DNA of 64,000 nucleotides from Candidatus Bathyarchaeota archaeon (GCA_963775895.1 CAVZKL010000011.1:50873-114872), one strand, 5' to 3'; positions 1 to 64,000 are shown, numbered from the stretch's first letter. Notes: generated by a model not told the origin, from the sequence alone. Numbers and translations are program-made.

Positions 1-519
1 TTCTAGCTTATCAATTCCATAAGCCAAACAGGCCGCAGTGGGTTCGTTAATGATTCTTGCAACCTCAAAGCCAGCTATTTCACCTGCGTCTTTTGTGGCT
101 TGGCGCTGGTTGTCGTTGAAGTGCGCTGGAACCGTTATCACGGCCTTCCTCATGGTTGTGCCCAAATAGGTTTCAGCGTCTTTCTTTATCTTCTGCAGTA
201 TGAACGCAGATATCTGCTGGGGACTGTACTCCTTTCCGGCGATTTTGACTTTATAGTCGGTTCCCATCTTCCTCTTGATTTCGAAAATGGTTCCTTCAGG
301 GTTTGCCGTTGCCTGCCTTTTTGCAGATTCACCCACCAAAAGCGTTCCGTCTTTTGTGAAGGCTACGACCGAAGGAAACATCTTGCCGGCCATCGTCGGT
401 CCTTCAGCGCTTGGAATGACGGTTGCTCGACCGCCCTCGTATATTGCGGCTGCCGAGTTTGTTGTCCCCAAGTCTATGCCTAGGATTTTTTCTCCTGATT
501 TGACGTTACTCATATTCAT
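1..519 (-). CDS. dnaK: Chaperone DnaK (Hsp70), N-terminal part; continues past the window edge
   Basis: Manual translation gives [22 protein letters not shown]...[21 protein letters not shown]...RIINEPTAA; start overlaps the grpE stop (ATGA). Not in the ORF track. Confidence 0.97.
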
Positions 520-1047
520 TCATCTCCTTCTTTTGAATTTGAAGGTTGTACCACAATCTTAACTATGCTCGGTCTAATCACCTTTTCTCTCATGGTATAA
601 CCTTTTCTGACCTCTTCGATTATTCTGCATCCATCAACGCCTTCATCTTCCGTTTTTGCTACGGCAGTTGTGTTTTGAAGGGTCAAATGGTTCTCCAACG
701 CACTTTATGGGAGAGACGCCCTCATTCTCCAGTATTTTCTTGAGTTTTTTGAGTGTCATTTTCACTCCTTGAACAAGTGCTTCCGACGAGTCCGACGACT
801 CGGTGCTTTGTACGGCCAGTTCTAGTTCATCAACTACATCCAACAGTTCAGTCACGATGCGTTCGTTGCTGTATTCTCTTACTTCATCCAACTGTCGCTC
901 ATATCTTTTCTTCAAGTTCTCAAGATCAGCCCTTGCATACTTTAGCTGTGTCAGATATTCTTCTGAGCGTTTCTTCTCTTTTTCAAGTGTACTCTCAAGT
1001 GACTCGAAATCTTCGGTCTTTGGTTTTTCTTCTGGCATTTCGTCCAT
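516..1047 (-). CDS. grpE: Nucleotide exchange factor GrpE (frameshift near 660-700)
   Basis: ORF 643..1047 ([15 protein letters not shown]) joins ORF 516..698 ([15 protein letters not shown]); directly upstream of dnaK. Confidence 0.95.
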
Positions 1048-1521
1048 TCAATAATCCTCGCACAAAGTGCTGGTTTTCTAGCGTACTCAAACAGGCATAT
1101 ATACATTAGTGCCGATGCTGCGAGGGATCGATCGAAGTCCGGTTTGGATTCTGCTCCAGATGACGGTCGTTGTCGTTGCGGAAGAGCAATGCAACGTGGA
1201 AAAAGGTGGAAGAGCGCCTATCTATCCTGATCGTTCACCACCCTGATTATACTCTGAGGTGTGTCAAACCTGGTCAATGCTTGACGCGCGCTGCATGCAG
1301 GTTTGCCCCGTTTGGAGTTGCATCGAGATGCGCTCAAAACAACACTAGGCGATCCCCAAAACTCAATTCTATTGTTATTAGCTGTCGTTCCCTTCCTAAA
1401 CGGGCAACTACATGGACGAGAGAGAATTCGTAGAAACCAACGGAAGATTTCTTTTGATCTGTTTCTGAAGGCGAAAAAGTCATTAGGGCTGCAAGAGCAC
1501 TTACACTTGGGGTGACGCTGG

Positions 1522-2508
1522 TTGGTTTCGTTAAGATCTTTGGCGCCTTCTCTGACTCGGATCACCGTGGCTGCCGCCGTTGGAGCTGCTCTTCACATTG
1601 GGCAAGGTGACTCAGACCTGGTAGATGCGAAGGCCGTGGAGTTTTCTCGAGCGGTTCTGGCTCAGACAGATGTCGAAGGTGAAGTCATTGCTTGTGAAGG
1701 ACCGAAGGACAACGCCCCGGCTTTCCTTCGAAGAGAGAAGGTCGGTACGGGAAAAGGACCCAAAGTGGAGTTCGTTATTGACCCGGTTGACGGTACGACC
1801 GCTACTTCAAAGGGGAGGAAGGACGCTATTTCTGCGCTTGCGTGTGCGCCAGCTGGTTGTTTTCAGGTTCTGCCTGATGATGGCTACTATTACAAAGTTG
1901 TTACTGATCGTAGTTCGCGCGGGAAATTGTCTTTGGAAATGTCAGCGGAGGAGATCGTGCGCACCGTTGCCCGTGAAAAAGGTTTGCGTTTGGAGAACTT
2001 CACCGTCATCATGCTTGAACGGGAAAGGCACGCGGAGATCTTGCGGTGTCTCAGGAAGATGGGTGTGCGGATCATTCTTATTCCTGACGGTGACATTGCG
2101 GGTGCGGTTGTCACTTGTAGGCAGGGTTCGGGCGTGGACCTTCTGATCGGTGCAGGTGCTGGGCCGGAAGCGACGATAGCTGCGACGGCGATCAAGTGTC
2201 TGGGCGGCACGATGCTTGTGAAGGTTTGGCGTGACGCGAAGGATGATCCCAAAAGGCCCGAGAGATTGGCGCTTGAGGGGGTCGATATGGAGAAGACTTA
2301 CTGTGAGAGCGAGTTGGCTAAGGGGGATGAGCTTGTGTTTGCGGCTTCAGGAGTGACTAAGGGTGAACTGTTGGACGGCGTGCGTTTCGTTCCTGAAGGA
2401 GCCGTCGTCAATTCGTTGTGTATGCGCTTGCCAAGCGGAACGGTTGAAAGGTCTGAGGCGACTCTTCGATTCAAGGGACATCCTATCTACAAGCATTTCG
2501 TGATGTAA
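1522..2508 (+). CDS. glpX: Fructose-1,6-bisphosphatase class II (GlpX family)
   Basis: IDPVDGT, RERH, LIPDGDIAG, GAGPE and FAASGVT motifs. Confidence 0.9.
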   Translation: MVSLRSLAPSLTRITVAAAVGAALHIGQGDSDLVDAKAVEFSRAVLAQTDVEGEVIACEGPKDNAPAFLRREKVGTGKGPKVEFVIDPVDGTTATSKGRKDAISALACAPAGCFQVLPDDGYYYKVVTDRSSRGKLSLEMSAEEIVRTVAREKGLRLENFTVIMLERERHAEILRCLRKMGVRIILIPDGDIAGAVVTCRQGSGVDLLIGAGAGPEATIAATAIKCLGGTMLVKVWRDAKDDPKRPERLALEGVDMEKTYCESELAKGDELVFAASGVTKGELLDGVRFVPEGAVVNSLCMRLPSGTVERSEATLRFKGHPIYKHFVM

Positions 2509-2530
2509 ACGACTTTGGACGGTGGTTTGC

Positions 2531-2680
2531 TTGACTGAAAAGACGACGACTTTACCGTGCGGGTGCAAGTATCAAGATATGGGTTTCATGGTCGTGCGTG
2601 TCTTCGAGTGTGAGAATCACAGGCAGAAACGCACGCGTAAGCGACCGTATAGGCCTAAGGCTGAGTGTGTGAGACCCTAG
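2531..2680 (+). CDS. Small 49-aa Cys/His-rich protein, possible Zn-binding microprotein
   Basis: TTG start preceded by GGTGG; MTEKTTTLPCGCKYQDMGFMVVRVFECENHRQKRTRKRPYRPKAECVRP; fills the gap after glpX. Confidence 0.55.
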   Translation: MTEKTTTLPCGCKYQDMGFMVVRVFECENHRQKRTRKRPYRPKAECVRP

Positions 2681-2690
2681 CGCGTCCCAG

Positions 2691-3062
2691 TCAGGTCTTG
2701 GCTAACTCTTCCTTCATTTTTTCTTCCAACGATTTTAGCTGCCCGTGGCTGGCGTAGGTGATCTTCGTGTTGAGCCTGACGTCTAAACCCAATTTCTTGA
2801 GGAAAAAGAAGAGTTCTTCTCCTGTTACTTCCGTCAGTCTGCCGGATGAGCCGAGTTTCACGAGGACGTCCTTGATCTTGTTCATGGCATCGGGGAACTG
2901 TTGACTTGCAATGTTGAACACTTCCCAGGCTCTGTCTTTGAAGATTCTGTTTAGCACTTGTTCGGCGTTGATGACTTCTGGCTTGTTTTCTTTTGCAATT
3001 AGTTTTCTTTGGTATTCGCGCAGTTTTTTCTGTCTGATTGCGGCTAGTTCCCGGTCGCTCAT
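2691..3062 (-). CDS. PDCD5/TFAR19-like double-stranded DNA-binding protein
   Basis: N-terminal ELAAIRQKKLRE motif, DRAWE, 123 aa. Confidence 0.75.
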   Translation of the reverse strand: MSDRELAAIRQKKLREYQRKLIAKENKPEVINAEQVLNRIFKDRAWEVFNIASQQFPDAMNKIKDVLVKLGSSGRLTEVTGEELFFFLKKLGLDVRLNTKITYASHGQLKSLEEKMKEELAKT

Positions 3063-3322
3063 AGCGGGGTAGTAATGATCAACGAATTGATAAACATTCT
3101 TTTGATCAGCGTGCTTTCGATCTGGGCTGGGAGCGGAGCAACTTTTAGGGTTTATTCGCTGAAAAAAAGCTTATTGTGTACCTCCCCTCCTCGGTTTCAA
3201 TGTATCATGAATATTAGGATCCAAATATGCACGCGTGCGGGGTCTTCGATTTGACATACTCATGTGGTTTGACGCGCGGAAGAGGGGCGTTAGGTGGTGC
3301 GAAAGCACGCAGTTGTTTATTT

Positions 3323-5236
3323 TTATGAATTGTGGGCGTCTTTGGGCGTTCTACCCCGATCGACTAGTTCCTTGCTGACCAGTGGGAATCTGTTCATGTC
3401 CTTGTGTGGGATGAACAGTGCTTCAGCGAATTCTCTGCTGAAGTCGGGGGTAGCTGCCAGCTCGAGGTATCGAATCTCTTTTGACAACTGCTCGGCGGTT
3501 TTTCTAGTTTCTTTCGAGACCAATGCCATCTTCGCGCCTTCCACCGCTGTGTTGCCCACGAATTCTATTCTTTTTGTGGGCACGTCAGGTACCAATCCTA
3601 GCAATTTTGCGTTTTGGGGATTGATGTAGTTGCCGAAGTTTCCAGCGATGAGAATCTTGGCGAGATTTTGTCTCTCAAGGTTTTTGGTTTTCATGAGCAG
3701 GGAACAGCCAGTGAATATTGCGGCCTTCGCGAGCTGTATCTCTCCGATATCCCTCTGCGTGATCACGATCTCTTTTCCGGTTGCGGTCTCACCTGCCCAA
3801 GCGACGATAAATTCTGTTTGATTGCCCACTTTCTTCAGTCGGCGTGTCTTCACGCGTGGATTGATTCTTCCTTTCGAATCTATTATTTCCAGCTTGAACA
3901 TTTCAGCGACGAGGTCGATCATTGCTGATCCGCAGAGACCCTTCGGTTTGGCATTTCCAATCGTTTTGAACCCAACTTCGAAGTCAGGCTCTAGGTGGAC
4001 GCTTTCTATGGCTCCGGTTTCCGCTTTCATCCCATGCTTGATTCTGGCTCCCTCAAAGGCAGGGCCAGACGCACATGAGCATGTTGCTATGTCTTTGAAG
4101 TTGCCAACGAAAACCTCGGTGTTCGTTCCTATATCTATTAGCATTGATGTCTTTTTCAATCCGTAAAAAGCGGTTGCTATGACATCTGCAACTGCGTCTG
4201 CTCCTACGAAGCCAGCGATAATCGGCAGAAAACTGCAGATACCGTTTGGGTTTATTTCAACCTGAAGCTCTTTTGCACGCACGTCCAAAGAGCTTTTTAT
4301 CGCGGGCACGTATGGCGACAAGGCTGTGTATTTCGGCTGAATTCCCAGACATAGATGGTGCATCGCCGTGTTGCCAACCAGAACGGCTTCATAGACTTGA
4401 TGCACGTCAACCTTGGCCTTTGCGCACGCTTGTTTTAGGACTTTGTTTATTCCTTCCACGACGGCTTTTCTTAGTGTCTGACGGTTGGTTTCGCTTTCCA
4501 TCGCGAAGGCGATCCGCGTTACTATGTCGGCCCCGTATGGCAGTTGAGGATTTTCGATGTAACCCGTGCTGAGAGTCTTTCCTGTTGTCAAGTCCACGAG
4601 GTGCCCAACCACTTTTGAGGTGCCAATGTCAACAGCAAATCCGAACAGCTTGCGTCCAGTGTCACCTGTTTCAACTGCGACGATTCTGTCACTGTCCCAA
4701 ACTGCGACCGTGACGTCCCAGCCTGCGTCGCGCAGAATGTCTGGCAACTTCCTCAAAATGTCACATTCTATGGTCAAGTTACTGAGCTTATGCGAGTCTG
4801 ACAAAGCTTCAAGGAGTCTCTCAAAGTCAGGCCTTACGTCGGACAGAGAAGGTTCATCCAGTTTAACGTGGAACTTTCTGACCAAGGGGTTCAGAGTTGT
4901 TTGTTTTTCCGTGCCGTGCGTCAAGATCCTTCGCTCGCCGATTCTGGTTTCTTTTGGAATCAGAACGGTGATGTCTTGCTTTGGAAACGTCTGACATGCC
5001 AGTCTGTACCCCGACCTCAATTCGCGGGGTGAAAAATGTTTGCTCTCAGCTTCTTCTGGTTCACCTATCGCATCCTTATTTTGCACGATGACCCTGCACT
5101 TTCCGCAAATTCCGTTTCCTCCGCATTCCGCCCTTAATGCGACACCACCTTCGATAGCTGCGTTTAGAACGTTCGTACCCTGCCTAACGTTTACTTTGCC
5201 TCCGACAGGACTAAAAGCAATAGTGATCGAAGCCAT
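3323..5236 (-). CDS. RACo/RamA-type ATP-dependent reductive activator of corrinoid proteins (2Fe-2S + ASKHA, DUF4445)
   Basis: CGGNGICGKC...RLAC ferredoxin; DIGT, GNTAM, DIGTNTE, GPAFEG, GLCGS, QLAKAAI. Confidence 0.92.
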   Translation of the reverse strand: MASITIAFSPVGGKVNVRQGTNVLNAAIEGGVALRAECGGNGICGKCRVIVQNKDAIGEPEEAESKHFSPRELRSGYRLACQTFPKQDITVLIPKETRIGERRILTHGTEKQTTLNPLVRKFHVKLDEPSLSDVRPDFERLLEALSDSHKLSNLTIECDILRKLPDILRDAGWDVTVAVWDSDRIVAVETGDTGRKLFGFAVDIGTSKVVGHLVDLTTGKTLSTGYIENPQLPYGADIVTRIAFAMESETNRQTLRKAVVEGINKVLKQACAKAKVDVHQVYEAVLVGNTAMHHLCLGIQPKYTALSPYVPAIKSSLDVRAKELQVEINPNGICSFLPIIAGFVGADAVADVIATAFYGLKKTSMLIDIGTNTEVFVGNFKDIATCSCASGPAFEGARIKHGMKAETGAIESVHLEPDFEVGFKTIGNAKPKGLCGSAMIDLVAEMFKLEIIDSKGRINPRVKTRRLKKVGNQTEFIVAWAGETATGKEIVITQRDIGEIQLAKAAIFTGCSLLMKTKNLERQNLAKILIAGNFGNYINPQNAKLLGLVPDVPTKRIEFVGNTAVEGAKMALVSKETRKTAEQLSKEIRYLELAATPDFSREFAEALFIPHKDMNRFPLVSKELVDRGRTPKDAHNS

Positions 5237-5530
5237 AGTTCATTGGGCCCTCAAATTCGACTCGATTCGCCAAGGCATGCGCGCCTGCCTCTTTTGTCTT
5301 AGGTTCAGGTTTAATTAGTTTTCTCAGCAGTTTCTCCTTGTTAGCGCGCGCTCGACCTTACCTATGTTTGAAGTAAATAACTATATTAGAATACATGTCC
5401 ATCGCAACAGGCACGTTGGATCATAAACACAACTACGGTATTGCGTGTATCTGCGCGCACTGGATACGAGGACTCTTGATGAGCGTTAAACGATATATAG
5501 GTGAAGCCCTGAAATCGAAGAGCAGCGACA

Positions 5531-6637
5531 TTGACTCGCAAGAGCGTCGAGCTTGGCTGTGAAGGTATGAGTAAGGCTGTTCTTTACCAGGAACCAGGCG
5601 GACCGTCATATGAAGTCGATCTACCTCTGACATCTTTCGTAGATGTGGATGGCATAATGAAGGAACTTGGCTTGCCATCATACGTCGACTTAGACTATTT
5701 TCCGATGCGAAGCGCTATCGTGACAATCTGGGCTTGCCAGAAAGCACCCGAACTCCACAGACTGTATCCTACGGTGTATGAAAAAGAAGTTGACAAAAAA
5801 ACCATTCCAGCATTGCTTTTCGGCGGGGCCGCAATGAAGGTTTGCTGCGAACATTCTAATGGGAAAGGAGCCCTTTCGAGGTCAATAAAAGATGTCGACT
5901 TCATAGTTCCTAAGAATCAAGGTTCCAATTTCTCCAGACTGCTCTTGGGCATGAAGAATGCCTTCGGAACGGAGTTCACATATTTCAAGACCAAGGGAGA
6001 TGCACTCTTCATCGCCATGCGACAAGGTGAAAGATACAGAGTTAGAACAATAAACGGCCTCACCCCCAATGGACTTCCAACCGTCACGGTTCTCGACATT
6101 TTTTGCGATTCCATAGATTTGCGTCATAAAATAGAAGTGAAGGACAGCTTCGAGCACAGCCGGGAGAATTTATACACCATAGGCTTAGAATATCTCATAC
6201 TCTCGAAATCACAGTTCATTATGGACGCCTCCAAGAGCGATGTTGCCGCTTTGCTTGAAGAACGTGGACAAGGGTTTAGAATTCTGCCATGTCCGTGGTA
6301 TGCTTCGGACAGGATCGTCTTAGGTATGGAAGAGAAAGATATCAAAGATGTCTGCTCAATTTTCGTTGATCATGCTGTAGGGGAAGGAAAGGGAGAAATC
6401 AGCCAGAGTAAGATACGCAAAGTTCTGGACAAGAACAAGAAGCTTCTCTTGACGATTACTCTTAACCTTCAAAATATGGCGGCAAGAACTGAGCTGCTTG
6501 GGAAGTGGTTGGCAGCTGCGGATACTACGAAGGTTGTGGATAGGATTAATTCCCTCTTGGCAGGATTGCCTAAGGTTGATAAGAAATGGGACAAGCCTTG
6601 GTGGAACACCGCTGTAGAAACTCCACTAATCGGGTAG
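5531..6637 (+). CDS. Uncharacterised Pol-beta/DUF1814-like nucleotidyltransferase (paralog 1, N-terminally extended; start may be ATG 5567)
   Basis: LFGGAA...RSIKDVDF, LDIFCD, LSKSQ, KDIKD; similar to 10422..11327 and 58428..59171. Confidence 0.7.
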   Translation: MTRKSVELGCEGMSKAVLYQEPGGPSYEVDLPLTSFVDVDGIMKELGLPSYVDLDYFPMRSAIVTIWACQKAPELHRLYPTVYEKEVDKKTIPALLFGGAAMKVCCEHSNGKGALSRSIKDVDFIVPKNQGSNFSRLLLGMKNAFGTEFTYFKTKGDALFIAMRQGERYRVRTINGLTPNGLPTVTVLDIFCDSIDLRHKIEVKDSFEHSRENLYTIGLEYLILSKSQFIMDASKSDVAALLEERGQGFRILPCPWYASDRIVLGMEEKDIKDVCSIFVDHAVGEGKGEISQSKIRKVLDKNKKLLLTITLNLQNMAARTELLGKWLAAADTTKVVDRINSLLAGLPKVDKKWDKPWWNTAVETPLIG

Positions 6638-6641
6638 CTGC

Positions 6642-7528
6642 CTATTTCTTCACGAATTGTTTGACTGCCTCGTATGCTTCTCTTCTTGACACGCCTGCTC
6701 TTGATAGGGGCAGATCAAATGTCTCGTCTTTTGAGTGTAGTCTTAGGCAAGTTTCATGCTTCGGCGTAATGTAGATCGTTACGTCCGAGTAATTTGACCA
6801 TTTGCGTTCCTTCACTTTCGTTCCTTCCTTAACCTGGAAGCCTTTGCTGGTCAACGTCAAGGTGGTATGGAAGCGTGACTTGTAGATCTGGTAGGCGATT
6901 ATGAGGCAAAAGCTGGCCATGAACAAGACCGTAATGGGGTTGAGAGCTTGGGGCAATCCGGACAACCCGATCACCAATAACGCTATGAACCCGAAGAAGA
7001 GTACAATCGTGAAGCTCTTCAGATAACTGATGAGATCGAAGACCTCAAACTGCGCCTCGTTCAGCTTCAGGTGCTTAGCGAGACCTTTTCCCAGCACATT
7101 GTCGGAGAAAATCTTGTCTTTTGAAGCAAGACTGAAAGCTGCAATGCCTATGTTCTTTTCGGTGAGGCCCGTAACTGTCTCCTTCATTTTGCCCTCGAAA
7201 GGTTGGCTCTGAACCAGACCCAAAAACACCCAGTCGTCTTGCCGAATTTGCTCTTGAGCATAAGAATGATTTTCCTCAAAAACTTTGGATCTATATCTGG
7301 GTTCGTGTAAAGCAGAAAATGGATGTTATATTTGGGTGTTACGAAGACTGAGTATATTCTTGATAGAAAAAACCCTTTCTCTCGCAGGCTTCCTGTGGCA
7401 TATAAGGGAAAAACCGTGTCACCCATTGCATAGTCTCTGTGGATCTCGTCGAAGTTAGCCAGCCATCTTAGGCTACCCTTAGCTAACTGCTCCTCAACCA
7501 TGTCTTCAATGAAGTCTAGTTCAAGCAT
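6642..7528 (-). CDS. Hypothetical membrane protein (soluble N-domain, 2 TM helices, PH-like C-domain); frameshift near 7235
   Basis: ORFs 7184..7528 and 6642..7229 overlap and join as ...KSKFGK/DDWVFLGLV...; follows the APC gene on the same strand. Confidence 0.65.
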
Positions 7529-7597
7529 TCTGGATACACCGAGTTTTCAATGTCAATAGGCAATGTTAACAAATAAAAAGGGGGAGGATATTTAAGG

Positions 7598-9313
7598 CTA
7601 TTCTGGTGGAATGTTTAGGTAGAGCGTATGCATGTCGACGCCTTTTGTCGTGTTGCGGTACATGTGGTAGATATACAACAGTAGCCCAGCAAAGATGAAG
7701 ATGAAGAAGCCTGCCGCGCTTGCCACATCGCCAGAGCTAGCGCCAGATGTAAACAGTGTCCACACCCATGGATTTGCCTTCGCGATGGTGTACAGAGTGA
7801 AGCCTGATCCCAGTGTTGCCAAGAATCCAATGCCGACGACAGTGCCCACCGAATGTTTGACAGCGGCTCTATCATAGATTTCACGTCTCTCCAATGGCAG
7901 CAGCATGCAGGACACGCAGAACATTGTCAAGAACATCGCGTCGAACAGGTCCGTTCCGCCCACTCCAGCAAATCCCATATAGTAGTCTAGTCTAAGATAG
8001 CCTGCTTCGACTCCGCACGCAGGGACTGCGAAGAGCGCAGTTATTATTATTGCCCAAACTGGTGAGTGCCATCTTTCGCTGACGTAGGAAAACCTTTCAG
8101 GCATCATTCGGTCAAATGACATGGCAAAGAAGGTTCTTGAAGCGACAAGAAGGAACGGTGGAATGTCGTTTGCGACCCAGAGCACGCCGCCTATTGCGAC
8201 GACGTATGAAAGAATTCCAACGTTCATGCCCCTTGCGATCATCGAGGCTATTCCTGTGCTCCATGCGCTCTGGAAGTTAGGAATAGCTGCCCTTGCTGCG
8301 GCTATGGTCATAGTCGCTCCTGCCGGCAATGTTGAAGGTGGATAACTGAGCCAAGCGTAGGCTTGGAAAAAGCTCCATTGATGTCCCGAAGCATCTATGT
8401 ATTGACCTACGTTCATAGCAGATATCGCGGAGAGTGATGAAGCAGCAAGATAGGTTACCATCACTATTAGTCCTGAAGTCACCAGTATCATTGGAAGTCT
8501 CTTGTTTGCTTCTTTGACTTCGCCTGCAATAAACGTCGTGGCATACCATCCCATGTATGCCCAGAAGGCTCCTAAAACAGCGACCGTGAAAGCGTCGAAG
8601 AATCCAGACGGGTTCAGTGTCATTCCGGTTCGCACTGCCAGAGCAGTGATTTGGTCTGGCGTCGCTCCCATCACTTGCTGAACTCCAGTCACAACAGCAC
8701 TCGGGTTCAATGCGCCTCCAATCCACATTGCAAAGAATACGAATGTCAACGCTGCCGGAATGTAGAACAACGCTTCGAGCAGTCTACCGTACAGTTTTGT
8801 GCCTAAGAGACCGAGAATTGCGAATATCCACACTATTGCAATACCGCCCCAGAAGAGTTCAGTTGAGCCGAAGCTTATCCCGTTTGGTGCCATTGCTATT
8901 CCAAAGAAGATCGAGATTCCTTCGAAGACTGCGACGCCGATGAGTCCATAGGAGAACGCTTCTGCGAGGAACATCATCCATCCTGACATGTAGCCAACGA
9001 CAGGGTGAATGACCCTTGAAATGGTGACGTAGCCACCGCCAGATCTTGGCATAGCAGCCGTGACATAGCCAGCAGCGTAGCCTGTGATGAGCACTACGAG
9101 GCCACAAACTAGGAACGCCCAGAATATCGCGGGTAGACCGAGCGGCATCATATCTGTAGGCATTGGACTTGGTCCGGTGAACTGGAAAGCTCTTTTTTGC
9201 CAGCCTAAGCCGATGACGTGGGTCAGGATTATGATTACGCCCAAACTAAAGCCGATTTCTCTTACGAGACCAGTTGCTTCTCTTGTAAAAAGTCCGGGTT
9301 TTGTCGATGCCAT
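7598..9313 (-). CDS. APC-superfamily amino acid/polyamine permease (copy 1)
   Basis: About 12 hydrophobic segments; FTREATGLVRE, MPRSGGGY, AGEVK, SRTFFAMSFDR; ends IPPE. Confidence 0.92.
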   Translation of the reverse strand: MASTKPGLFTREATGLVREIGFSLGVIIILTHVIGLGWQKRAFQFTGPSPMPTDMMPLGLPAIFWAFLVCGLVVLITGYAAGYVTAAMPRSGGGYVTISRVIHPVVGYMSGWMMFLAEAFSYGLIGVAVFEGISIFFGIAMAPNGISFGSTELFWGGIAIVWIFAILGLLGTKLYGRLLEALFYIPAALTFVFFAMWIGGALNPSAVVTGVQQVMGATPDQITALAVRTGMTLNPSGFFDAFTVAVLGAFWAYMGWYATTFIAGEVKEANKRLPMILVTSGLIVMVTYLAASSLSAISAMNVGQYIDASGHQWSFFQAYAWLSYPPSTLPAGATMTIAAARAAIPNFQSAWSTGIASMIARGMNVGILSYVVAIGGVLWVANDIPPFLLVASRTFFAMSFDRMMPERFSYVSERWHSPVWAIIITALFAVPACGVEAGYLRLDYYMGFAGVGGTDLFDAMFLTMFCVSCMLLPLERREIYDRAAVKHSVGTVVGIGFLATLGSGFTLYTIAKANPWVWTLFTSGASSGDVASAAGFFIFIFAGLLLYIYHMYRNTTKGVDMHTLYLNIPPE

Positions 9314-9433
9314 CTAGCATTACACCCAGTCTCAAATGTCTTAGCGCTAACAAGATTTAAAACTTTGCATGACGGCACATCTCTTAAATAGCTGCAACGA
9401 CAAAAAAGCACAGGAATTAATGGTGAACATGCT

Positions 9434-10408
9434 TTGAGTTTTCTGTTTGGAAAGAAAAAGGAAGGCACGACCAAAATTCTCTTCGCGACGGACATGCATG
9501 GATCCGAAGGAACTTGGCGGAAGTTTCTGAACGCTTCAACCATACTTAAGGTCGATTATGCCATTTGCGGCGGAGACCTGACAGGAAAGATGATAGTTCC
9601 AATTGTCGAGGGAAAGGATGGGAAATATGTTTATTATCTGATGGGCAAGACGCATACCGTTGACTCAGGCGGTCTAGAGAAAGCTTACAAGGATGTCAGA
9701 GGGATAGGATACTACCCCTACAAGACTGATGAAAAAGAATACGTAGAGATGACTGACAATCCCAAGAGAGTGGATGAGGTTTTCCACGAAGTCATGCTTT
9801 CGACCATAAATCGGTGGCTTGACCTTATTCCCGAGAAAGTCCCACGCGAAACAAAAGTCGTTGTTTGTCCCGGAAATGATGATAGATTTGATATTGACCA
9901 ACTGATTGATAGTCACGAGAGCGTGATCAACGGTGAGAGCAAAGTAATACAGATAGATGATACACATGAGATGGTAAGCTGTGGATGGGTGAACCCCAGT
10001 CCATGGAAGACAGCTCGCGAAGAAGAAGAGGACAAGCTTGAGCAACGTCTGGAGAAATACGTTTCCCAGTTGAAAAACGTGAAAACAGCGATATTCAACT
10101 TTCATGCTCCACCCTTCGAATCGAAACTAGATCAAGCACCTCTTCTCGACAACGAATTGAACCCGATTGTCCAAGGTGGAGCCGTGGTCATGGTTCCGGT
10201 CGGCTCCAAAGCTGTGAGGAAAATGATTGAAAAGTACCAACCTTTCCTGGGTTTGCATGGGCATATACATGAATCTTCAGGGTCAATGAAAATTGGCAAA
10301 ACGCATTGCGTCAACCCTGGTAGCGAGTATGCTGAAGGGATCATAAGGGCCTTCTTGATCGAGTTTCAAGGTGAGAAAATAATCAAACTTCAGAGGATGG
10401 AAGGCTGA
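9434..10408 (+). CDS. Calcineurin-like metallophosphoesterase, Icc-related (copy 1)
   Basis: DMHG, GGD, GNDD, FHAPP, HGHIHE, NPGS. Confidence 0.9.
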   Translation: MSFLFGKKKEGTTKILFATDMHGSEGTWRKFLNASTILKVDYAICGGDLTGKMIVPIVEGKDGKYVYYLMGKTHTVDSGGLEKAYKDVRGIGYYPYKTDEKEYVEMTDNPKRVDEVFHEVMLSTINRWLDLIPEKVPRETKVVVCPGNDDRFDIDQLIDSHESVINGESKVIQIDDTHEMVSCGWVNPSPWKTAREEEEDKLEQRLEKYVSQLKNVKTAIFNFHAPPFESKLDQAPLLDNELNPIVQGGAVVMVPVGSKAVRKMIEKYQPFLGLHGHIHESSGSMKIGKTHCVNPGSEYAEGIIRAFLIEFQGEKIIKLQRMEG

Positions 10409-10421
10409 GAGATAGTTATCC

Positions 10422-11327
10422 ATGGCTTGGATGTGTGACAAAGAAATCAAAAGAGAACTGCCTGAAGAATGGAACGATATAGTTCCGACCAATGTTTTCA
10501 TCCAGGAATCCGAAAGACTAGTTGAACATGCCAAGGAGAAAGGTATAACTTTAAGGGTCGTGGGCGGTCTAGGCATAGCGATAAAATGCAAAGACTTCAG
10601 GGATTTTGGGGCAAGGCTTGGAAGAGTGGGAACAGGCACCACGCAACAGGAATACAGTGACATAGACTTGGTTTCGTATAGGAAGCACAGAGATCAGGTC
10701 AAGTCCTTGTTTAATGAGATGGGATATGGAAAGCGAAGAGCGACACTCTCATCTGCAGCATCTGAAAGGCAAATCTACTACCATCCGAAAGGCTGGTTCT
10801 GCGTGGACGTTTTCTTTGATAAGCTGATAGTTGCAAACCACCCAATAGACTTCGTTGGGCGCCTCGAGCTAGACTATCCGACGATTACAGCAACCGATGC
10901 TCTTCTTGAAAAAATTCAGATGTGGGAGGCCTTCAGCGCCAAGGACCTTAAGGATTGTCTGCTTCTGCTCAAGTCATGCCAAGTCAAAGAAGAAAAAGGC
11001 ATCGACGTGAATTACGTTGCGAAACTGCTTTCTTCAGATTGGGGGTTCTGGTTCACCGCGACGAGTAACCTCAAGAAAATTCAGAGATTTGTCTCTGAAC
11101 TGGAAAACTTTGGCGCTGAAGCGGGGATAGATCCTGGAAAGATTTCGAGTGACGATAGAAAAGAGATCGGGGGTAAGGTTGAAGAGCTTTTGAAAGCAAT
11201 TGAAGAAGAGCCGAAGTCTTTCGGGTGGAAAATGAGGGCTAAGGTAGGTACAAACAGGAGATGGTACAACCCTGTTGAAAGACCTGATACTGTTGGTGGC
11301 TTCGGAATTTGGGAAGCTATCAAATGA
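10422..11327 (+). CDS. Uncharacterised Pol-beta/DUF1814-like nucleotidyltransferase (paralog 2)
   Basis: VVGGLG...YSDIDL, VDVFFD, LEKIQ, KDLKD, DWGFW, KSFGWKMRAKVG...WYNPVE. Confidence 0.75.
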   Translation: MAWMCDKEIKRELPEEWNDIVPTNVFIQESERLVEHAKEKGITLRVVGGLGIAIKCKDFRDFGARLGRVGTGTTQQEYSDIDLVSYRKHRDQVKSLFNEMGYGKRRATLSSAASERQIYYHPKGWFCVDVFFDKLIVANHPIDFVGRLELDYPTITATDALLEKIQMWEAFSAKDLKDCLLLLKSCQVKEEKGIDVNYVAKLLSSDWGFWFTATSNLKKIQRFVSELENFGAEAGIDPGKISSDDRKEIGGKVEELLKAIEEEPKSFGWKMRAKVGTNRRWYNPVERPDTVGGFGIWEAIK

Positions 11328-11400
11328 AATCTGGCGCGCGCAGTGTGGGAAAAGCACTTTAGCCAAATCAGACGAGAATAGTCGCTGGGAGTAGACTCCC

Positions 11401-12378
11401 TTGTTTGAAGATCCGCTAATCAACGTACTAATCCTCATCGTTTCTTTGGTGGTTTTGGATCGGGCGAGCGACCTGACGATTACCAACGCCGTGAAGATTT
11501 CGGATGCAACAGGATATGGAAAGACAAAAATAGGGTTTGTCCTTGTTGCTTTTTGCTCATCCCTGCCTGCACTTTCCGTGTCGATCATTGCCTCTCTGAC
11601 AGGAAGGCTCGACGTAGCCGTCGGGAACGCTGTTGGGTCAGACCTAGCGAACATATCACTGATACTCGGTTTCTGCCTTATCCTGACGGCTCTCAGAAAG
11701 TTAGAAAAGACGCGACCTCTCAGTTTCATGTCTCGGGAAGAGCTCCTGAGTTTGTATTTTGGTCTATTCGTGGGATCGGTTGTCCCTCTGACCCTCATCT
11801 ACATGGGATTTGCAAACAGGCTCGTGGGTGTATTCTTGCTTGCAGTTTTCCTTGCCTACACTTACCAACTTCTCGCGCGGAAAAATGTTCGTGAAAAACA
11901 GCTTTCGGAAGCTGAACCTAAATCGGACACGCGCAAATCCACGTTTTTGGCGATCTTGAGCGGAATTTTCATAGTTGTGGCTGCTTATTTCATGGTTGAC
12001 TCTGCCTCGGCCATAGCGGAATACGTGCACATAAACCGAGTCATAATAGGCGGCACTATCGTGGCCTTTGGCACAAGCGTGTCAGTGTTGTTGGCAAGCG
12101 TCCGAGCTGTCCTGAGAGGACATCCTGATGTATCGTTGGGAAACATTGTCGGAACGCTTTTCATGAACACGGCTCTCATTCTGGGCGTCTCGTTTGCAGT
12201 TTGGGAGTCAAACGCCGACATGACTGCCTACTCTAACCTTTTCATGTTCTCCGTCATAGCCAACATGTTCGTATGGTTCTTCTTGTCCCGTGAAAAGCTG
12301 GGCTGGAAGGAAGGAGTGGTTCTAGTCCTAATGTACGCTGTTTTCTTAGTAATGAGCTTTGGCGGCTACAGGCCCTGA
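11401..12378 (+). CDS. Na+/Ca2+ (cation/Ca2+) antiporter, YrbG-like
   Basis: Two alpha repeats (AFCSSLP..GNAVGS; AFGTSV..GNIVG), about 10 TM segments. Confidence 0.88.
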   Translation: MFEDPLINVLILIVSLVVLDRASDLTITNAVKISDATGYGKTKIGFVLVAFCSSLPALSVSIIASLTGRLDVAVGNAVGSDLANISLILGFCLILTALRKLEKTRPLSFMSREELLSLYFGLFVGSVVPLTLIYMGFANRLVGVFLLAVFLAYTYQLLARKNVREKQLSEAEPKSDTRKSTFLAILSGIFIVVAAYFMVDSASAIAEYVHINRVIIGGTIVAFGTSVSVLLASVRAVLRGHPDVSLGNIVGTLFMNTALILGVSFAVWESNADMTAYSNLFMFSVIANMFVWFFLSREKLGWKEGVVLVLMYAVFLVMSFGGYRP

Positions 12379-12521
12379 AATGCGCTTAGCGCGCGCGAGA
12401 GAGCACAGATTTGTACTTTCTGCAAGCATTATCATAGGTCCTCAGATGGTAGCATGCGCAGTCCCTTGAATTATTCGAGTGCTGTCCAAGGGCTTTTCTT
12501 CTGACGAGTCTGCCCAATGCG

Positions 12522-12764
12522 CTACTTTCCTCTTAGAAGGAATAATACTACCAAGATAACTGCGGTCACTGCAATGGGGAGCAGCGCCGCAATGCGCATG
12601 TTTCTTTGTCTCTTCTGCATTCTTGCATAATCATCTTTGCACTTGTCGCTGCAGAGCAGCTGAGTTTCAGGTATTGCCGCACCGCACATCATGCAGTGTG
12701 AGTGTTTCGGAATGTCGCTCGCTCGCTTTCGGACTGCCAATTTGACATTCTCCCAGTCATGCAA
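12522..12764 (-). CDS. DUF2116-type Zn-ribbon membrane protein
   Basis: IPKHSHCMMCGAAIP...CSDKC followed by a C-terminal TM helix. Confidence 0.75.
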   Translation of the reverse strand: MHDWENVKLAVRKRASDIPKHSHCMMCGAAIPETQLLCSDKCKDDYARMQKRQRNMRIAALLPIAVTAVILVVLFLLRGK

Positions 12765-12847
12765 CTTTTATCGTTCGTGGGGGCTTAAACGTTTGCTTTG
12801 TTATCCCAGGCGGGAAGTATTAAAAGCTGATTGGAACAAGTACGAGT

Positions 12848-13351
12848 ATGCTAGAATACGAATCTTTCTGCGTTTACGGGTTCAACACTGCGTATCCATC
12901 TACTTGGAAAGTTGAGTTTGATCCAAAGTCCGACCGGACGATGGGTAACGTTGCATTCAAGTCTCCCGAGAGGAACAATATTGTCTTAAGTTGGGGTCCT
13001 CTTGAAAGAGCCAAGAAAAAATACTCTTCCGTTGAGGAGCACGCCGAAGACTCCATTAAAGGAGTTAGGAAAAACCCGAGTGTAGCAAGAGTGGAGATCA
13101 TTCAAAAGAAAGAATTAGATATACCGCCACACAAGGCGATCTATTCCATTCTCAGAGTGGTCTTCGCATCCCCTAGCATGATACCGTTTAAGAAGGGAAA
13201 GGAAGATGTGTTGGAGATGCGATCAATCCATGTTCACTGCGAAGTTTCAGACCGCTACTACGTGATCTTTGGACAGATCGCCACGAGCAAATCTGAGGAA
13301 CATGGAGAAATTTTCAGCAAAATCACGGAATCCTTCAAATGCCACAGCTAA
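12848..13351 (+). CDS. Hypothetical protein (possibly PsbP/Mog1-like fold)
   Basis: 167-aa ORF with YPSTW near the N-terminus; fold call is tentative. Confidence 0.6.
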   Translation: MLEYESFCVYGFNTAYPSTWKVEFDPKSDRTMGNVAFKSPERNNIVLSWGPLERAKKKYSSVEEHAEDSIKGVRKNPSVARVEIIQKKELDIPPHKAIYSILRVVFASPSMIPFKKGKEDVLEMRSIHVHCEVSDRYYVIFGQIATSKSEEHGEIFSKITESFKCHS

Positions 13352-13567
13352 CGTCGCGCCCTACGGTCCTCGTCTCATCTGAAAGGTGAAACGACCTAGT
13401 ATGAAAATCCGCGCTCTGCAGGAAGGACTCAGTTCTGTTTTGGCGTGCGTGTGTTCTATTCTATACCTCTAATCAGAGATCCTGGTACTTTATTTGAAGA
13501 ATTGAAACATTGAAGCGAACGCGTTAGCTTTTTATCCAACCTTCACCATGTCCTTTCTTTCTTATAT

Positions 13568-13848
13568 GTGGAAAATGATACAATGGTCAAGGTTCTTTTT
13601 GACGTAAACGACAAAGACTGCATTGGCTGCGGCAACTGCGTTGTCGTGTGCAGAGCTCAATCCTACCTGCCTGAGACTATAGGAGGAAAGGGACCGGAGA
13701 AAATTGACGAAGTAGTATTTCGAGTGGAGGACGGAAAAGTGAAGGTGGTGAAGAAAGAGCTTTGCGAGCGATTCCAAGGCAAGGCTGCAGGGTCTGCATT
13801 GAATCCTGCCCCTTCGGATGCATCAAGATAGAAAACTTGGAAGAATGA
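13568..13848 (+). CDS. 2x[4Fe-4S] ferredoxin (frameshift near 13782)
   Basis: CIGCGNCVVVC, then in the shifted frame GCRVCIESCP...LEE-stop. Confidence 0.8.
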
Positions 13849-13851
13849 TCA

Positions 13852-15535
13852 ATGCAGCGCAATCAAATCCTAGTCAAGAACGGGTCCGTGTTCGACCCGC
13901 TCAATGGAATAAATTGCGAACAGATGGACATAGCAATTAAGAATGACAAGATAGTTGAGGAAAAAGAACTCGATCCACAAGAAGTCTTTATTATAGACGC
14001 GAATGGAATGTCGGTTTTCCCAGGAGGCATTGATGTCCATTCTCACATGGTAGGTCCAGTGATTAGTAACAGTCTCCAAATAGCTCCGAGAGACGTTCAG
14101 CGAACATTGAATCTGGAACAGATAGGGCAAACTTACGCAAGAATGGGATACACCATGGCAGTTGAACCATCGGTACCACCTCTGTTCGCGAAGCAAGCGG
14201 TGATGGAGCTTGAGGACATACCCATTATAGACAAGGCCTTCTACGCCCTTTTGGGCAACAACTGGTTGATGATGGAATATGTGAAAGAGGGTCTCCTTGA
14301 CAAACTATCGACGTATGTTTCATGGTTGCTAAGGAACGTAAAAGGCTTTGCAGTCAAACTGGCTAACCCTGGCGGAGGTGAATTATGGAGCTGGCATGGC
14401 GACCTTCAAGACTTGGATGATGTGGTTCCTTATTTTAACGTAACACCCAGGGAAATCATTGAAACAACCATGAAAGCCAACGAGCGAGTAGGTTTTCCAC
14501 ATTCCGTCCATCTGCATTGCAACAACACTCTTCGCCCAGGAAATGTCTCAACCACGCTCGACTCGCTCAAGATGGCTGATGCGGTTGAAGTCGGCAACGC
14601 CGAACGGAAGCAAACCATGCACATAGCCCATGCACAATACAATTGCTACGGAGGTGAGAACTGGGATTCAATCCAGTCCAGAGCCGAGGAAGTGGCTAAG
14701 GCTATCAATTCAACTGATAAAATCACAGCGGACCTGGGGCAGATAACGTTGGCAAACTGTTTTTGTATCACCTGATGGTTGCTTGACAGAACGCGTAGCA
14801 AAACTCTTCAAGGAAACGACTGTGACAAATTGCGAATTTGAACTTGAAGACACGTCCGGAGGAGTTAAGCTCACGTACTCGAAGGATGATCCAATAAGTC
14901 CGTTATTGTGGGCTACGGGTCTTGAACTCGCGTTGCTAATTCATGATCCTTGGAAATTATGTCTAACGTCAAACAGTCCGAGCGGTGGACTTTTCAGCAG
15001 ATACCCAGAAATCATTTCTTGGTTGATGAACAGAGAGGAAAGAGAGAAAATCCTCAAGGAAAGCGAACCCCTTTTACAAAAGAAATCATCGATCGCATCG
15101 CTAGATAGAGAGTACGACCTTCACGATATATGCGTCATAACTAGGGCTGGCCCTGCGAAGGCCTTGGGGATTTCGAAGATGAAGGGGCACCTAGGAATCG
15201 GAGCAGATGCGGATATCTCCATTTATAATCTCGCCCAAGAGAACCTAACCGCTCAATCTATTGTTAGAGCATTCTCCAACGCAGCGTACACCATCAAGTC
15301 AGGGAACATTGTGGTCAAGAACGGACAAGTCCTTCAAGACCGCAAGGGGCAAATTCTTTGGGCCAAAACTAGTTGCGACGAAAGTTTGGAGAAGGAAGTC
15401 CTTAAAGATTTGGATCTGATATTCAAGAGATTCTATTCTGTGAACCTCGACAATTTTTTGGTGAGAGACGATTACGTTCGGGAAGGAAGAGCAATCACGC
15501 CGAGCAGCTTGCGTCCGTTTGAGATGAAAGTATGA
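13852..15535 (+). CDS. fwdA: Formylmethanofuran dehydrogenase subunit A-like amidohydrolase (frameshift in T run near 14760)
   Basis: IDVHSH, KLANPGG, HLHCNN, HAQYNCYGG, GLELAL, TRAGPAK, GADADI; removing one T joins both ORFs (NCFVSPDG). Confidence 0.88.
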
Positions 15536-16839
15536 CGTCTCAGCGTTTGTTTAGAAACGTCGTTTGCGGTGGTTGCGGTTTGGCTTGTGACGACGTGGAG
15601 GTTTTGACCGACGGCGAGAGAATCTTGACCACAAGAAACGCATGTGTAGTTGGCGCACACAGATTCGGAATTTCCGTTCATCCGTCAAGATATCTGGCTC
15701 CTCTGATAAGGAATGAAAAAGGAGAAATGAAGGAGGTGTCCTTGACTGAGGCATTCAAGAAGGCTGCTGACATCCTTCTGGAATCTAAACATCCCCTTCT
15801 CTACGGATGGAGTTCAACCACTTGCGAAACGCAAAGGTTGGGCATTCAGCTAGCCAAACAATTGAAGGGAGTTATAGATGGGTCGTCCTCTGTTTCCTAC
15901 GGGGCTACATTAAAGGCGACAAGTAAGTGTGGGCTGTTTACAAGTACATTAGGTCAGGTTAAGAACAGAGCAAACCTGATAATCTTCTGGGGATGCAACG
16001 CTATGGATTCACACCCAAGGCAACTAAGCCGATGCGCGGAGTTTCCCGTAGGCTTCTTCAATCAAGGGAGAGCCGATAGGAAGGTTACGGTTATAGATGT
16101 AGGAGAAACCGAAACATCAAAGCTGGCCGATCGGTTCATAAAAATCGAACCGGAAACGGATTGTGAACTCCTAGCAGCCCTTCGCCTCGCCCTTAAAGAT
16201 GAGAAAATCCCTGAAACTGTGGCTGGTGTTAATGCTAAGGAAATCAGCGACTTGGCCGAAGAAATGAAGAAAGCGTCTTTTGGAGTCATATTCTTCGGCA
16301 CCGATCCAACAGCAAGCAACAGAAACCACTTCGAAAAAGAACATCTAATCTCTCTCGTAAGAGAATTGAACCAAATTACGAAATTCGTTGCGATAGGAAT
16401 GAGAAACCATTTCAACGAAGCGGGACTCTCTACAATGTTGCTTCGGGAAACCGGTTTCCAGTTTGGAGTGGACTTTGGCAACCGGACTGGCCAGTCATTT
16501 TCTGGTGAGACCACAGCAGCAGATGTACTTGCGCAGGGATCATGTGACGCTGCACTGATAATGTCATCTGATCCTTTTTCGAGCCTTCCGTTAGACGCGG
16601 CGAGGCAATTAACGAAGATTCCACTCATCGTAATTGAACCACACTGGACTCCAACGGCACAGTTGGCTGATGTTGTTATTCCAAGTGCCATAAGCGGAAT
16701 AGAGGCAGAAGGAACGGTGTACAGAATGGATGGTGTGCCGCTGCGTTTGAAGAAGGTAGTTAATCCCCCGAGAAATTGTCTATCTGATGAAATGATATTG
16801 CAGAATATCTTGAAGGAGGTATGCGCGCGCGCTCACTAA
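15532..16839 (+). CDS. fwdB: Formylmethanofuran dehydrogenase subunit B-like protein, divergent active site
   Basis: CGGCGLACDD, YGWSST, TLGQVKNRA, WGCN..HPR, GIEAEGTVYRMDGVP. Confidence 0.85.
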   Translation: MTSQRLFRNVVCGGCGLACDDVEVLTDGERILTTRNACVVGAHRFGISVHPSRYLAPLIRNEKGEMKEVSLTEAFKKAADILLESKHPLLYGWSSTTCETQRLGIQLAKQLKGVIDGSSSVSYGATLKATSKCGLFTSTLGQVKNRANLIIFWGCNAMDSHPRQLSRCAEFPVGFFNQGRADRKVTVIDVGETETSKLADRFIKIEPETDCELLAALRLALKDEKIPETVAGVNAKEISDLAEEMKKASFGVIFFGTDPTASNRNHFEKEHLISLVRELNQITKFVAIGMRNHFNEAGLSTMLLRETGFQFGVDFGNRTGQSFSGETTAADVLAQGSCDAALIMSSDPFSSLPLDAARQLTKIPLIVIEPHWTPTAQLADVVIPSAISGIEAEGTVYRMDGVPLRLKKVVNPPRNCLSDEMILQNILKEVCARAH

Positions 16840-16927
16840 TTGAGGGAAAATTCGTGGAAAAGAAAAGTTTCCGTTCGAAATCAATAAGGATTGATTTGAT
16901 TTCAACGATCGCGAAAGTGGTGGAGGA

Positions 16928-17566
16928 GTGAGACAAGTGAAAAGCTCGAAACCAGAACAGAGACAATTCGTTTCAGTTGACTCTGAAAAATGTATAGGTT
17001 GTGGTCTCTGCGAATACGTTTGCGCGCTAGAGAAGGAAGGGTTCCCGGACCTTTCGAGATCAAGAATCAGAGTCGTACGTTTAAATCCATGGATAAATTT
17101 CGCAATGGCCTGTAAGTTCTGTGAGGAAGCTCCATGCGTAAAAGCCTGTTCTCGAGGAGCTTTGAAGCAGTCCGAAAAAGGCGGCATCATCATTGTTGAC
17201 GATGCTAAATGTGACGCATGCTGCTGGTGCCTCCAAGCCTGCCCTTACGGCGGCATCGTATTGCATCCTGAGCAGAAGGTTGTGGCGTGTGATCTATGTG
17301 ATGGAAAGCCAAAATGTGTCGAGTTTTGCCCAGAAAAAGCACTGGAGCTTACAACCAACGACGCAGACTCCAGAAGAATGTTGGTTGCATCTATTGAGAA
17401 ATTGCCCTCGAAGATTGAGAAATTAAACAGTCTAATCAAAAAGAGAGACTGGACGGAGATGTTCGAAGAAGCCGAGGAAAAGGCTAAGAGACTGGAAGAG
17501 AAGCTCGACGCGATAAATAAGAGAGAAGCAGAAATTAAACGCGAAAACCAACCAAAGACCAAGTAG
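16928..17566 (+). CDS. 4x[4Fe-4S] electron-transfer protein (HydN/CooF-like) with coiled-coil tail
   Basis: CIGCGLCEYVC, CKFCEEAPC, CDACCWCLQAC, CDLCDGKPKC. Confidence 0.88.
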   Translation: MRQVKSSKPEQRQFVSVDSEKCIGCGLCEYVCALEKEGFPDLSRSRIRVVRLNPWINFAMACKFCEEAPCVKACSRGALKQSEKGGIIIVDDAKCDACCWCLQACPYGGIVLHPEQKVVACDLCDGKPKCVEFCPEKALELTTNDADSRRMLVASIEKLPSKIEKLNSLIKKRDWTEMFEEAEEKAKRLEEKLDAINKREAEIKRENQPKTK

Positions 17567-17799
17567 AAGCTTTGTGAATGAAGATCGTCTGCGCAACGCA
17601 ACACTCATTCGCTATTTTTAAGGAGGCGCACTCGTTGCGTCTTCTTTGTGTTGTTTCTTTTCATCCTCTTCCAGAATCTCTAGGCATGTCCTTTTAGCAG
17701 CTCGTGCACGCGCCTGTGCCTGTGCACGGCGATTCAGCCGCAAAAACTTCAAATTCCTTTAACCCCCTATGACTAATCATTAGCCTTTGATGACTGCAT

Positions 17800-19343
17800 T
17801 TATTCTATTTGTCTCTTATAAGACATATCCAGCAGTTGTGCCAAATGCAACACACGTATTCCCTTTGCGCCTTTCAGCTTAAGGGCTGACGATATCTGCG
17901 TAACGCATCGCGGGCATGCCGTAATCACCGCGTCGACATCCAGTTTTTTAATCATTTTGGCCTTCCTGCTAGCTATTTTGTAGCTCAATTTTGGGTTCAG
18001 CATTTTGAGCGTGCCTCCGCAACACCTATCTGCTTCATCCATTTCAATCAGTTTCACGCCAGGGATGCTCTCAATGATCTTCCTCGGTTCGGCCGATATC
18101 TTCAGGCCACGATTGAGGTCACATGGATCATGATACGTGACCTTCAAATTCAACTCGCCCATCGTATCAGTCACTAGGCGTTGTTTCAGAAGAAATTCAC
18201 TGAAATCAAATACCTGTAACTTGTAGTCGATTCCCAACTCTTTACACAGTCGTGGATACCAGTTTCTCAAAGTGCTGGTGCATCCAGCGCACAGACTGAC
18301 CGTTTTTGGAGAATCTTCGAAGGCCTGCAAGTTTTGTTTCAGTAAATGCTTTTGGACTAGATCCACTTGCCCTAATCTGATGAACGGTAGACCACAACAC
18401 ACCTGCTGTTTTGGCAGAGAGATTTCTATTTGATTTGACTTCAACACGTTAACGGCCGATTCGCACATGCCGTGAAGACGGAAGTCATAGTCCAAGAGAC
18501 ACCCCAGGAAAAGGCCCACTTGATCTCTGGGATTATCGACTTCAACCTTGGAGCCTACTTTGCTGAGGAATGGGCTCTTGTTGGGTTTGACGAAAGATTT
18601 ACCCGTGGCTTCTATCAGCCCTTCTAGTTCTGCGACTTCTTTCACTGGCGCAATATTTCGCTCTATTGCCATGCGACGCATCGGCATCATAATCATATTG
18701 GGTACATCTATCTCGTACGGACAGACTGCCGCGCATTTACCACACATAGTGCAGTTGAAAAGCCCCTCTTCAGAAGCCGTTCTAAGTCTGTCACCACCGT
18801 CTCTAGGATCAAATGCGCGCCTTGCAATTTCGGTCATCAAAGCAGGACCAGCAAATGAGTTCTTTCCCTCAGTGTATGAGGGACACGTGGATGTGCAAGA
18901 TAGGCAACTTATGCAACGACTTACGATCCTGAATGTTGAAAAGTCGGCTGGACGCAGCTCTTCAGGTTCCTTTTCTAGAACCTTTTTTCGTTCGAGAAAA
19001 GCCGAATTCTAGTAAGCTCGTTCAGAATCATCGTGCGATCCACAACCAAATCTCTCACTACGGATACGTTCGACAACGGGTTCAGGACCATCCTCTCTTG
19101 AGCTAGGGTCCTGCAAACCAGAGCTGGTTCTCCATTTACTTCTATCGCACACGACCCGCAGAACCCGTATCTGCACTCATAGTTGAATGCAAGTGTCGAA
19201 TCGCAGTTTTGCCTTATGTACATCAGTGCATCGAGCACGGTCATGCCCTTTTGATAGGGGAACTTGTACGTCTCGTACCTTGGATTTGAACTTTCCTCGG
19301 GATTATACCTGTAAATCGTGACCTTCGCTTCTTTCTCGTCCAT
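17800..19343 (-). CDS. TfrB-like Fe-S subunit (SdhB domains + CCG domains); frameshift near 18990
   Basis: CRYGFCGSC, CISCLSCTSTC, CTMCGKCAAVC, CCG motifs, YHDPC, TACPRC. Confidence 0.85.
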
Positions 19344-19353
19344 CTTTCACACC

Positions 19354-21048
19354 TTAGGGCTTGGCCTCACGTAAGTCGACTGAACATGTAGTCAATTTCA
19401 TCTCACCATTTTCCAGCGCTATGACAATGTGCTTGAGCCATTTGTCGTCATTTCTCTCCGGGTGATCCTTCCGGAAATGAGCCCCACGGGATTCATCTCT
19501 CAAAAGAGCAGCCTTGATGACCATTTCTGCGACAGATACCATGTTTTGAACCTCTAAAGCGTCAATCCAATCCATGTTGTACCTCATCGTGGACAAGGGA
19601 ACTGAGACGTTTGCGAGAGAGGATTTGAGTGATTCAATGTCGCTGAGCGCTTGCTTCAGCCCCTCGCCATCCCTGATCAGACCTGCATAGGTCCACATGA
19701 TGTTTTTTAGCTTCATCTTTGCGTCGTACGGTCTGACGTTCCCTTTGGCTCCGAGTAATCCGTAAACCCTCGCATATTCCTCTTTTGCTTGTTCACCGTC
19801 TATTGGGGCCGCCTGTTCCAATTTTGCAGCATATTCCGCAGCGTATTTTCCAGCACGGGCTCCAGAGACAAGTGTATCTGTTAGGCTGTTTTGACTGAGC
19901 CTGTTGGCTCCATGGACTCCCCCCACTGTCTCTCCAGCTGCGAAGAGTCCAGGAACAGTTGTCTCCCACTTTTCATTCACTTTCATCCCGCCCATAAAAT
20001 AGTGGCACGTCGGCGAAACTTCCAGCATCTTCTCCTCAGGGTTAATGCCCAATTTCACGCAAAGCGTGTGAACCAGCGGTAACGTAGTCTTTACGACGCC
20101 TGGTGGATTGAAAGTCATGTCACAGTAGACTCCTCCCCTCTCTGTTTTTCGACCATCTTGAATCTCTTTGTAAACTCCCCTACAGATTATATCTCTAGTC
20201 GATTGTTCAAGCCGACTGGCGTCGTATCTTTCCATCAACCGTTCGCCTTTGTTGTTAAGTAGATGGCAGACGTACAATGCTCCTACAATCAACCCTCTGA
20301 GCGCCTCTGGATATAGCAAACCGAGGGGGTAAAACTGGACAAATTCCATATCTACGAGCTGAGCTCCAGCCTTCAACGCCAAGGCGAACCCGTCTCCAGT
20401 GTTTCGTATCGGCTGTGAGGTGGTGGGATATAATTGGCCTGCACCGCCAGTGGCTAAAACTGTGGCTTTTGACTTGAATAGGATGAAACGCCCTGTGTTA
20501 ATGTTGACCGTAGTTGCACCCACGATTGAGCCGTTGGCCATTAACAACTTGGTAACAATAGTATTCTCGAAAATCTGTACATTATTCCGTCTAAGCGCCT
20601 CTCCTTTCATTGCTTTCAGCATCTCATGCCCTGGCCGATCTTCCATGTAAGGAGACCTGTGATGACTGTGGCCGCCATCTATGCGCAGTAAGTAGTTTTT
20701 CCCATCATCCGTTCTCTCCAAAAAAGCGCCATATCGCTCTAATTCCACTATTCGTTGGTCTGCCTCGTCGACGAATATTCTGACTAGGTTCTGCTCATTA
20801 AGGTAGGCTCCACCTTTGACTGTGTCAAGAAAATGAACATCCTTGCTGTCACCAGCTTCATGCCACGAGCCAACACCAGCCATGGCTCCCATAGCCATAG
20901 GGGTAGACCCGCTGCTTCCTAGAATTCCTTTGAGAACCAAGACAGTTGAGACTCCAGAGTTACTGGCCTCGATTAAGGCTCTTAGGCCAGCTCCTCCGCC
21001 TCCAACCACAAAAACATCCGTTTCAATAAGTTCCAATACACAACCCAC
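19354..21048 (-). CDS. Fumarate reductase/succinate dehydrogenase flavoprotein family (TfrA-like, non-covalent FAD)
   Basis: GGGGAG, LATGGAG, NTGDG, HYFMGG, HGANRL, ESRGAHFR. Confidence 0.9.
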   Translation of the reverse strand: MGCVLELIETDVFVVGGGGAGLRALIEASNSGVSTVLVLKGILGSSGSTPMAMGAMAGVGSWHEAGDSKDVHFLDTVKGGAYLNEQNLVRIFVDEADQRIVELERYGAFLERTDDGKNYLLRIDGGHSHHRSPYMEDRPGHEMLKAMKGEALRRNNVQIFENTIVTKLLMANGSIVGATTVNINTGRFILFKSKATVLATGGAGQLYPTTSQPIRNTGDGFALALKAGAQLVDMEFVQFYPLGLLYPEALRGLIVGALYVCHLLNNKGERLMERYDASRLEQSTRDIICRGVYKEIQDGRKTERGGVYCDMTFNPPGVVKTTLPLVHTLCVKLGINPEEKMLEVSPTCHYFMGGMKVNEKWETTVPGLFAAGETVGGVHGANRLSQNSLTDTLVSGARAGKYAAEYAAKLEQAAPIDGEQAKEEYARVYGLLGAKGNVRPYDAKMKLKNIMWTYAGLIRDGEGLKQALSDIESLKSSLANVSVPLSTMRYNMDWIDALEVQNMVSVAEMVIKAALLRDESRGAHFRKDHPERNDDKWLKHIVIALENGEMKLTTCSVDLREAKP

Positions 21049-21127
21049 TTAAGAAGTGAAAACAGCCGAAACTTTGTTTAAATAGATTTCGTTTATCAGC
21101 TCTGAAAAGTTTTGCTTCGTCATTGCA

Positions 21128-22453
21128 TCAGGATTTTTCCTTGGGCTTTATCGTTATGGCCTTTGCTGGACAAACACTTGAGCACAGTCCACAGGCTTCG
21201 CATTTCTCATCGTCAATCTTGGCGTGATTTTCAACTTTCACTGCGTCATGGAAACAGGTTCTTTCACACCATCCACATGAGTATGTTCTGAGGTGTTTCT
21301 CGCAGGCAGGTTCATCAACTATGGCGATTTTGGTCGACTTCCCTCCGACCATGACTGGAATCTCTCTTTCTATCTTGTCGGCCGAGATGAAGTTTTTGAG
21401 TGCGATACCTTTGATTTCGTTGATGCTCGTGTAACCTTTCTTCTCCATCCACTCAGTAATTTTATCAAGCCACTTCGTTATTTCCTCGTAGCCTTTGCAC
21501 ATGATTGCGGTGCAAGTCTGAACAGTGTCTGCGCCAGCCATCAAACAACTTATTACGTCTTCCCATTCCCACACGCCGCTTGTGGCACTTAGTGGAACTT
21601 TTATGCCCGACTCTCTTGATTTTGCGAGCCACCTTAAAGCCAACGGAAGCATAAACGGGCCACCAAAACCTGAGTAGGAGCCCCACTCAATTGGCCTTGC
21701 ATTCTCAATGTCTATTAGTACACCCATTAGCCTGTTTATTTCCGTAATGCCATCTGCCCCAGCTTCTTCGCACTTCTTTGCTACTGACACCAAATCTCCA
21801 ACCTGAGCCGTTAGTTTTGGAACTATTGGTAAACTCAGGTTTTTTCGGCATAATCTCGTTATCTCTTCGGCGGCGGCAGGAACCGCTCCGACAGTTGCGC
21901 CGAGCTCTTTCTCAACTTCCATCGCGTGAGGACATGAATAGTTCAATTCAACTGCATCCGCCTTGGACCCGTTTACAATTTTGCATTGGTCTTCCCATCC
22001 TTCGATAGTACCTCCCATGATACTTGCAATAACTGCACAATCCTCTCCGACCTTTTTCTTGGTCTCATCAACGTAGTTCACGTATTTGTCATACTCAAAT
22101 ACCGCGGCTTGCTCGATTGAGTACAACGTGAAGAGTTTGGGTTCTTTGACGATCAGCTTCTCACCTGATCGCAGCAACCCAGGCTTCTGGGTGGGCAAAA
22201 TGGGATCCCAGTTCAATAGTTTGAACCTAGGCCGCGCATAGAGGTAAGCCGGAGATATCTTGTGGTTTATCCAATTCACCGCATGTGTTTTGTCGCGTTC
22301 TTCTGGGTACAGCGTCTTCAAAACGACGCCTGCAGCTTTAGCTTTCGCAGCTTTGACGCAGCGGTCTGGATCATGCGTAGGAGTTGCAGAAGCGGCAATG
22401 ATCGGGTTTTTGAGGGTTAAGCTCCCAAATTTTACAGAAGTGTCAATCATCAT
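21128..22453 (-). CDS. Dihydropyrimidine dehydrogenase PreA-like protein (DHODH family + 2x[4Fe-4S])
   Basis: LKNPIIAAS, ELNYSCPH, PKLT, C-terminal CGWCERTC and CEACGLCSSVCP. Confidence 0.8.
   Translation of the reverse strand: MMIDTSVKFGSLTLKNPIIAASATPTHDPDRCVKAAKAKAAGVVLKTLYPEERDKTHAVNWINHKISPAYLYARPRFKLLNWDPILPTQKPGLLRSGEKLIVKEPKLFTLYSIEQAAVFEYDKYVNYVDETKKKVGEDCAVIASIMGGTIEGWEDQCKIVNGSKADAVELNYSCPHAMEVEKELGATVGAVPAAAEEITRLCRKNLSLPIVPKLTAQVGDLVSVAKKCEEAGADGITEINRLMGVLIDIENARPIEWGSYSGFGGPFMLPLALRWLAKSRESGIKVPLSATSGVWEWEDVISCLMAGADTVQTCTAIMCKGYEEITKWLDKITEWMEKKGYTSINEIKGIALKNFISADKIEREIPVMVGGKSTKIAIVDEPACEKHLRTYSCGWCERTCFHDAVKVENHAKIDDEKCEACGLCSSVCPAKAITIKPKEKS
22410..22431. repeat. 22-bp direct repeat, copy 1 (TTGAGGGTTAAGCTCCCAAATT), in the 5' end of the preA-like gene
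   Basis: Exact match to 33996..34017. Confidence 0.85.
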
Positions 22454-22696
22454 AAGACCCTCGTGTTGATCTAGAAGACCAAACAAAGGGTGAGATGGTT
22501 ATTTAACCATTGTTGTCATTTTTTTCGTTCTTGACATTGATTTTCATTTTATCTTTGCAAACGATGTCTCAAAGGTCTGTGCTCGACATTCATTCCTTAT
22601 CACTATTAACTCCGTCCGCCTCGCGCGCGCTCCCACCAAGCCCGTCCGATCCGAGACAAAGACCGTTTACCGAAACTCAACCTCATACGAAGAATT

Positions 22697-23917
22697 TCAG
22701 TCTATGGTTTCACTATTTATGCGCGAATACTGCTGCATTCCTTTCCTTGCAGAAAACTTGGAGAAGAAAACCGGAAGAACTAGCAAGAAAGCGAGTAACG
22801 CAATGCATAACCATGCATAACCGTATCCTAACCTAATTACAAAGTAGGAGAAGAGCAACGGTGATACAAAAGTGCCTGAAAGTTGGAGGCTGTTAACCCA
22901 ACTTAAGGCCAAGGTTTCGTATTCAGGACCCAATCTGTTGGCTTCTCTAGCGACCGCAAAACCAAACGTGAGCCCGGCCCCCGTTCCCAAGCCAACGAGG
23001 ACGCTCGACGCGATTGCCGAGTAAAGCGTCCCAATAAACGCTATGGCGATGCCGACTGCCATAGTTGCACCCGTCACAAAAAGCAACCTTCTTGCATTTC
23101 CAAACTTGTCAAAGACTCTTCCAGAAAACGGTCCTGTCACGAAGGCCGAAGCAGCGGCCAGTGACGCGATCACACCAGCTTCTCCAACGCCGACGTTGCA
23201 CACGTTCTCAAGGTAATAAGCCATGAAATTTTGCACAACAGCACTGCCTACTTGAAAACTCAGCAAAGCAATTGATAACATTATCAAGAATCTATTGGTC
23301 AGTATGAGCTTCAGACAGTGAAGGTCGATTTGAAAGTCTGAGCGAAGGTTGTCCTTGGGTGCAAAAAAGATGAGCAAAAGAGACGTTGCCAAACCTAGCG
23401 AGCCACTTATGACAAGGCTGCTGCGCCACCCAAGTCCAACTGCTATTGCTGCCCAACCCGAAAGCCCAATCACACCGCCCAAATAGAAAGCTGAATGGTA
23501 AGTTCCAACCCCCAATCCCTCCGACCCTTTCCTCAAGAGTCTGATCACCAGAATAATGGCTGGAGCAAAAACGAGGGCCATTCCAGCGCCTACAAGAAAC
23601 CTTAGGACCGCTATCTCTGCAAGATTCCTCGCGAAACCGGTCAACAAAGCAGAAACAGACGCAATCGTTGTCCCGTAAATCACAGTCAGACGCGGACCCG
23701 TTTTGGCTGCGAGGATTCCTCCAGGTACTTGAAACGCTCCAATGCCGATGTAGAATGCCGCCGTTACCACCCCCAGCCCTGAGATATCTTGCTGAAATTC
23801 GGAAGCTATCAAGGAAAAAACCGCCGCTATGTTCATCCAGTTTATCGCATACACGACTCTGCCCAAAATGAGCGATGCCAGCGCAGCACGGTTGGTTGAA
23901 TTCTTATCAAAGCTCAC
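22697..23917 (-). CDS. MFS transporter
   Basis: About 12 TM segments; GILAAKTGPR and GRVFDKFG loop motifs. Confidence 0.9.
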   Translation of the reverse strand: MSFDKNSTNRAALASLILGRVVYAINWMNIAAVFSLIASEFQQDISGLGVVTAAFYIGIGAFQVPGGILAAKTGPRLTVIYGTTIASVSALLTGFARNLAEIAVLRFLVGAGMALVFAPAIILVIRLLRKGSEGLGVGTYHSAFYLGGVIGLSGWAAIAVGLGWRSSLVISGSLGLATSLLLIFFAPKDNLRSDFQIDLHCLKLILTNRFLIMLSIALLSFQVGSAVVQNFMAYYLENVCNVGVGEAGVIASLAAASAFVTGPFSGRVFDKFGNARRLLFVTGATMAVGIAIAFIGTLYSAIASSVLVGLGTGAGLTFGFAVAREANRLGPEYETLALSWVNSLQLSGTFVSPLLFSYFVIRLGYGYAWLCIALLAFLLVLPVFFSKFSARKGMQQYSRINSETID

Positions 23918-23989
23918 TGGTCTCAGACTCTCAAGACTTCCTTACAAATGAACCTTACCTGTTAATGAGTCTTCACTAACTTTTTCACA

Positions 23990-24005
23990 CTTAGCGCGTG
24001 CTAAG
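23990..24005. repeat. Intergenic (GC)n palindrome, example CTTAGCGCGTGCTAAG
   Basis: Near-perfect 16-bp palindrome; member of the recurrent motif family. Confidence 0.6.
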
Positions 24006-24277
24006 TCTCAGGAGAGTAACAAGGCCTTCTATGGATTTAGCCTGACTTCACCATTCTTTTTCAGTCTTGTGGGTTCACCATTTTCCTGCTCTCGGCTAAG
24101 CCTAGCACTGGCTCACGGCTTTCAGGCTTGTTTCACCTTGGAGGAGGGCTTCTATGGCCGTTGCGTTGAGCCTAGAAGTCCAGTCGTCACAATCGCGCGC
24201 ACTGGAGAAGACTTAAATTATGAACACATCCAAGATGTTTAAGAGAAATTAGTAAACTAAACAAGCCGTGATGAAAT

Positions 24278-25309
24278 ATGTCAAAAGAAACTGAGGCAAA
24301 ATTTGAAAGGCTTGGAGACGCGGTTGATAGTCTAATAACGCTAGACGTCAGTGCAAGAGGCGCCATAGGCACTCTTTATGAGGGAGCCAGAAGCAAATAT
24401 GGAAAATCACTGACATACATCGCTGCAAAGGCATTAAAAGAAAGAGTTGGCCCAGAAAAATACGTTATACTGGGGACAGGACTTCCAGTACGCGGCTGGA
24501 TTTCGCCAACCATCTCTGAAACCGATGGACCGACAGGAACTGCTACGCTTGCCAGAGCCTTATACGTAGGCTTTAAAGCCTGGCCAATGATACTCTGCGA
24601 AGAGACACAGTATCCAGGCGTCAAGGCTGCCTGTCGAGGTGCAGGCATGATGATACTAACACCTGAGGAGATGCAAAAATCTAAAGGCTCACCATTGGGC
24701 GTGCCAGGAGCGGTTGTTCAGACGTTTCCAACGGACGAGAAGCAGGCTAAGAGCGAAGCAGCACGTATCCTCAACAAGTTTGAACCGGCAGCGGTAATCA
24801 GTATTGAAAGGATTGGCAGAAATTCTAAGGGAGTTTGGCACAACATGAAGGGCTTCGATGTATCAAGAATTGTTGCAAAATTCGACTATCTGTTTGAGGA
24901 TGCCAAGAAAAGAGGAATCTTCACAATGGGAATGGGCGACGGAGGCAACGAGCTAGGCATGGGAGCCATCAAGGAAACTATTAGAAAACATATTCCTTAT
25001 GGAGCAGAATGTCAATGTCCATGCAAAGGCGGCTTGGCAGCAGATTTTGAACCTGACCTTTCCTTAACTGCGACCGTCTCAAACTGGGGCGCATGGGGAG
25101 TTGAAGCCATGCTGGCAGCTATGCTGGGTAAGCTCGAAGTGCTTCACACTGGAGAGATCGAAATGCGCAGCTTAATCGCCGCTGTTAACGAGGGATGCGT
25201 AGACGGCATAACAGGATTCGCAGAACCATTAGAAGATGCGGTTCCAGGCGAGATCTGCGCCAATATGGTCGAAATCCTGCGGTTCATGGTTGGAAAGGCC
25301 TTGAAGTGA
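24278..25309 (+). CDS. D-glutamate cyclase family protein (DUF4392)
   Basis: ETDGPTG, ISIERIGR, GDGGNELGMG, VSNWG. Confidence 0.85.
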   Translation: MSKETEAKFERLGDAVDSLITLDVSARGAIGTLYEGARSKYGKSLTYIAAKALKERVGPEKYVILGTGLPVRGWISPTISETDGPTGTATLARALYVGFKAWPMILCEETQYPGVKAACRGAGMMILTPEEMQKSKGSPLGVPGAVVQTFPTDEKQAKSEAARILNKFEPAAVISIERIGRNSKGVWHNMKGFDVSRIVAKFDYLFEDAKKRGIFTMGMGDGGNELGMGAIKETIRKHIPYGAECQCPCKGGLAADFEPDLSLTATVSNWGAWGVEAMLAAMLGKLEVLHTGEIEMRSLIAAVNEGCVDGITGFAEPLEDAVPGEICANMVEILRFMVGKALK

Positions 25310-25324
25310 CCTGGTGACAGTGCA

Positions 25325-26324
25325 TTGATTGAAAAAGAGACGCTCATCTTAAGTCAAAAAGACATAAAGCCGCTCTTATCAATGAAGGACACGATCGAAG
25401 CAGTGGAAAGAGCATTCAAAGATTTTGCCCTGGGAAAGACTCAGATACTTCCTAGAAAATACCTCGTTTTTGAAAAGTACGCCGGAAAGACCGGGTACAT
25501 GCCCGCATATATCGACACCCTCGACGCAGCAGGCATCAAGATTGTCAGCGCACATGATGAAAATCCTAAAGAAACATGGGTTGCCCAGAGTGACCGCTAC
25601 ATTGGTCTTAACCGACCCAAAAACCGGACTACCACTAGCTATAATGGATGCCACATACACGACGATGATGAGAACCGGCGCCATAGGTGCTATTGCAGCA
25701 AAACACCTGGCGAGAAAGGACTCCAAGGTCGTCGGCATCATCGGCACGGGGGTTCAGGGCAGGGGACAACTAATGGGGTTGATGGAGATTCAAGACATCA
25801 AGCAAGCATTGGTCTACGATGTGATGCCGGAGCAAGCCAGGAAATTTGTGCAGGAGGTAGGTAAACAGTTTGGAATCGACGTATTGGAGGCGGATACTAC
25901 TCAAAGAGTGACTGAACACTCGGATATCTTGGTAACCTCGACGAATTCAAAAACACCAGTCATAAATGACGAGTGGATTAAACCTGGCTTGCACATAACC
26001 ACGATGGGAGTAAGTGCTCCAGGCAGCCAAGAGATACCAACAGAAACTTTCAAGCGTTCTAAACTTGTCATAGATGACTTCAATCAGACATCACAGATGG
26101 GCGGGATTAACGTTCCATTTTCAAAGGGATTACTAAAGAAAGAAGACATTTACGCCGAGATTGGCGAAATACTCTTGGGCAAAAAGCCTGGAAGAACATC
26201 TGGCGAGGAAATAACAGTCTTTGTCACTAGCGGCCTACCAATTCAAGATATAGCCGTAGCGCGACTGGTCTATGAGAAGGCCAAAGAAAGAGGAATAGGC
26301 AAAATAGTGCAGCTGATGGAATAA
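25325..26324 (+). CDS. Ornithine cyclodeaminase/archaeal alanine dehydrogenase (mu-crystallin family); frameshift near 25570
   Basis: MPAY..GIKIVS, RTGA, GTGVQG, SGLPIQDIA across two overlapping ORFs. Confidence 0.88.
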
Positions 26325-26456
26325 ATCAGAGATCTCTAACCTGCCTAGTGAACCATTAGGTTTATCGATTTCTACCTCCTCTTTACCTGATGATTTCGGA
26401 TAAGTGGCTTCGAGTACACTGATGGCGCGATTTAAACCAAGTCAAGGTGATTGAGC

Positions 26457-27324
26457 ATGGCGCTGCCTACACAATTCAATTACTTTAGGTCCTAATACAA
26501 TAGAAGAAACGTTAAGATTAATGGGAAAATTTGGGGCTCAAGGCAAGGTTTTGGTTGGGGGTACAGACTTGATATCAGGGGTCAGGTCTGGAAAGATTAT
26601 CCTACCTGAAAATATCATTGAGATAGGTCACATTAAAGAATTAAACTTCATTGATGACGACGCAGATATTGTCAATGTTGGAGCTACAACAAAGCTGTCA
26701 GAAATCATGTCCTCTCCAATAATCAAAAGCAAAGTCCCAATATTGGCTGAAGCCATATCTACTATGGCATCGTCTCAAATTAGGAATATGGGAACGATAG
26801 GCGGCAACCTGTGCAATGCCTCCCCTGCTGCTGACACTGCACCTCCACTTCTTGTCTTAGACGCTAAGATCGAAGTCATAGACATAAAGAGCAAGAGGCT
26901 TGTTCCCATTGACCAATTCTTCACGGGACCAAGTAAGACTGCGGTAGGTCCTAACGAAATCGTCACCAAGATACAAATTCCGACGCAGCTGCCAACCAAT
27001 AGGTGGGACTTTGTTAAATTGGGCAGAAGAAAAGCCTTCACCTTATCCATAATTTCCATAGCAGGTCTAGCCAAAATAATCGACAACAGCTTTCAAGATG
27101 TGAAAATAGCTTTAGGCGCCGTGGCGCCTACGCCTCTTAGAGCGAAAAAAGCGGAGACATTTTTGAAAGGAAAGGCTGCAAGCGAAGATGTAATCGATGA
27201 GGCATCACAAATAGTTAGAGACGAGATAAACCCCATAAGCGATGTCAGGGCATCTAAGGAATATAGACGAGAAATGGCTTGTACTCTTACAAAGAAAATG
27301 CTCATGAATCTATCAAGTGACTAG
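26457..27324 (+). CDS. Xanthine dehydrogenase family FAD subunit (CoxM-like); frameshift near 26488
   Basis: GGTDL, QIRNMGTIGGNLCNASPAAD, SDVRASKEYR. Confidence 0.9.
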
Positions 27325-27409
27325 GGGTGCATCTGAGGTAGAGCAGTTTTCCTACGCAGATAACCAAACAGGACGAAGTATGAAATCGGGCCATAGTATA
27401 TCGGCGATT

Positions 27410-27883
27410 CTAAAGTTTGGTGTTTTGGGCGGCATCTTTTATCGCTTTAACAATGTTTACATATCCTGTGCATCTGCATAGATTGCCAGCGATTCCTCTT
27501 CTTATTTCTTCATCGGTCGGGTCCTTGACCGTTTTCAATAGGTGATAGGCCGATAGAAGCATGCCTGGAGTGCAGTAGCCACACTGCAAAGCGTAGTTTT
27601 CTATGAAAGCGTCCATAAGTGACCGCATTTTCTCATCTTGCATTAGCCCCTCTACTGTGAGAATCTCTTCGCCATCGACTTGAACTGCAAGGGTGATGCA
27701 AGATAAAATGGGCTTGCCATTGAGCAGAACAGTGCATGCTCCACATTCACCTTCTTCGCATCCTCTATGAACACTTTTCATTTTCAAAGTGTTTCTAAGA
27801 AGATCTATTAGAGGGGTTCTAGGCTCGATTTGGACCTCATAAGATCTACCATTCACTTTCAGAGACACATTAACACAGTTCAT
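27410..27883 (-). CDS. Xanthine dehydrogenase family 2Fe-2S subunit (CoxS-like)
   Basis: GCEEGECGACTV, QCGYCTPG, GNLCRCTGY. Confidence 0.93.
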   Translation of the reverse strand: MNCVNVSLKVNGRSYEVQIEPRTPLIDLLRNTLKMKSVHRGCEEGECGACTVLLNGKPILSCITLAVQVDGEEILTVEGLMQDEKMRSLMDAFIENYALQCGYCTPGMLLSAYHLLKTVKDPTDEEIRRGIAGNLCRCTGYVNIVKAIKDAAQNTKL

Positions 27884-27888
27884 TGCTT

Positions 27889-30270
27889 TCACCTTTCGCG
27901 ACTCTTTTTGCATTGGGAAATCAATCTCCATATTCTCTCCTTCGTCGCCGGGGTCTCAGCTATCACTATGTTGAATGGCGATAAAGCGTCTTCAACGGCA
28001 TTTATGATTACCACTTTACTTCCTATAGTCGGAGCCTCACCCATACCCTTCGTGCCCAACTCGGTGAATGGGGACGGTGTTTTCACGTGGCCAACTTCTA
28101 TGTTAGGCGCGTCTAAGGCTGTTGGCATTACATAGTCCATATATGAGGTGGAAAGCAATCGCCCATTCTTATCATAAATCAGATGTTCGTTCAATGCTTC
28201 GCCTATACCTTGCACGACTCCTCCATGAATCTGACCGTCAACAACCTCCTTGTTTATGATCCTGCCAGCGTCATGTACATGCACGTACCTCAATATTTCT
28301 ACATCGCCTGTTTCCACGTTTACCTCAACTACGGCGACATCTGCAGACGAACAAAACGTTGTATATGTGCTCGTGGGGTTCTGCGTTGTGTTGGGGCTGA
28401 ACCAAGTTTCAGAGACATCGAGCAACGTTTCATGCCCCATCTGAAGTTCCTTTTGAAGACCTTTAGGGCCCGGGAAAAAGTACATATATGCCGCGAGGTC
28501 CTTCATCGATATCCTTTTACTCGGATCCCTTGTTGAGTAGATGCAACTACCCTTCATCTCGATGCTACTACTGTCTTCATTTAAAACACTACTCGCAACT
28601 TTTAACACTCTCTCCCTTAATTTCTTTGCAGCCTTAGCAACCGCGCTGAGGCAGTATACAACACCTCTGCTGGACCATGGACCAGCACCAGTAATGTCGG
28701 AGGAAAACGGGTGCACGATGACGTCGGCAATGTTAACGCCCAGAATTTCGGATACTACTTGTGCAATAACAACCATGGATCCTTGACCTATGTCCGTTTG
28801 ATCGCTATAGACTTCAACTTTCCCATCAGGAGTTATTTTGGTGCGCCCAAGTGTCACGCCACTGAATATGCTGTGGGGTATAGCTCCACCCGCAGGCTCC
28901 ACAGTAAATGCCAGTCCTATGCCTAGATACTTGTTTTGCCCGATCAAACCTCGTTTACTTCTCCAAGTGTTTATGTCGATCATCTTTAGGGCTTTTTTGA
29001 GTACTTCTGGGTAGTCTCCACTATCGTAAACGTATCCTGAGATTTGCTTGTACGGAAATTCATTTGGCTGAATAAAGTTTCTGAATCTAATTTCTTCGGG
29101 AGCCAAATTGAGTTCTTTGCTTACAATGTTCATTATTCTCTCAATGAATTTTATGCCCTTATCTTTACCAAAGCCTCTGTAAGCACAATAGAATGATTTG
29201 TTCGTAACAACGGCGTAAGCATCCGTATATAATGCTTTGAGTTTGTACGCGTTGGGGACTGCGCAGCATGCCGGTACTATGCTGCAGGCGCCTGCTCCTC
29301 TGTTTGTTCCTTCAACTCCAATATCGATTATAAACTTTGCTTTTACTCCTAGTATTTGTCCATCATTCTTAACCGCGACTTCACCATCCCATATAACATC
29401 TCTTTGATGAGGGCCCGTCGCAAAGTTCTCTCTTCTATTTTCAAACCACTTCACAGGTCTTCCAGTGAGGATTGAAGCAGCACATACTACTACATCCTTC
29501 GACCAGTTTAGCTTATTGCCAAAAGCTCCGCCAACATCGGGGGCTACAACCTCAACTCTGTTCATGGGTATGCGAAGAGCTTGGGCTATATAGCGTTGTG
29601 CTAGAAAGGGAGATTGAGTAGAGCTCCAAACTTTCAACCTGCCCATCGAGTCGTCGTACCAGGCCACGCAGCCCCGAGGTTCTATAGGAAATCCTGATAC
29701 CCTACCTTCACGCCAAGACACCTTAATTATGCGGTCAGCCTCTGAAAATGCTGCGTCAATATCGCCGAATTTGAAGGTTACATGAGCTTGTAAATTATCT
29801 CCCCACTCTTCATATAACAACGGCGAATTCGGTTCCATAGCCGTGATAGCATCTGTGACGATGGGCAAGGGTTCATACTCAATTTCTATTAACTTAAGTG
29901 CGTCAAATGCGTTATATGGGTCTTCAGCTATCACGACGGCTACTGGCTCGCCTATAAACCTTACTTTGTCTGTAGCCAAAGGGTATGCCTTAGGTATACG
30001 CCAATGCCAGCCTAAAGGTCTATAATCTGCATTTGCGGGTAGTGGGTCCATGATTCCTACTAAGTCTTTGCCTGCGAGGATTCTTAGTACACCGGGCGCC
30101 TTCAAAGCTTTAGCCAGATCGATATTTTTTATCTTCGCATGCGCATGAGAGCTTCGCAAAAACACGCAGTAAGCCATATTGGGCAATTCCACATCGTCTA
30201 TGTAACATCCCTTACCTGACATGAGTCGAATGTCCCTTTCTTTTTTCCACTCAATGATGGGTGAAGACAT
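27889..30270 (-). CDS. Xanthine dehydrogenase family molybdopterin subunit (CoxL-like, not form I CODH)
   Basis: VGGAFGNK, AYRGFG, GQIHGGVVQGIG, KGMGEA. Confidence 0.92.
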   Translation of the reverse strand: MSSPIIEWKKERDIRLMSGKGCYIDDVELPNMAYCVFLRSSHAHAKIKNIDLAKALKAPGVLRILAGKDLVGIMDPLPANADYRPLGWHWRIPKAYPLATDKVRFIGEPVAVVIAEDPYNAFDALKLIEIEYEPLPIVTDAITAMEPNSPLLYEEWGDNLQAHVTFKFGDIDAAFSEADRIIKVSWREGRVSGFPIEPRGCVAWYDDSMGRLKVWSSTQSPFLAQRYIAQALRIPMNRVEVVAPDVGGAFGNKLNWSKDVVVCAASILTGRPVKWFENRRENFATGPHQRDVIWDGEVAVKNDGQILGVKAKFIIDIGVEGTNRGAGACSIVPACCAVPNAYKLKALYTDAYAVVTNKSFYCAYRGFGKDKGIKFIERIMNIVSKELNLAPEEIRFRNFIQPNEFPYKQISGYVYDSGDYPEVLKKALKMIDINTWRSKRGLIGQNKYLGIGLAFTVEPAGGAIPHSIFSGVTLGRTKITPDGKVEVYSDQTDIGQGSMVVIAQVVSEILGVNIADVIVHPFSSDITGAGPWSSRGVVYCLSAVAKAAKKLRERVLKVASSVLNEDSSSIEMKGSCIYSTRDPSKRISMKDLAAYMYFFPGPKGLQKELQMGHETLLDVSETWFSPNTTQNPTSTYTTFCSSADVAVVEVNVETGDVEILRYVHVHDAGRIINKEVVDGQIHGGVVQGIGEALNEHLIYDKNGRLLSTSYMDYVMPTALDAPNIEVGHVKTPSPFTELGTKGMGEAPTIGSKVVIINAVEDALSPFNIVIAETPATKERIWRLISQCKKSRER

Positions 30271-30332
30271 TTCTAAGAAACTCCGATGCTAAATTACTCG
30301 CCATTATGTATCTACTTAACTTTCTGGTATTT

Positions 30333-30390
30333 GCGCGCGCGCACGAGCTCAAAGGCAAGAGCGCTAAATCAACTCGGCTTAGCGCGCGCT
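30333..30390. repeat. Two intergenic (GC)n palindromes (GCGCGCGCGC; AGCGCGCGCT)
   Basis: Directly visible between the coxL-like and mocA genes. Confidence 0.6.
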
Positions 30391-30410
30391 GACTGTAGGA
30401 TGTTAATGTT

Positions 30411-31013
30411 TCATTGATCTTCTGTACCCTCGGGTGGGAAATACCTTTTAAGGTCTTCTTCTGAGTCAAAGTCAATGAGGATCTCGTCTGATCCTGTTTC
30501 CACCTTCTTTATTAGTCCTCTATTTGCATTCACAACTGATTTCAAGCCCATCGTTTCCTCGTTTATGTTCATAATCTGACCGAAGAGGAAGCGATCAAAA
30601 AGTATTGGATGACCTAATCTGCCTCGATGACTTGCCACTACAATATGGCTTCGAGACTTCTTGTATTCTTCAATGACCATATTGATAGCCTCAGGTGTAA
30701 TTAGGGCCATGTCTCCGGGGAGCACCAACACAGCCTCCGCGTAACCCATGACAGAATTAACTCCAGCCTTAATTGAAGAGCTTTGACCGATCTCATAGTT
30801 TTCATTAATTATGAACCTGCACTTGACGTCTTTGAGAGCCCCTTTGATCATTTGCGCTTCATGGCCTAAAACCACAACGATTTCATCTGCTTTTGAAGCT
30901 ACAGCACTTTTGACAACCCTCTCGATAATGGTGGAGTCATCAATTTTTTCAAGTAGCCTATTTCTTCCAAACCTTTTTGATAAACCTGCAGCTAACACAA
31001 TGAGGCATATCAA
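30411..31013 (-). CDS. mocA: Molybdenum cofactor cytidylyltransferase (MocA-like)
   Basis: LAAGLSKRFG, GQSSSI, PGDM, GHPILF; adjacent to Mo-hydroxylase genes. Confidence 0.82.
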   Translation of the reverse strand: MICLIVLAAGLSKRFGRNRLLEKIDDSTIIERVVKSAVASKADEIVVVLGHEAQMIKGALKDVKCRFIINENYEIGQSSSIKAGVNSVMGYAEAVLVLPGDMALITPEAINMVIEEYKKSRSHIVVASHRGRLGHPILFDRFLFGQIMNINEETMGLKSVVNANRGLIKKVETGSDEILIDFDSEEDLKRYFPPEGTEDQ

Positions 31014-31143
31014 GCAATTTCCCAGGAAATATTACTTAACATTTACGGATAAATCTCTTTTCAAATGATGATCTAGACTTTCCGAGTCATATCGATTCTT
31101 AACATTTACAAAGAAGTTAAGCTCAAGCGCGTTCCAAGTGGGA

Positions 31144-31947
31144 TTATAGACTTTCTTTATCTTTCCTTCTCTCACTTATTATCTCTGCAAGAATGCTTAT
31201 TCCTATTTCTTCGGGGGTTTGAGCGCCGATGTCCAAGCCCAGTGGAGCATGTAGGGATTTCAGGTCGTCATCACCGATTCCTGTTGCCTTAAGTTTCGTC
31301 ACAAGCGTTGCGACCTTTGTCCTGCTACCAAGCAGGCCGATGTAAGCCGGCTTCTTTTTTACAATTTTCTCCAAGGCCAAATAGTCGTGTTCGGGCTCTC
31401 CGTGAGCGATAACTACCAGATCTTCTGAAGTTATATCTGTTTTATCGAGTATTTCATTGAAGTTACCTGCGATAATCTCTTCGGCCATAGGATACCGCTC
31501 CTTGCAAGCTAATTCCTCATTATCATCTACTATAGTGAGGCTAAACCCCAAGATGTCTGCAAATCTTGCTAAAGGCCAAGCCACATGGCCTGCGCCGATG
31601 ATTATGAGCCTCGGTTTTGGCTCAATTACATCGATGAATATCGTTAACTCGCCTCCACATATTAACCCTGTCTCGATTGAACCTTCCTTTTTAGATGGAT
31701 GGAGAGAGAAAAAGGCTTTCCTTGGCTTGCCTTCTCTCAAGGCCTTTAAAGACTCGCTAATCAAAAATCTCTCCATACTCCCCCCGCCAATCGTTCCGGT
31801 AGTTTTACCATCTTCAGTTACAATGATTTTTGCTCCGATATCTCTGGGCCCAGAGCCTACCTTTTCAATCAATGAACATAAAGCCACTTTCTTTCCACTT
31901 TCTAAGAGGCGCAGGGCTTCTCTCAATATTTCTAAATCAGTTGTCAC
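31144..31947 (-). CDS. xdhC: XdhC/CoxI family maturation factor
   Basis: GSGPR, GTIGGG, ICGG, GAGHVA, YIGLLGS, GLDIGAQTPEEI. Confidence 0.9.
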   Translation of the reverse strand: MTTDLEILREALRLLESGKKVALCSLIEKVGSGPRDIGAKIIVTEDGKTTGTIGGGSMERFLISESLKALREGKPRKAFFSLHPSKKEGSIETGLICGGELTIFIDVIEPKPRLIIIGAGHVAWPLARFADILGFSLTIVDDNEELACKERYPMAEEIIAGNFNEILDKTDITSEDLVVIAHGEPEHDYLALEKIVKKKPAYIGLLGSRTKVATLVTKLKATGIGDDDLKSLHAPLGLDIGAQTPEEIGISILAEIISERRKDKESL

Positions 31948-32414
31948 GGGTTATCTAATTGTTTAAATAGTTTGTTCTTATTTGAATTTTTTGTCACCAG
32001 AAACTTTTGTTACAAGCACGCGCGTGTTTTTGGAGCTCTCTCAACCTTCCCGCTCTTACTGACAAATGTCTTCAACGCGCGCCTAAGCTTAAGGGGGGCA
32101 GTAATCATTCCAGGCGGTCCGCCGGTTTTGTTAAGCCCTTGTTGATACCTTTCAATATTGTAACTGGTTTCATAATAGATAGCCCTCCTAAAGTCGAAGT
32201 CAAGTGCTCTTAATCGTGTGATCGCTGGTTTCTTCGGAATCCTGCGAGGTTTGCAGACCCCAGTCGTTCAAACATTTTGGGGACTTCCCATCGCTATCAG
32301 TTTGATAGTGGTCTCAGTCAATTGTGCTTCAGGAGCGATTGGAGCGAACGTAGGTGTTCAAGTCCTCCGACAATTATATCACTCTGGAGTGTCCATTCCA
32401 AGCAGAGGTATAAC

Positions 32415-33038
32415 ATGAACTTCGACACGATGTTAAAAAAGGCTACAAGTTTTCACGGCCACACGTGCACCGGTCTGGTGTTGGGCACTAGAATAGTGAT
32501 TGCGGGGAGTCAAAGATTAGGTATCGACGACCCATCCAAAACGCGTGACTTGATAGTATACGTAGAGATAGATCGGTGTTTGGCGGATGCTATCCAAGCT
32601 ATAACATTGTGCTCACTTGGGAAACGCAGACTGAAACATGTTGATTATGGGAAATTTGCAGCAACATTTGTGGACACATCGAAGAATAGGGCGGTACGCA
32701 TTTCAATAAAGGAGAAAGCCCGTGAGTGGGCGATGAAATACGGCGAAGAACAAGTATTAATAAATAAAGGTGAAATAGTTAACCGAAAGCAAGAAATGGA
32801 CATAATGACAGAAGCTTACATGAAGATACCTGATGTAGAGCTTCTAGACGTTAAGGATGTTAGTATAAGCATACCAAAATGGGATCTCCCAGGCTTGCCT
32901 CAACGAAAAGTGACGTGCACCATGTGCGGTGAAAGAATTTTCGATGGTCGCGCGAAAATAAAAAATGGACGAATTCTATGTAGACCATGTGCAGAAGGCG
33001 CATACTACAAAAATCTCAACGAGACACAACCGGAGTAA
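32415..33038 (+). CDS. FmdE/FwdE family protein with C-terminal Zn finger
   Basis: FHGHTCTG, CLADAIQ, DYGK, CTMCGE...CRPC. Confidence 0.85.
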   Translation: MNFDTMLKKATSFHGHTCTGLVLGTRIVIAGSQRLGIDDPSKTRDLIVYVEIDRCLADAIQAITLCSLGKRRLKHVDYGKFAATFVDTSKNRAVRISIKEKAREWAMKYGEEQVLINKGEIVNRKQEMDIMTEAYMKIPDVELLDVKDVSISIPKWDLPGLPQRKVTCTMCGERIFDGRAKIKNGRILCRPCAEGAYYKNLNETQPE

Positions 33039-33045
33039 CGACTTT

Positions 33046-33834
33046 ATGCCAGGTAAAATCGTTAACGATATTCTAGATTTACTTCCTAACGTCATTCCAG
33101 ATCTAAATATGATAAGGGTTGACAAAGTCATACTAGGATTGGGTTATACAGGGGTTAAGCTTAGCACAGGACAGGTTGGCGTCTGTTTTACTTTTCAAAC
33201 TGAGATTTCATTAAGTTGCTGCCAGATTTACAAGAAAGCTGGCAAATTGACTGGAAGCACAGCGATGGAAATGATGAATATGGCGAGGTCATGGGATCTT
33301 AGTGAAAGTGTAATTGGAATCGCCACAGTAAATGCCCTTTCATCCATCGCTATTGCCAACAATAAGGAAGCATATGTCATCTTAAAGGGGAACATCTTGG
33401 ACCACATAGCGTTGGAAAAAAAAGATACCGTTGTCTTTGTAGGCAGGATCAGTCCATTAATCAAACGAATCGAGGGAAAGGTGAAGAGAATCTATGTACT
33501 CGAAAGAGACTGGGCTCGTCGTGAGAGTGGAGTTTTGCCTGATACGGCATGTGAGGAGATTCTTCCCCAAGCAGACGTCGCTATAATCACTGGAACTGCT
33601 TTAGTCAACGGAACCATAGACCGTCTGATAGAACTCTCTAAGGGAGCAAGGGAAATAGCAGTTGTGGGCGCTTCAGCGAGCGTTCTTCCAGGCCCTCTGT
33701 TTAAGTGTGGAGTCACATGCGTTGGTGGGATCAAAGTTCTAGATCCAGATAAATTGATGCAGATCGTGGCTGAAGGAGGGGGAACACAACAGCTGAAGGC
33801 AGCCGCTGAATTCATCAACTTGAGGCCAAAATAG
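33046..33834 (+). CDS. DUF364 family Rossmann-like protein
   Basis: GIATVNA, ITGTALVNGTIDRL, VGASA. Confidence 0.8.
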   Translation: MPGKIVNDILDLLPNVIPDLNMIRVDKVILGLGYTGVKLSTGQVGVCFTFQTEISLSCCQIYKKAGKLTGSTAMEMMNMARSWDLSESVIGIATVNALSSIAIANNKEAYVILKGNILDHIALEKKDTVVFVGRISPLIKRIEGKVKRIYVLERDWARRESGVLPDTACEEILPQADVAIITGTALVNGTIDRLIELSKGAREIAVVGASASVLPGPLFKCGVTCVGGIKVLDPDKLMQIVAEGGGTQQLKAAAEFINLRPK

Positions 33835-33995
33835 CCGCGAGTGCGCGCGCAGCAAAGACAACCAACCAGCCCTAAGATTACACAATTGAATTTGCGCACC
33901 CTTCTAATTAAGCGCGCGCGCCCATACTGTAAACAGGGGATTACGCTGATAGATTTGAGTATAGACGTCTGTGGCATAAGATTCAAAAATCGTTC

Positions 33996-34017
33996 TTGAG
34001 GGTTAAGCTCCCAAATT
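33996..34017. repeat. 22-bp direct repeat, copy 2, in a relic of the preA-like 5' end
   Basis: Exact match to 22410..22431; the minus strand reads FGSLTLKN as in the preA-like N-terminus. Confidence 0.85.
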
Positions 34018-34049
34018 AACTCCGTCCACATTGCGCATAAGAATTCGTT

Positions 34050-35358
34050 TCATCTGGGCCGATGTTCTTTTTCTAGCCGTCTTAAGCTGACATCAAGAGC
34101 TTGAACAGTGGAATCCACGTGTTCTGTCGTTGCTATCAACGGGGGCAACATGCGGATAGTTGACTCGCCGCTTAGAGTGACCAATGTTCCAGCCTCTCTC
34201 ATCATGTCTTGAACCTGTGCTGCTTCTCTAGCTGCGGGAGTTTTTGTTCTTTGATCCTCAACAAGTTCCACACCAACCATGAGACCTTTTCCCCTCACGT
34301 CACCTATAATTGGATGTTTCTCCTCCAACTCAACTAGGCGGCGCAGTAGATAGTTCCCTACTCTAGAAGCATTTTCTAGCAGGCGATCCCTCTGGATTAT
34401 TTCAATAGTCTTCAGACCGGCAACACATGAGACAGGGTTGCCTCCAAACGTTGTGTAATGGTCTCCTGGCTCAAATGCTTCCGCTATTTTCTCGTTGGTG
34501 ATGAAAGTACCTAGTGGTAGACCTCCTCCGACGCCTTTTGCAACCGTGATTATGTCTGGACGCAAGTTCCAGTATTCGATCGCAAACATCTTGCCGGTTC
34601 TTCCTATTCCAGTTTGAATCTCATCGTCAATAAGCAATATTCCATGTTCATCACAAATTCTTTTCACTCTGGAAAAGTACCCGTCTGGGGGGACGATCAC
34701 TCCTCCTTCGCCCATTATAGGCTCAAATGCTAAGGCGGCTACATCGCCTGAACTTCCGTATTTTATTGCCTCACTGAGGAGCTCTGCGCAGGCAAGGTCG
34801 CAGTCTGGAAACGTCAGTCTTAGGCTGCAACGATAACAGTATGCAGGCGGAATGTGTACGACGCCTGGGATGTAAGGCCCCATGCCTTTTTTGTATTTCA
34901 TTTGTGCAGTAATGCTCAATGATCCAAGAGTACGGCCGTGGAAGGCTCTGTATAATGCAATCAGCTCGTATTTTTTCGTGTATTTGCGTGCAAGCTTGAT
35001 TGCACCTTCCACTGCTTCAGCTCCACTACTACAGAAGAAACTTCGGCATGAGGACATGGGAGCAATTTCGGCAAGTTTCTCGGCAAGATTTGCCATAGGA
35101 ATTGAATAAAACATGTAAGAACTGTGATGCCAAACTTTGTCCAACTGTTCGATGATTGCATTCTTCACCTCTTGATTACAATGTCCTAACGGAAGAACAC
35201 CAAACCCCGTTGTGAAGTCCAAGTATTTTTTTCCGTTCACGTCCTCCAAGAAAACGCCATCTCCCTTAGCTACGGTTATGGGCACTATCCGTTTGAGACA
35301 CGAGGTAATGACATACTTATTCGTATCTCTTCATGGTTTCATGATCTGATCCTTTCAT
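34050..35358 (-). CDS. Class III PLP aminotransferase (GabT/ArgD-like); probable frameshift near 35320
   Basis: SGAEAVE, FHGRT, EPIMGEGG, DEIQTG, AKGVGGG, TFGGNP. Confidence 0.92.
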
Positions 35359-35409
35359 ATATAATCACCGAAATTGCGATTTCACGCGCTTGTCTTGGAT
35401 TACCAAGCC

Positions 35410-37322
35410 TCAAGTCTTTGGTTTGGGCAGTTTTCCTAGGTGATCAAGCTCTTTGGCTATTTTCTTAAGTCCGAGTTCATTCAGCTTTTTCATCGTAGGT
35501 ATTCCTGTTTTAACATCCCATCCTCTGAGGTTGTAGTATTCGTCCAGCATCTGATCTAGGTTGCACACGTGTCCTTTAGAGGGACCTGAAGGCATTGGTT
35601 CTTTGGTAAAACGGTCTGGTAAGCTGTCATCTTTCTTGGTTATTCCTTCTCTCACGTTGAAGGCCCTTTCGACGTTGACGATGCGTTCTCCTATGCGAAG
35701 GGCATCCTTGCCCGTTAGTTCGAGGCCTGTAATAGCGTTTAACACTTGGGCTTGGGCTTCTGCCAGACGAGACCTGTTCTGGTGATGAATTTGCATGCTT
35801 CTATCGAATCCGTGAAAGCTCGGACTTCTTCGAACCATTTGACCATGCATGCTTTTCCGTCGGTTGCAAATCTGTCCGCGGCCCTTGGAGTTCCAAACAG
35901 CTCTTTTGCCTTCTCCGGAGTTATCGTGTATTCGAACGCTGGTAGGGCCCTCAGGTGATCCGCACCTCTCGATCCTACAGCGTAGCCCAATCCAAACGCT
36001 TGTATTCCTCGAGGATCACACTCTATATGCTCTAATCCCTTCGTGTGCATTGCGTATTTGTCAGCACCCTTTCCTATCTTCAGTGCTGCAGTGCGGCAGC
36101 CCTCGGCCAGGAGGTTACCTATTCCCTCTCTCGTAGCGATTTTTTCTATCATTTCGAGAACAGCGTCAGCATTTCCCCATTCGAGTTTCAGACCGTTGGT
36201 GTCTTTATCGCTTAGAATTCCTTTTTCATAGCATTCCATAGCGAATCCTATTACTGCTCCCGTGGATATCGTGTCAAGGCCGTATCTCTGGAGCAAGTCT
36301 ATAGCTTTGAGCCCTATCTCCAGGTTGGCAACGCCTACTCGCGTCGTATAGTTCGTCACCATGCCGTATTCCAACTTTGGAGCACTCAAACCCGCAAACG
36401 GGCCGTCCTGTATCATCCAGAAGCTTCCACAGTGAAGTGAACATGAAAGGCATCCTCTCTTCTTGACTTCGTATGTTTTTGTGTAATACTCTCCCAGTAA
36501 CCCTTCAATTGGGTTGAATTGTCCTTCTTGGAAGTTTCTAGTGACTTGTGCCCCAAGATTCAAATCGTAAATCCTCATCAAGGCCATCGAACCTTGTTCT
36601 GAAAAAAGCCTCGAAGTCGGATCAGAGTAGAGTATTTTGATGTCGTCTTTGGTGATTTCCAACAGTTTGTCTGGGTCAGCTACTTTTACTCCTTTCGTTC
36701 CTCGTACGGCGATAGCCTTAAGGTTTTTGGAGCCCATTACAGCGCCCATGCCAGTTCTTCCAGCTCCTCTAAAAGCATCGCTTAAGATGTTACCCATCTT
36801 AACTAGGTTCTCACCGGCCACGCCAATTTCAACTGTGTGTATTTCTGGATCTCCTGTTTCTTCCAATATCGATTTGTGCGTGTCGTAGGTGTCTTTGCCC
36901 CAAAGGTGCTTTGCGTCTCGAATCTCCACATTGTCATCGTCAATCCAAACGTAAACTGGCTCGCTCGCTCGCCCGTAAACTATTATCTGATCGTATCCAG
37001 CGTATTTGAGCTCTGGTGCCCAGAATCCTCCACAATTTGAGTCACCAAGAATTCCAGTTAATGGCGACTTGGCTGTAACATTAAACCTTCCAGAGCCCAG
37101 AGGCGAGAGAGCACCAGTTGTTGGTCCCGTACCAAACATCAATATATTATCTGGACCCAAAGGATCAATCTTTGGTTTCAGTTTCCTGTACAATGTGATG
37201 ACGTTCCTGCCCCTGCCTCCAAGGTACATTTTGGTGTCTGTTGGATCCAATGGATGAGTTACTGTTTTTCTTCGTGTCAGATCTATTTCAAGAATCCTTC
37301 CCGCCCATCCGCACAGCATCAC
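35410..37322 (-). CDS. Tungsten aldehyde:ferredoxin oxidoreductase (AOR family); frameshift near 35760
   Basis: KSPLTG, GRTGMGAVMGSKNLKA, CLSCSLHC, EYG, GLDTIS, RGADH, YYNLRGW. Confidence 0.93.
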
Positions 37323-37825
37323 TTTTTCACCTCATTCTTAAGCAATTCACGGGATCGCAACAGTGGACCTGCAAATTTGTTCAACATACGCTGTCGTTTA
37401 GTTTTCGCAGCCATATCGGCCTCCACGAAACGAATTGCTTCGGTAACGCAGTATTTCACGCAAGTTGGGTCACCATCGCAAAGATCACATTTGGTCAACT
37501 CACGCCGCTCAAGATCGACGTTGATTGCGCCATAGGGGCATACCATCATGCAGGCATTGCATCCGATGCATACAGATGGCTCCAAGATCATTGCGCCAGT
37601 CTGAGGTTTTCGTTGAAGAGCTCCCACTGGGCAAACAGTTCTGCACGGGGCATTTTCGCAATGTTGACAGATTACTGGCAAGTCCAATCCTTCGTGAGGC
37701 ATGGAAAGAACCCTTATGCGCGACTTCTGAGGATTACATTCTCCAGTTTTCTTAAGAGAACAGGCTAATTCACATGTTCGGCAGCCAGTGCAACGTTCTG
37801 GTTCAACGACGATAACTTTCACCAC
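37319..37825 (-). CDS. 4x[4Fe-4S] partner subunit of AOR
   Basis: CTGCRTCELAC, CQHCENAPC, CIGCNACMMVC, CDLCDGDPTC; overlaps the AOR start. Confidence 0.9.
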   Translation of the reverse strand: MVKVIVVEPERCTGCRTCELACSLKKTGECNPQKSRIRVLSMPHEGLDLPVICQHCENAPCRTVCPVGALQRKPQTGAMILEPSVCIGCNACMMVCPYGAINVDLERRELTKCDLCDGDPTCVKYCVTEAIRFVEADMAAKTKRQRMLNKFAGPLLRSRELLKNEVKK

Positions 37826-37885
37826 AGGCGACACCAGAACCTTAAAATGAATATCGGATTTCTTATAAACATTGTTGATCACTCC

Positions 37886-38164
37886 ATGATAACCGTAAGA
37901 CTATATTCAATTTTCAGGGAAGTGGTCGGCAAAGAAGAGTTGACCCTTGATTTGAAGGAAGTGACCGTTAAGGGTCTTCTTGACCTACTATTCAAAAAAT
38001 ACTCAAAAGAATTTGAGGAAAGGAAATACACTAAGGTGGACGGTTTTCCCTCAAATATCGCAATCTACGTTCAAGGTAAAATGCTAAACTTGAATGAAGC
38101 TCTAGATGTGCGTTTAAAGGACGGCGACGAGATACACCTTCTCGAGATAGTTTTGGGGGGCTAG
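37886..38164 (+). CDS. MoaD/ThiS/SAMP ubiquitin-like sulfur carrier
   Basis: LKDGDEI...GG C-terminus; divergent from the AOR operon. Confidence 0.88.
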   Translation: MITVRLYSIFREVVGKEELTLDLKEVTVKGLLDLLFKKYSKEFEERKYTKVDGFPSNIAIYVQGKMLNLNEALDVRLKDGDEIHLLEIVLGG

Positions 38165-38191
38165 GGAGGATGGCCAAGGCTGACTTTGGCT

Positions 38192-39147
38192 CTAGCTTGT
38201 GTTCATTCGCGCGATGGCTCTTCTTCCGATGAAACTCGATAAACTCTTTTGTTTACATCTTGTGCAAAGTTTTAAGTTTCTTTCAAACCTTTCCAGGTTT
38301 TCTTTGCGGATAAGATCAGTTTTCCCCATCACGTTCAATATTTCTTTGAATTGGGGCGCTGACCAATTATGCGTCCACACTTCTCGCATCTCACTTCTTT
38401 GATCTCAATACTCGTCGCCATGTTTTCTCTTTTACACGTTGACATTTCGAAAACCTTGGTCAGGCGTATCGCACTTTCCGGGCATGCTTCTTCGCATTTT
38501 GCGCAGAACATGCACTTGCCGATGTCTAGCTTCAGCACTTCCTTGCCGTCTTTGTCTGCAATTGTTATTGCTTCGGTAGGACACACAAATGCACAGGCGC
38601 CACATCCGATGCACTTTGCAGAATCAAGTTCTGGTTTGCCTCTGAATTCTTTGGGAGCGGGGGTGGGATGATACGGTATCTTCTTTATTCCAAGCAGTTT
38701 TTCTGACATTAAGAGTATTCCTTGGAATATTGCCTGCGGCCTCGGGGGGCATCCGGGAACGTAGACATCTACGGGAAAAAGCTTGTCTACGGGTCCAGAA
38801 AAGGAATCACTCTTGCCGAAAACCGCCCTGGATATCGCGCATGTCCCTACCGCTACGACGCCTTTTGGTTCTGGAACTGATTCATATACTCTTATCAAGT
38901 CATCTGTTATTTTCATAGGGACAGGACCAGTGATCACCAAGATGCTGGCTTCAGCAGGCGAATTCACGAACTTGAACCGGAACCCTTCAACATCAAAACA
39001 GCGTACTGCTGCCGTAAGAGCTTCAATATCGCAAGCGTTGCATGATCCTGCATCGGCACGGAATATGCCAACTTCCTGAAAATGTTTTCTTTGTGTGGCC
39101 ACTCCTTTTAATTTAGGTCTCTTCTGATGGTTAGTGCCAATACTCAT
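38192..39147 (-). CDS. Group 4 [NiFe] hydrogenase small subunit fused to a NuoI/HycF-like ferredoxin; frameshift near 38365
   Basis: SCNACDIE, GTCA, PGCPPRP, then CIGCGACAFVC, CMFCAKCEEAC, CEKC...CTRC. Confidence 0.88.
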
Positions 39148-39165
39148 AGGCGCGTTTCTCCTTCG

Positions 39166-40755
39166 CTAGCCAATCAAGCGCCCCTTTTTCACTACCTTAC
39201 CATTTTCAATGATCGCCATGCGATCAGTACAGCTGAAGCATGGGTCAATGCTTGCTATGATTGTATTGAGAATTACGGGTTCAGTAGTGGACTCATCCAT
39301 TAACATCGGTTTCAATGCAACGAGATTTGCCAGGGTTGGTGTCCGTATCTTAACCCGCTCAGGATACAGAGAGCCGTTAGACCTAACATAATACATGTTC
39401 TCTCCCCTGGGAGCTTCGCCTCTTCCTACTGCCTCACCTTTTGGTATTTCCAATACGGGCACGGCAATGGGTCCTCTTGGTATGTTGCCTAACAGATTCC
39501 TGATGATCCTGGACGATTCAAGAATCTCATCAATTCGTACCATCAGCCTTGCCTTCACGTCGCCTTCGCTTCTGGTCACGACATTAAAGTCTATCTCAGG
39601 GTAGGCAGCATAAGGATCTAGTTTTCTTATATCCAGTGATAATCCAGAAGCGCGAGCGTTCGGCCCGACTACATCCAATTTCTTCGCTTCTTCTCGTGTA
39701 AGAACGCCTTTTCCCTCTATTATCTTTGCGATCGAAGGTTTTTTCTGAAATGCGTCTTCGATCTTCTGCATATCTGAGTCTATGTTATCCAGAGCGCTGG
39801 TTATCATGGCGGCTTTTTTCTCATTGATATCCCGTCGCACTCCTCCTAATTCGAGTATCCCGTAATGAACACGGTTGCCCGTCACTGTTTCAAAGATGTC
39901 CATAACTCTTTCCCGTTCTGAAAAGATCCGCGCGAAAAGATCTTCAGCCCCTGTTTTCTCAGCTTCTAGCCCCAAGTATAGCATGTGACTGTGGATTCTT
40001 TCCAGCTCAGAGATGATTGTTCTAATGTATCTAGCTCTGTCCGGGGTTTTCACCTTCGTGATGTCCTCCACAGCTTGCGTGAAACACAATGGATGAATGT
40101 TCGAGCAAATTCCGCAGACTCTTTCCACGATGGCAACTGCCTGGTGAAATGTTCTGGATTCAACTAACTTTTCTATCCCTCTAGTAATATAGCCTATGTT
40201 TATGCGGACATCAACTATCTTGGTGCCGTCTGCAATTATCTCCAATTGTTCTGGCTCGTCAAGCCACGGATGAAAGGGACCTATTATGACTCTTGAACTG
40301 GATGAAACTGCGCCACGCGCCCGAACACTCTCGAGCGGATACTCTGCCTTCGGCGGTTTTTTTGACGCGACACTCATTCGAGGGTTAGCACGACGATCTC
40401 TGAACTTGATTCCAAACAAATCCGTTACTTCTCTTTCGTAAAGATAAGCGGACGGAATTATGTCTGCAATGGTTTCAAGCTCCAGAGTATCTCTGGGAAT
40501 TGAGGTCTGAACATTTGTGAGAATTCCGGCGATGTCGAAATGATAGATTACTTGGAATCCAAGAGGAGCATCTACCCCAGTTACGGCGACAAGACGAGCC
40601 TGAAACTTTTCTCTCAAGAATTCCGCAGCAATTTTGTATCCTTTTTCGTTAACCTTTATGAATACGCGCCTTTTTCTTGGAATTACATGGCTCATTAGAC
40701 GCTTTCCCAATCTTTTCCTTAGATCTACCAGAATCGTGTCCTCGTCAACTTTCAT
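39166..40755 (-). CDS. Group 4 [NiFe] hydrogenase large subunit with fused NuoC-like domain (HycE-like)
   Basis: RVCGICSNIH and DPCFSCTDR Ni-binding motifs; GPFHP, EAPRGE; N-terminal YEREVTDLFGI. Confidence 0.92.
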   Translation of the reverse strand: MKVDEDTILVDLRKRLGKRLMSHVIPRKRRVFIKVNEKGYKIAAEFLREKFQARLVAVTGVDAPLGFQVIYHFDIAGILTNVQTSIPRDTLELETIADIIPSAYLYEREVTDLFGIKFRDRRANPRMSVASKKPPKAEYPLESVRARGAVSSSSRVIIGPFHPWLDEPEQLEIIADGTKIVDVRINIGYITRGIEKLVESRTFHQAVAIVERVCGICSNIHPLCFTQAVEDITKVKTPDRARYIRTIISELERIHSHMLYLGLEAEKTGAEDLFARIFSERERVMDIFETVTGNRVHYGILELGGVRRDINEKKAAMITSALDNIDSDMQKIEDAFQKKPSIAKIIEGKGVLTREEAKKLDVVGPNARASGLSLDIRKLDPYAAYPEIDFNVVTRSEGDVKARLMVRIDEILESSRIIRNLLGNIPRGPIAVPVLEIPKGEAVGRGEAPRGENMYYVRSNGSLYPERVKIRTPTLANLVALKPMLMDESTTEPVILNTIIASIDPCFSCTDRMAIIENGKVVKKGRLIG

Positions 40756-41004
40756 TCTTTCATCTTCATAGAAGAGCGCGCAAGTCTACTGACTGGGAAA
40801 GAAGCTAATAAACTTGAAGCCTTGAAAGTCGATACTTTGACCAATGCGGCGTGGTGAAATTTCCTCTAAAGTCATCATGCCCTTGCGGATTACCGCTCGT
40901 GCTTGTTGGACAGGGTATAATTCCTGAAATCAACTGAACACAAAGCGCGTTCTCACGTGAAGTTATATTGTTCGGCGACCTAGCGGACAATTTTCATATT
41001 AATG

Positions 41005-41868
41005 TCAAAAACAGCTTTTGACGAGGCTGATAACGTCAGCTGGTCTTGCAGCTATTTTGACTCCTGCACGCCTCAAAATATCGGTCTTACTTTGAACCGT
41101 GCCCCTTTCACGCAAAATTATTGCACCTGCGTGGCCCATTCTCTCTCCCGCGGGAGCTACTCGACCTGCTACGTAAGCGACGACTGGCTTCGTCATCTTA
41201 CGGATGAATCCCGCAGCCTCCTCTTCCTGTACTCCACCAATCTCGCCTACGACGACTACGAGTTTTGTTTGTTGGTCTTCTTCGAACAGTTTCAATATGA
41301 CCGTCAAATCAATCCCGACCACTGGGTCAGCGCCTATTCCCAAGCAGGTGCTCTGTCCGATGCCAGACGCCGAGAGATTACCTGCGATCTCATACGACAA
41401 AGTCCCGCTTCTAGAGACTATTCCAACGTTGCCTTCGGTGAAGACACTTGCTGGCATAATGCCGATCTTTGTTTTTCCGGGACTTATTACCCCTGGAGTT
41501 GTTGGGCCTATGACTTTTGTTCCCATAGATTGTGCGTATTCTCGGATGTAAATCGTGTCGTGAACTGGAACGTGTTCGGTTATTATCACGATAAGCTTTA
41601 TGCCAGACGATATTGCTTCAATGGCAGCATCTTTTGTTCCCCAAGCGGGAACGAATATGATCGAGGCATCAGCGGCGCGTTCCGAAACTGCCTGACTCAC
41701 GGTGTCATAGACCGGTACATCGTAGACCTTTGTGCCTCCCTTTCCAGGAGTTGTACCTGCAACTATCTTAGATCCGTAGTCGAGCATGAGTTTCGTTTGG
41801 ATGTTTCCCACTCTGCCCGTTATCCCTTGAACTATGATGCGAGTTTCTTTATCTGCAAGAATGCACAT
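41005..41868 (-). CDS. sucD: Succinyl-CoA synthetase alpha subunit family
   Basis: QGITG, SRSGTL, GEIGG, MGHAGA. Confidence 0.9.
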   Translation of the reverse strand: MCILADKETRIIVQGITGRVGNIQTKLMLDYGSKIVAGTTPGKGGTKVYDVPVYDTVSQAVSERAADASIIFVPAWGTKDAAIEAISSGIKLIVIITEHVPVHDTIYIREYAQSMGTKVIGPTTPGVISPGKTKIGIMPASVFTEGNVGIVSRSGTLSYEIAGNLSASGIGQSTCLGIGADPVVGIDLTVILKLFEEDQQTKLVVVVGEIGGVQEEEAAGFIRKMTKPVVAYVAGRVAPAGERMGHAGAIILRERGTVQSKTDILRRAGVKIAARPADVISLVKSCF

Positions 41869-41871
41869 GGA

Positions 41872-43011
41872 TTATTCACCAAGCAAGCTCTTCAATTTCT
41901 CAACTGCGACCTCGGTCTGAATCTCTTTGACAACAGGTATTCCGGCCCTTTCAAGCAAACTGCATGCTTCTTCTTGCTGGTTGCCAATTAGCTTCACAAG
42001 AATCGGTATGCTCGGTCTGAGCTTGTCATAGGCTCTAACAATTCCTCTAGCGGCTTCAGGCATGGGGTTTATTCCTCCGTAGAGGTTGATTATAAGCGCT
42101 TTCAGACGCTTGTCTCCAAGGACCACTTCAACCGCTCCTTCCATCAGTTCTGCAGTTATTCCCCCACCGGTTTCAAGAAAATTCGCAGGTTCCATTCCAA
42201 AGTCTTTTATGAGATCAATGGTGGTCATGGTCAATCCCGCCCCGGACCCAATAACTCCAATATTTCCATCCAATCTCACGTAGGTGAGACCTCGCTTGTT
42301 TGCTTCTCTTTTTACTTTGTCCTTCACTCTTTCATTCAAGTGAATGCTGATTTCTTGATGTCGGAATAAGGAGTTATCGTCGATTTCTAACACAGCACCA
42401 ACGGCGAAGACGTCACCTTCTCTCGTAGTCACAAGTGGATTTATCTCAGCTATAATGGCGTCGTATCGACTGAATACCCCGTACAGTTGGTATAGAACAT
42501 TGCTTACTTTGAGAAGAAGGGCCCCGCTAAGATTTGATTGTCTACAGATGTCTGTAGCTTCAAATCTGAACAGCCCACGCCTCAGATCCACATTTCTAGA
42601 AATTAGCAGTTCCGGTCTATCCTTCGACAGAGTTTCTACATCTACACCACCTTCTGTCGAAAACATGACAACAGGTTGTCCTGAGAGTTGATCGATTGTC
42701 ACTGCCAAGTAATACTCTTTTTGAACTTCCAGCTTCTTTTCAACAAGAACTCTCTTGACGTTTTCTCCCCTGATTTTTCCATCCATCAGGCCTTCAGTTT
42801 GTTTCATGGCATCTGTCAAGTTATTAGCGAATTTTATGCCTCCAGCCTTTCCTCTCCCACCCACCAACACTTGCGCTTTTATTGCGACAGGAAAGCCGAA
42901 TTTTCTCACAGCGGACTCAACTTTCTTCGAAGAATTTGCAACTATTCCAAGGGGCACCGGAATGTCGAAGGTCTTGAAAATCCTTTTTGCTTCGTATTCG
43001 AAAAGCCTCAC
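41872..43011 (-). CDS. sucC: Succinyl-CoA synthetase beta subunit family
   Basis: LFEYEAK, KAQVLVGGRGKAGGI, EINPL, GAGL, PANF. Confidence 0.88.
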   Translation of the reverse strand: MRLFEYEAKRIFKTFDIPVPLGIVANSSKKVESAVRKFGFPVAIKAQVLVGGRGKAGGIKFANNLTDAMKQTEGLMDGKIRGENVKRVLVEKKLEVQKEYYLAVTIDQLSGQPVVMFSTEGGVDVETLSKDRPELLISRNVDLRRGLFRFEATDICRQSNLSGALLLKVSNVLYQLYGVFSRYDAIIAEINPLVTTREGDVFAVGAVLEIDDNSLFRHQEISIHLNERVKDKVKREANKRGLTYVRLDGNIGVIGSGAGLTMTTIDLIKDFGMEPANFLETGGGITAELMEGAVEVVLGDKRLKALIINLYGGINPMPEAARGIVRAYDKLRPSIPILVKLIGNQQEEACSLLERAGIPVVKEIQTEVAVEKLKSLLGE

Positions 43012-43015
43012 GTTG

Positions 43016-44308
43016 TCACCCTGTTTTGAAGATGGGAACGGTGGTCGTTCCGTGAGGCGAAACTAGTATCTTCGCTTTTTTACCCGTTTTTTTCAGGGAC
43101 ATTTCGAGTGCCTCATCCATAGTCTTGATCGCGCTCATCTTCATTTCCTCTACGGCGCCGGGGATTTTTGATCCGACGATTATAACGCTTGCTCTTTTCA
43201 GTATCTTGGCCATGATGTAGGGTCTATGTGCTCCGATCGTTGGTTCCTTCTTGCCCCTTTCCAAGATTTCGTCGAGGTTTCTCGCGTCCTTCATCCATTC
43301 ATAGAACGTTTTGCTGCCAACTCCATCTTCGCACGGAGCGGGAATTATTATCACGCCTCCCTTCTTGATCGCGGGTGTCGGACCACAAACGAAATTGTTT
43401 GCAGCTCTTGTTGCTTGGTAGAGGTCTCTGTCCTTTGGATATCCCGCGCATGATACAACTATGTCCGGCAACTCCTGAATGGGAACTTTGACGCAGTCAT
43501 CCATGGTCCTCACCAATTCTCCGTGGGCGCGAACCATGTCACCAGCAGCAGCTTTCGCTATTTCGCCTTTGCCATTCAAGATCACATTCACTATAAAGCG
43601 GAGATCAGCTTTTCGAGCTGCCTCAACTATGTCCAAGTGCACTGGATTACGATCAACAAGGCATACTCCGACGTTGGGATTGTCAAGCAACTCAGGTCTA
43701 TGCATCCCCTCAATAGTCTTTATTGCAGAGACGCCTGGCATCACGCTTTTTCCATTTCCAGCATAACCCGCGAAGATGTGGGTGTCCACCATCCCTGTAG
43801 AGATTAGCATATTCGTGTTGATGATCTCCTTGTTGACCGACAGTGGAATATCCAGATTGGGAGTTTTTCCGATGAACTTAAGATCCTCTTGATCGGTGCA
43901 GACGTGATTGATAATGGTCGTTTTCTCAAATACCTCTTCCCCAACCTTCTCCTTCAATTCCTGATCTGTCATTGGACGATGACTTCCATTCGCTACGATC
44001 ATGGTCACTTGATCCTTGCGAACGTTTGCCATGTCCAATTCCCGGAGAATCGCCGGTACAAGCCTGTCATCGGGACAGGGGCGAGAAATGTCTGTTACGA
44101 TGATGGTTACCTTGTCATTCTGTTTCACAATCTTGGACAGGCGGTCGCTACCGATTGGATTGAGCAACGCATCCTCAATTTTGCCCTTCTTGCTGGGCAA
44201 ACTTGCAATCTCTTTTGGCTCTATGATTCCGACTAATCTTTCGTCAGGTATTTCTGCTGTGACCTTTCCATTTTTCCCATAAGGAAGTTCAATTCGCATC
44301 GCTTGCAC
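43016..44308 (-). CDS. Nickel-pincer dependent LarA family racemase/epimerase
   Basis: DISRP, GSHR, HIFAGY.G..KS..PG, DLYQ. Confidence 0.88.
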   Translation of the reverse strand: MQAMRIELPYGKNGKVTAEIPDERLVGIIEPKEIASLPSKKGKIEDALLNPIGSDRLSKIVKQNDKVTIIVTDISRPCPDDRLVPAILRELDMANVRKDQVTMIVANGSHRPMTDQELKEKVGEEVFEKTTIINHVCTDQEDLKFIGKTPNLDIPLSVNKEIINTNMLISTGMVDTHIFAGYAGNGKSVMPGVSAIKTIEGMHRPELLDNPNVGVCLVDRNPVHLDIVEAARKADLRFIVNVILNGKGEIAKAAAGDMVRAHGELVRTMDDCVKVPIQELPDIVVSCAGYPKDRDLYQATRAANNFVCGPTPAIKKGGVIIIPAPCEDGVGSKTFYEWMKDARNLDEILERGKKEPTIGAHRPYIMAKILKRASVIIVGSKIPGAVEEMKMSAIKTMDEALEMSLKKTGKKAKILVSPHGTTTVPIFKTG

Positions 44309-44313
44309 CTAAC

Positions 44314-45477
44314 CTATAACGCCTCAACAGTCTCCTTAACCCTAACAAGTGCCTCACTAATCTTTTCTAGTGATGTCGCGTATGAAAGTCTCAAAAAGCC
44401 CTCCCCGTTTTTTCCGAATTCTGAACCTGGAACCGTAACCACTCTGGCCTTGCTTATGAGAAGTTTTGCCAGGTCCATTGAAGACATTCGCAACGATTCG
44501 ACGTTGGGGAAGACATAAAATGCGCCTTTGGGCATGTGGCACTTGAAACCTGGTATCTCGTTCACTCGACTGACCATTTCCTGCCGGCGTTTGTCATATT
44601 CTCTAACCATCTTTTCAACTGAATCCTGTGGACCCGTTAATGCTGCCAGAGCGGCTTTTTGTGAGATAGAACAGGCGCAAACGTTCATGGAATGATGAAC
44701 TTTTGATATGCTTTTCATCATATCCTCACTAGCGACAATGTATCCAATTCGCCAACCTGTCATCGCGTACGCTTTAGAGAACCCGTTTATGGTTATTGTC
44801 CTCTCTTTCATGCTTGGAAGGGAACCGACGCTGCAGTTTTCTGTTCCATCATAAGTCATCTTCTCATACAGTTCGTCGGAGACGACTATCAAATCGTGAT
44901 CTTTGGCTATTTCTGAGATTGTTCTGAGCGTGTTTTTGTCTAAAACGCTTCCAGTGGGGTTGTTTGGGGAAATAAGCACTAGCAACTTCGTTTTCTTTGT
45001 GATTCTTGCTTCCAAATCCTCAGGATCTATTATAAATTCTCTTTCTTGGCGAAGAGGGACCGTAACCATTCTCGCGCCAGCCAGTCGCAGGGCAACCTCA
45101 TAGGAGGGAAAGAAGGGATCTTGCACTATCACTTCGTCCCCTGGATCTATCAGAGTTTGGCAGACGGCAAAAAAGGCTGGTTGCGTCCCTGCTGTTATGA
45201 GTATCTCCTTTTCAGGATCCGCGTGAATTCCGTTTTCGGCCTCTAGTTTCCGGGCTATGGCTTCGCGAAGTTCAGGTATACCTTGGATTGAGGTATAGTG
45301 CGTGAATCCTCCGTCTATCGCTTTTTTGGCTGCTTCCCTTATGTTTTCAGGAGTCGCAAAATCTGGTTCGCCTATATTGAGGAATATCACGTCAGTGAGT
45401 CCCTTCGCGTATTCCATTATTTTTCTTATGCCTGATAATGGAATAGAGGACACTCTTTCCGGTATTTTTGATGCCAT
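44314..45477 (-). CDS. Class I/II PLP aminotransferase (aspartate aminotransferase-like)
   Basis: GEPDF, SPNNPTG, DELY, SKAYAMTGWRIG. Confidence 0.93.
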   Translation of the reverse strand: MASKIPERVSSIPLSGIRKIMEYAKGLTDVIFLNIGEPDFATPENIREAAKKAIDGGFTHYTSIQGIPELREAIARKLEAENGIHADPEKEILITAGTQPAFFAVCQTLIDPGDEVIVQDPFFPSYEVALRLAGARMVTVPLRQEREFIIDPEDLEARITKKTKLLVLISPNNPTGSVLDKNTLRTISEIAKDHDLIVVSDELYEKMTYDGTENCSVGSLPSMKERTITINGFSKAYAMTGWRIGYIVASEDMMKSISKVHHSMNVCACSISQKAALAALTGPQDSVEKMVREYDKRRQEMVSRVNEIPGFKCHMPKGAFYVFPNVESLRMSSMDLAKLLISKARVVTVPGSEFGKNGEGFLRLSYATSLEKISEALVRVKETVEAL

Positions 45478-45522
45478 GCTCTAAATCCTCTTCAAATTCA
45501 CTCTACCCTTGGTTGTGTATGG

Positions 45523-46493
45523 CTACATCACTTTCAGTATTCCATTTTCGGTGATTTTTCTGCCGTCTATCTCAATCGTTGGGTCTCGAATTATCAGGTC
45601 TATGTGAAGAGGCGCCTGGATCTTGCCTCCGAGGGGCAGATTGCTTCCCACGCCGATATGAGCGGTTCCAAGGGCTCCCTCGTCTTCCAACAGTCTTCCA
45701 ATGACCGTGGCCTTGGGGTTTAGTCCGAGCCCAACCTCGGCTATGTTGTACACGTTCGAATCTTTCGTGCTTTCAAGCATTTTCCTGAGCTTCTCAGCCT
45801 CCTCTCCTCCTTCAATTGAAGTGATGAATCCCTTTTTTATCACAACTTTGATCGGTTTTTTCACGATTCCTATTGCGCTCGCTGCCGCATCGACCATCAA
45901 AATTCCGTCGGCAGTTCCTTCAAGCGGAGGCACATTGACCTCGACATCTGGGGGTGGCCGAAATCGCCAGGCTTGTGGCAAATTCCAGTTTCCATGTTCG
46001 TTCTCCTTCCTTTGATGATCGCTGTGAGATTTGTTCCTGCTGGATTCGTAACTTTGATGGTGTCACCGTGGAAAACCTTTGAGACTCTTTCTGCCAGATC
46101 TTTCAAAACAGTGAAATCTGCCTCGATTCCGCCCTCTATGAGCATGTTCTCAGAATAGTCGGGCATTGTTATCATCCGAGCTCCAGTCTTCAGAGCTTCC
46201 ACGGTCGCTTTGGTTCGGCTTATTGAGAAGGTTGTGGGGGAGAAGATTACATCTGCTGCTTTCATCGCGGCTGCCACCGTTCTTGGTGGTTCTTCACTGT
46301 GCAGTTTGCGTGGCGTCATGACAATAATTGCCGTCTCAGCTTCTTTGGAGTATGCGGCCGCAGCTAGGACCTCGGCTATGCTGAGCTTGTTCGTGTCAGC
46401 GACTATCAACACATTCTCGCCTTTTTGGACTCCGCCGCAGACCTCTACAAGCTTCATCGCACCTTTCATCATTCGAATTCTGTCAGATTCCAA
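45523..46493 (-). CDS. Peptidase M29-like (leucyl aminopeptidase/NicX-related) protein; frameshift near 45960
   Basis: GENVLIV, HSEEPP, GTNL, IAEVGLGLNP, EDE, HIGVG, HID. Confidence 0.75.
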
Positions 46494-46819
46494 TAATCGT
46501 CACCAATCCGCTTTTATATGGGCCATAATTTTAATTGCCCTCGGATATTTAAGACATCACCATTGATTTGTACTCATCGTCCATTGTCATTCGATTTCAG
46601 GCAGATCTAGTCTTCTGATTCACAGAAAGCACGAGTCGAGCCATGGTTTTTTCCCTCGGCATAGGGCACTTTAGGAATCGAAGCTATACGAGATTATCTA
46701 GAAGAAATTTGACTGATTCGCGCAGCATTCACCGTCTTTTTTCAACGGAAAGAAAGGTAGCTATTAAGAACCTTGTTTTGAGAAGGCTTTTATAACACAT
46801 ATCAAAAAATCAGTGCAGG

Positions 46820-47781
46820 GTGCGACCTTTGAAAAACGATTTGAAGGGAAGGAATCTTGTCTCAACAGATGATCTTTCCAGACAAGAGATGGAAATAATC
46901 TTCAACTTAACAAGAGAGTTCAAATTGTCAAGAAGCATGGGCAAACATGAAAGGGTGCTCGAAGGGAAAACCTTGGGGCTTGTTTTCGAATGGGCGTCTA
47001 CGAGGACAAGGTTGGGTTTCGAAGTTGCGATGGCCCAATTAGGTGGGTCCTCTATATACATGGCAACTGAAACTACGATGGCCTCCAAGGGGGAACCAAT
47101 GAAAGATACGAGCAGGGTTCTTAGCAGGCTCGTAGATGCTATTGCCATCCGTCCGTTCAAACATGAAACAGTCATTGAATTTGTCAAACATGCAGACGTT
47201 CCCGTGATAAATTGCAGCAGTTCCGTAGGGCATCCAACTCAGGGACTCGGTGAATTATACACGATCTTGGAAAAGAAGAGAAAGTTAGAAGGACTCAAGT
47301 TGGCCTACGTTGGCATGACAAGAGGACTCTTCCACGAACTCTTGTTGGCATGCCCAAAAGTGGGAATGAATATAGCAGCTGCGTATCCTGATGTTGGAGG
47401 AGGCGCCTACACGCCGGACAAAGAAATCGTAAAGCGATCTCAAGAAATTGCGGAAGAGACAGGATCGGAAATAGTTTTGACTCATAACCTTCTGGAAGCG
47501 GTAAAGGATGCCGACGCGGTTTATGCATCCACCTTGCTGAGAAGCTCACTCACAGGGGAAAAGACCGCTGAAGAAGGGAAGATAAACGTAGCGGCGTACC
47601 AGGTTTCTTCAGAAGTGTTGAAATACGCCAAGAAAGACGCCATGTTGATGGCTCCGGGTCCAACGTACCGCAACGTCGAAGTAACTGAAGAAGCGTTCGA
47701 AGGGCAAAATCAGTGGTTTGGGATCAGGTTGAGAACGCGCTTCACGTCAAGAAAGCGATCCTAGCACTCTTGATCACTTAG
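46820..47781 (+). CDS. Ornithine carbamoyltransferase-family transcarbamylase, divergent; frameshift near 47705
   Basis: STRTR, HPTQ, PVIN; corrected C-terminus VVWDQVENALHVKKAILALL. Confidence 0.85.
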
Positions 47782-47839
47782 CTCTTTCGTAGCGAGCGAG
47801 CACGCCATCACTGAGGATTTCAAAAAAACTATCAGTAGC

Positions 47840-49068
47840 TCACTGTTGAGTCTTAGAAAAATGCCCTCTTTCTCTGAGGATTTTCACAACTTCTCTGACA
47901 AATATCAGTTCCTCATTCGTAGGAATGACGTAGATTCGTACGCGCGAATTTGAACGACTTATGTCCATTTCCACTTCTCCGCCAATTGCCTGCATATTCT
48001 TTTGGGGATCAATTTGGATACCTAGGAATTCGAGTCCTTCACATATCTTTCCACGATAAAGGGAAGAGTTTTCGCCGACTCCCGCAGTGAAGACGACAGC
48101 GTCTATTCCTCCCATTGCCGCCGCATAAGCTCCTATGAACTTCTTCAATCTGTGGCATTCCACTTCAATGGCCAGTTTTGCTCTGTCATCTCCGTCTTCA
48201 GCCGCTTTAATCACATCACGTCTGTCGACGTATTTGCCTGTTATTCCCAAGAGTCCACTTTTCTTATTTAGGATGTCACTCATTTGGGTGTGCGTCAGAT
48301 TTTCTTTTTCCATGATGTGCAATGCCACACCCACGTCTAGATCGCCAGAGCGAGTTCCCATCACAGCTCCTTCCAGCGGAGTGAACCCCATGCTGTGATC
48401 ATAGGCTACGCCTTTCTTCACAGCGGTTACGCTGACACCATTCCCAATGTGAAGTGTGATGACGTTGATCTCCGATGGTGTTTTTCCAAGAAGTTCAGCA
48501 GCTCTCCTCGAGACGTAAGAGTGGGAACTGCCGTGGAAACCGTATTTTCGGACACCATACTTTTCGTACCATTGATACGGTACGGCGTAAGTGTAAGCGT
48601 GGGCAGGCATGGTTGAAAAGAAGGCTGTGTCAAAAATTGCCACCTGCGGTATATTTGGAACCAGATTCATTGCCGCTCTTATACCCTGAAGATTGGGTGG
48701 ATTATGCAGAGGAGCAAGCGTGCTGCATTCTTCGATCGCTCTTATGACGTTATCATCAATAAGCACAGAATCTGTAAACTTTGCTCCTCCGTGAACAACG
48801 CGATGACCTATTGCATTTATCTGGCGAGATTCTTTATCAAGTGGTCCTCTGAACCTATCAAAAGATCAAATATCGACTTGATTGCGATTTCATAAGTGGG
48901 ACAGTTGACGTCGAAGGTTACTTCCTTATCATCTACTCGTCGCCTGATAAGAGAATCACCCATTCCTACCCGTTCTACGATTCCTTTGCACATCTCGACC
49001 TCATCGGGCACACTCCATAAAGAGTATTTTACGGATGAGCTGCCACAGTTTAAGGTCATTATTTTCAT
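47840..49068 (-). CDS. ackA: Acetate kinase; frameshift near 48820
   Basis: LNCGSSSVKY, HRVVHGG, APLHNP, YGFHG, HIGNG, MGTRSG, FTAGVGEN, PTNEE. Confidence 0.95.
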
Positions 49069-49110
49069 TTCACATCACTCGACTTGGAAAACTAAGAATC
49101 ATTTAGCGTG

Positions 49111-49812
49111 CTAGGCAATTCCCAGATAAGCCTTTCTAATGTACTCGTTCTGCGATAGATCTTTTCCTTCCAGTGCGATTTTGCCGTTTTCCAGCACGTA
49201 TCCTCTTTCAGCTATTTTCAACGCTTGCAAAACGTTCTGCTCAACCAAGAGAATAGCGACTCCCTCATCGTGAAGTTTTCTCAGTATATCAAAAGTCTTG
49301 TCTATGATTATTGGCGCCAACCCCAAAGATGGCTCGTCCAACATTAGGAGCTTTGGTCCCGACATCAATGCCCGCGCTATTGATAGCATTTGCTGTTCCC
49401 CACCACTTAGAGTTCTCGCCAACTGATTCTTCCTCTCCTCTAGAACGGGGAACGTGTTGAAAACCCGTTTCAGGTTCTCATTCTTCTCCTTCCTGCATTT
49501 GGGAAGATAGGCCCCTACCAGAAGGTTTTCCATAACGTTCAAGTAAGGAAAGCTGGGTCTTCCTTCAGGCACCTGGGTTAAGCCTGACCCTACGATCTGA
49601 TGTGTCGGCAGTTTCTCTATTCTTTTCCCCAAAAACGTTATGGTTCCGGAGGTTGGTTTCAAAAGACCACTTATGGTGAGAAGCATCGTGCTCTTGCCGG
49701 CACCATTGGAACCGACGATAACTACAAGTTCACCCTCGTCCACGCTGATTGACACGTTGTGGAGGGCCTGAAGAACTCCATAGTGGACGTTTAAGCCGTC
49801 AAGCTCCAGCAT
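49111..49812 (-). CDS. livF: Branched-chain amino acid ABC transporter ATPase (LivF-like)
   Basis: GSNGAGKS, LSGGEQQM, LDEPSLGLAP. Confidence 0.92.
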   Translation of the reverse strand: MLELDGLNVHYGVLQALHNVSISVDEGELVVIVGSNGAGKSTMLLTISGLLKPTSGTITFLGKRIEKLPTHQIVGSGLTQVPEGRPSFPYLNVMENLLVGAYLPKCRKEKNENLKRVFNTFPVLEERKNQLARTLSGGEQQMLSIARALMSGPKLLMLDEPSLGLAPIIIDKTFDILRKLHDEGVAILLVEQNVLQALKIAERGYVLENGKIALEGKDLSQNEYIRKAYLGIA

Positions 49813-51482
49813 ATGCTCTCCCCATGTAGGCTTCGAGGACCTTCTTATCTTTGATTATCTCCGTTGGTTCTCCTTCAGCAATTTTCTCTCCATGGTCAAG
49901 CACGATGATTCGATCTGCCATGGTCATAACGAATTTCATCACATGTTCGACGATGCATATTGTGACACCTTTTTCATGGACTTCTCGCATCTTCTCGCAC
50001 ATCGTTTCTATCTCTACGGGGTTCAATCCAGCCGCGCACTCGTCTAGGAGCAATAGCTCTGGATCAGAAGCCAGAGATCTGGCCAATTCGAGTTTTCTTC
50101 TTTCTACCAGATTCAAGTTTCCAGCTGGTTGATTCTTCTTCTCCTCAAGACCTACAAAGTTCAAAAGTTCAATAGCTTTGTCCTTGACATCCTTAGGGTT
50201 TTCTCCCAACGATTTCAGCGCACCTGCGCGTTTGTCGCCTCGTGAAGATCCAAAAAATCCTGCAACAGTCACGTTCTCAAGGACTGTTAAGTTGCTGAAC
50301 GGTCTGACAATCTGATGTGTTTTGCTGATCCCCTTTCTGCAGATATCATGCGGCTGGAAACCTGCAATGTTTTCTCCCTTGAAGTCTATTGTTCCGGAGT
50401 CAGGGCGATAGACTCCCGTAAGAAGATTGAAGAAGGTGGTTTTTCCTGCTCCGTTGGGTCCTATCAGGCCTAGAGACTGTCCTTTGTCGATGTGAAGATC
50501 TAGTTCCTTAACGGCTACTAGACCGCCGAAAGACTTGGTCAGCTTGCTAACTTCCAGCATCATTAGATTTCTCAACCTTTGATGGAGACGCTTCATAAGT
50601 TTCAAGAGGAATCGCCTCAGTCTGCTTTCTGTTCCGAGAATGCCTGATGGTTCAAAAAGCATCACGAGTACTATTACGATACCATAGATTAGGAAGCGCG
50701 ATTCTATTGGTACGTATCCCCTTAAAATCTCTGGAACAAGTGTCGGAACAAAAGCGCCCACAAGCGGTCCGATTGTGGTTCCCATCCCTCCGAGAACGAC
50801 CATCGTGAACACCTCAACCGATCCTCCGAAATCAAAATAGGTTGGGTACGCAGATCTGAGGAAATAGGCGAAAAAACAGCCGCCCAGTCCGGCATAGAGA
50901 GAGCCTAAGACAAAAGCCAAAACCTTGAGTCGAAGGGTGTTGATTCCAGAAGACTCCGCAGCAACGCCGTCTTCTCTCACTGCTCTTAAGCCCAGTCCCA
51001 ACATTGACCTTGAGAATTTCAAATCAAAAAACAGCAAAACGATGGCGAACGCCAAAGTGAGAATTGAAAATGCGGCGGTGGAGGAAAAGGAGAAACCCAA
51101 AATATCTGGAGCATGAACTCCCATAATTCCATACATTCTGCCAAAATAGGGAGCGAAAGTGAATATTGCTACCATGACAAAATTGAAACCGATACTTCCC
51201 ACGACGAGATAGGGTCCAGCCAATTTCCCTCTCATAAAGAGCAAGCCCACTCCGAGTCCAACCAGCATTGCCGTGAGGCCAGATAGAGGCAACGTCACCG
51301 CGAACGGGAGATTATACGATGAAGATAGAATTGCCGTAGTGTACGCTCCGACAGAGACCAAGCCCATGTATCCGAGCATTGGCAGTCCCCCCGTACCCTA
51401 ACATGACATTCTGACCCATCGCAAATATCCAATAGATTGCGAAGTAGGCGAGGAGAGTGGTTATATAAGCCAGTTCAATCAT
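49799..51482 (-). CDS. LivM-like permease read in frame with LivG-like ATPase; frameshift in G run near 51390
   Basis: TM region with VVLGGMGT, then GPNGAGKTT and LLLDECAAG; may be a fusion or two genes (livG start near 50562). Confidence 0.85.
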
Positions 51483-51485
51483 TGC

Positions 51486-52391
51486 CTATCTTCCTTTTCC
51501 TAGAATTCCTCTAGGCCGTATTAATAGAATGACGATAAGAACGATGAAGGATACCAACGTCCGCGGAAATGTGAGTGGAATATAGGCAATCGCGAAAGTC
51601 TCTAGCAGTCCCATTAATAACCCTGCAATCATCGTTCCAGGTACACTGCCCAACCCGCCTACGATCTGCACGGCGAGCGCAATGTTGACAGGGTATAATG
51701 CGATTCCGGGAGAAACATCATTGTAATACAAACTAAGCAAGCCGCCCGACAGGCCCCCCAGCAGTGAACCAATCAGAAGGGCTATCACGTTCAGCTTAAG
51801 TGGACTGATTCCACAGAGCTCGGCGAGCTTAGGATCTTGATCTAATGCTTTTAAACCTCTGCCTTCGTTCGTCTTGGACAGAAACAGCCACAGGAGGGAC
51901 ATTGAAACAAGCGCGACCGCCGCGCACACAAGCTGAATCACAAAGACGGAAATTCCAAAAATGGTTACACTTATCGAGTTTATTGGCACTGGAAACGGAA
52001 ACTCCTGATGTCTGACGCCAAACATGACCAATAGAGCCTCTTGGCTGGCAAGCAGAATGGCTACGCTGGAGATTAGAATGGCATCGTATTGACGTTTTTT
52101 CAGCAGAGGGAGGTACACGCCCATTCCCATGAGCGTGCCCAGACCGCCTGCGATCAGTGTTCCAAATGCTAAAGTGATTACGATGTTATTTCCAAAAAAA
52201 GGGAGTAGTAGGAGGCTGGAATACGCCCCTATGAGAAGCATCGTCCCGTGGGCTATGTGCAATATTCGAAGCACGCTGTAGATCAGAGTCATACCAATGG
52301 CAAACGTTATGTAGAGACCGCCGACAGCCAGTCCATTAACGAGCTGTTGTACTATCCCTTGTAGTAGTCCGTCCATGACTGCTTGCAACAT
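51486..52391 (-). CDS. livH: Branched-chain amino acid ABC permease (LivH-like)
   Basis: AIGMTLIY, IAHG, VGGLGS, RPRGILG. Confidence 0.9.
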   Translation of the reverse strand: MLQAVMDGLLQGIVQQLVNGLAVGGLYITFAIGMTLIYSVLRILHIAHGTMLLIGAYSSLLLLPFFGNNIVITLAFGTLIAGGLGTLMGMGVYLPLLKKRQYDAILISSVAILLASQEALLVMFGVRHQEFPFPVPINSISVTIFGISVFVIQLVCAAVALVSMSLLWLFLSKTNEGRGLKALDQDPKLAELCGISPLKLNVIALLIGSLLGGLSGGLLSLYYNDVSPGIALYPVNIALAVQIVGGLGSVPGTMIAGLLMGLLETFAIAYIPLTFPRTLVSFIVLIVILLIRPRGILGKGR

Positions 52392-52413
52392 TGCCGTATC
52401 ATGCCTTGTTTCA

Positions 52414-53604
52414 TTAGAATGGCGACGTGTACTGTGGATCAGTGATCAGCATCGCGAGATGGAATGTGTCGTTCTGAATAGTGTAGATGGGTATGGGCTT
52501 TATGGCTTCTCCTTGTGTGTACGAGTTGATGGTTCCTCCGACGCCGGTGTAGTTTGTGAGCGCTTTGATTCCATCTGTTATCTTTGCAGGGTCAGTTCCG
52601 ACGTCTCCGATTACTTTGGCCAAGATTTTGATACAATCGTACGTGGTGTAAGACGAAGTCGGTCCTGGAGCTTTACCATATCGAGCCTCGTACGTTGTGG
52701 CGTAAGCTGCGGTCGAGGGGTCATCAAATACAAGATACGACAGAACGTATAGTCCTCCTCCGGTCGTTGCGACGTCTTTGACGCCAGCTAAGAATTCCGG
52801 AGTGTTAGATGAAGAACCGAACATCATTGGAGCAGTTATTCCTAGGCCTCGCGCTTGAGACACGAACGGAATTGACATTGAAAAGTCATGTGGTCCCATT
52901 ATGACGTCGGCTCCCGTCGCCTTTACTGCAGTCAGCATGGAAGTGTACTCTGCCTCTCCCCATTCGACGAGTTTGTCGTAGACGACTGTACCTCCAAGTG
53001 TCGTAAATTCGGCTTTCATGGCATTTGCGTAGGCTTCTTCGTAAGGATCCACTGTAACGATGGAAGCGAACTTTCTGGCTCCTAAGACGCTGTAGGCATA
53101 GTAAGCCATTGCTTTGCCAGGTGCGGTTGCAGACAAGCCTACTCGGAAAATGTATCCACCTTTGACTATGTCAGGATGGCCCGCCCATGGAACAAGCGCT
53201 GGCTCCTTTAGCTCGTTGAAGATTCCAGCTGCTGCGATGGCCAGGTCACTTCCGTGATTCAAGATTCCGGCCACAACATGGTCGTCCTGAATCAGTTTTC
53301 GAGACAAAGTTACTGCTCCCTCTGGAGTGCCGCCGTCGTCGTAGTAAATGAGTTGGATAGTTCTGCCGTTTATTCCACCTGCCTGGTTTATTTGTTCAAC
53401 CGCGAGTTCTGCTCCGTTCAGTCCATCGAATCCAATCCAAGCTTCTGTGCCGGTCAAAGTGGCTACCATACCGATCTTTATGGGTCCAGATGTGGTTGCT
53501 GGTTGTATTGACGCGTAGTAAATTCCCCCAAAGGCCGCAACGGCAATTATGATCACTGCTATCACTGCTATTGCTATTCGCGATATTCCCCTTCTGTTCA
53601 ACAA
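52414..53604 (-). CDS. ABC substrate-binding protein, LivJ/LivK family
   Basis: N-terminal anchor helix, IKIG..LTG, INQAGGINGR, YDD. Confidence 0.9.
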   Translation of the reverse strand: MLNRRGISRIAIAVIAVIIIAVAAFGGIYYASIQPATTSGPIKIGMVATLTGTEAWIGFDGLNGAELAVEQINQAGGINGRTIQLIYYDDGGTPEGAVTLSRKLIQDDHVVAGILNHGSDLAIAAAGIFNELKEPALVPWAGHPDIVKGGYIFRVGLSATAPGKAMAYYAYSVLGARKFASIVTVDPYEEAYANAMKAEFTTLGGTVVYDKLVEWGEAEYTSMLTAVKATGADVIMGPHDFSMSIPFVSQARGLGITAPMMFGSSSNTPEFLAGVKDVATTGGGLYVLSYLVFDDPSTAAYATTYEARYGKAPGPTSSYTTYDCIKILAKVIGDVGTDPAKITDGIKALTNYTGVGGTINSYTQGEAIKPIPIYTIQNDTFHLAMLITDPQYTSPF

Positions 53605-53764
53605 ATTCCTCCACTATGATTGCAATCTATTCATGCTTAATAGTTTTTCCATTTTCGAGTCTTTGACTAATAGCACACGCCATGGCGGCCAGTCTTGAGT
53701 GTTTCAAGAAATTCGGAAATTATCAAGGTATGATCGAGTTCTTCAGGCTGTCAGTCTCTTCTTC

Positions 53765-54898
53765 TTATTTGGGTGTCACCATGGCTTTACAACATTTTTT
53801 GTCCCTAGAAGTAAGAATAGCTTTTTCGGTTTCATCTATAGAAAATTTATGTGTGACTAGTTCTTCGTATGGATATCTGTCGATGGTCATCTCTATAACG
53901 GACAATGCTGTACCAAGTTCTGATGGCGGGTACGCCCAGACGCCTAGGAGGTCCAGATCTCTGAAAGATATGTGTTGTGGGTTGATTGGAATTGTGCCGA
54001 CGTCAGTGAAGTGCCCCAGTTCCACGTATTTGCCTCCTCTCCGAGTCATTTCCATTCCTTCTTGGAAAGCCACTGGCACTCCTGAACATTCGATTACGAC
54101 GTCTGCTCCTAGTCCACCTGTGAGTCTTCGAGCTTCTTGAATTCTCTTTTCAGATGTGTCATAGGTCTTCAGATCAATCACGTTGTCGACACCAAACTTC
54201 TTTGCCATCGCAATTCTGGAATCCACACCCTCTATTCCGATGACTTTTCGCGCGCCAGCAGTTTTGGCGGCAGCAGTCGTCAGTATACCGATCGGCCCGA
54301 GTCCCTGAACGATGACGGTTTTCCCTAGTCCAAATCCGTCTCCTGCGTATGGAAGACCGGGTTGGAAGGCTCTTTCAAGCCCTCTCAGTCCCACGGCTAG
54401 AGGGTCGGCTAATATTCCAATTTCGGTTTTTATGACTTTAGGAGTTTTGAATATCCATGAACGAGGAACGATGTACATGTATTTTGAGTAGGCACCGAAC
54501 AGATGTGGTGGATCTTTGCAGCTCATTGTTATGCCATAAACCGGGCCCACTTCACACAGATTCGATCGGTGGGGCTCAAATCTGCAGAAGTAGCATTCTC
54601 CGCATGGAACGGATGCGCAGACATTCACTCTGTCTCCTTCTACTATCTTGTTTCCAAATGCGTCTTTTCTTGGAAACTTTGACCCCATCTCTTCTATGAT
54701 GAAAGTGGCTTCGTGCCCCATAACCATGGGGTAAGGCGCGGGCAGGTGTCCTTCGTAGACGTGCGGGTCGGTTCCGCATACGCCACAAGCTTCCACCTTG
54801 AAAAGTGCAGAATTGTCTGCCACTTTGGGTTTTGGAAACTCTCTAATTTCAATCTTCTTAACTGCGGTCAACACCGCTGCCTTCACTTTCTCAACCAT
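53765..54898 (-). CDS. Zn-dependent medium-chain alcohol dehydrogenase
   Basis: CGTD, GHE, CGECYFC...C, GLGPIG. Confidence 0.92.
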   Translation of the reverse strand: MVEKVKAAVLTAVKKIEIREFPKPKVADNSALFKVEACGVCGTDPHVYEGHLPAPYPMVMGHEATFIIEEMGSKFPRKDAFGNKIVEGDRVNVCASVPCGECYFCRFEPHRSNLCEVGPVYGITMSCKDPPHLFGAYSKYMYIVPRSWIFKTPKVIKTEIGILADPLAVGLRGLERAFQPGLPYAGDGFGLGKTVIVQGLGPIGILTTAAAKTAGARKVIGIEGVDSRIAMAKKFGVDNVIDLKTYDTSEKRIQEARRLTGGLGADVVIECSGVPVAFQEGMEMTRRGGKYVELGHFTDVGTIPINPQHISFRDLDLLGVWAYPPSELGTALSVIEMTIDRYPYEELVTHKFSIDETEKAILTSRDKKCCKAMVTPK

Positions 54899-55033
54899 TC
54901 TCTAACAATCCTCACCTTGCAATTGATACAAAATCTAATCGCTTCAGCTCATATAAATAAGTTCCTCTGAACGTGTTGGACGGAGATGGAATGGAGGACT
55001 ATGGTGAGTCAGGGTTGTAGGCTCGAGGCGTTT

Positions 55034-56125
55034 TCAACGTTTTACTTCTTCGAGGCCTGGTCCACGATCACGCGTTAAGAACATAGTCATGCATCTTATT
55101 CCGTTGGTACCTCCTTTTGTTAACCCCGTGTTTTCGACTTCTATTACGTCGATGCCTTGTTTGCGCAGGGCGGCGTTCGTTATTTTCGCTCCTGCGGGCA
55201 TTATCACTTTGCCGGGCTCCAACACGACGTTGTTGGCAGGAACGTATTTTTTCTGCTCGTCAGGAGGTATCTCTATCAGTGTGAAACCCTTTTCCTTCAA
55301 CCACGCGTACGTCTGGTAGTCTAGGCATCCGGGATACACGACAGCGATGCCTGTATCCACGGTTCCTGCAACCATGTCTAGGTGAAATTCTCCTCCGGAT
55401 TCAAAGCTGTCCATAATTGTTTGAAGGTAGACCAAATGATAGTCTTTGAGACCGCATCTCTGAAGAACGGGAAGAATCTGGTTGAGGCCTTCTTGGTTTC
55501 CTGCGCATGATTGATGAATCAGCAGAGCATCCTCGGCGATTGGTACTAGACCTGGACCCGTCTCGAAGATTCCATTGCCACAGACCATCAAGAGAATCGG
55601 GCAACCTATGCTTGCCAAGAATTTTTCAAAATGTGGTTCCAGCCCACGCTTATAGGAGGCGTGCCCATATCTGGACATTATTGCGCCTCCGTTGGTCACA
55701 AATACTTCGCAGGCCATGTAAAGCTTTCTCATCGGACCATAGGCACCCATTGGATCATCGATGTTCATCCAGTGGATATGAACGCCATTTTCCTTCAAGG
55801 TTTTCGCATAGGACTCGTGTTGAGATACTAATAGGTCTAGGGCTTTTTGATCTATTATGCCCTGCCTCATTAAGAAGAAGGTTGGGTCTTTAGCCCAGAG
55901 AGGGTTTGCTTCATGTTCGCTAGGCTTTATGAGGGCTACTTCTCGAAGTTTTCCAATGCCCTGTGCCCCCCATCGTTTGCCCCATATTCTCTCTAACTCA
56001 TCAGAATACGAAAATTTGTCTAGTTTTTCGACTCTTGGAGGCTTGCCAGGCTCATAGTCTGGGTAATTATCTAGAGGATAATCCTCAATTCTGCCTTTCC
56101 ACTCTTTTTTTGGATTCTGCAACAT
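55034..56125 (-). CDS. Amidinotransferase/dimethylargininase/arginine deiminase superfamily enzyme
   Basis: GKLREVAL, RGLE, FETG, HLD, C-terminal GIRCMT. Confidence 0.82.
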   Translation of the reverse strand: MLQNPKKEWKGRIEDYPLDNYPDYEPGKPPRVEKLDKFSYSDELERIWGKRWGAQGIGKLREVALIKPSEHEANPLWAKDPTFFLMRQGIIDQKALDLLVSQHESYAKTLKENGVHIHWMNIDDPMGAYGPMRKLYMACEVFVTNGGAIMSRYGHASYKRGLEPHFEKFLASIGCPILLMVCGNGIFETGPGLVPIAEDALLIHQSCAGNQEGLNQILPVLQRCGLKDYHLVYLQTIMDSFESGGEFHLDMVAGTVDTGIAVVYPGCLDYQTYAWLKEKGFTLIEIPPDEQKKYVPANNVVLEPGKVIMPAGAKITNAALRKQGIDVIEVENTGLTKGGTNGIRCMTMFLTRDRGPGLEEVKR

Positions 56126-56519
56126 TCAACACACCTCAGATTAAGAAATCTTGAAAAAAGGATATTTCTCGAAACCATCGCACTTGCCATCTCAGTCATT
56201 GATTTCGCGTGCGCTCGTGGATTATGGGTGCTATTCCTATCGATCGAATCATATATATAACTTTGGCACTTTTGAGGATTACTCGGCCGAGAATAACTAG
56301 ACCACGAGATGGTTTTGAAGCGCGCGCAAGGAGATTGGCCACGTTGCATTCAGATTACCATCCTAAGAAAGTAGTGTTAGTAGCTCTGAAGCGAAGATGC
56401 TTGCTTTCGAACAACTCCCAAATTCGATGCTTGGCAGTTCGCAAGGGATGCTAAACGGCCCAGCTTCCAAAATCAAAACGATTGAAAAAAAAGGAGTGAA
56501 AGTGATTTCACTTGCGTAC

Positions 56520-58157
56520 TTAGGCTGGTGGGACCATCTTGAAGTTCAAGTCGAGGTCTATTGCTTTTCTTCTGAGTTGGTAACGTCTGATGTAGTAGTA
56601 GATTATGCAAATGACGACCCAAGACCACATGACGACCAAGACTGGGACAGATGCTAAGCCGAGTGCAGGGGTTACGCTGTAATAGTAAAGTTGTAGGATC
56701 AAGAACGGAATGGCTATTGCGGCGATGACAGATATCAGTGTTCGCCATTTTGCAGCTGGTGAGGCTTTCCATATTTCTCTTGTGCTCTTGCGGAACGGAA
56801 AGACTAACCCAGCTACCATCGTCATGAGGTATGAAAACACAATGACGTACATTGATACCAAGATGTAGGGAGATATGTAGCTGTAGACGAACAGCACGAT
56901 TTCGACGCCTACAAACAGTATCCAATATGAATTGATAGGCGTCCCCGGCCACCTCTTGCTTATTCCAGATATCCATGCAGGCGTAATTCTGTCAAACGAC
57001 TGTGATACTAGCACTCTTGTACAAGATAACCACACGTTGACCATCAATTGGTAGCAGTTGAAGATTATCCCGATGAATACGAGAATGATGACTATAGGAT
57101 TAGTAGTTAGCATTGCTGCAAATGAGGTGTAAAATGGGAAAACCGTAGGAATGATGAAATTCCCATTGAAGAAACCGGCGCTGATCGCGTGCTGAAATTG
57201 ATAACCCACAACGTTGACAGAGGCCCAACCCACCAAAGCCATGTATATGCCGCAGAAGAACAAGCTTGCTAAGAGCACCCAACTCATGCGCTTGAGGTTA
57301 TCAGCGCCCTTGATTTCGCCAGCATTCAACGTGACTAACATTGGAAACGACAAAGACCACCAAGCCAAGGGGAGAATTCCGAAGGTACCGAACAAATTCA
57401 TGGACGGATTCGTCGCAAAGCCTGAAGATGTCGCTGTGTCGATCGCCTGTTGATAAGCATTTGTCATTCCAGGGTTGAAATTAAGCATGTGACTGTTGAA
57501 TGCACTAATGAATGAAGCGTTGTTACTAGTCAGAAATATGGCGAGTATTGTTATCCAGCTTGCCACAAGTCCAAAGAATAGTAACCACTGAATCTTTAGA
57601 AAGCGTTTCAGGCCAGGAAGAAGCAAGAGGAAAACACTCACATTCAGAATAGTTCCGACCGCTATGATTCCGGTGTTAGTATTCAGCCAATTTGCCAAGT
57701 CAAGCAAGGCGGGAATTTTGAGTGAGGTGCTGAGGAAAAGGAACATCGGGCTGAGACCCATTTGGTTGAGCACAACGGCCCCCTCGGCTCCCCAGTAGAA
57801 ACCCACAAGAGGCCAAGCAACGAAGGTGACAGCAAAGCCGAGAGCAGGATGAATCAATCGGCTCTGCCACACGTATTCGCCGCCGCTGCGGGGCATGGAA
57901 GAGGTCAACATCGCGTAGACAATAATCATGGCTGAACCCCAGATGGTGGTTATGAGTATGCCAACTGGGACATTGGCTCCTGGCCACGCGAAGGGGCCTT
58001 GGATGTAGACCCACATGCCCGTCGTCATTACAACCATTGCCAGAACGCTGTACATGAAGACGTCCCAAGTGCTAAAAACCCTCACGAGTCCGGATGCAGT
58101 TCTAACGAAAGTCTTTGATGCTTCTGGACGCGTAGTTTCGTCCTTGTTTTTTGACAT
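56520..58157 (-). CDS. APC-superfamily amino acid permease (copy 2)
   Basis: FVRTASGLVR, MPRSGGEY, AGEIK, SFDR; ends VPPA. Confidence 0.92.
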   Translation of the reverse strand: MSKNKDETTRPEASKTFVRTASGLVRVFSTWDVFMYSVLAMVVMTTGMWVYIQGPFAWPGANVPVGILITTIWGSAMIIVYAMLTSSMPRSGGEYVWQSRLIHPALGFAVTFVAWPLVGFYWGAEGAVVLNQMGLSPMFLFLSTSLKIPALLDLANWLNTNTGIIAVGTILNVSVFLLLLPGLKRFLKIQWLLFFGLVASWITILAIFLTSNNASFISAFNSHMLNFNPGMTNAYQQAIDTATSSGFATNPSMNLFGTFGILPLAWWSLSFPMLVTLNAGEIKGADNLKRMSWVLLASLFFCGIYMALVGWASVNVVGYQFQHAISAGFFNGNFIIPTVFPFYTSFAAMLTTNPIVIILVFIGIIFNCYQLMVNVWLSCTRVLVSQSFDRITPAWISGISKRWPGTPINSYWILFVGVEIVLFVYSYISPYILVSMYVIVFSYLMTMVAGLVFPFRKSTREIWKASPAAKWRTLISVIAAIAIPFLILQLYYYSVTPALGLASVPVLVVMWSWVVICIIYYYIRRYQLRRKAIDLDLNFKMVPPA

Positions 58158-58427
58158 TTTGGTTTTTCCTTCCTTCTTTGACTATTTGTTTATTTGTCGA
58201 TTTGTTTAAAAGACTTGCCATGGTGATAGGTTTTGAAGGTTTCGCGTTGAACGAATATTCACGATTGCACATCAGCAATGTGATAATTCATGCATGGCCT
58301 TGATCTATAGGCTCGAGCAGTTGCTCCGATTTTGAATATTCCGAAACGTTTATTTTAATCAGCAATCAAGTTCATCTAACTTTCGTTATCCGAACCTGAA
58401 GGTGGAAACATAAAAAGCGAGACACTT

Positions 58428-59171
58428 ATGGGTGAAGCTTCGGTCATTCTTGAGGACGCTAAGAAAAAGGGTGTCGAGCTTAGGTTGATGGGCGCTCTCG
58501 CTGTTCGCACACACTGTCCCAGATTCTCGTTCGTACAGGACGGTCTTAAGAGAGAGCTTTCTGATATTGATTTCATGGCTTATCGCAAGCAGTTTCAGAA
58601 GATCAACGAATTTTTCCAGGAAATAGGTTATTCCGCTCCAGATTTAGCTCTCCAATACATCCATGCTGGAAACAGACTTTTCTTCTATAGCAAGACCAAC
58701 GATATCAAAGTTGATATCTTCTTAGACAAACTCGAAATGTGTCATACTATCGATTTCAGAAAAAGATTGGAGCACGATTACCCTACGATAACTTTGGCCG
58801 ACGTCGTGTTGGAAAAATTGCAGATCGTGAAAATCAACGAAAAAGACCTGATTGACACGACTATTCTCCTAAGAGAACACAACATTGGAGAAGACGAATC
58901 AGAGACAGTTGATTCCAAATATATCTCTAGAATTCTGGCCAACGATTGGGGCTTCTATTACACAGCGACAGTCAACCTGAAGAAGATCAAAGACTTTGCA
59001 GGACAATGTAAGGTAATGTCAAACGAAGACTGCAGAGACGTCGTATCGAAGATTGACAACTTGCTTGCCATCATCGAAAAAGAACCCAAATCCATCGGTT
59101 GGAAAGTGCGCAGCAAGATTGGAACTAGTAAGAAATGGTACAATGAAGTCGAAGAGCCGCCAAAATACTAG
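58428..59171 (+). CDS. Uncharacterised Pol-beta/DUF1814-like nucleotidyltransferase (paralog 3)
   Basis: LMGALA...RELSDIDF, VDIFLD, LEKLQ, KDLID, DWGFY, KSIGWKVRSKIG...WYNEVE. Confidence 0.75.
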   Translation: MGEASVILEDAKKKGVELRLMGALAVRTHCPRFSFVQDGLKRELSDIDFMAYRKQFQKINEFFQEIGYSAPDLALQYIHAGNRLFFYSKTNDIKVDIFLDKLEMCHTIDFRKRLEHDYPTITLADVVLEKLQIVKINEKDLIDTTILLREHNIGEDESETVDSKYISRILANDWGFYYTATVNLKKIKDFAGQCKVMSNEDCRDVVSKIDNLLAIIEKEPKSIGWKVRSKIGTSKKWYNEVEEPPKY

Positions 59172-59180
59172 ACCTGAGGG

Positions 59181-60179
59181 TTGATGAAGGACGTGATAGC
59201 GAAGATCTTCGGAAAAAAGGAAAAGAAAGCAAAGTCGTTCACTCGAGTTTTCTTTGCAACCGATGTTCACGGATCAGATAGAAGCTTCAGGAAATTTGTA
59301 GCCACTGGAGGGTTCTACAAGGCCGATGTGCTCATCATGGGGGGCGACATTACAGGCAAGGTGTGCGTACCGATCGTGGAGACTTCGCCCGGCAGATTTG
59401 AATTCGATTATCAAGACACCAAACATGTGGTTGACCGTGGTGAGCTTGAAGCATGGGAAAAGACTATCTCGGATAGTGGAGCGTATGTCTGGCGAACAGA
59501 CTCTAGAACGAGCGAAGAATTAAGTTCTAGTGCAGAGAAGAAAGAGGAACTTTTCACGCAATTGATGATTGAAAGGTTGAAGAGTTGGATTGAGATCGCT
59601 GAAAAGAACTTGAGGGGAACGGGGATTAGCTGCTACATGACAGGAGGCAATGATGACAAGTCTGAGGTTGTTGAAATTCTTAAGGACTCTGATTACATCG
59701 TTGACCCAGAAGGAAAAGTTGTCAGAATCGATGAACACCATGAAATGATCAGCACAGGTTACAGCAATCCGTCACCGTGGAAATGCCCAAGAGAGCTTCC
59801 TGAAGATGAGCTTTTTGTGAGGATCGATGAAATGGCCTCCAAAGTTGAAGACGTTAATAACTGTATCTTTAATCTCCACGCTCCGCCTCTTAGCTCAGGA
59901 CTTGACAACTGCCCTAGACTCGACACATCAGTTTTTCCGCCCAGACCCTTAGGAGGAGAATTTGCCTCGGCAGGCAGCACCGCAGTGCTCCAGAGCATCG
60001 AGAAGTATCAGCCACTGTTGGGACTTCATGGGCATATTCATGAATCAAGAGGAGCTGTAAAAATTCACAAATCTCTTTGCATAAATCCCGGAAGCGAGTA
60101 CAGCGAAGGCATCATCCGAGGAGCCATAATTAACCTTGCCGAAAAAGGCATATTGAGCTACCAACTTACATCTGGATAG
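59181..60179 (+). CDS. Calcineurin-like metallophosphoesterase, Icc-related (copy 2)
   Basis: DVHG, GGD, GNDD, LHAPP, HGHIHE, NPGSEY. Confidence 0.9.
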   Translation: MMKDVIAKIFGKKEKKAKSFTRVFFATDVHGSDRSFRKFVATGGFYKADVLIMGGDITGKVCVPIVETSPGRFEFDYQDTKHVVDRGELEAWEKTISDSGAYVWRTDSRTSEELSSSAEKKEELFTQLMIERLKSWIEIAEKNLRGTGISCYMTGGNDDKSEVVEILKDSDYIVDPEGKVVRIDEHHEMISTGYSNPSPWKCPRELPEDELFVRIDEMASKVEDVNNCIFNLHAPPLSSGLDNCPRLDTSVFPPRPLGGEFASAGSTAVLQSIEKYQPLLGLHGHIHESRGAVKIHKSLCINPGSEYSEGIIRGAIINLAEKGILSYQLTSG

Positions 60180-60416
60180 ATCTGGCAATTAAACCCTAGC
60201 CTATCCAGATATTGTTAACGAATTTGAATTGTCACAAAGTCCTTGCTCATACATTTGACGCAGAGGAGTTTACAAAACAGGAATTGATTCCATCCATTCC
60301 TATAATACGCGGTTAACTACAAAGTGAAAGCGCTGCGTGATCTTTTACGTTTGGAAAGCTACTAGGTCAAGAATTGTCCAGATCCTCTTTCGTGATAGTC
60401 CTTATTTATCTTCACC

Positions 60417-60430
60417 CCTGCGCGCGCAGG
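60417..60430. repeat. Intergenic perfect palindrome CCTGCGCGCGCAGG
   Basis: 14-bp perfect palindrome. Confidence 0.6.
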
Positions 60431-60669
60431 AGAGTGTTGGGAGGGCAAGCCCCAGGAGCCCAAAGCACAAGCAGGGTTCGAGCGGAGATTTCGTTGCAGT
60501 CAAAGCTTTCTGACAAGGCTTCGCCGGGGCTCCTGAGAAGTCAGCCAAAGCAGAGGCCTGATTTCGACGTGTCAGTGAAAACGGTTCTGCGGAATCCTTT
60601 GTGCGCACGTTAAGAAATAACCCATGTATGGCGTGCATGGATTAATTTTAAATATCTCATGCACCCACT

Positions 60670-62138
60670 TTGAGACCAAGCCGTCAAAAGGTGAAGTTGG
60701 AGCCTATGTTTGAATCAATAGTGAAGGAAAGGAAGAAGATGCGGGGGCGCACCCGTGATGAACTGCTTAAGACGATAGAAAAGGAGGCTCGAGGACCAAA
60801 ATCGAAAAGGATTTTGAAAAGGATTTTGGAGTGCGAGTCGCCTGCTCACATCTACTTTGAGGAGTTCGAGTGCCCACCGGTAATTGAAAAGGGCAAGGGG
60901 GCTGTTGTTTGGGACATTGACGGAAATGAATACATAGATTTATTCAGCGGTTTTTCGGTGCATAATGCTGGTCATTGTCATCCACAAGTCGTGGAAGCTA
61001 TTAAGAAACAGTGTGAAAAACTAGTTCAATATGCCGAATTGCCTAACGAACTTAGAACCGAGCTTGCTAGCAAATTGGTTAGATTAACGCCAGGTGGTAG
61101 TGACAAGAGAGTAAACTATTGCACAACAGGTGGTGAGGCCGTAGAAGTCGGTATGAAGCTAGCAAGATATTATACAGGGCGGCCGACGATTATTGCTTTT
61201 CATGGTGCCTATCATGGAAGGACCCAAGGTGCAATGAACGCTACTTGTAGCGCCTACTTGGAGAATTTTCAGGGATATCCATTGAAAACAGGGGTTGTGC
61301 ACGTACCATATGCTTATTGCTACAGGTGCATATTCAACAGAGAATATCCCGATTGTGGCATGGAATGCACTAGATTCATTGAGGAACTGTTCAAAAGTCC
61401 AAGATACGGACTTAGGTTTAGTGGCTCTGACTTTAGCGTCACTAATGTCAGCGCTATTATCGTAGAACCTATGTTGGGTCCAGGAGGCTATATTGTGCCG
61501 CCGCCAGAATTCATGAGAGATTTGAGAAGGATAGCAGACGATTATAACCTTCTACTCATCGCCGATGAGGTCCAAACCGGATGGGGTAAAACGGGCAAGT
61601 GGTGGGCGTGTGAACATTCTGGAGTTGTCCCTGACATCATGGTTATCGGTAAAGTAGTGGGAGGAGGAATTCCCCTGTCGGCGAGGCATCGTAGGGCGCA
61701 AATCCTTGATGAGTGGGGACCTTTTCGCACTCTACAACGTTCGGGGGCACCCCGTTGGCCGTGCAGCAGGCTTAGCCATCATCGATGTCTTCAAAAAAGA
61801 GAAATTGGTCGATCGAGCAGCTAGAATGGGAAAATATTTCCTTAAAGGACTTAACGACTTGGCGAGATGACCCTCAAGGCAATGTTGAGGGCAAGGGTTT
61901 GTTCATAGGTTTCGAGCTGGTGAAGGATCGTAAGACTAAGAAGCCAGCAGTTGATGAGCTGAAACTCTTGCACAAGGAGTGCTTCAAGAAAGGGGTACTC
62001 TGGGTAGCAGGCGGCGGATTCTACGGCAACAGAGGATACATCATCTCGCCTCTCGTCATAGAAAAAGAACAGATCGATCGAGTCATCGAGACATTTGACC
62101 AGGCGCTACGTTCTAGCAAACTTCTGGCCAAGAAATAA
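60670..62138 (+). CDS. Class III PLP aminotransferase; several frameshifts between ~61680 and ~61870
   Basis: GGEAVE, YHGRT, EPMLGPGG, DEVQTG, GKVVGGG; C-terminus GKGLFIGFELV...SPLVI. Confidence 0.88.
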
Positions 62139-62219
62139 ACATGATAGCCGCGGCGCAATTGGTCTAGGTGAGTCGTGCACATAGACTTAAAGCGCGCTAA
62201 AAAACAACTGCTAGCGCGC

Positions 62220-62715
62220 AACTACTTAAGCCGGCTTGTGCACGTTCAACCTCTTCAACTGGATTATACCACTTCTTTTTTGTACCAACTTCGCCCTGAG
62301 CTTCCACTGTAGTGACTTGGGCTCCCGTCTATACAGTTCAGAAGCTTGTCTACATTGTCTGAGGCTTTGGGACCAAGATCGCCCATTAATACTTCGTACT
62401 TTGACAAGAGATTTTTGACCTTAACAAGATTGGTCGTAGCCGTATGGTAGAACCCCCAGTCTTTGGCTAGTCTCTTCGATATGCGCTCCATGTCAATCGC
62501 TTCTTTGCCTCCTCTGTCGACTTCGGTGCTGCGAAGAGAAGGATCAGATCCTTCATGTCCTTCTCGTTAATTTGAACGATCTGCAATTTAGTTAAAACAA
62601 GCTCTGGTAAAGGAATAGTTGGACAATCGGCTCCCAGCCTACACCTAAAGTCAACTTCGTGATTCATGCTAAGTTTATCAAAGAAAACATCACTGTTGGG
62701 GGATTTCCCTGCAGG
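62220..62715 (-). pseudogene. 3' half of nucleotidyltransferase paralog 4, cut at the junction, several indels
   Basis: SDVFFDKLSMNHEVDF, LTKLQIVQINEKDMKD, DWGFYHTAT, KSLQWKLRAK, WYNPVE. Confidence 0.75.
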
Positions 62716-62983
62716 TCAAAATCGCGTCATCGCCCGCAAGCTCTGGACGGTTCCCAGTGGCGGAAACTTCATCACCCCCATCGCCGGCCCGTGCAGAATC
62801 ATCCAGGGCCGAGTGCGCAATGTGAACGACAAGCAGCTCGTCGTCAAAGCCGGCGCAACCGTAATCGTGGAATTGCCCCAGTCCGACAGCATCGATCTCA
62901 ACAACGGCCCAATCACCGTCGGCACGATGGTCAACATCACCGCCCTCCCCGGCGCTTCGATTGAATTTCCGTCGATTGTTTAG
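62716..62983 (+). CDS. 3' fragment of a hypothetical protein in the high-GC segment
   Basis: GC-rich third positions; RVIARKLWTVPSGGNFITPI...; N-terminus lost at the junction. Confidence 0.55.
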
Positions 62984-63048
62984 CCGCCGCGCTGCAGGGC
63001 GCGTCCCTCATCACGAATCGATCAGCTCAGTTCGATACCGGATCAGCA

Positions 63049-63237
63049 TCAGGCTCCCCGCGCCGCCAGCGCCACCAGATCGCTTCCCGTCCCGCCAGCG
63101 GAAGATTTCCCATTGATCAACTCGAACAGCGCGCAATTACCCAGGATCAGGCACGCCAGCACCAGAACGGAGATCGTGCCCACCAGAGTCAGCCGTGGCG
63201 CCAGATTCAGCAACAGGTCCTGCATCCTCGGATGCAT
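63049..63237 (-). CDS. Small hypothetical membrane protein
   Basis: 62 aa, one hydrophobic helix, high-GC codon use. Confidence 0.45.
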   Translation of the reverse strand: MHPRMQDLLLNLAPRLTLVGTISVLVLACLILGNCALFELINGKSSAGGTGSDLVALAARGA

Positions 63238-63293
63238 CGGCCCGCTCCAAGCGTGGACTTGAATCCCCCATCCTGCAATAATCCCCTCAACCC

Positions 63294-63899
63294 GTGGACC
63301 CGAAAAGCTACTTCAAGAACATCTTCGACACCGTGATCTCCGTCGCCATCGGCATGAAGATCACGATCAAGTACTGCTTCCAGAAGACCGTCACCGTCCG
63401 CTACCCGAGCCGCGCTTCAGCTCGCCCCGCGATACCGCGGAATCCACGAGTTCGAGGCCGACCGCTGCATCGCCTGCGACCAATGCGCCAAGGCCTGCCC
63501 CGTCGATTGCATCTACATCGATAAAACCGCCCCGCGACAAGATCGACAAAGCCACCGGCAAAGCCTCCGGCGGAGAACTCCTCGACTTCGCCATCGACTA
63601 CGGCAACATGCCTGTTCTGCACCTTTGCACCGAGCCGTGCCCGACCGACTGCATCCACATGGGCAAGCTGCACGATCTGTCGAGCTATTCGCGAGGACGT
63701 GGTGGTCGAATTCGCCGAGATCGACAAACAGAACCTCCGTACGCCGATCCCCTTGTGGCTCGAACGCAACAAGGACCACATCGGCTGGGTCAAGGAAGAA
63801 TACGACCGCATCAAGTCCGGGAAGTTCGCCACCACCGCCGCCGACATTCCCGACGTGAAGCAGCTCTTTTCCCCTCTCCCCGGGAGCGGGTCAAGGTGA
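63294..63899 (+). CDS. nuoI: NADH-quinone oxidoreductase subunit I (bacterial type), several frameshifts
   Basis: GMKITIKY...VTVRYP, RYRGIHEF, CIACDQCAKACPVDCI, second cluster C.FC..C.EPCPTDCI across frames. Confidence 0.85.
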
Positions 63900-64000
63900 G
63901 GGAGAATTCCATAGAACCCTCCCCTTTGCATGCACCTTCGCGAGACTTATCTTTCCTGCATGCCCGACGCCCACCTGCTCGGCGCTGCTGCACACGATTC

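What the first reader, a model, noticed from the sequence alone, without database searches (positions are those of the whole stretch)
5531..11327. Candidate undescribed module: APC permease + nucleotidyltransferase(s) + metallophosphoesterase (copy 1)
Seen: an APC permease (7598..9313, -) shares a 120-bp divergent spacer with a phosphoesterase-NTase pair (9434..11327, 13-nt gap); a second NTase paralog (5531..6637) flanks the other side. The same three families recur 47 kb away. Established: Pol-beta-fold NTases include protein nucleotidylases (GlnD/GlnE), nucleotide cyclases (class I adenylate cyclase, cGAS/DncV) and tRNA-modifying MenT/AbiEii toxins; Icc/CpdA-type phosphoesterases hydrolyse phosphodiesters. 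Inference: a writer/eraser pair (reversible nucleotidylation or second-messenger synthesis and breakdown) coupled to a transporter-sensor, or uptake and processing of a phospho/nucleotidyl-amino acid. I know no characterised system with this architecture.
Basis: partly seen in the sequence, partly recalled or inferred. Interest (0 to 1): 0.85.

Follow-up and report, generated by a model that had tools for sequence, protein, structure and literature searches.

The report
Permease with dedicated nucleotidyltransferase and phosphodiesterase
This archaeal genome carries two copies of a widespread but never studied gene set in which a special nutrient permease always travels with its own nucleotide-adding enzyme and a phosphodiesterase, probably a reversible nucleotide tag cycle working at the transporter.

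Summary
Copy 1 is five genes, not four. The two short frames between the first nucleotidyltransferase (NT0) and the permease are one 296-aa two-helix membrane protein, frameshifted in this window.

This five-gene cluster is kept in 42 of 52 related Bathyarchaeia loci. The core trio of NTase, metallophosphoesterase (MPE) and APC permease recurs in 59 of 80 loci from many archaeal and bacterial phyla, in shuffled order.

Natural NT-MPE and MPE-APC fusion proteins exist.

The NTase models as a Pol-beta fold. Its closest solved structures are ANT(2'')-Ia, LnuA and MenT1. The MPE is closest to aq_1956, TT1561 and MPPED2. Both keep their catalytic residues.

The linked permeases carry two motifs of their own: an N-terminal R-x-x-[S/T]-G-L-x-R and a C-terminal ...PP-x end.

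Function is unproven. My best reading (0.35) is a nucleotidylation switch on the permease. The close rival (0.30) is a transient nucleotidyl or phospho handle on imported amino-alcohol or methylamine nutrients.

No paper on the set was found. The scan has met the trio before on other DNA.

The parts
5531..6637 (+). NT0: divergent 368-aa paralogue of the module's nucleotidyltransferase. The true start may be the ATG 36 nt downstream.
   Evidence: No Pfam or NCBIfam hit. BLASTP to the copy-2 NTase gives 23% identity, E 6e-12. Its ortholog alignment A6 against the family alignment A3 gives hhalign probability 99.7, E 1.6e-25. In that comparison G98 G99, D121, D123, D189 and H199 align to the catalytic G48, D80, D82, D129 and H140 of NT1. 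It is present in 42 loci next to the cluster.
6642..7528 (-). orfAB: conserved about 296-aa protein with a soluble N-domain, two central hydrophobic helices and an about 80-aa C-domain. Here it is split into 7184..7528 and 6642..7229 by a missing base near 7237-7240.
   Evidence: It is a single 296-aa frame in L017 and L002 and in 45 of 48 loci. The DNA alignment shows a 1-nt gap in the window. Contigs of runs X2, X4 and X11 carry one extra base there; X1 agrees with the window. There is no Pfam hit. The Atlas holds only Bathyarchaeota hypothetical proteins as neighbours.
7598..9313 (-). APC1: 571-aa permease of a divergent APC subfamily. It has the N-terminal motif F-T-R-E-A-T14-G-L-V-R and the C-terminal tail ...GVDMHTLYLNIPPE.
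   Evidence: PF13520 72 bits, PF00324 48.9 bits. NCBIfam hits lie far under their cut-offs. The motifs are described.
9314..9433 (.). Divergent promoter spacer. It has two conserved TATA-like boxes (TTTAAAA 9356-9362, read on the minus strand for APC1; TTAAATA 9384-9390 for the MPE-NT1 operon) and GGTGA 9422-9426 ahead of the TTG start.
   Evidence: Sequence. In an alignment of 49 orthologous spacers, the length is 118-128 bp in 42 of 49 and both boxes are 90-99% conserved. The promoter role is inferred from archaeal promoter knowledge and was not measured.
9434..10408 (+). MPE1: 324-aa calcineurin-like metallophosphoesterase with all metal-binding motifs (D20-x-H22, G47-D48, G147-N-D-D150, H224, G276-H-I-H279).
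   Evidence: PF00149 26.2 bits, over the cut-off. Invariant columns in 57 sequences. AF2 model pLDDT 95.7. Closest solved chains are aq_1956 Z 24.5, TT1561 Z 23.1 and MPPED2 Z 20.6.
10422..11327 (+). NT1: 301-aa Pol-beta-fold nucleotidyltransferase with a helical C-terminal domain, 13 nt after MPE1.
   Evidence: PF14907 21.2 bits, under the 31.2 cut-off. D80, D82, H140, K164, W207, R272 and W281 are invariant in 139 sequences; G48 and D129 are at least 90% conserved. AF2 model pLDDT 91.9. Fold matches: ANT(2'')-Ia Z 11.3, MenT1 11.1, LnuA 9.6.
56520..58157 (-). APC2: 545-aa permease of the same subfamily (copy 2). N-terminal motif F-V-R-T-A-S-G-L-V-R; tail ...AIDLDLNFKMVPPA.
   Evidence: PF00324 30.3 bits and PF13520 29.8 bits. 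25% identity to APC1. Tail.
58428..59171 (+). NT2: 247-aa nucleotidyltransferase of the common short type (copy 2).
   Evidence: 38% identity to NT1, E 2e-60. PF14907 E 8.9e-4.
59181..60179 (+). MPE2: 332-aa metallophosphoesterase (copy 2), 9 nt after NT2.
   Evidence: 41% identity to MPE1, E 1e-89. It is aligned in A5.
62264..62667 (-). Remnant of a third NTase gene: the C-terminal half only, in two frames.
   Evidence: The family profile matches at window 62315..62697(-), E 1.3e-21 and 1.8e-15. The ORFs 62467..62667 and 62264..62491 carry the H-x-[IV]-D-F and DWGFYHT motifs.

Best explanation
The genes encode a self-contained unit that works at the cytoplasmic face of a specialised APC-type permease. 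The permease imports a small nitrogen compound.

The Pol-beta nucleotidyltransferase(s) and the metallophosphodiesterase dock on the permease. Together they run a cycle of adding and removing a nucleotide monophosphate. The most likely target is the invariant Ser/Thr in the permease's own N-terminal motif R-x-x-[S/T]-G-L-x-R, so that uptake is switched on or off.

Shown here: the gene linkage, the fusions, the folds, the intact catalytic residues and the permease-specific motifs.

Inferred: that the proteins form a complex, that the NTase transfers an NMP, that the Ser/Thr is the acceptor, and the direction of the effect on transport.
For: 1. The trio is kept together with shuffled order and orientation in 59 of 80 loci from many phyla. 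The five-gene form is kept in 42 of 52 Bathyarchaeia loci.

2. Natural fusion proteins exist:
- NT-MPE in 13 clusters of 572-581 aa. The in-frame junction was checked.
- MPE-APC in 3 clusters of 736-874 aa that carry PF13520. In P0345 a complete MPE is joined by about 16 residues to the permease's N-terminal motif.

3. Motifs on the linked permeases:
- 77 of 80 carry [hydrophobic]-x-R-x-x-[S/T]-G-[LVI]-x-[R/K] before the first helix. The hydroxyl residue is never replaced (S 44, T 33).
- 70 of 80 end in P-P-x.
- Two ordinary APC permeases of the same genome have neither motif.

4. NTase and MPE keep many invariant residues beyond the catalytic ones, although the neighbouring catabolic genes differ from locus to locus.

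5. The conserved Bathyarchaeia cluster contains no other enzyme that could use a nucleotidylated metabolite.

6. In Jordarchaeia genome G151, one MPE and two NTase genes lie on contigs other than four permeases of this subfamily. That fits enzymes acting on the permeases rather than on one substrate.

7. Pairwise distances of MPE and APC correlate at r 0.75 in 46 trios. Shared ancestry contributes to this figure.
Against: - No experiment or structure shows binding.
- The NTase's best fold matches are small-molecule O-nucleotidyltransferases (ANT(2'')-Ia Z 11.3, LnuA 9.6) and a tRNA-modifying toxin (MenT1 11.1). Known protein nucleotidylyltransferases such as GlnE do not appear in the 50 rows.
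- One writer and one eraser per permease, up to 14 NTase matches in one 1.9-Mb genome, is extravagant for a regulator. It is natural for substrate-specific enzymes.
- An NT1-like gene sits beside an EamA-type transporter instead of an APC in Jordarchaeia and one Bathyarchaeia locus.
- A basic N-terminal segment before helix 1 is common in APC permeases, so the motif may be structural.
- Choline-kinase-type genes in 8 of 80 loci show that small-molecule O-phosphorylation belongs to some of these pathways.
Confidence: 0.35

Rival explanations
1. Small-molecule handle. The permease imports an amino alcohol or methylated amine (choline-like). The NTase attaches an NMP, or acts on its phosphate ester, to give it an anionic handle and trap it. 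The variable neighbouring enzymes (MttB/corrinoid methyltransferases, DMGDH-like dehydrogenases, aminotransferases, alcohol dehydrogenases) act on the tagged compound. The MPE then removes the tag.
For: - Fold neighbours of the NTase are O-nucleotidyltransferases of amino-sugar antibiotics. The Atlas neighbours carry PF10706 Aminoglyc_resit, PF14907 and DUF2204.
- MPE neighbours are phosphodiesterases, including MPPED2, Rv0805 and GpdQ.
- Recurrent neighbours in 80 loci: choline/ethanolamine kinase 8, MttB 7, corrinoid protein 8, DAO-GCV_T dehydrogenases 8, class III aminotransferase 8, FGGY kinase 6.
- L090 has one operon MPE, 2-TM protein, APC, corrinoid protein, MttB.
- L130 has choline kinase, MttB, MPE, NT and APC.
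- Precedent: MthK phosphorylates choline so that the MttB-family MthB can demethylate it (PMC12155760; abstract and sections 10-11 read).
- The 1:1:1 paralogue expansion and the NT1-like gene next to an EamA transporter also fit.
Against: - NTP to NMP plus pyrophosphate per molecule is costly for energy-limited anaerobes.
- The conserved Bathyarchaeia cluster has no enzyme to use the tagged compound.
- Where a kinase is present the NTase is not replaced by it.
- This model does not explain the permease-specific cytoplasmic motifs or the MPE-APC fusion.
- No substrate is identified.
Confidence: 0.3
2. Local second messenger. The NTase makes a linear or cyclic oligonucleotide, the MPE degrades it like a class III cyclic-nucleotide phosphodiesterase, and the permease (or the two-helix protein, or the CBS proteins nearby) is the receptor.
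For: - By sequence profile the MPE's distant solved relatives include Rv0805/Icc (E 0.004). By fold they include MPPED2 (Z 20.6) and Rv0805 (Z 17.4).
- A four-CBS-domain protein follows the NTase in L159, and that ORF cluster occurs in 6 of 80 loci.
- One representative is a winged-helix-NTase fusion (P0222).
Against: - CD-NTases and oligoadenylate synthases rank low (Foldseek rank 9, TM 0.23; Z 6.1 or less).
- Several paralogous trios in one genome would cross-talk.
- No known receptor domain (SAVED, STING, PilZ and the like) was seen in the neighbourhoods examined.
Confidence: 0.1
3. Conflict system or resistance. The NTase is a MenT/AbiEii-like toxin or an antibiotic-inactivating enzyme, with the MPE as its antidote or partner and the permease as an exporter.
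For: - MenT1 Z 11.1, TglT 10.1 and MenT4 8.2.
- 4 of 139 family members touch PF08843 AbiEii weakly.
- Patchy distribution with many copies.
Against: - No PADLOC hit for any of the three NTases.
- No AbiEi/MenA-type partner gene was seen.
- NT1 orthologues are 60-80% identical across the class, unlike fast-evolving conflict genes.
- The constant partners are a 12-helix permease and catabolic operons.
Confidence: 0.05

Closest known systems
GlnD / PII (GlnK) / AmtB and GlnE / glutamine synthetase nucleotidylyl switches (recalled knowledge, not from a call)
   Same: A Pol-beta-type nucleotidyltransferase writes a UMP or AMP on a hydroxyl side chain, and a hydrolytic activity removes it. The outcome controls nitrogen uptake or assimilation. 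The genes often sit beside the transporter gene.
   Different: In those systems the modified protein is PII or glutamine synthetase, not the channel. The eraser is an HD domain or a second NTase domain, not a metallophosphoesterase. The transporter is Amt, not APC. No sequence similarity was found, and GlnE/GlnD chains were not among the 50 best fold matches.
ANT(2'')-Ia (AadB) and LnuA small-molecule O-nucleotidyltransferases
   Same: They are the best structural matches of NT1: Z 11.3 (155 residues aligned, rmsd 3.4) and Z 9.6 (137 residues, rmsd 3.0). They share the catalytic G-[GS] ... D-x-D ... D layout.
   Different: Identity is only 12-18%. NT1 has an extra conserved helical C-terminal part (residues about 207-285). 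The ANT and Lnu genes are mobile resistance genes without a permease or MPE partner.
MenT / AbiEii nucleotidyltransferase toxins
   Same: Comparable fold scores: MenT1 Z 11.1, TglT 10.1, MenT4 8.2.
   Different: No antitoxin-like neighbour, no PADLOC hit, and strong conservation and a metabolic context instead.
MthK/MthB/MthC/MthA choline:tetrahydrofolate methyltransferase system of Eubacterium limosum (PMC12155760)
   Same: It is a precedent for giving an amino alcohol an anionic phosphate handle before an MttB-family enzyme demethylates it. MttB, corrinoid protein and choline-kinase-type genes flank the trio in some loci.
   Different: That system has no Pol-beta NTase, no metallophosphoesterase and no APC permease. 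In this window no MttB or corrinoid protein gene lies next to either copy; only a RACo-type activase gene lies at 3323..5236.
aq_1956, TT1561 and MPPED1/2 class III metallophosphodiesterases
   Same: They are the closest solved structures to MPE1: Z 24.5, 23.1 and 20.6. The Drosophila orthologue of MPPED hydrolyses cAMP, cGMP and other phosphodiesters (PMC10547211, abstract seen in the listing).
   Different: Identity is 18-19%. MPE1 has G-N-D-D in motif III and an inserted lid of about 80 residues (54-135). aq_1956 and TT1561 are themselves uncharacterised.
Cation-chloride cotransporters (NKCC/KCC) controlled by N-terminal threonine phosphorylation and PP1 (recalled knowledge)
   Same: They are members of the APC superfamily whose activity is set by a writer and a metallophosphoesterase-type eraser acting on the cytoplasmic N-terminus.
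   Different: They are eukaryotic, the tag is phosphate rather than a nucleotide, the writer is a protein kinase, and the genes are not clustered.

Membership tests
Pol-beta nucleotidyltransferase superfamily | h-G-[GS] motif, [DE]-h-[DE]-h motif and a third carboxylate on the next strand | tested here: met
   For NT1, G48 is at least 90% conserved, D80 and D82 are invariant, and D129 is at least 90% conserved in 139 sequences. For NT0, G98 G99, D121, D123 and D189 are invariant in 30 sequences and align to these positions.
Pol-beta nucleotidyltransferase superfamily | Alpha-beta-alpha-beta-alpha-beta minimal NTase fold | tested here: met
   AF2 model pLDDT 91.9. Z 11.3, 11.1, 10.9, 10.1 and 9.6 to solved NTases. 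Foldseek top hits are all NTases.
Pfam PF14907 NTP_transf_5 | Score at or above the curated gathering cut-off (31.2 bits) | tested here: not met
   NT1 scores 21.2 bits, NT2 19.3 bits, and NT0 has no hit. 49 of 139 family members match at E 0.01 or better, best 3.1e-7. This is a related family, not a member by the curated rule.
AbiEii / MenT toxin (PF08843, DUF1814) | Profile match and an adjacent AbiEi/MenA-type antitoxin gene | tested here: not met
   4 of 139 members match weakly. No PADLOC hit. The neighbours are MPE and APC.
CD-NTase (cGAS/DncV-like) signalling enzymes | Close fold match to CD-NTases and an adjacent effector with a nucleotide-sensor domain | tested here: inconclusive
   CdnE is at Foldseek rank 9 with TM 0.23. 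A cGAS-like receptor scores Z 6.1. No sensor-effector gene was seen in the neighbourhoods scanned. Product chemistry was not testable.
Calcineurin-like metallophosphoesterase (PF00149) | Five metal-binding motifs: D-x-H, G-D, G-N-H/D-[DE], H, G-H-x-H | tested here: met
   D20, H22, D48, N148, D149, D150, H224, H277 and H279 are invariant or at least 90% conserved in 57 sequences. MPE1 scores 26.2 bits against a 21.5 cut-off. MPE2 alone scores 17 bits, under the cut-off, but aligns throughout.
APC superfamily permease (PF13520 / PF00324) | Profile score above the cut-off over about 12 helices | tested here: met
   APC1 scores 72 bits and APC2 29.8 and 30.3 bits. About 12 hydrophobic segments. 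No NCBIfam subfamily model comes near its cut-off, so this is an unnamed subfamily.
GlnD/GlnE-type protein nucleotidylyl switch | Covalent NMP on a protein hydroxyl, written by the NTase and removed by a partner activity | not testable with these tools
   Only indirect evidence is available: the invariant Ser/Thr motif and the fusions.
MthK/MthB-type activated choline demethylation | MttB-family methyltransferase, corrinoid protein and activating kinase encoded next to each other | tested here: not met
   None of these lies beside copy 1 or copy 2 in the window. They do flank the trio in 7-8 of 80 related loci.

The most novel reading that the evidence does not exclude
A new mode of transporter control, or of transport-coupled chemistry, common to archaea and bacteria. 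A dedicated nucleotidyltransferase and phosphodiesterase dock on conserved N- and C-terminal motifs of a special APC permease. They reversibly nucleotidylate an invariant Ser/Thr at its cytoplasmic mouth, gating the uptake of methylamines and amino alcohols. In Bathyarchaeia the unit has two writers and a two-helix accessory subunit.
Probability: 0.3. Interest if true: 0.85.

Novelty: categorically new. Interest (0 to 1): 0.72.

Why it matters
The NTase family has at least 2670 clusters at 50% identity, and none of the proteins met here carries a functional name. It always travels with a phosphodiesterase and a permease that also lack any studied member.

If the pair switches the permease by nucleotidylation, it would be a new kind of post-translational control of transport in prokaryotes. 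If it tags the solute, it would be a new route for activating amino alcohols and methylamines. These compounds feed acetogenesis and methanogenesis in wetlands and sediments, where Bathyarchaeia, Asgard archaea and Chloroflexota are abundant.

Either answer would give names to thousands of hypothetical proteins. It would also refine carbon and nitrogen budgets inferred from such genomes.

Tried and rejected
- **Complex prediction of NT1 with MPE1** (alignments A3 and A5) gave no verdict: score 0.01 against a mark of 0.32. It counts neither for nor against binding.

- **Sequence searches of solved structures** with NT1 and MPE1 alone gave only chance-level hits.

- **The search for related loci with the 139-row alignment** failed for lack of a conserved stretch. 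I repeated it with a 15-row alignment.

- **A search for long fused relatives of NT2** found none. Fusions appeared only when the L124 fusion itself was the query.

- **The apparent APC-MPE fusion in L123** is a frameshifted permease end, not a clean fusion. P0346 has a truncated MPE part.

- **The two-helix proteins** P0125 and P0276 show no BLASTP similarity to each other.

- **Rfam** found no RNA family in the window.

- **Flanking genes are not conserved partners.** The RACo, Na/Ca exchanger, PsbP-like and amidohydrolase genes that flank copy 1 do not recur in the 79 orthologous loci. GlpX recurs in only 4 of 79.

- **My translation of the L172 permease end** was out of frame and says nothing.

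- **RNA evidence is weak.** Contigs of an RNA library (X11) cover parts of NT0, orfAB, APC1 and MPE1 at depth 2, but DNA carry-over cannot be excluded, so expression is not shown.

- **Supplementary tables S4 and S5** of PMC12155760 (MthK/MthB co-localisation) could not be seen and might list loci that overlap this module.

Full report

Copy 1 consists of:
- an APC-type permease at 7598..9313(-) (PF13520, 72 bits);
- a 120-bp spacer;
- a calcineurin-like metallophosphoesterase, MPE1, at 9434..10408(+) (PF00149, 26.2 bits);
- a 13-nt gap;
- a nucleotidyltransferase-like gene, NT1, at 10422..11327(+) (PF14907 E 2.4e-4, under the Pfam cut-off).

The gene at 5531..6637(+), NT0, has no Pfam or NCBIfam hit. 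It is nevertheless a true, very divergent paralogue. BLASTP to the copy-2 NTase gives E 6e-12. A profile of 30 orthologues against the family profile gives hhalign probability 99.7 and E 1.6e-25, with the catalytic glycines and three aspartates aligned.

Copy 2 lies at 56520..60179: APC2(-), then NT2(+) and MPE2(+), so the enzyme order is reversed. Identities between the copies are 38% for the NTases, 41% for the MPEs and 25% for the permeases. These are old paralogues, not a recent duplication.

**A fifth gene, broken here.**
- In relatives they are one gene of about 296 aa (L017 and L002). It is a single open frame in 45 of 48 loci.
- The window lacks one base near 7237-7240.
- Assembled contigs of three other public runs (X2, X4 and the RNA library X11) carry an extra base there. 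The best holder X1 agrees with the window.
- The break is therefore either real in this strain or an error shared with the sample's own assembly. Sister populations have the intact gene.
- The protein has a soluble N-domain, two central hydrophobic helices and an about 80-residue C-domain (read from the translation). It has no Pfam hit and only Bathyarchaeota hypothetical proteins as Atlas neighbours.

**Conservation of the five-gene cluster.** NT1 has more than 2000 close relatives. Those that carry a name are all 'hypothetical protein' from Bathyarchaeia.

I fetched 79 genome loci with NT1 relatives:
- 66 are orthologues (at least 55% identity) with at least 1.1 kb upstream. Of these, 55 have MPE1 directly upstream.
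- 52 have at least 5 kb upstream. Of these, 42 hold NT0, both halves of the membrane protein, APC1 and MPE1 in the same order as here.
- The 11 without an adjacent MPE include rearranged loci such as L056. Four such genomes that I checked still carry MPE genes elsewhere.

The APC1|MPE1 spacer is 118-128 bp in 42 of 49 loci. It holds two A/T boxes conserved at 90-99%, at window 9356-9362 and 9384-9390. A GGTGA precedes the TTG start of MPE1. I read these as back-to-back archaeal promoters; this is an inference.

**The core trio is far wider.**
- A profile of the NTase family finds 2670 clusters at 50% identity with E 0.001 or better, 827 of them at 1e-30 or better. Most are 250-270 aa, like NT2.
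- Eighty loci of this short type come from Bathyarchaeia, several Asgard lineages, Thermococci, Theionarchaea, Nitrososphaerales, Chloroflexota, Actinomycetota, Caldiserica, Planctomycetota, Methylomirabilota and Thermodesulfobacteriota.
- Within 7 kb, 59 of the 80 hold both an MPE and an APC of the same subfamilies, 6 hold only the MPE, 4 hold only the APC, and 11 hold neither. Several of the 11 sit at contig ends.
- Gene order and orientation vary freely, which is the signature of functional rather than accidental linkage.
- In 46 compact trios the pairwise distances correlate: NT-MPE r 0.51, NT-APC 0.58, MPE-APC 0.75. Each is reached by 0 of 999 permutations. Shared ancestry inflates such figures.
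- Within the window's own class the family is accessory. It was found in 39 of 151 genomes sampled (28 of 94 of high quality), with 1 to 14 matches per genome.
- This genome has NT0, NT1, NT2 and a decayed remnant at about 62264..62667(-).

**Fusions.** One of the 80 loci (L124, Planctomycetota) encodes NTase and MPE as one 581-aa protein with a clean in-frame linker.

With that protein as query, the large protein collection returns:
- 13 clusters of 572-581 aa that span the junction;
- three clusters of 736-874 aa that carry APC Pfam domains together with the MPE.

P0345 is a complete MPE joined through about 16 residues to the N-terminus of a complete permease. P0349 is the same but cut at its end. 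P0346 has a truncated MPE part. These fusions argue that the three proteins work in physical contact on the cytoplasmic side of the membrane.

**The enzymes.**

NT1:
- It models with pLDDT 91.9.
- An alignment against about 48,000 solved chains ranks ANT(2'')-Ia first (Z 11.3), followed by MenT1 (11.1), a fungal NTase-like protein (10.9), TglT and JHP933 (10.1) and LnuA (9.6). Foldseek agrees.
- D80, D82, H140, K164, W207, R272 and W281 are invariant in 139 sequences. G48, D129, K174, D175, D178, D206, W269 and Y282 are nearly so.
- The enzyme should therefore be active, and its helical C-terminal part is under strong constraint.
- Nearest named families are PF14907, DUF2204 and PF10706.

MPE1:
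- It models with pLDDT 95.7.
- It is closest to the uncharacterised aq_1956 (Z 24.5) and TT1561 (23.1), then to the phosphodiesterase MPPED2 (20.6), Mre11, Rv0805 and GpdQ.
- All metal ligands are invariant, as are K30, K52, W191, R195 and E280.

No defence-system model matches the NTases.

**The permease has motifs of its own.** I aligned 80 permeases from these loci.
- 77 carry [hydrophobic]-x-R-x-x-[S/T]-G-[LVI]-x-[R/K] just before the first helix. The hydroxyl residue is always Ser (44) or Thr (33).
- 70 end exactly in P-P-x, preceded by G-[IV]-D and an aromatic residue at position -7 (Y 40, F 37).
- APC1 reads F-T-R-E-A-T-G-L-V-R and ...GVDMHTLYLNIPPE. APC2 reads F-V-R-T-A-S-G-L-V-R and ...AIDLDLNFKMVPPA.
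- The two ordinary APC permeases of this genome score much higher against PF13520 and have neither motif.
- In the MPE-APC fusion the MPE is tethered right next to the N-terminal motif.

**Context.** Apart from the trio, neighbours change from lineage to lineage but share a theme.

| Neighbour | Loci of 80 |
|---|---|
| small two-helix protein (archaea) | 13 |
| DeoR regulator | 9 |
| choline/ethanolamine kinase family | 8 |
| DAO-FAO_M-GCV_T dehydrogenases (dimethylglycine or sarcosine dehydrogenase type) | 8 |
| corrinoid protein | 8 |
| class III aminotransferase | 8 |
| luciferase-like oxygenase | 8 |
| MttB-family methyltransferase | 7 |
| nitroreductase | 7 |
| FGGY kinase | 6 |
| four-CBS protein | 6 |

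- L090 has one operon MPE, 2-TM protein, APC, corrinoid protein, MttB.
- L130 has choline kinase, MttB, MPE, NT and APC.
- In the window, copy 2 sits between an amidinotransferase/DDAH-like gene and a frameshifted class III aminotransferase. Copy 1 follows a RACo-type corrinoid activase. None of the copy-1 flanks recurs in the orthologous loci.
- Jiang et al. (PMC12155760; abstract and sections 10-11 read) showed that the MttB-family enzyme MthB demethylates phosphocholine, not choline, after activation by the kinase MthK. Tagging an amino alcohol before catabolism therefore has a precedent.

**Mechanism.** Two readings fit most data.

(a) *A switch on the permease.* The NTase writes an NMP on the invariant N-terminal Ser/Thr, the MPE erases it, and the C-terminal tail serves as a dock.
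- In favour:
  - the permease-specific motifs;
  - the MPE-APC and NT-MPE fusions;
  - the self-sufficiency of the Bathyarchaeia cluster, which has no enzyme to consume a tagged metabolite;
  - the constancy of NTase and MPE against changing catabolic neighbours;
  - Jordarchaeia, where one MPE and two NTase genes are unlinked from four permeases of this subfamily, at least one of which has the tail.
- Against:
  - the fold neighbours are small-molecule and tRNA NTases;
  - the 1:1:1 expansion;
  - the NT1-like gene beside an EamA transporter in 5 of 5 closely related Jordarchaeia/Freyarchaeota loci and in one Bathyarchaeia locus.

(b) *A transient nucleotidyl or phospho handle on the imported amine or amino alcohol.*
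- In favour: the fold neighbours, the kinase, MttB and dehydrogenase contexts, and the MthK precedent.
- Against: the energy cost and the unexplained permease motifs.

I put (a) at 0.35 and (b) at 0.30. A local nucleotide messenger gets 0.10 and a conflict or resistance system 0.05. The rest is left open.

**Novelty.**
- No Pfam, NCBIfam or PADLOC model names the NTases or the membrane protein.
- Full-text searches for the combination found nothing relevant.
- This scan has already met the trio on other DNA at least eight times, with the same open question.
- As far as a word search of the scan's notes shows, this report adds:
  - the five-gene Bathyarchaeia form with a second NTase and a two-helix protein;
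  - the two fusion types;
  - the two permease motifs;
  - the unlinked Jordarchaeia arrangement.

The kind of system has no characterised counterpart, so I rate it categorically new. The rating rests on architecture, not on a proven mechanism.

Noticed in passing
window 7237-7240 (within 6642..7528, minus strand): There is a one-base deletion relative to all relatives. It splits the conserved 296-aa membrane protein gene into two overlapping frames. Contigs of runs X2, X4 and X11 have the extra base; X1 does not.
   Followed up: yes
window 62264..62667 (-), and 62000..64000 in general: A decayed third NTase gene lies here: C-terminal half only, in two frames. It sits in a stretch whose G+C jumps to 55% at the very end of the contig. 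This may be an assembly join or foreign DNA.
   Followed up: partly
window 60670..62138 (+): The class III aminotransferase next to copy 2 is split into two overlapping frames (60670..61824 and 61785..62138), which suggests another frameshift.
   Followed up: no
window 13852..15535 (+): An Amidohydro_3 gene appears split. 13852..14775 matches profile positions 2-281 and 14783..15535 matches positions 334-472.
   Followed up: no
window 47840..48766 (-): The acetate kinase frame matches only profile positions 102-391 of 392, so its first about 100 residues are missing or lie in another frame.
   Followed up: no
window 49799..51379 (-): This branched-chain amino acid ABC system has its permease (BPD_transp_2) and ATPase (ABC_tran) fused in one 526-aa protein.
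   Followed up: no
window 9314..9433: The divergent spacer keeps its length (118-128 bp in 42 of 49 loci) and two TATA-like boxes. Between them is a conserved CTTTCCATAA-like stretch that could be a regulator site.
   Followed up: partly
L168 6310..6909 (-), Jordarchaeia: A 199-aa soluble protein weakly similar (22%) to the N-domain of the two-helix protein sits directly after the lone MPE gene. That N-domain may therefore be an independent partner of the MPE.
   Followed up: partly
P0222 (representative protein, 396 aa): A winged-helix (MarR/TrmB-like) DNA-binding domain is fused to the N-terminus of an NTase of this family.
   Followed up: no
window 12848..13351 (+), and L095, L105, L117, L122: A small PsbP-like protein lies 1.5 kb after copy 1 and recurs next to the trio in 4 of 80 other loci.
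   Followed up: no
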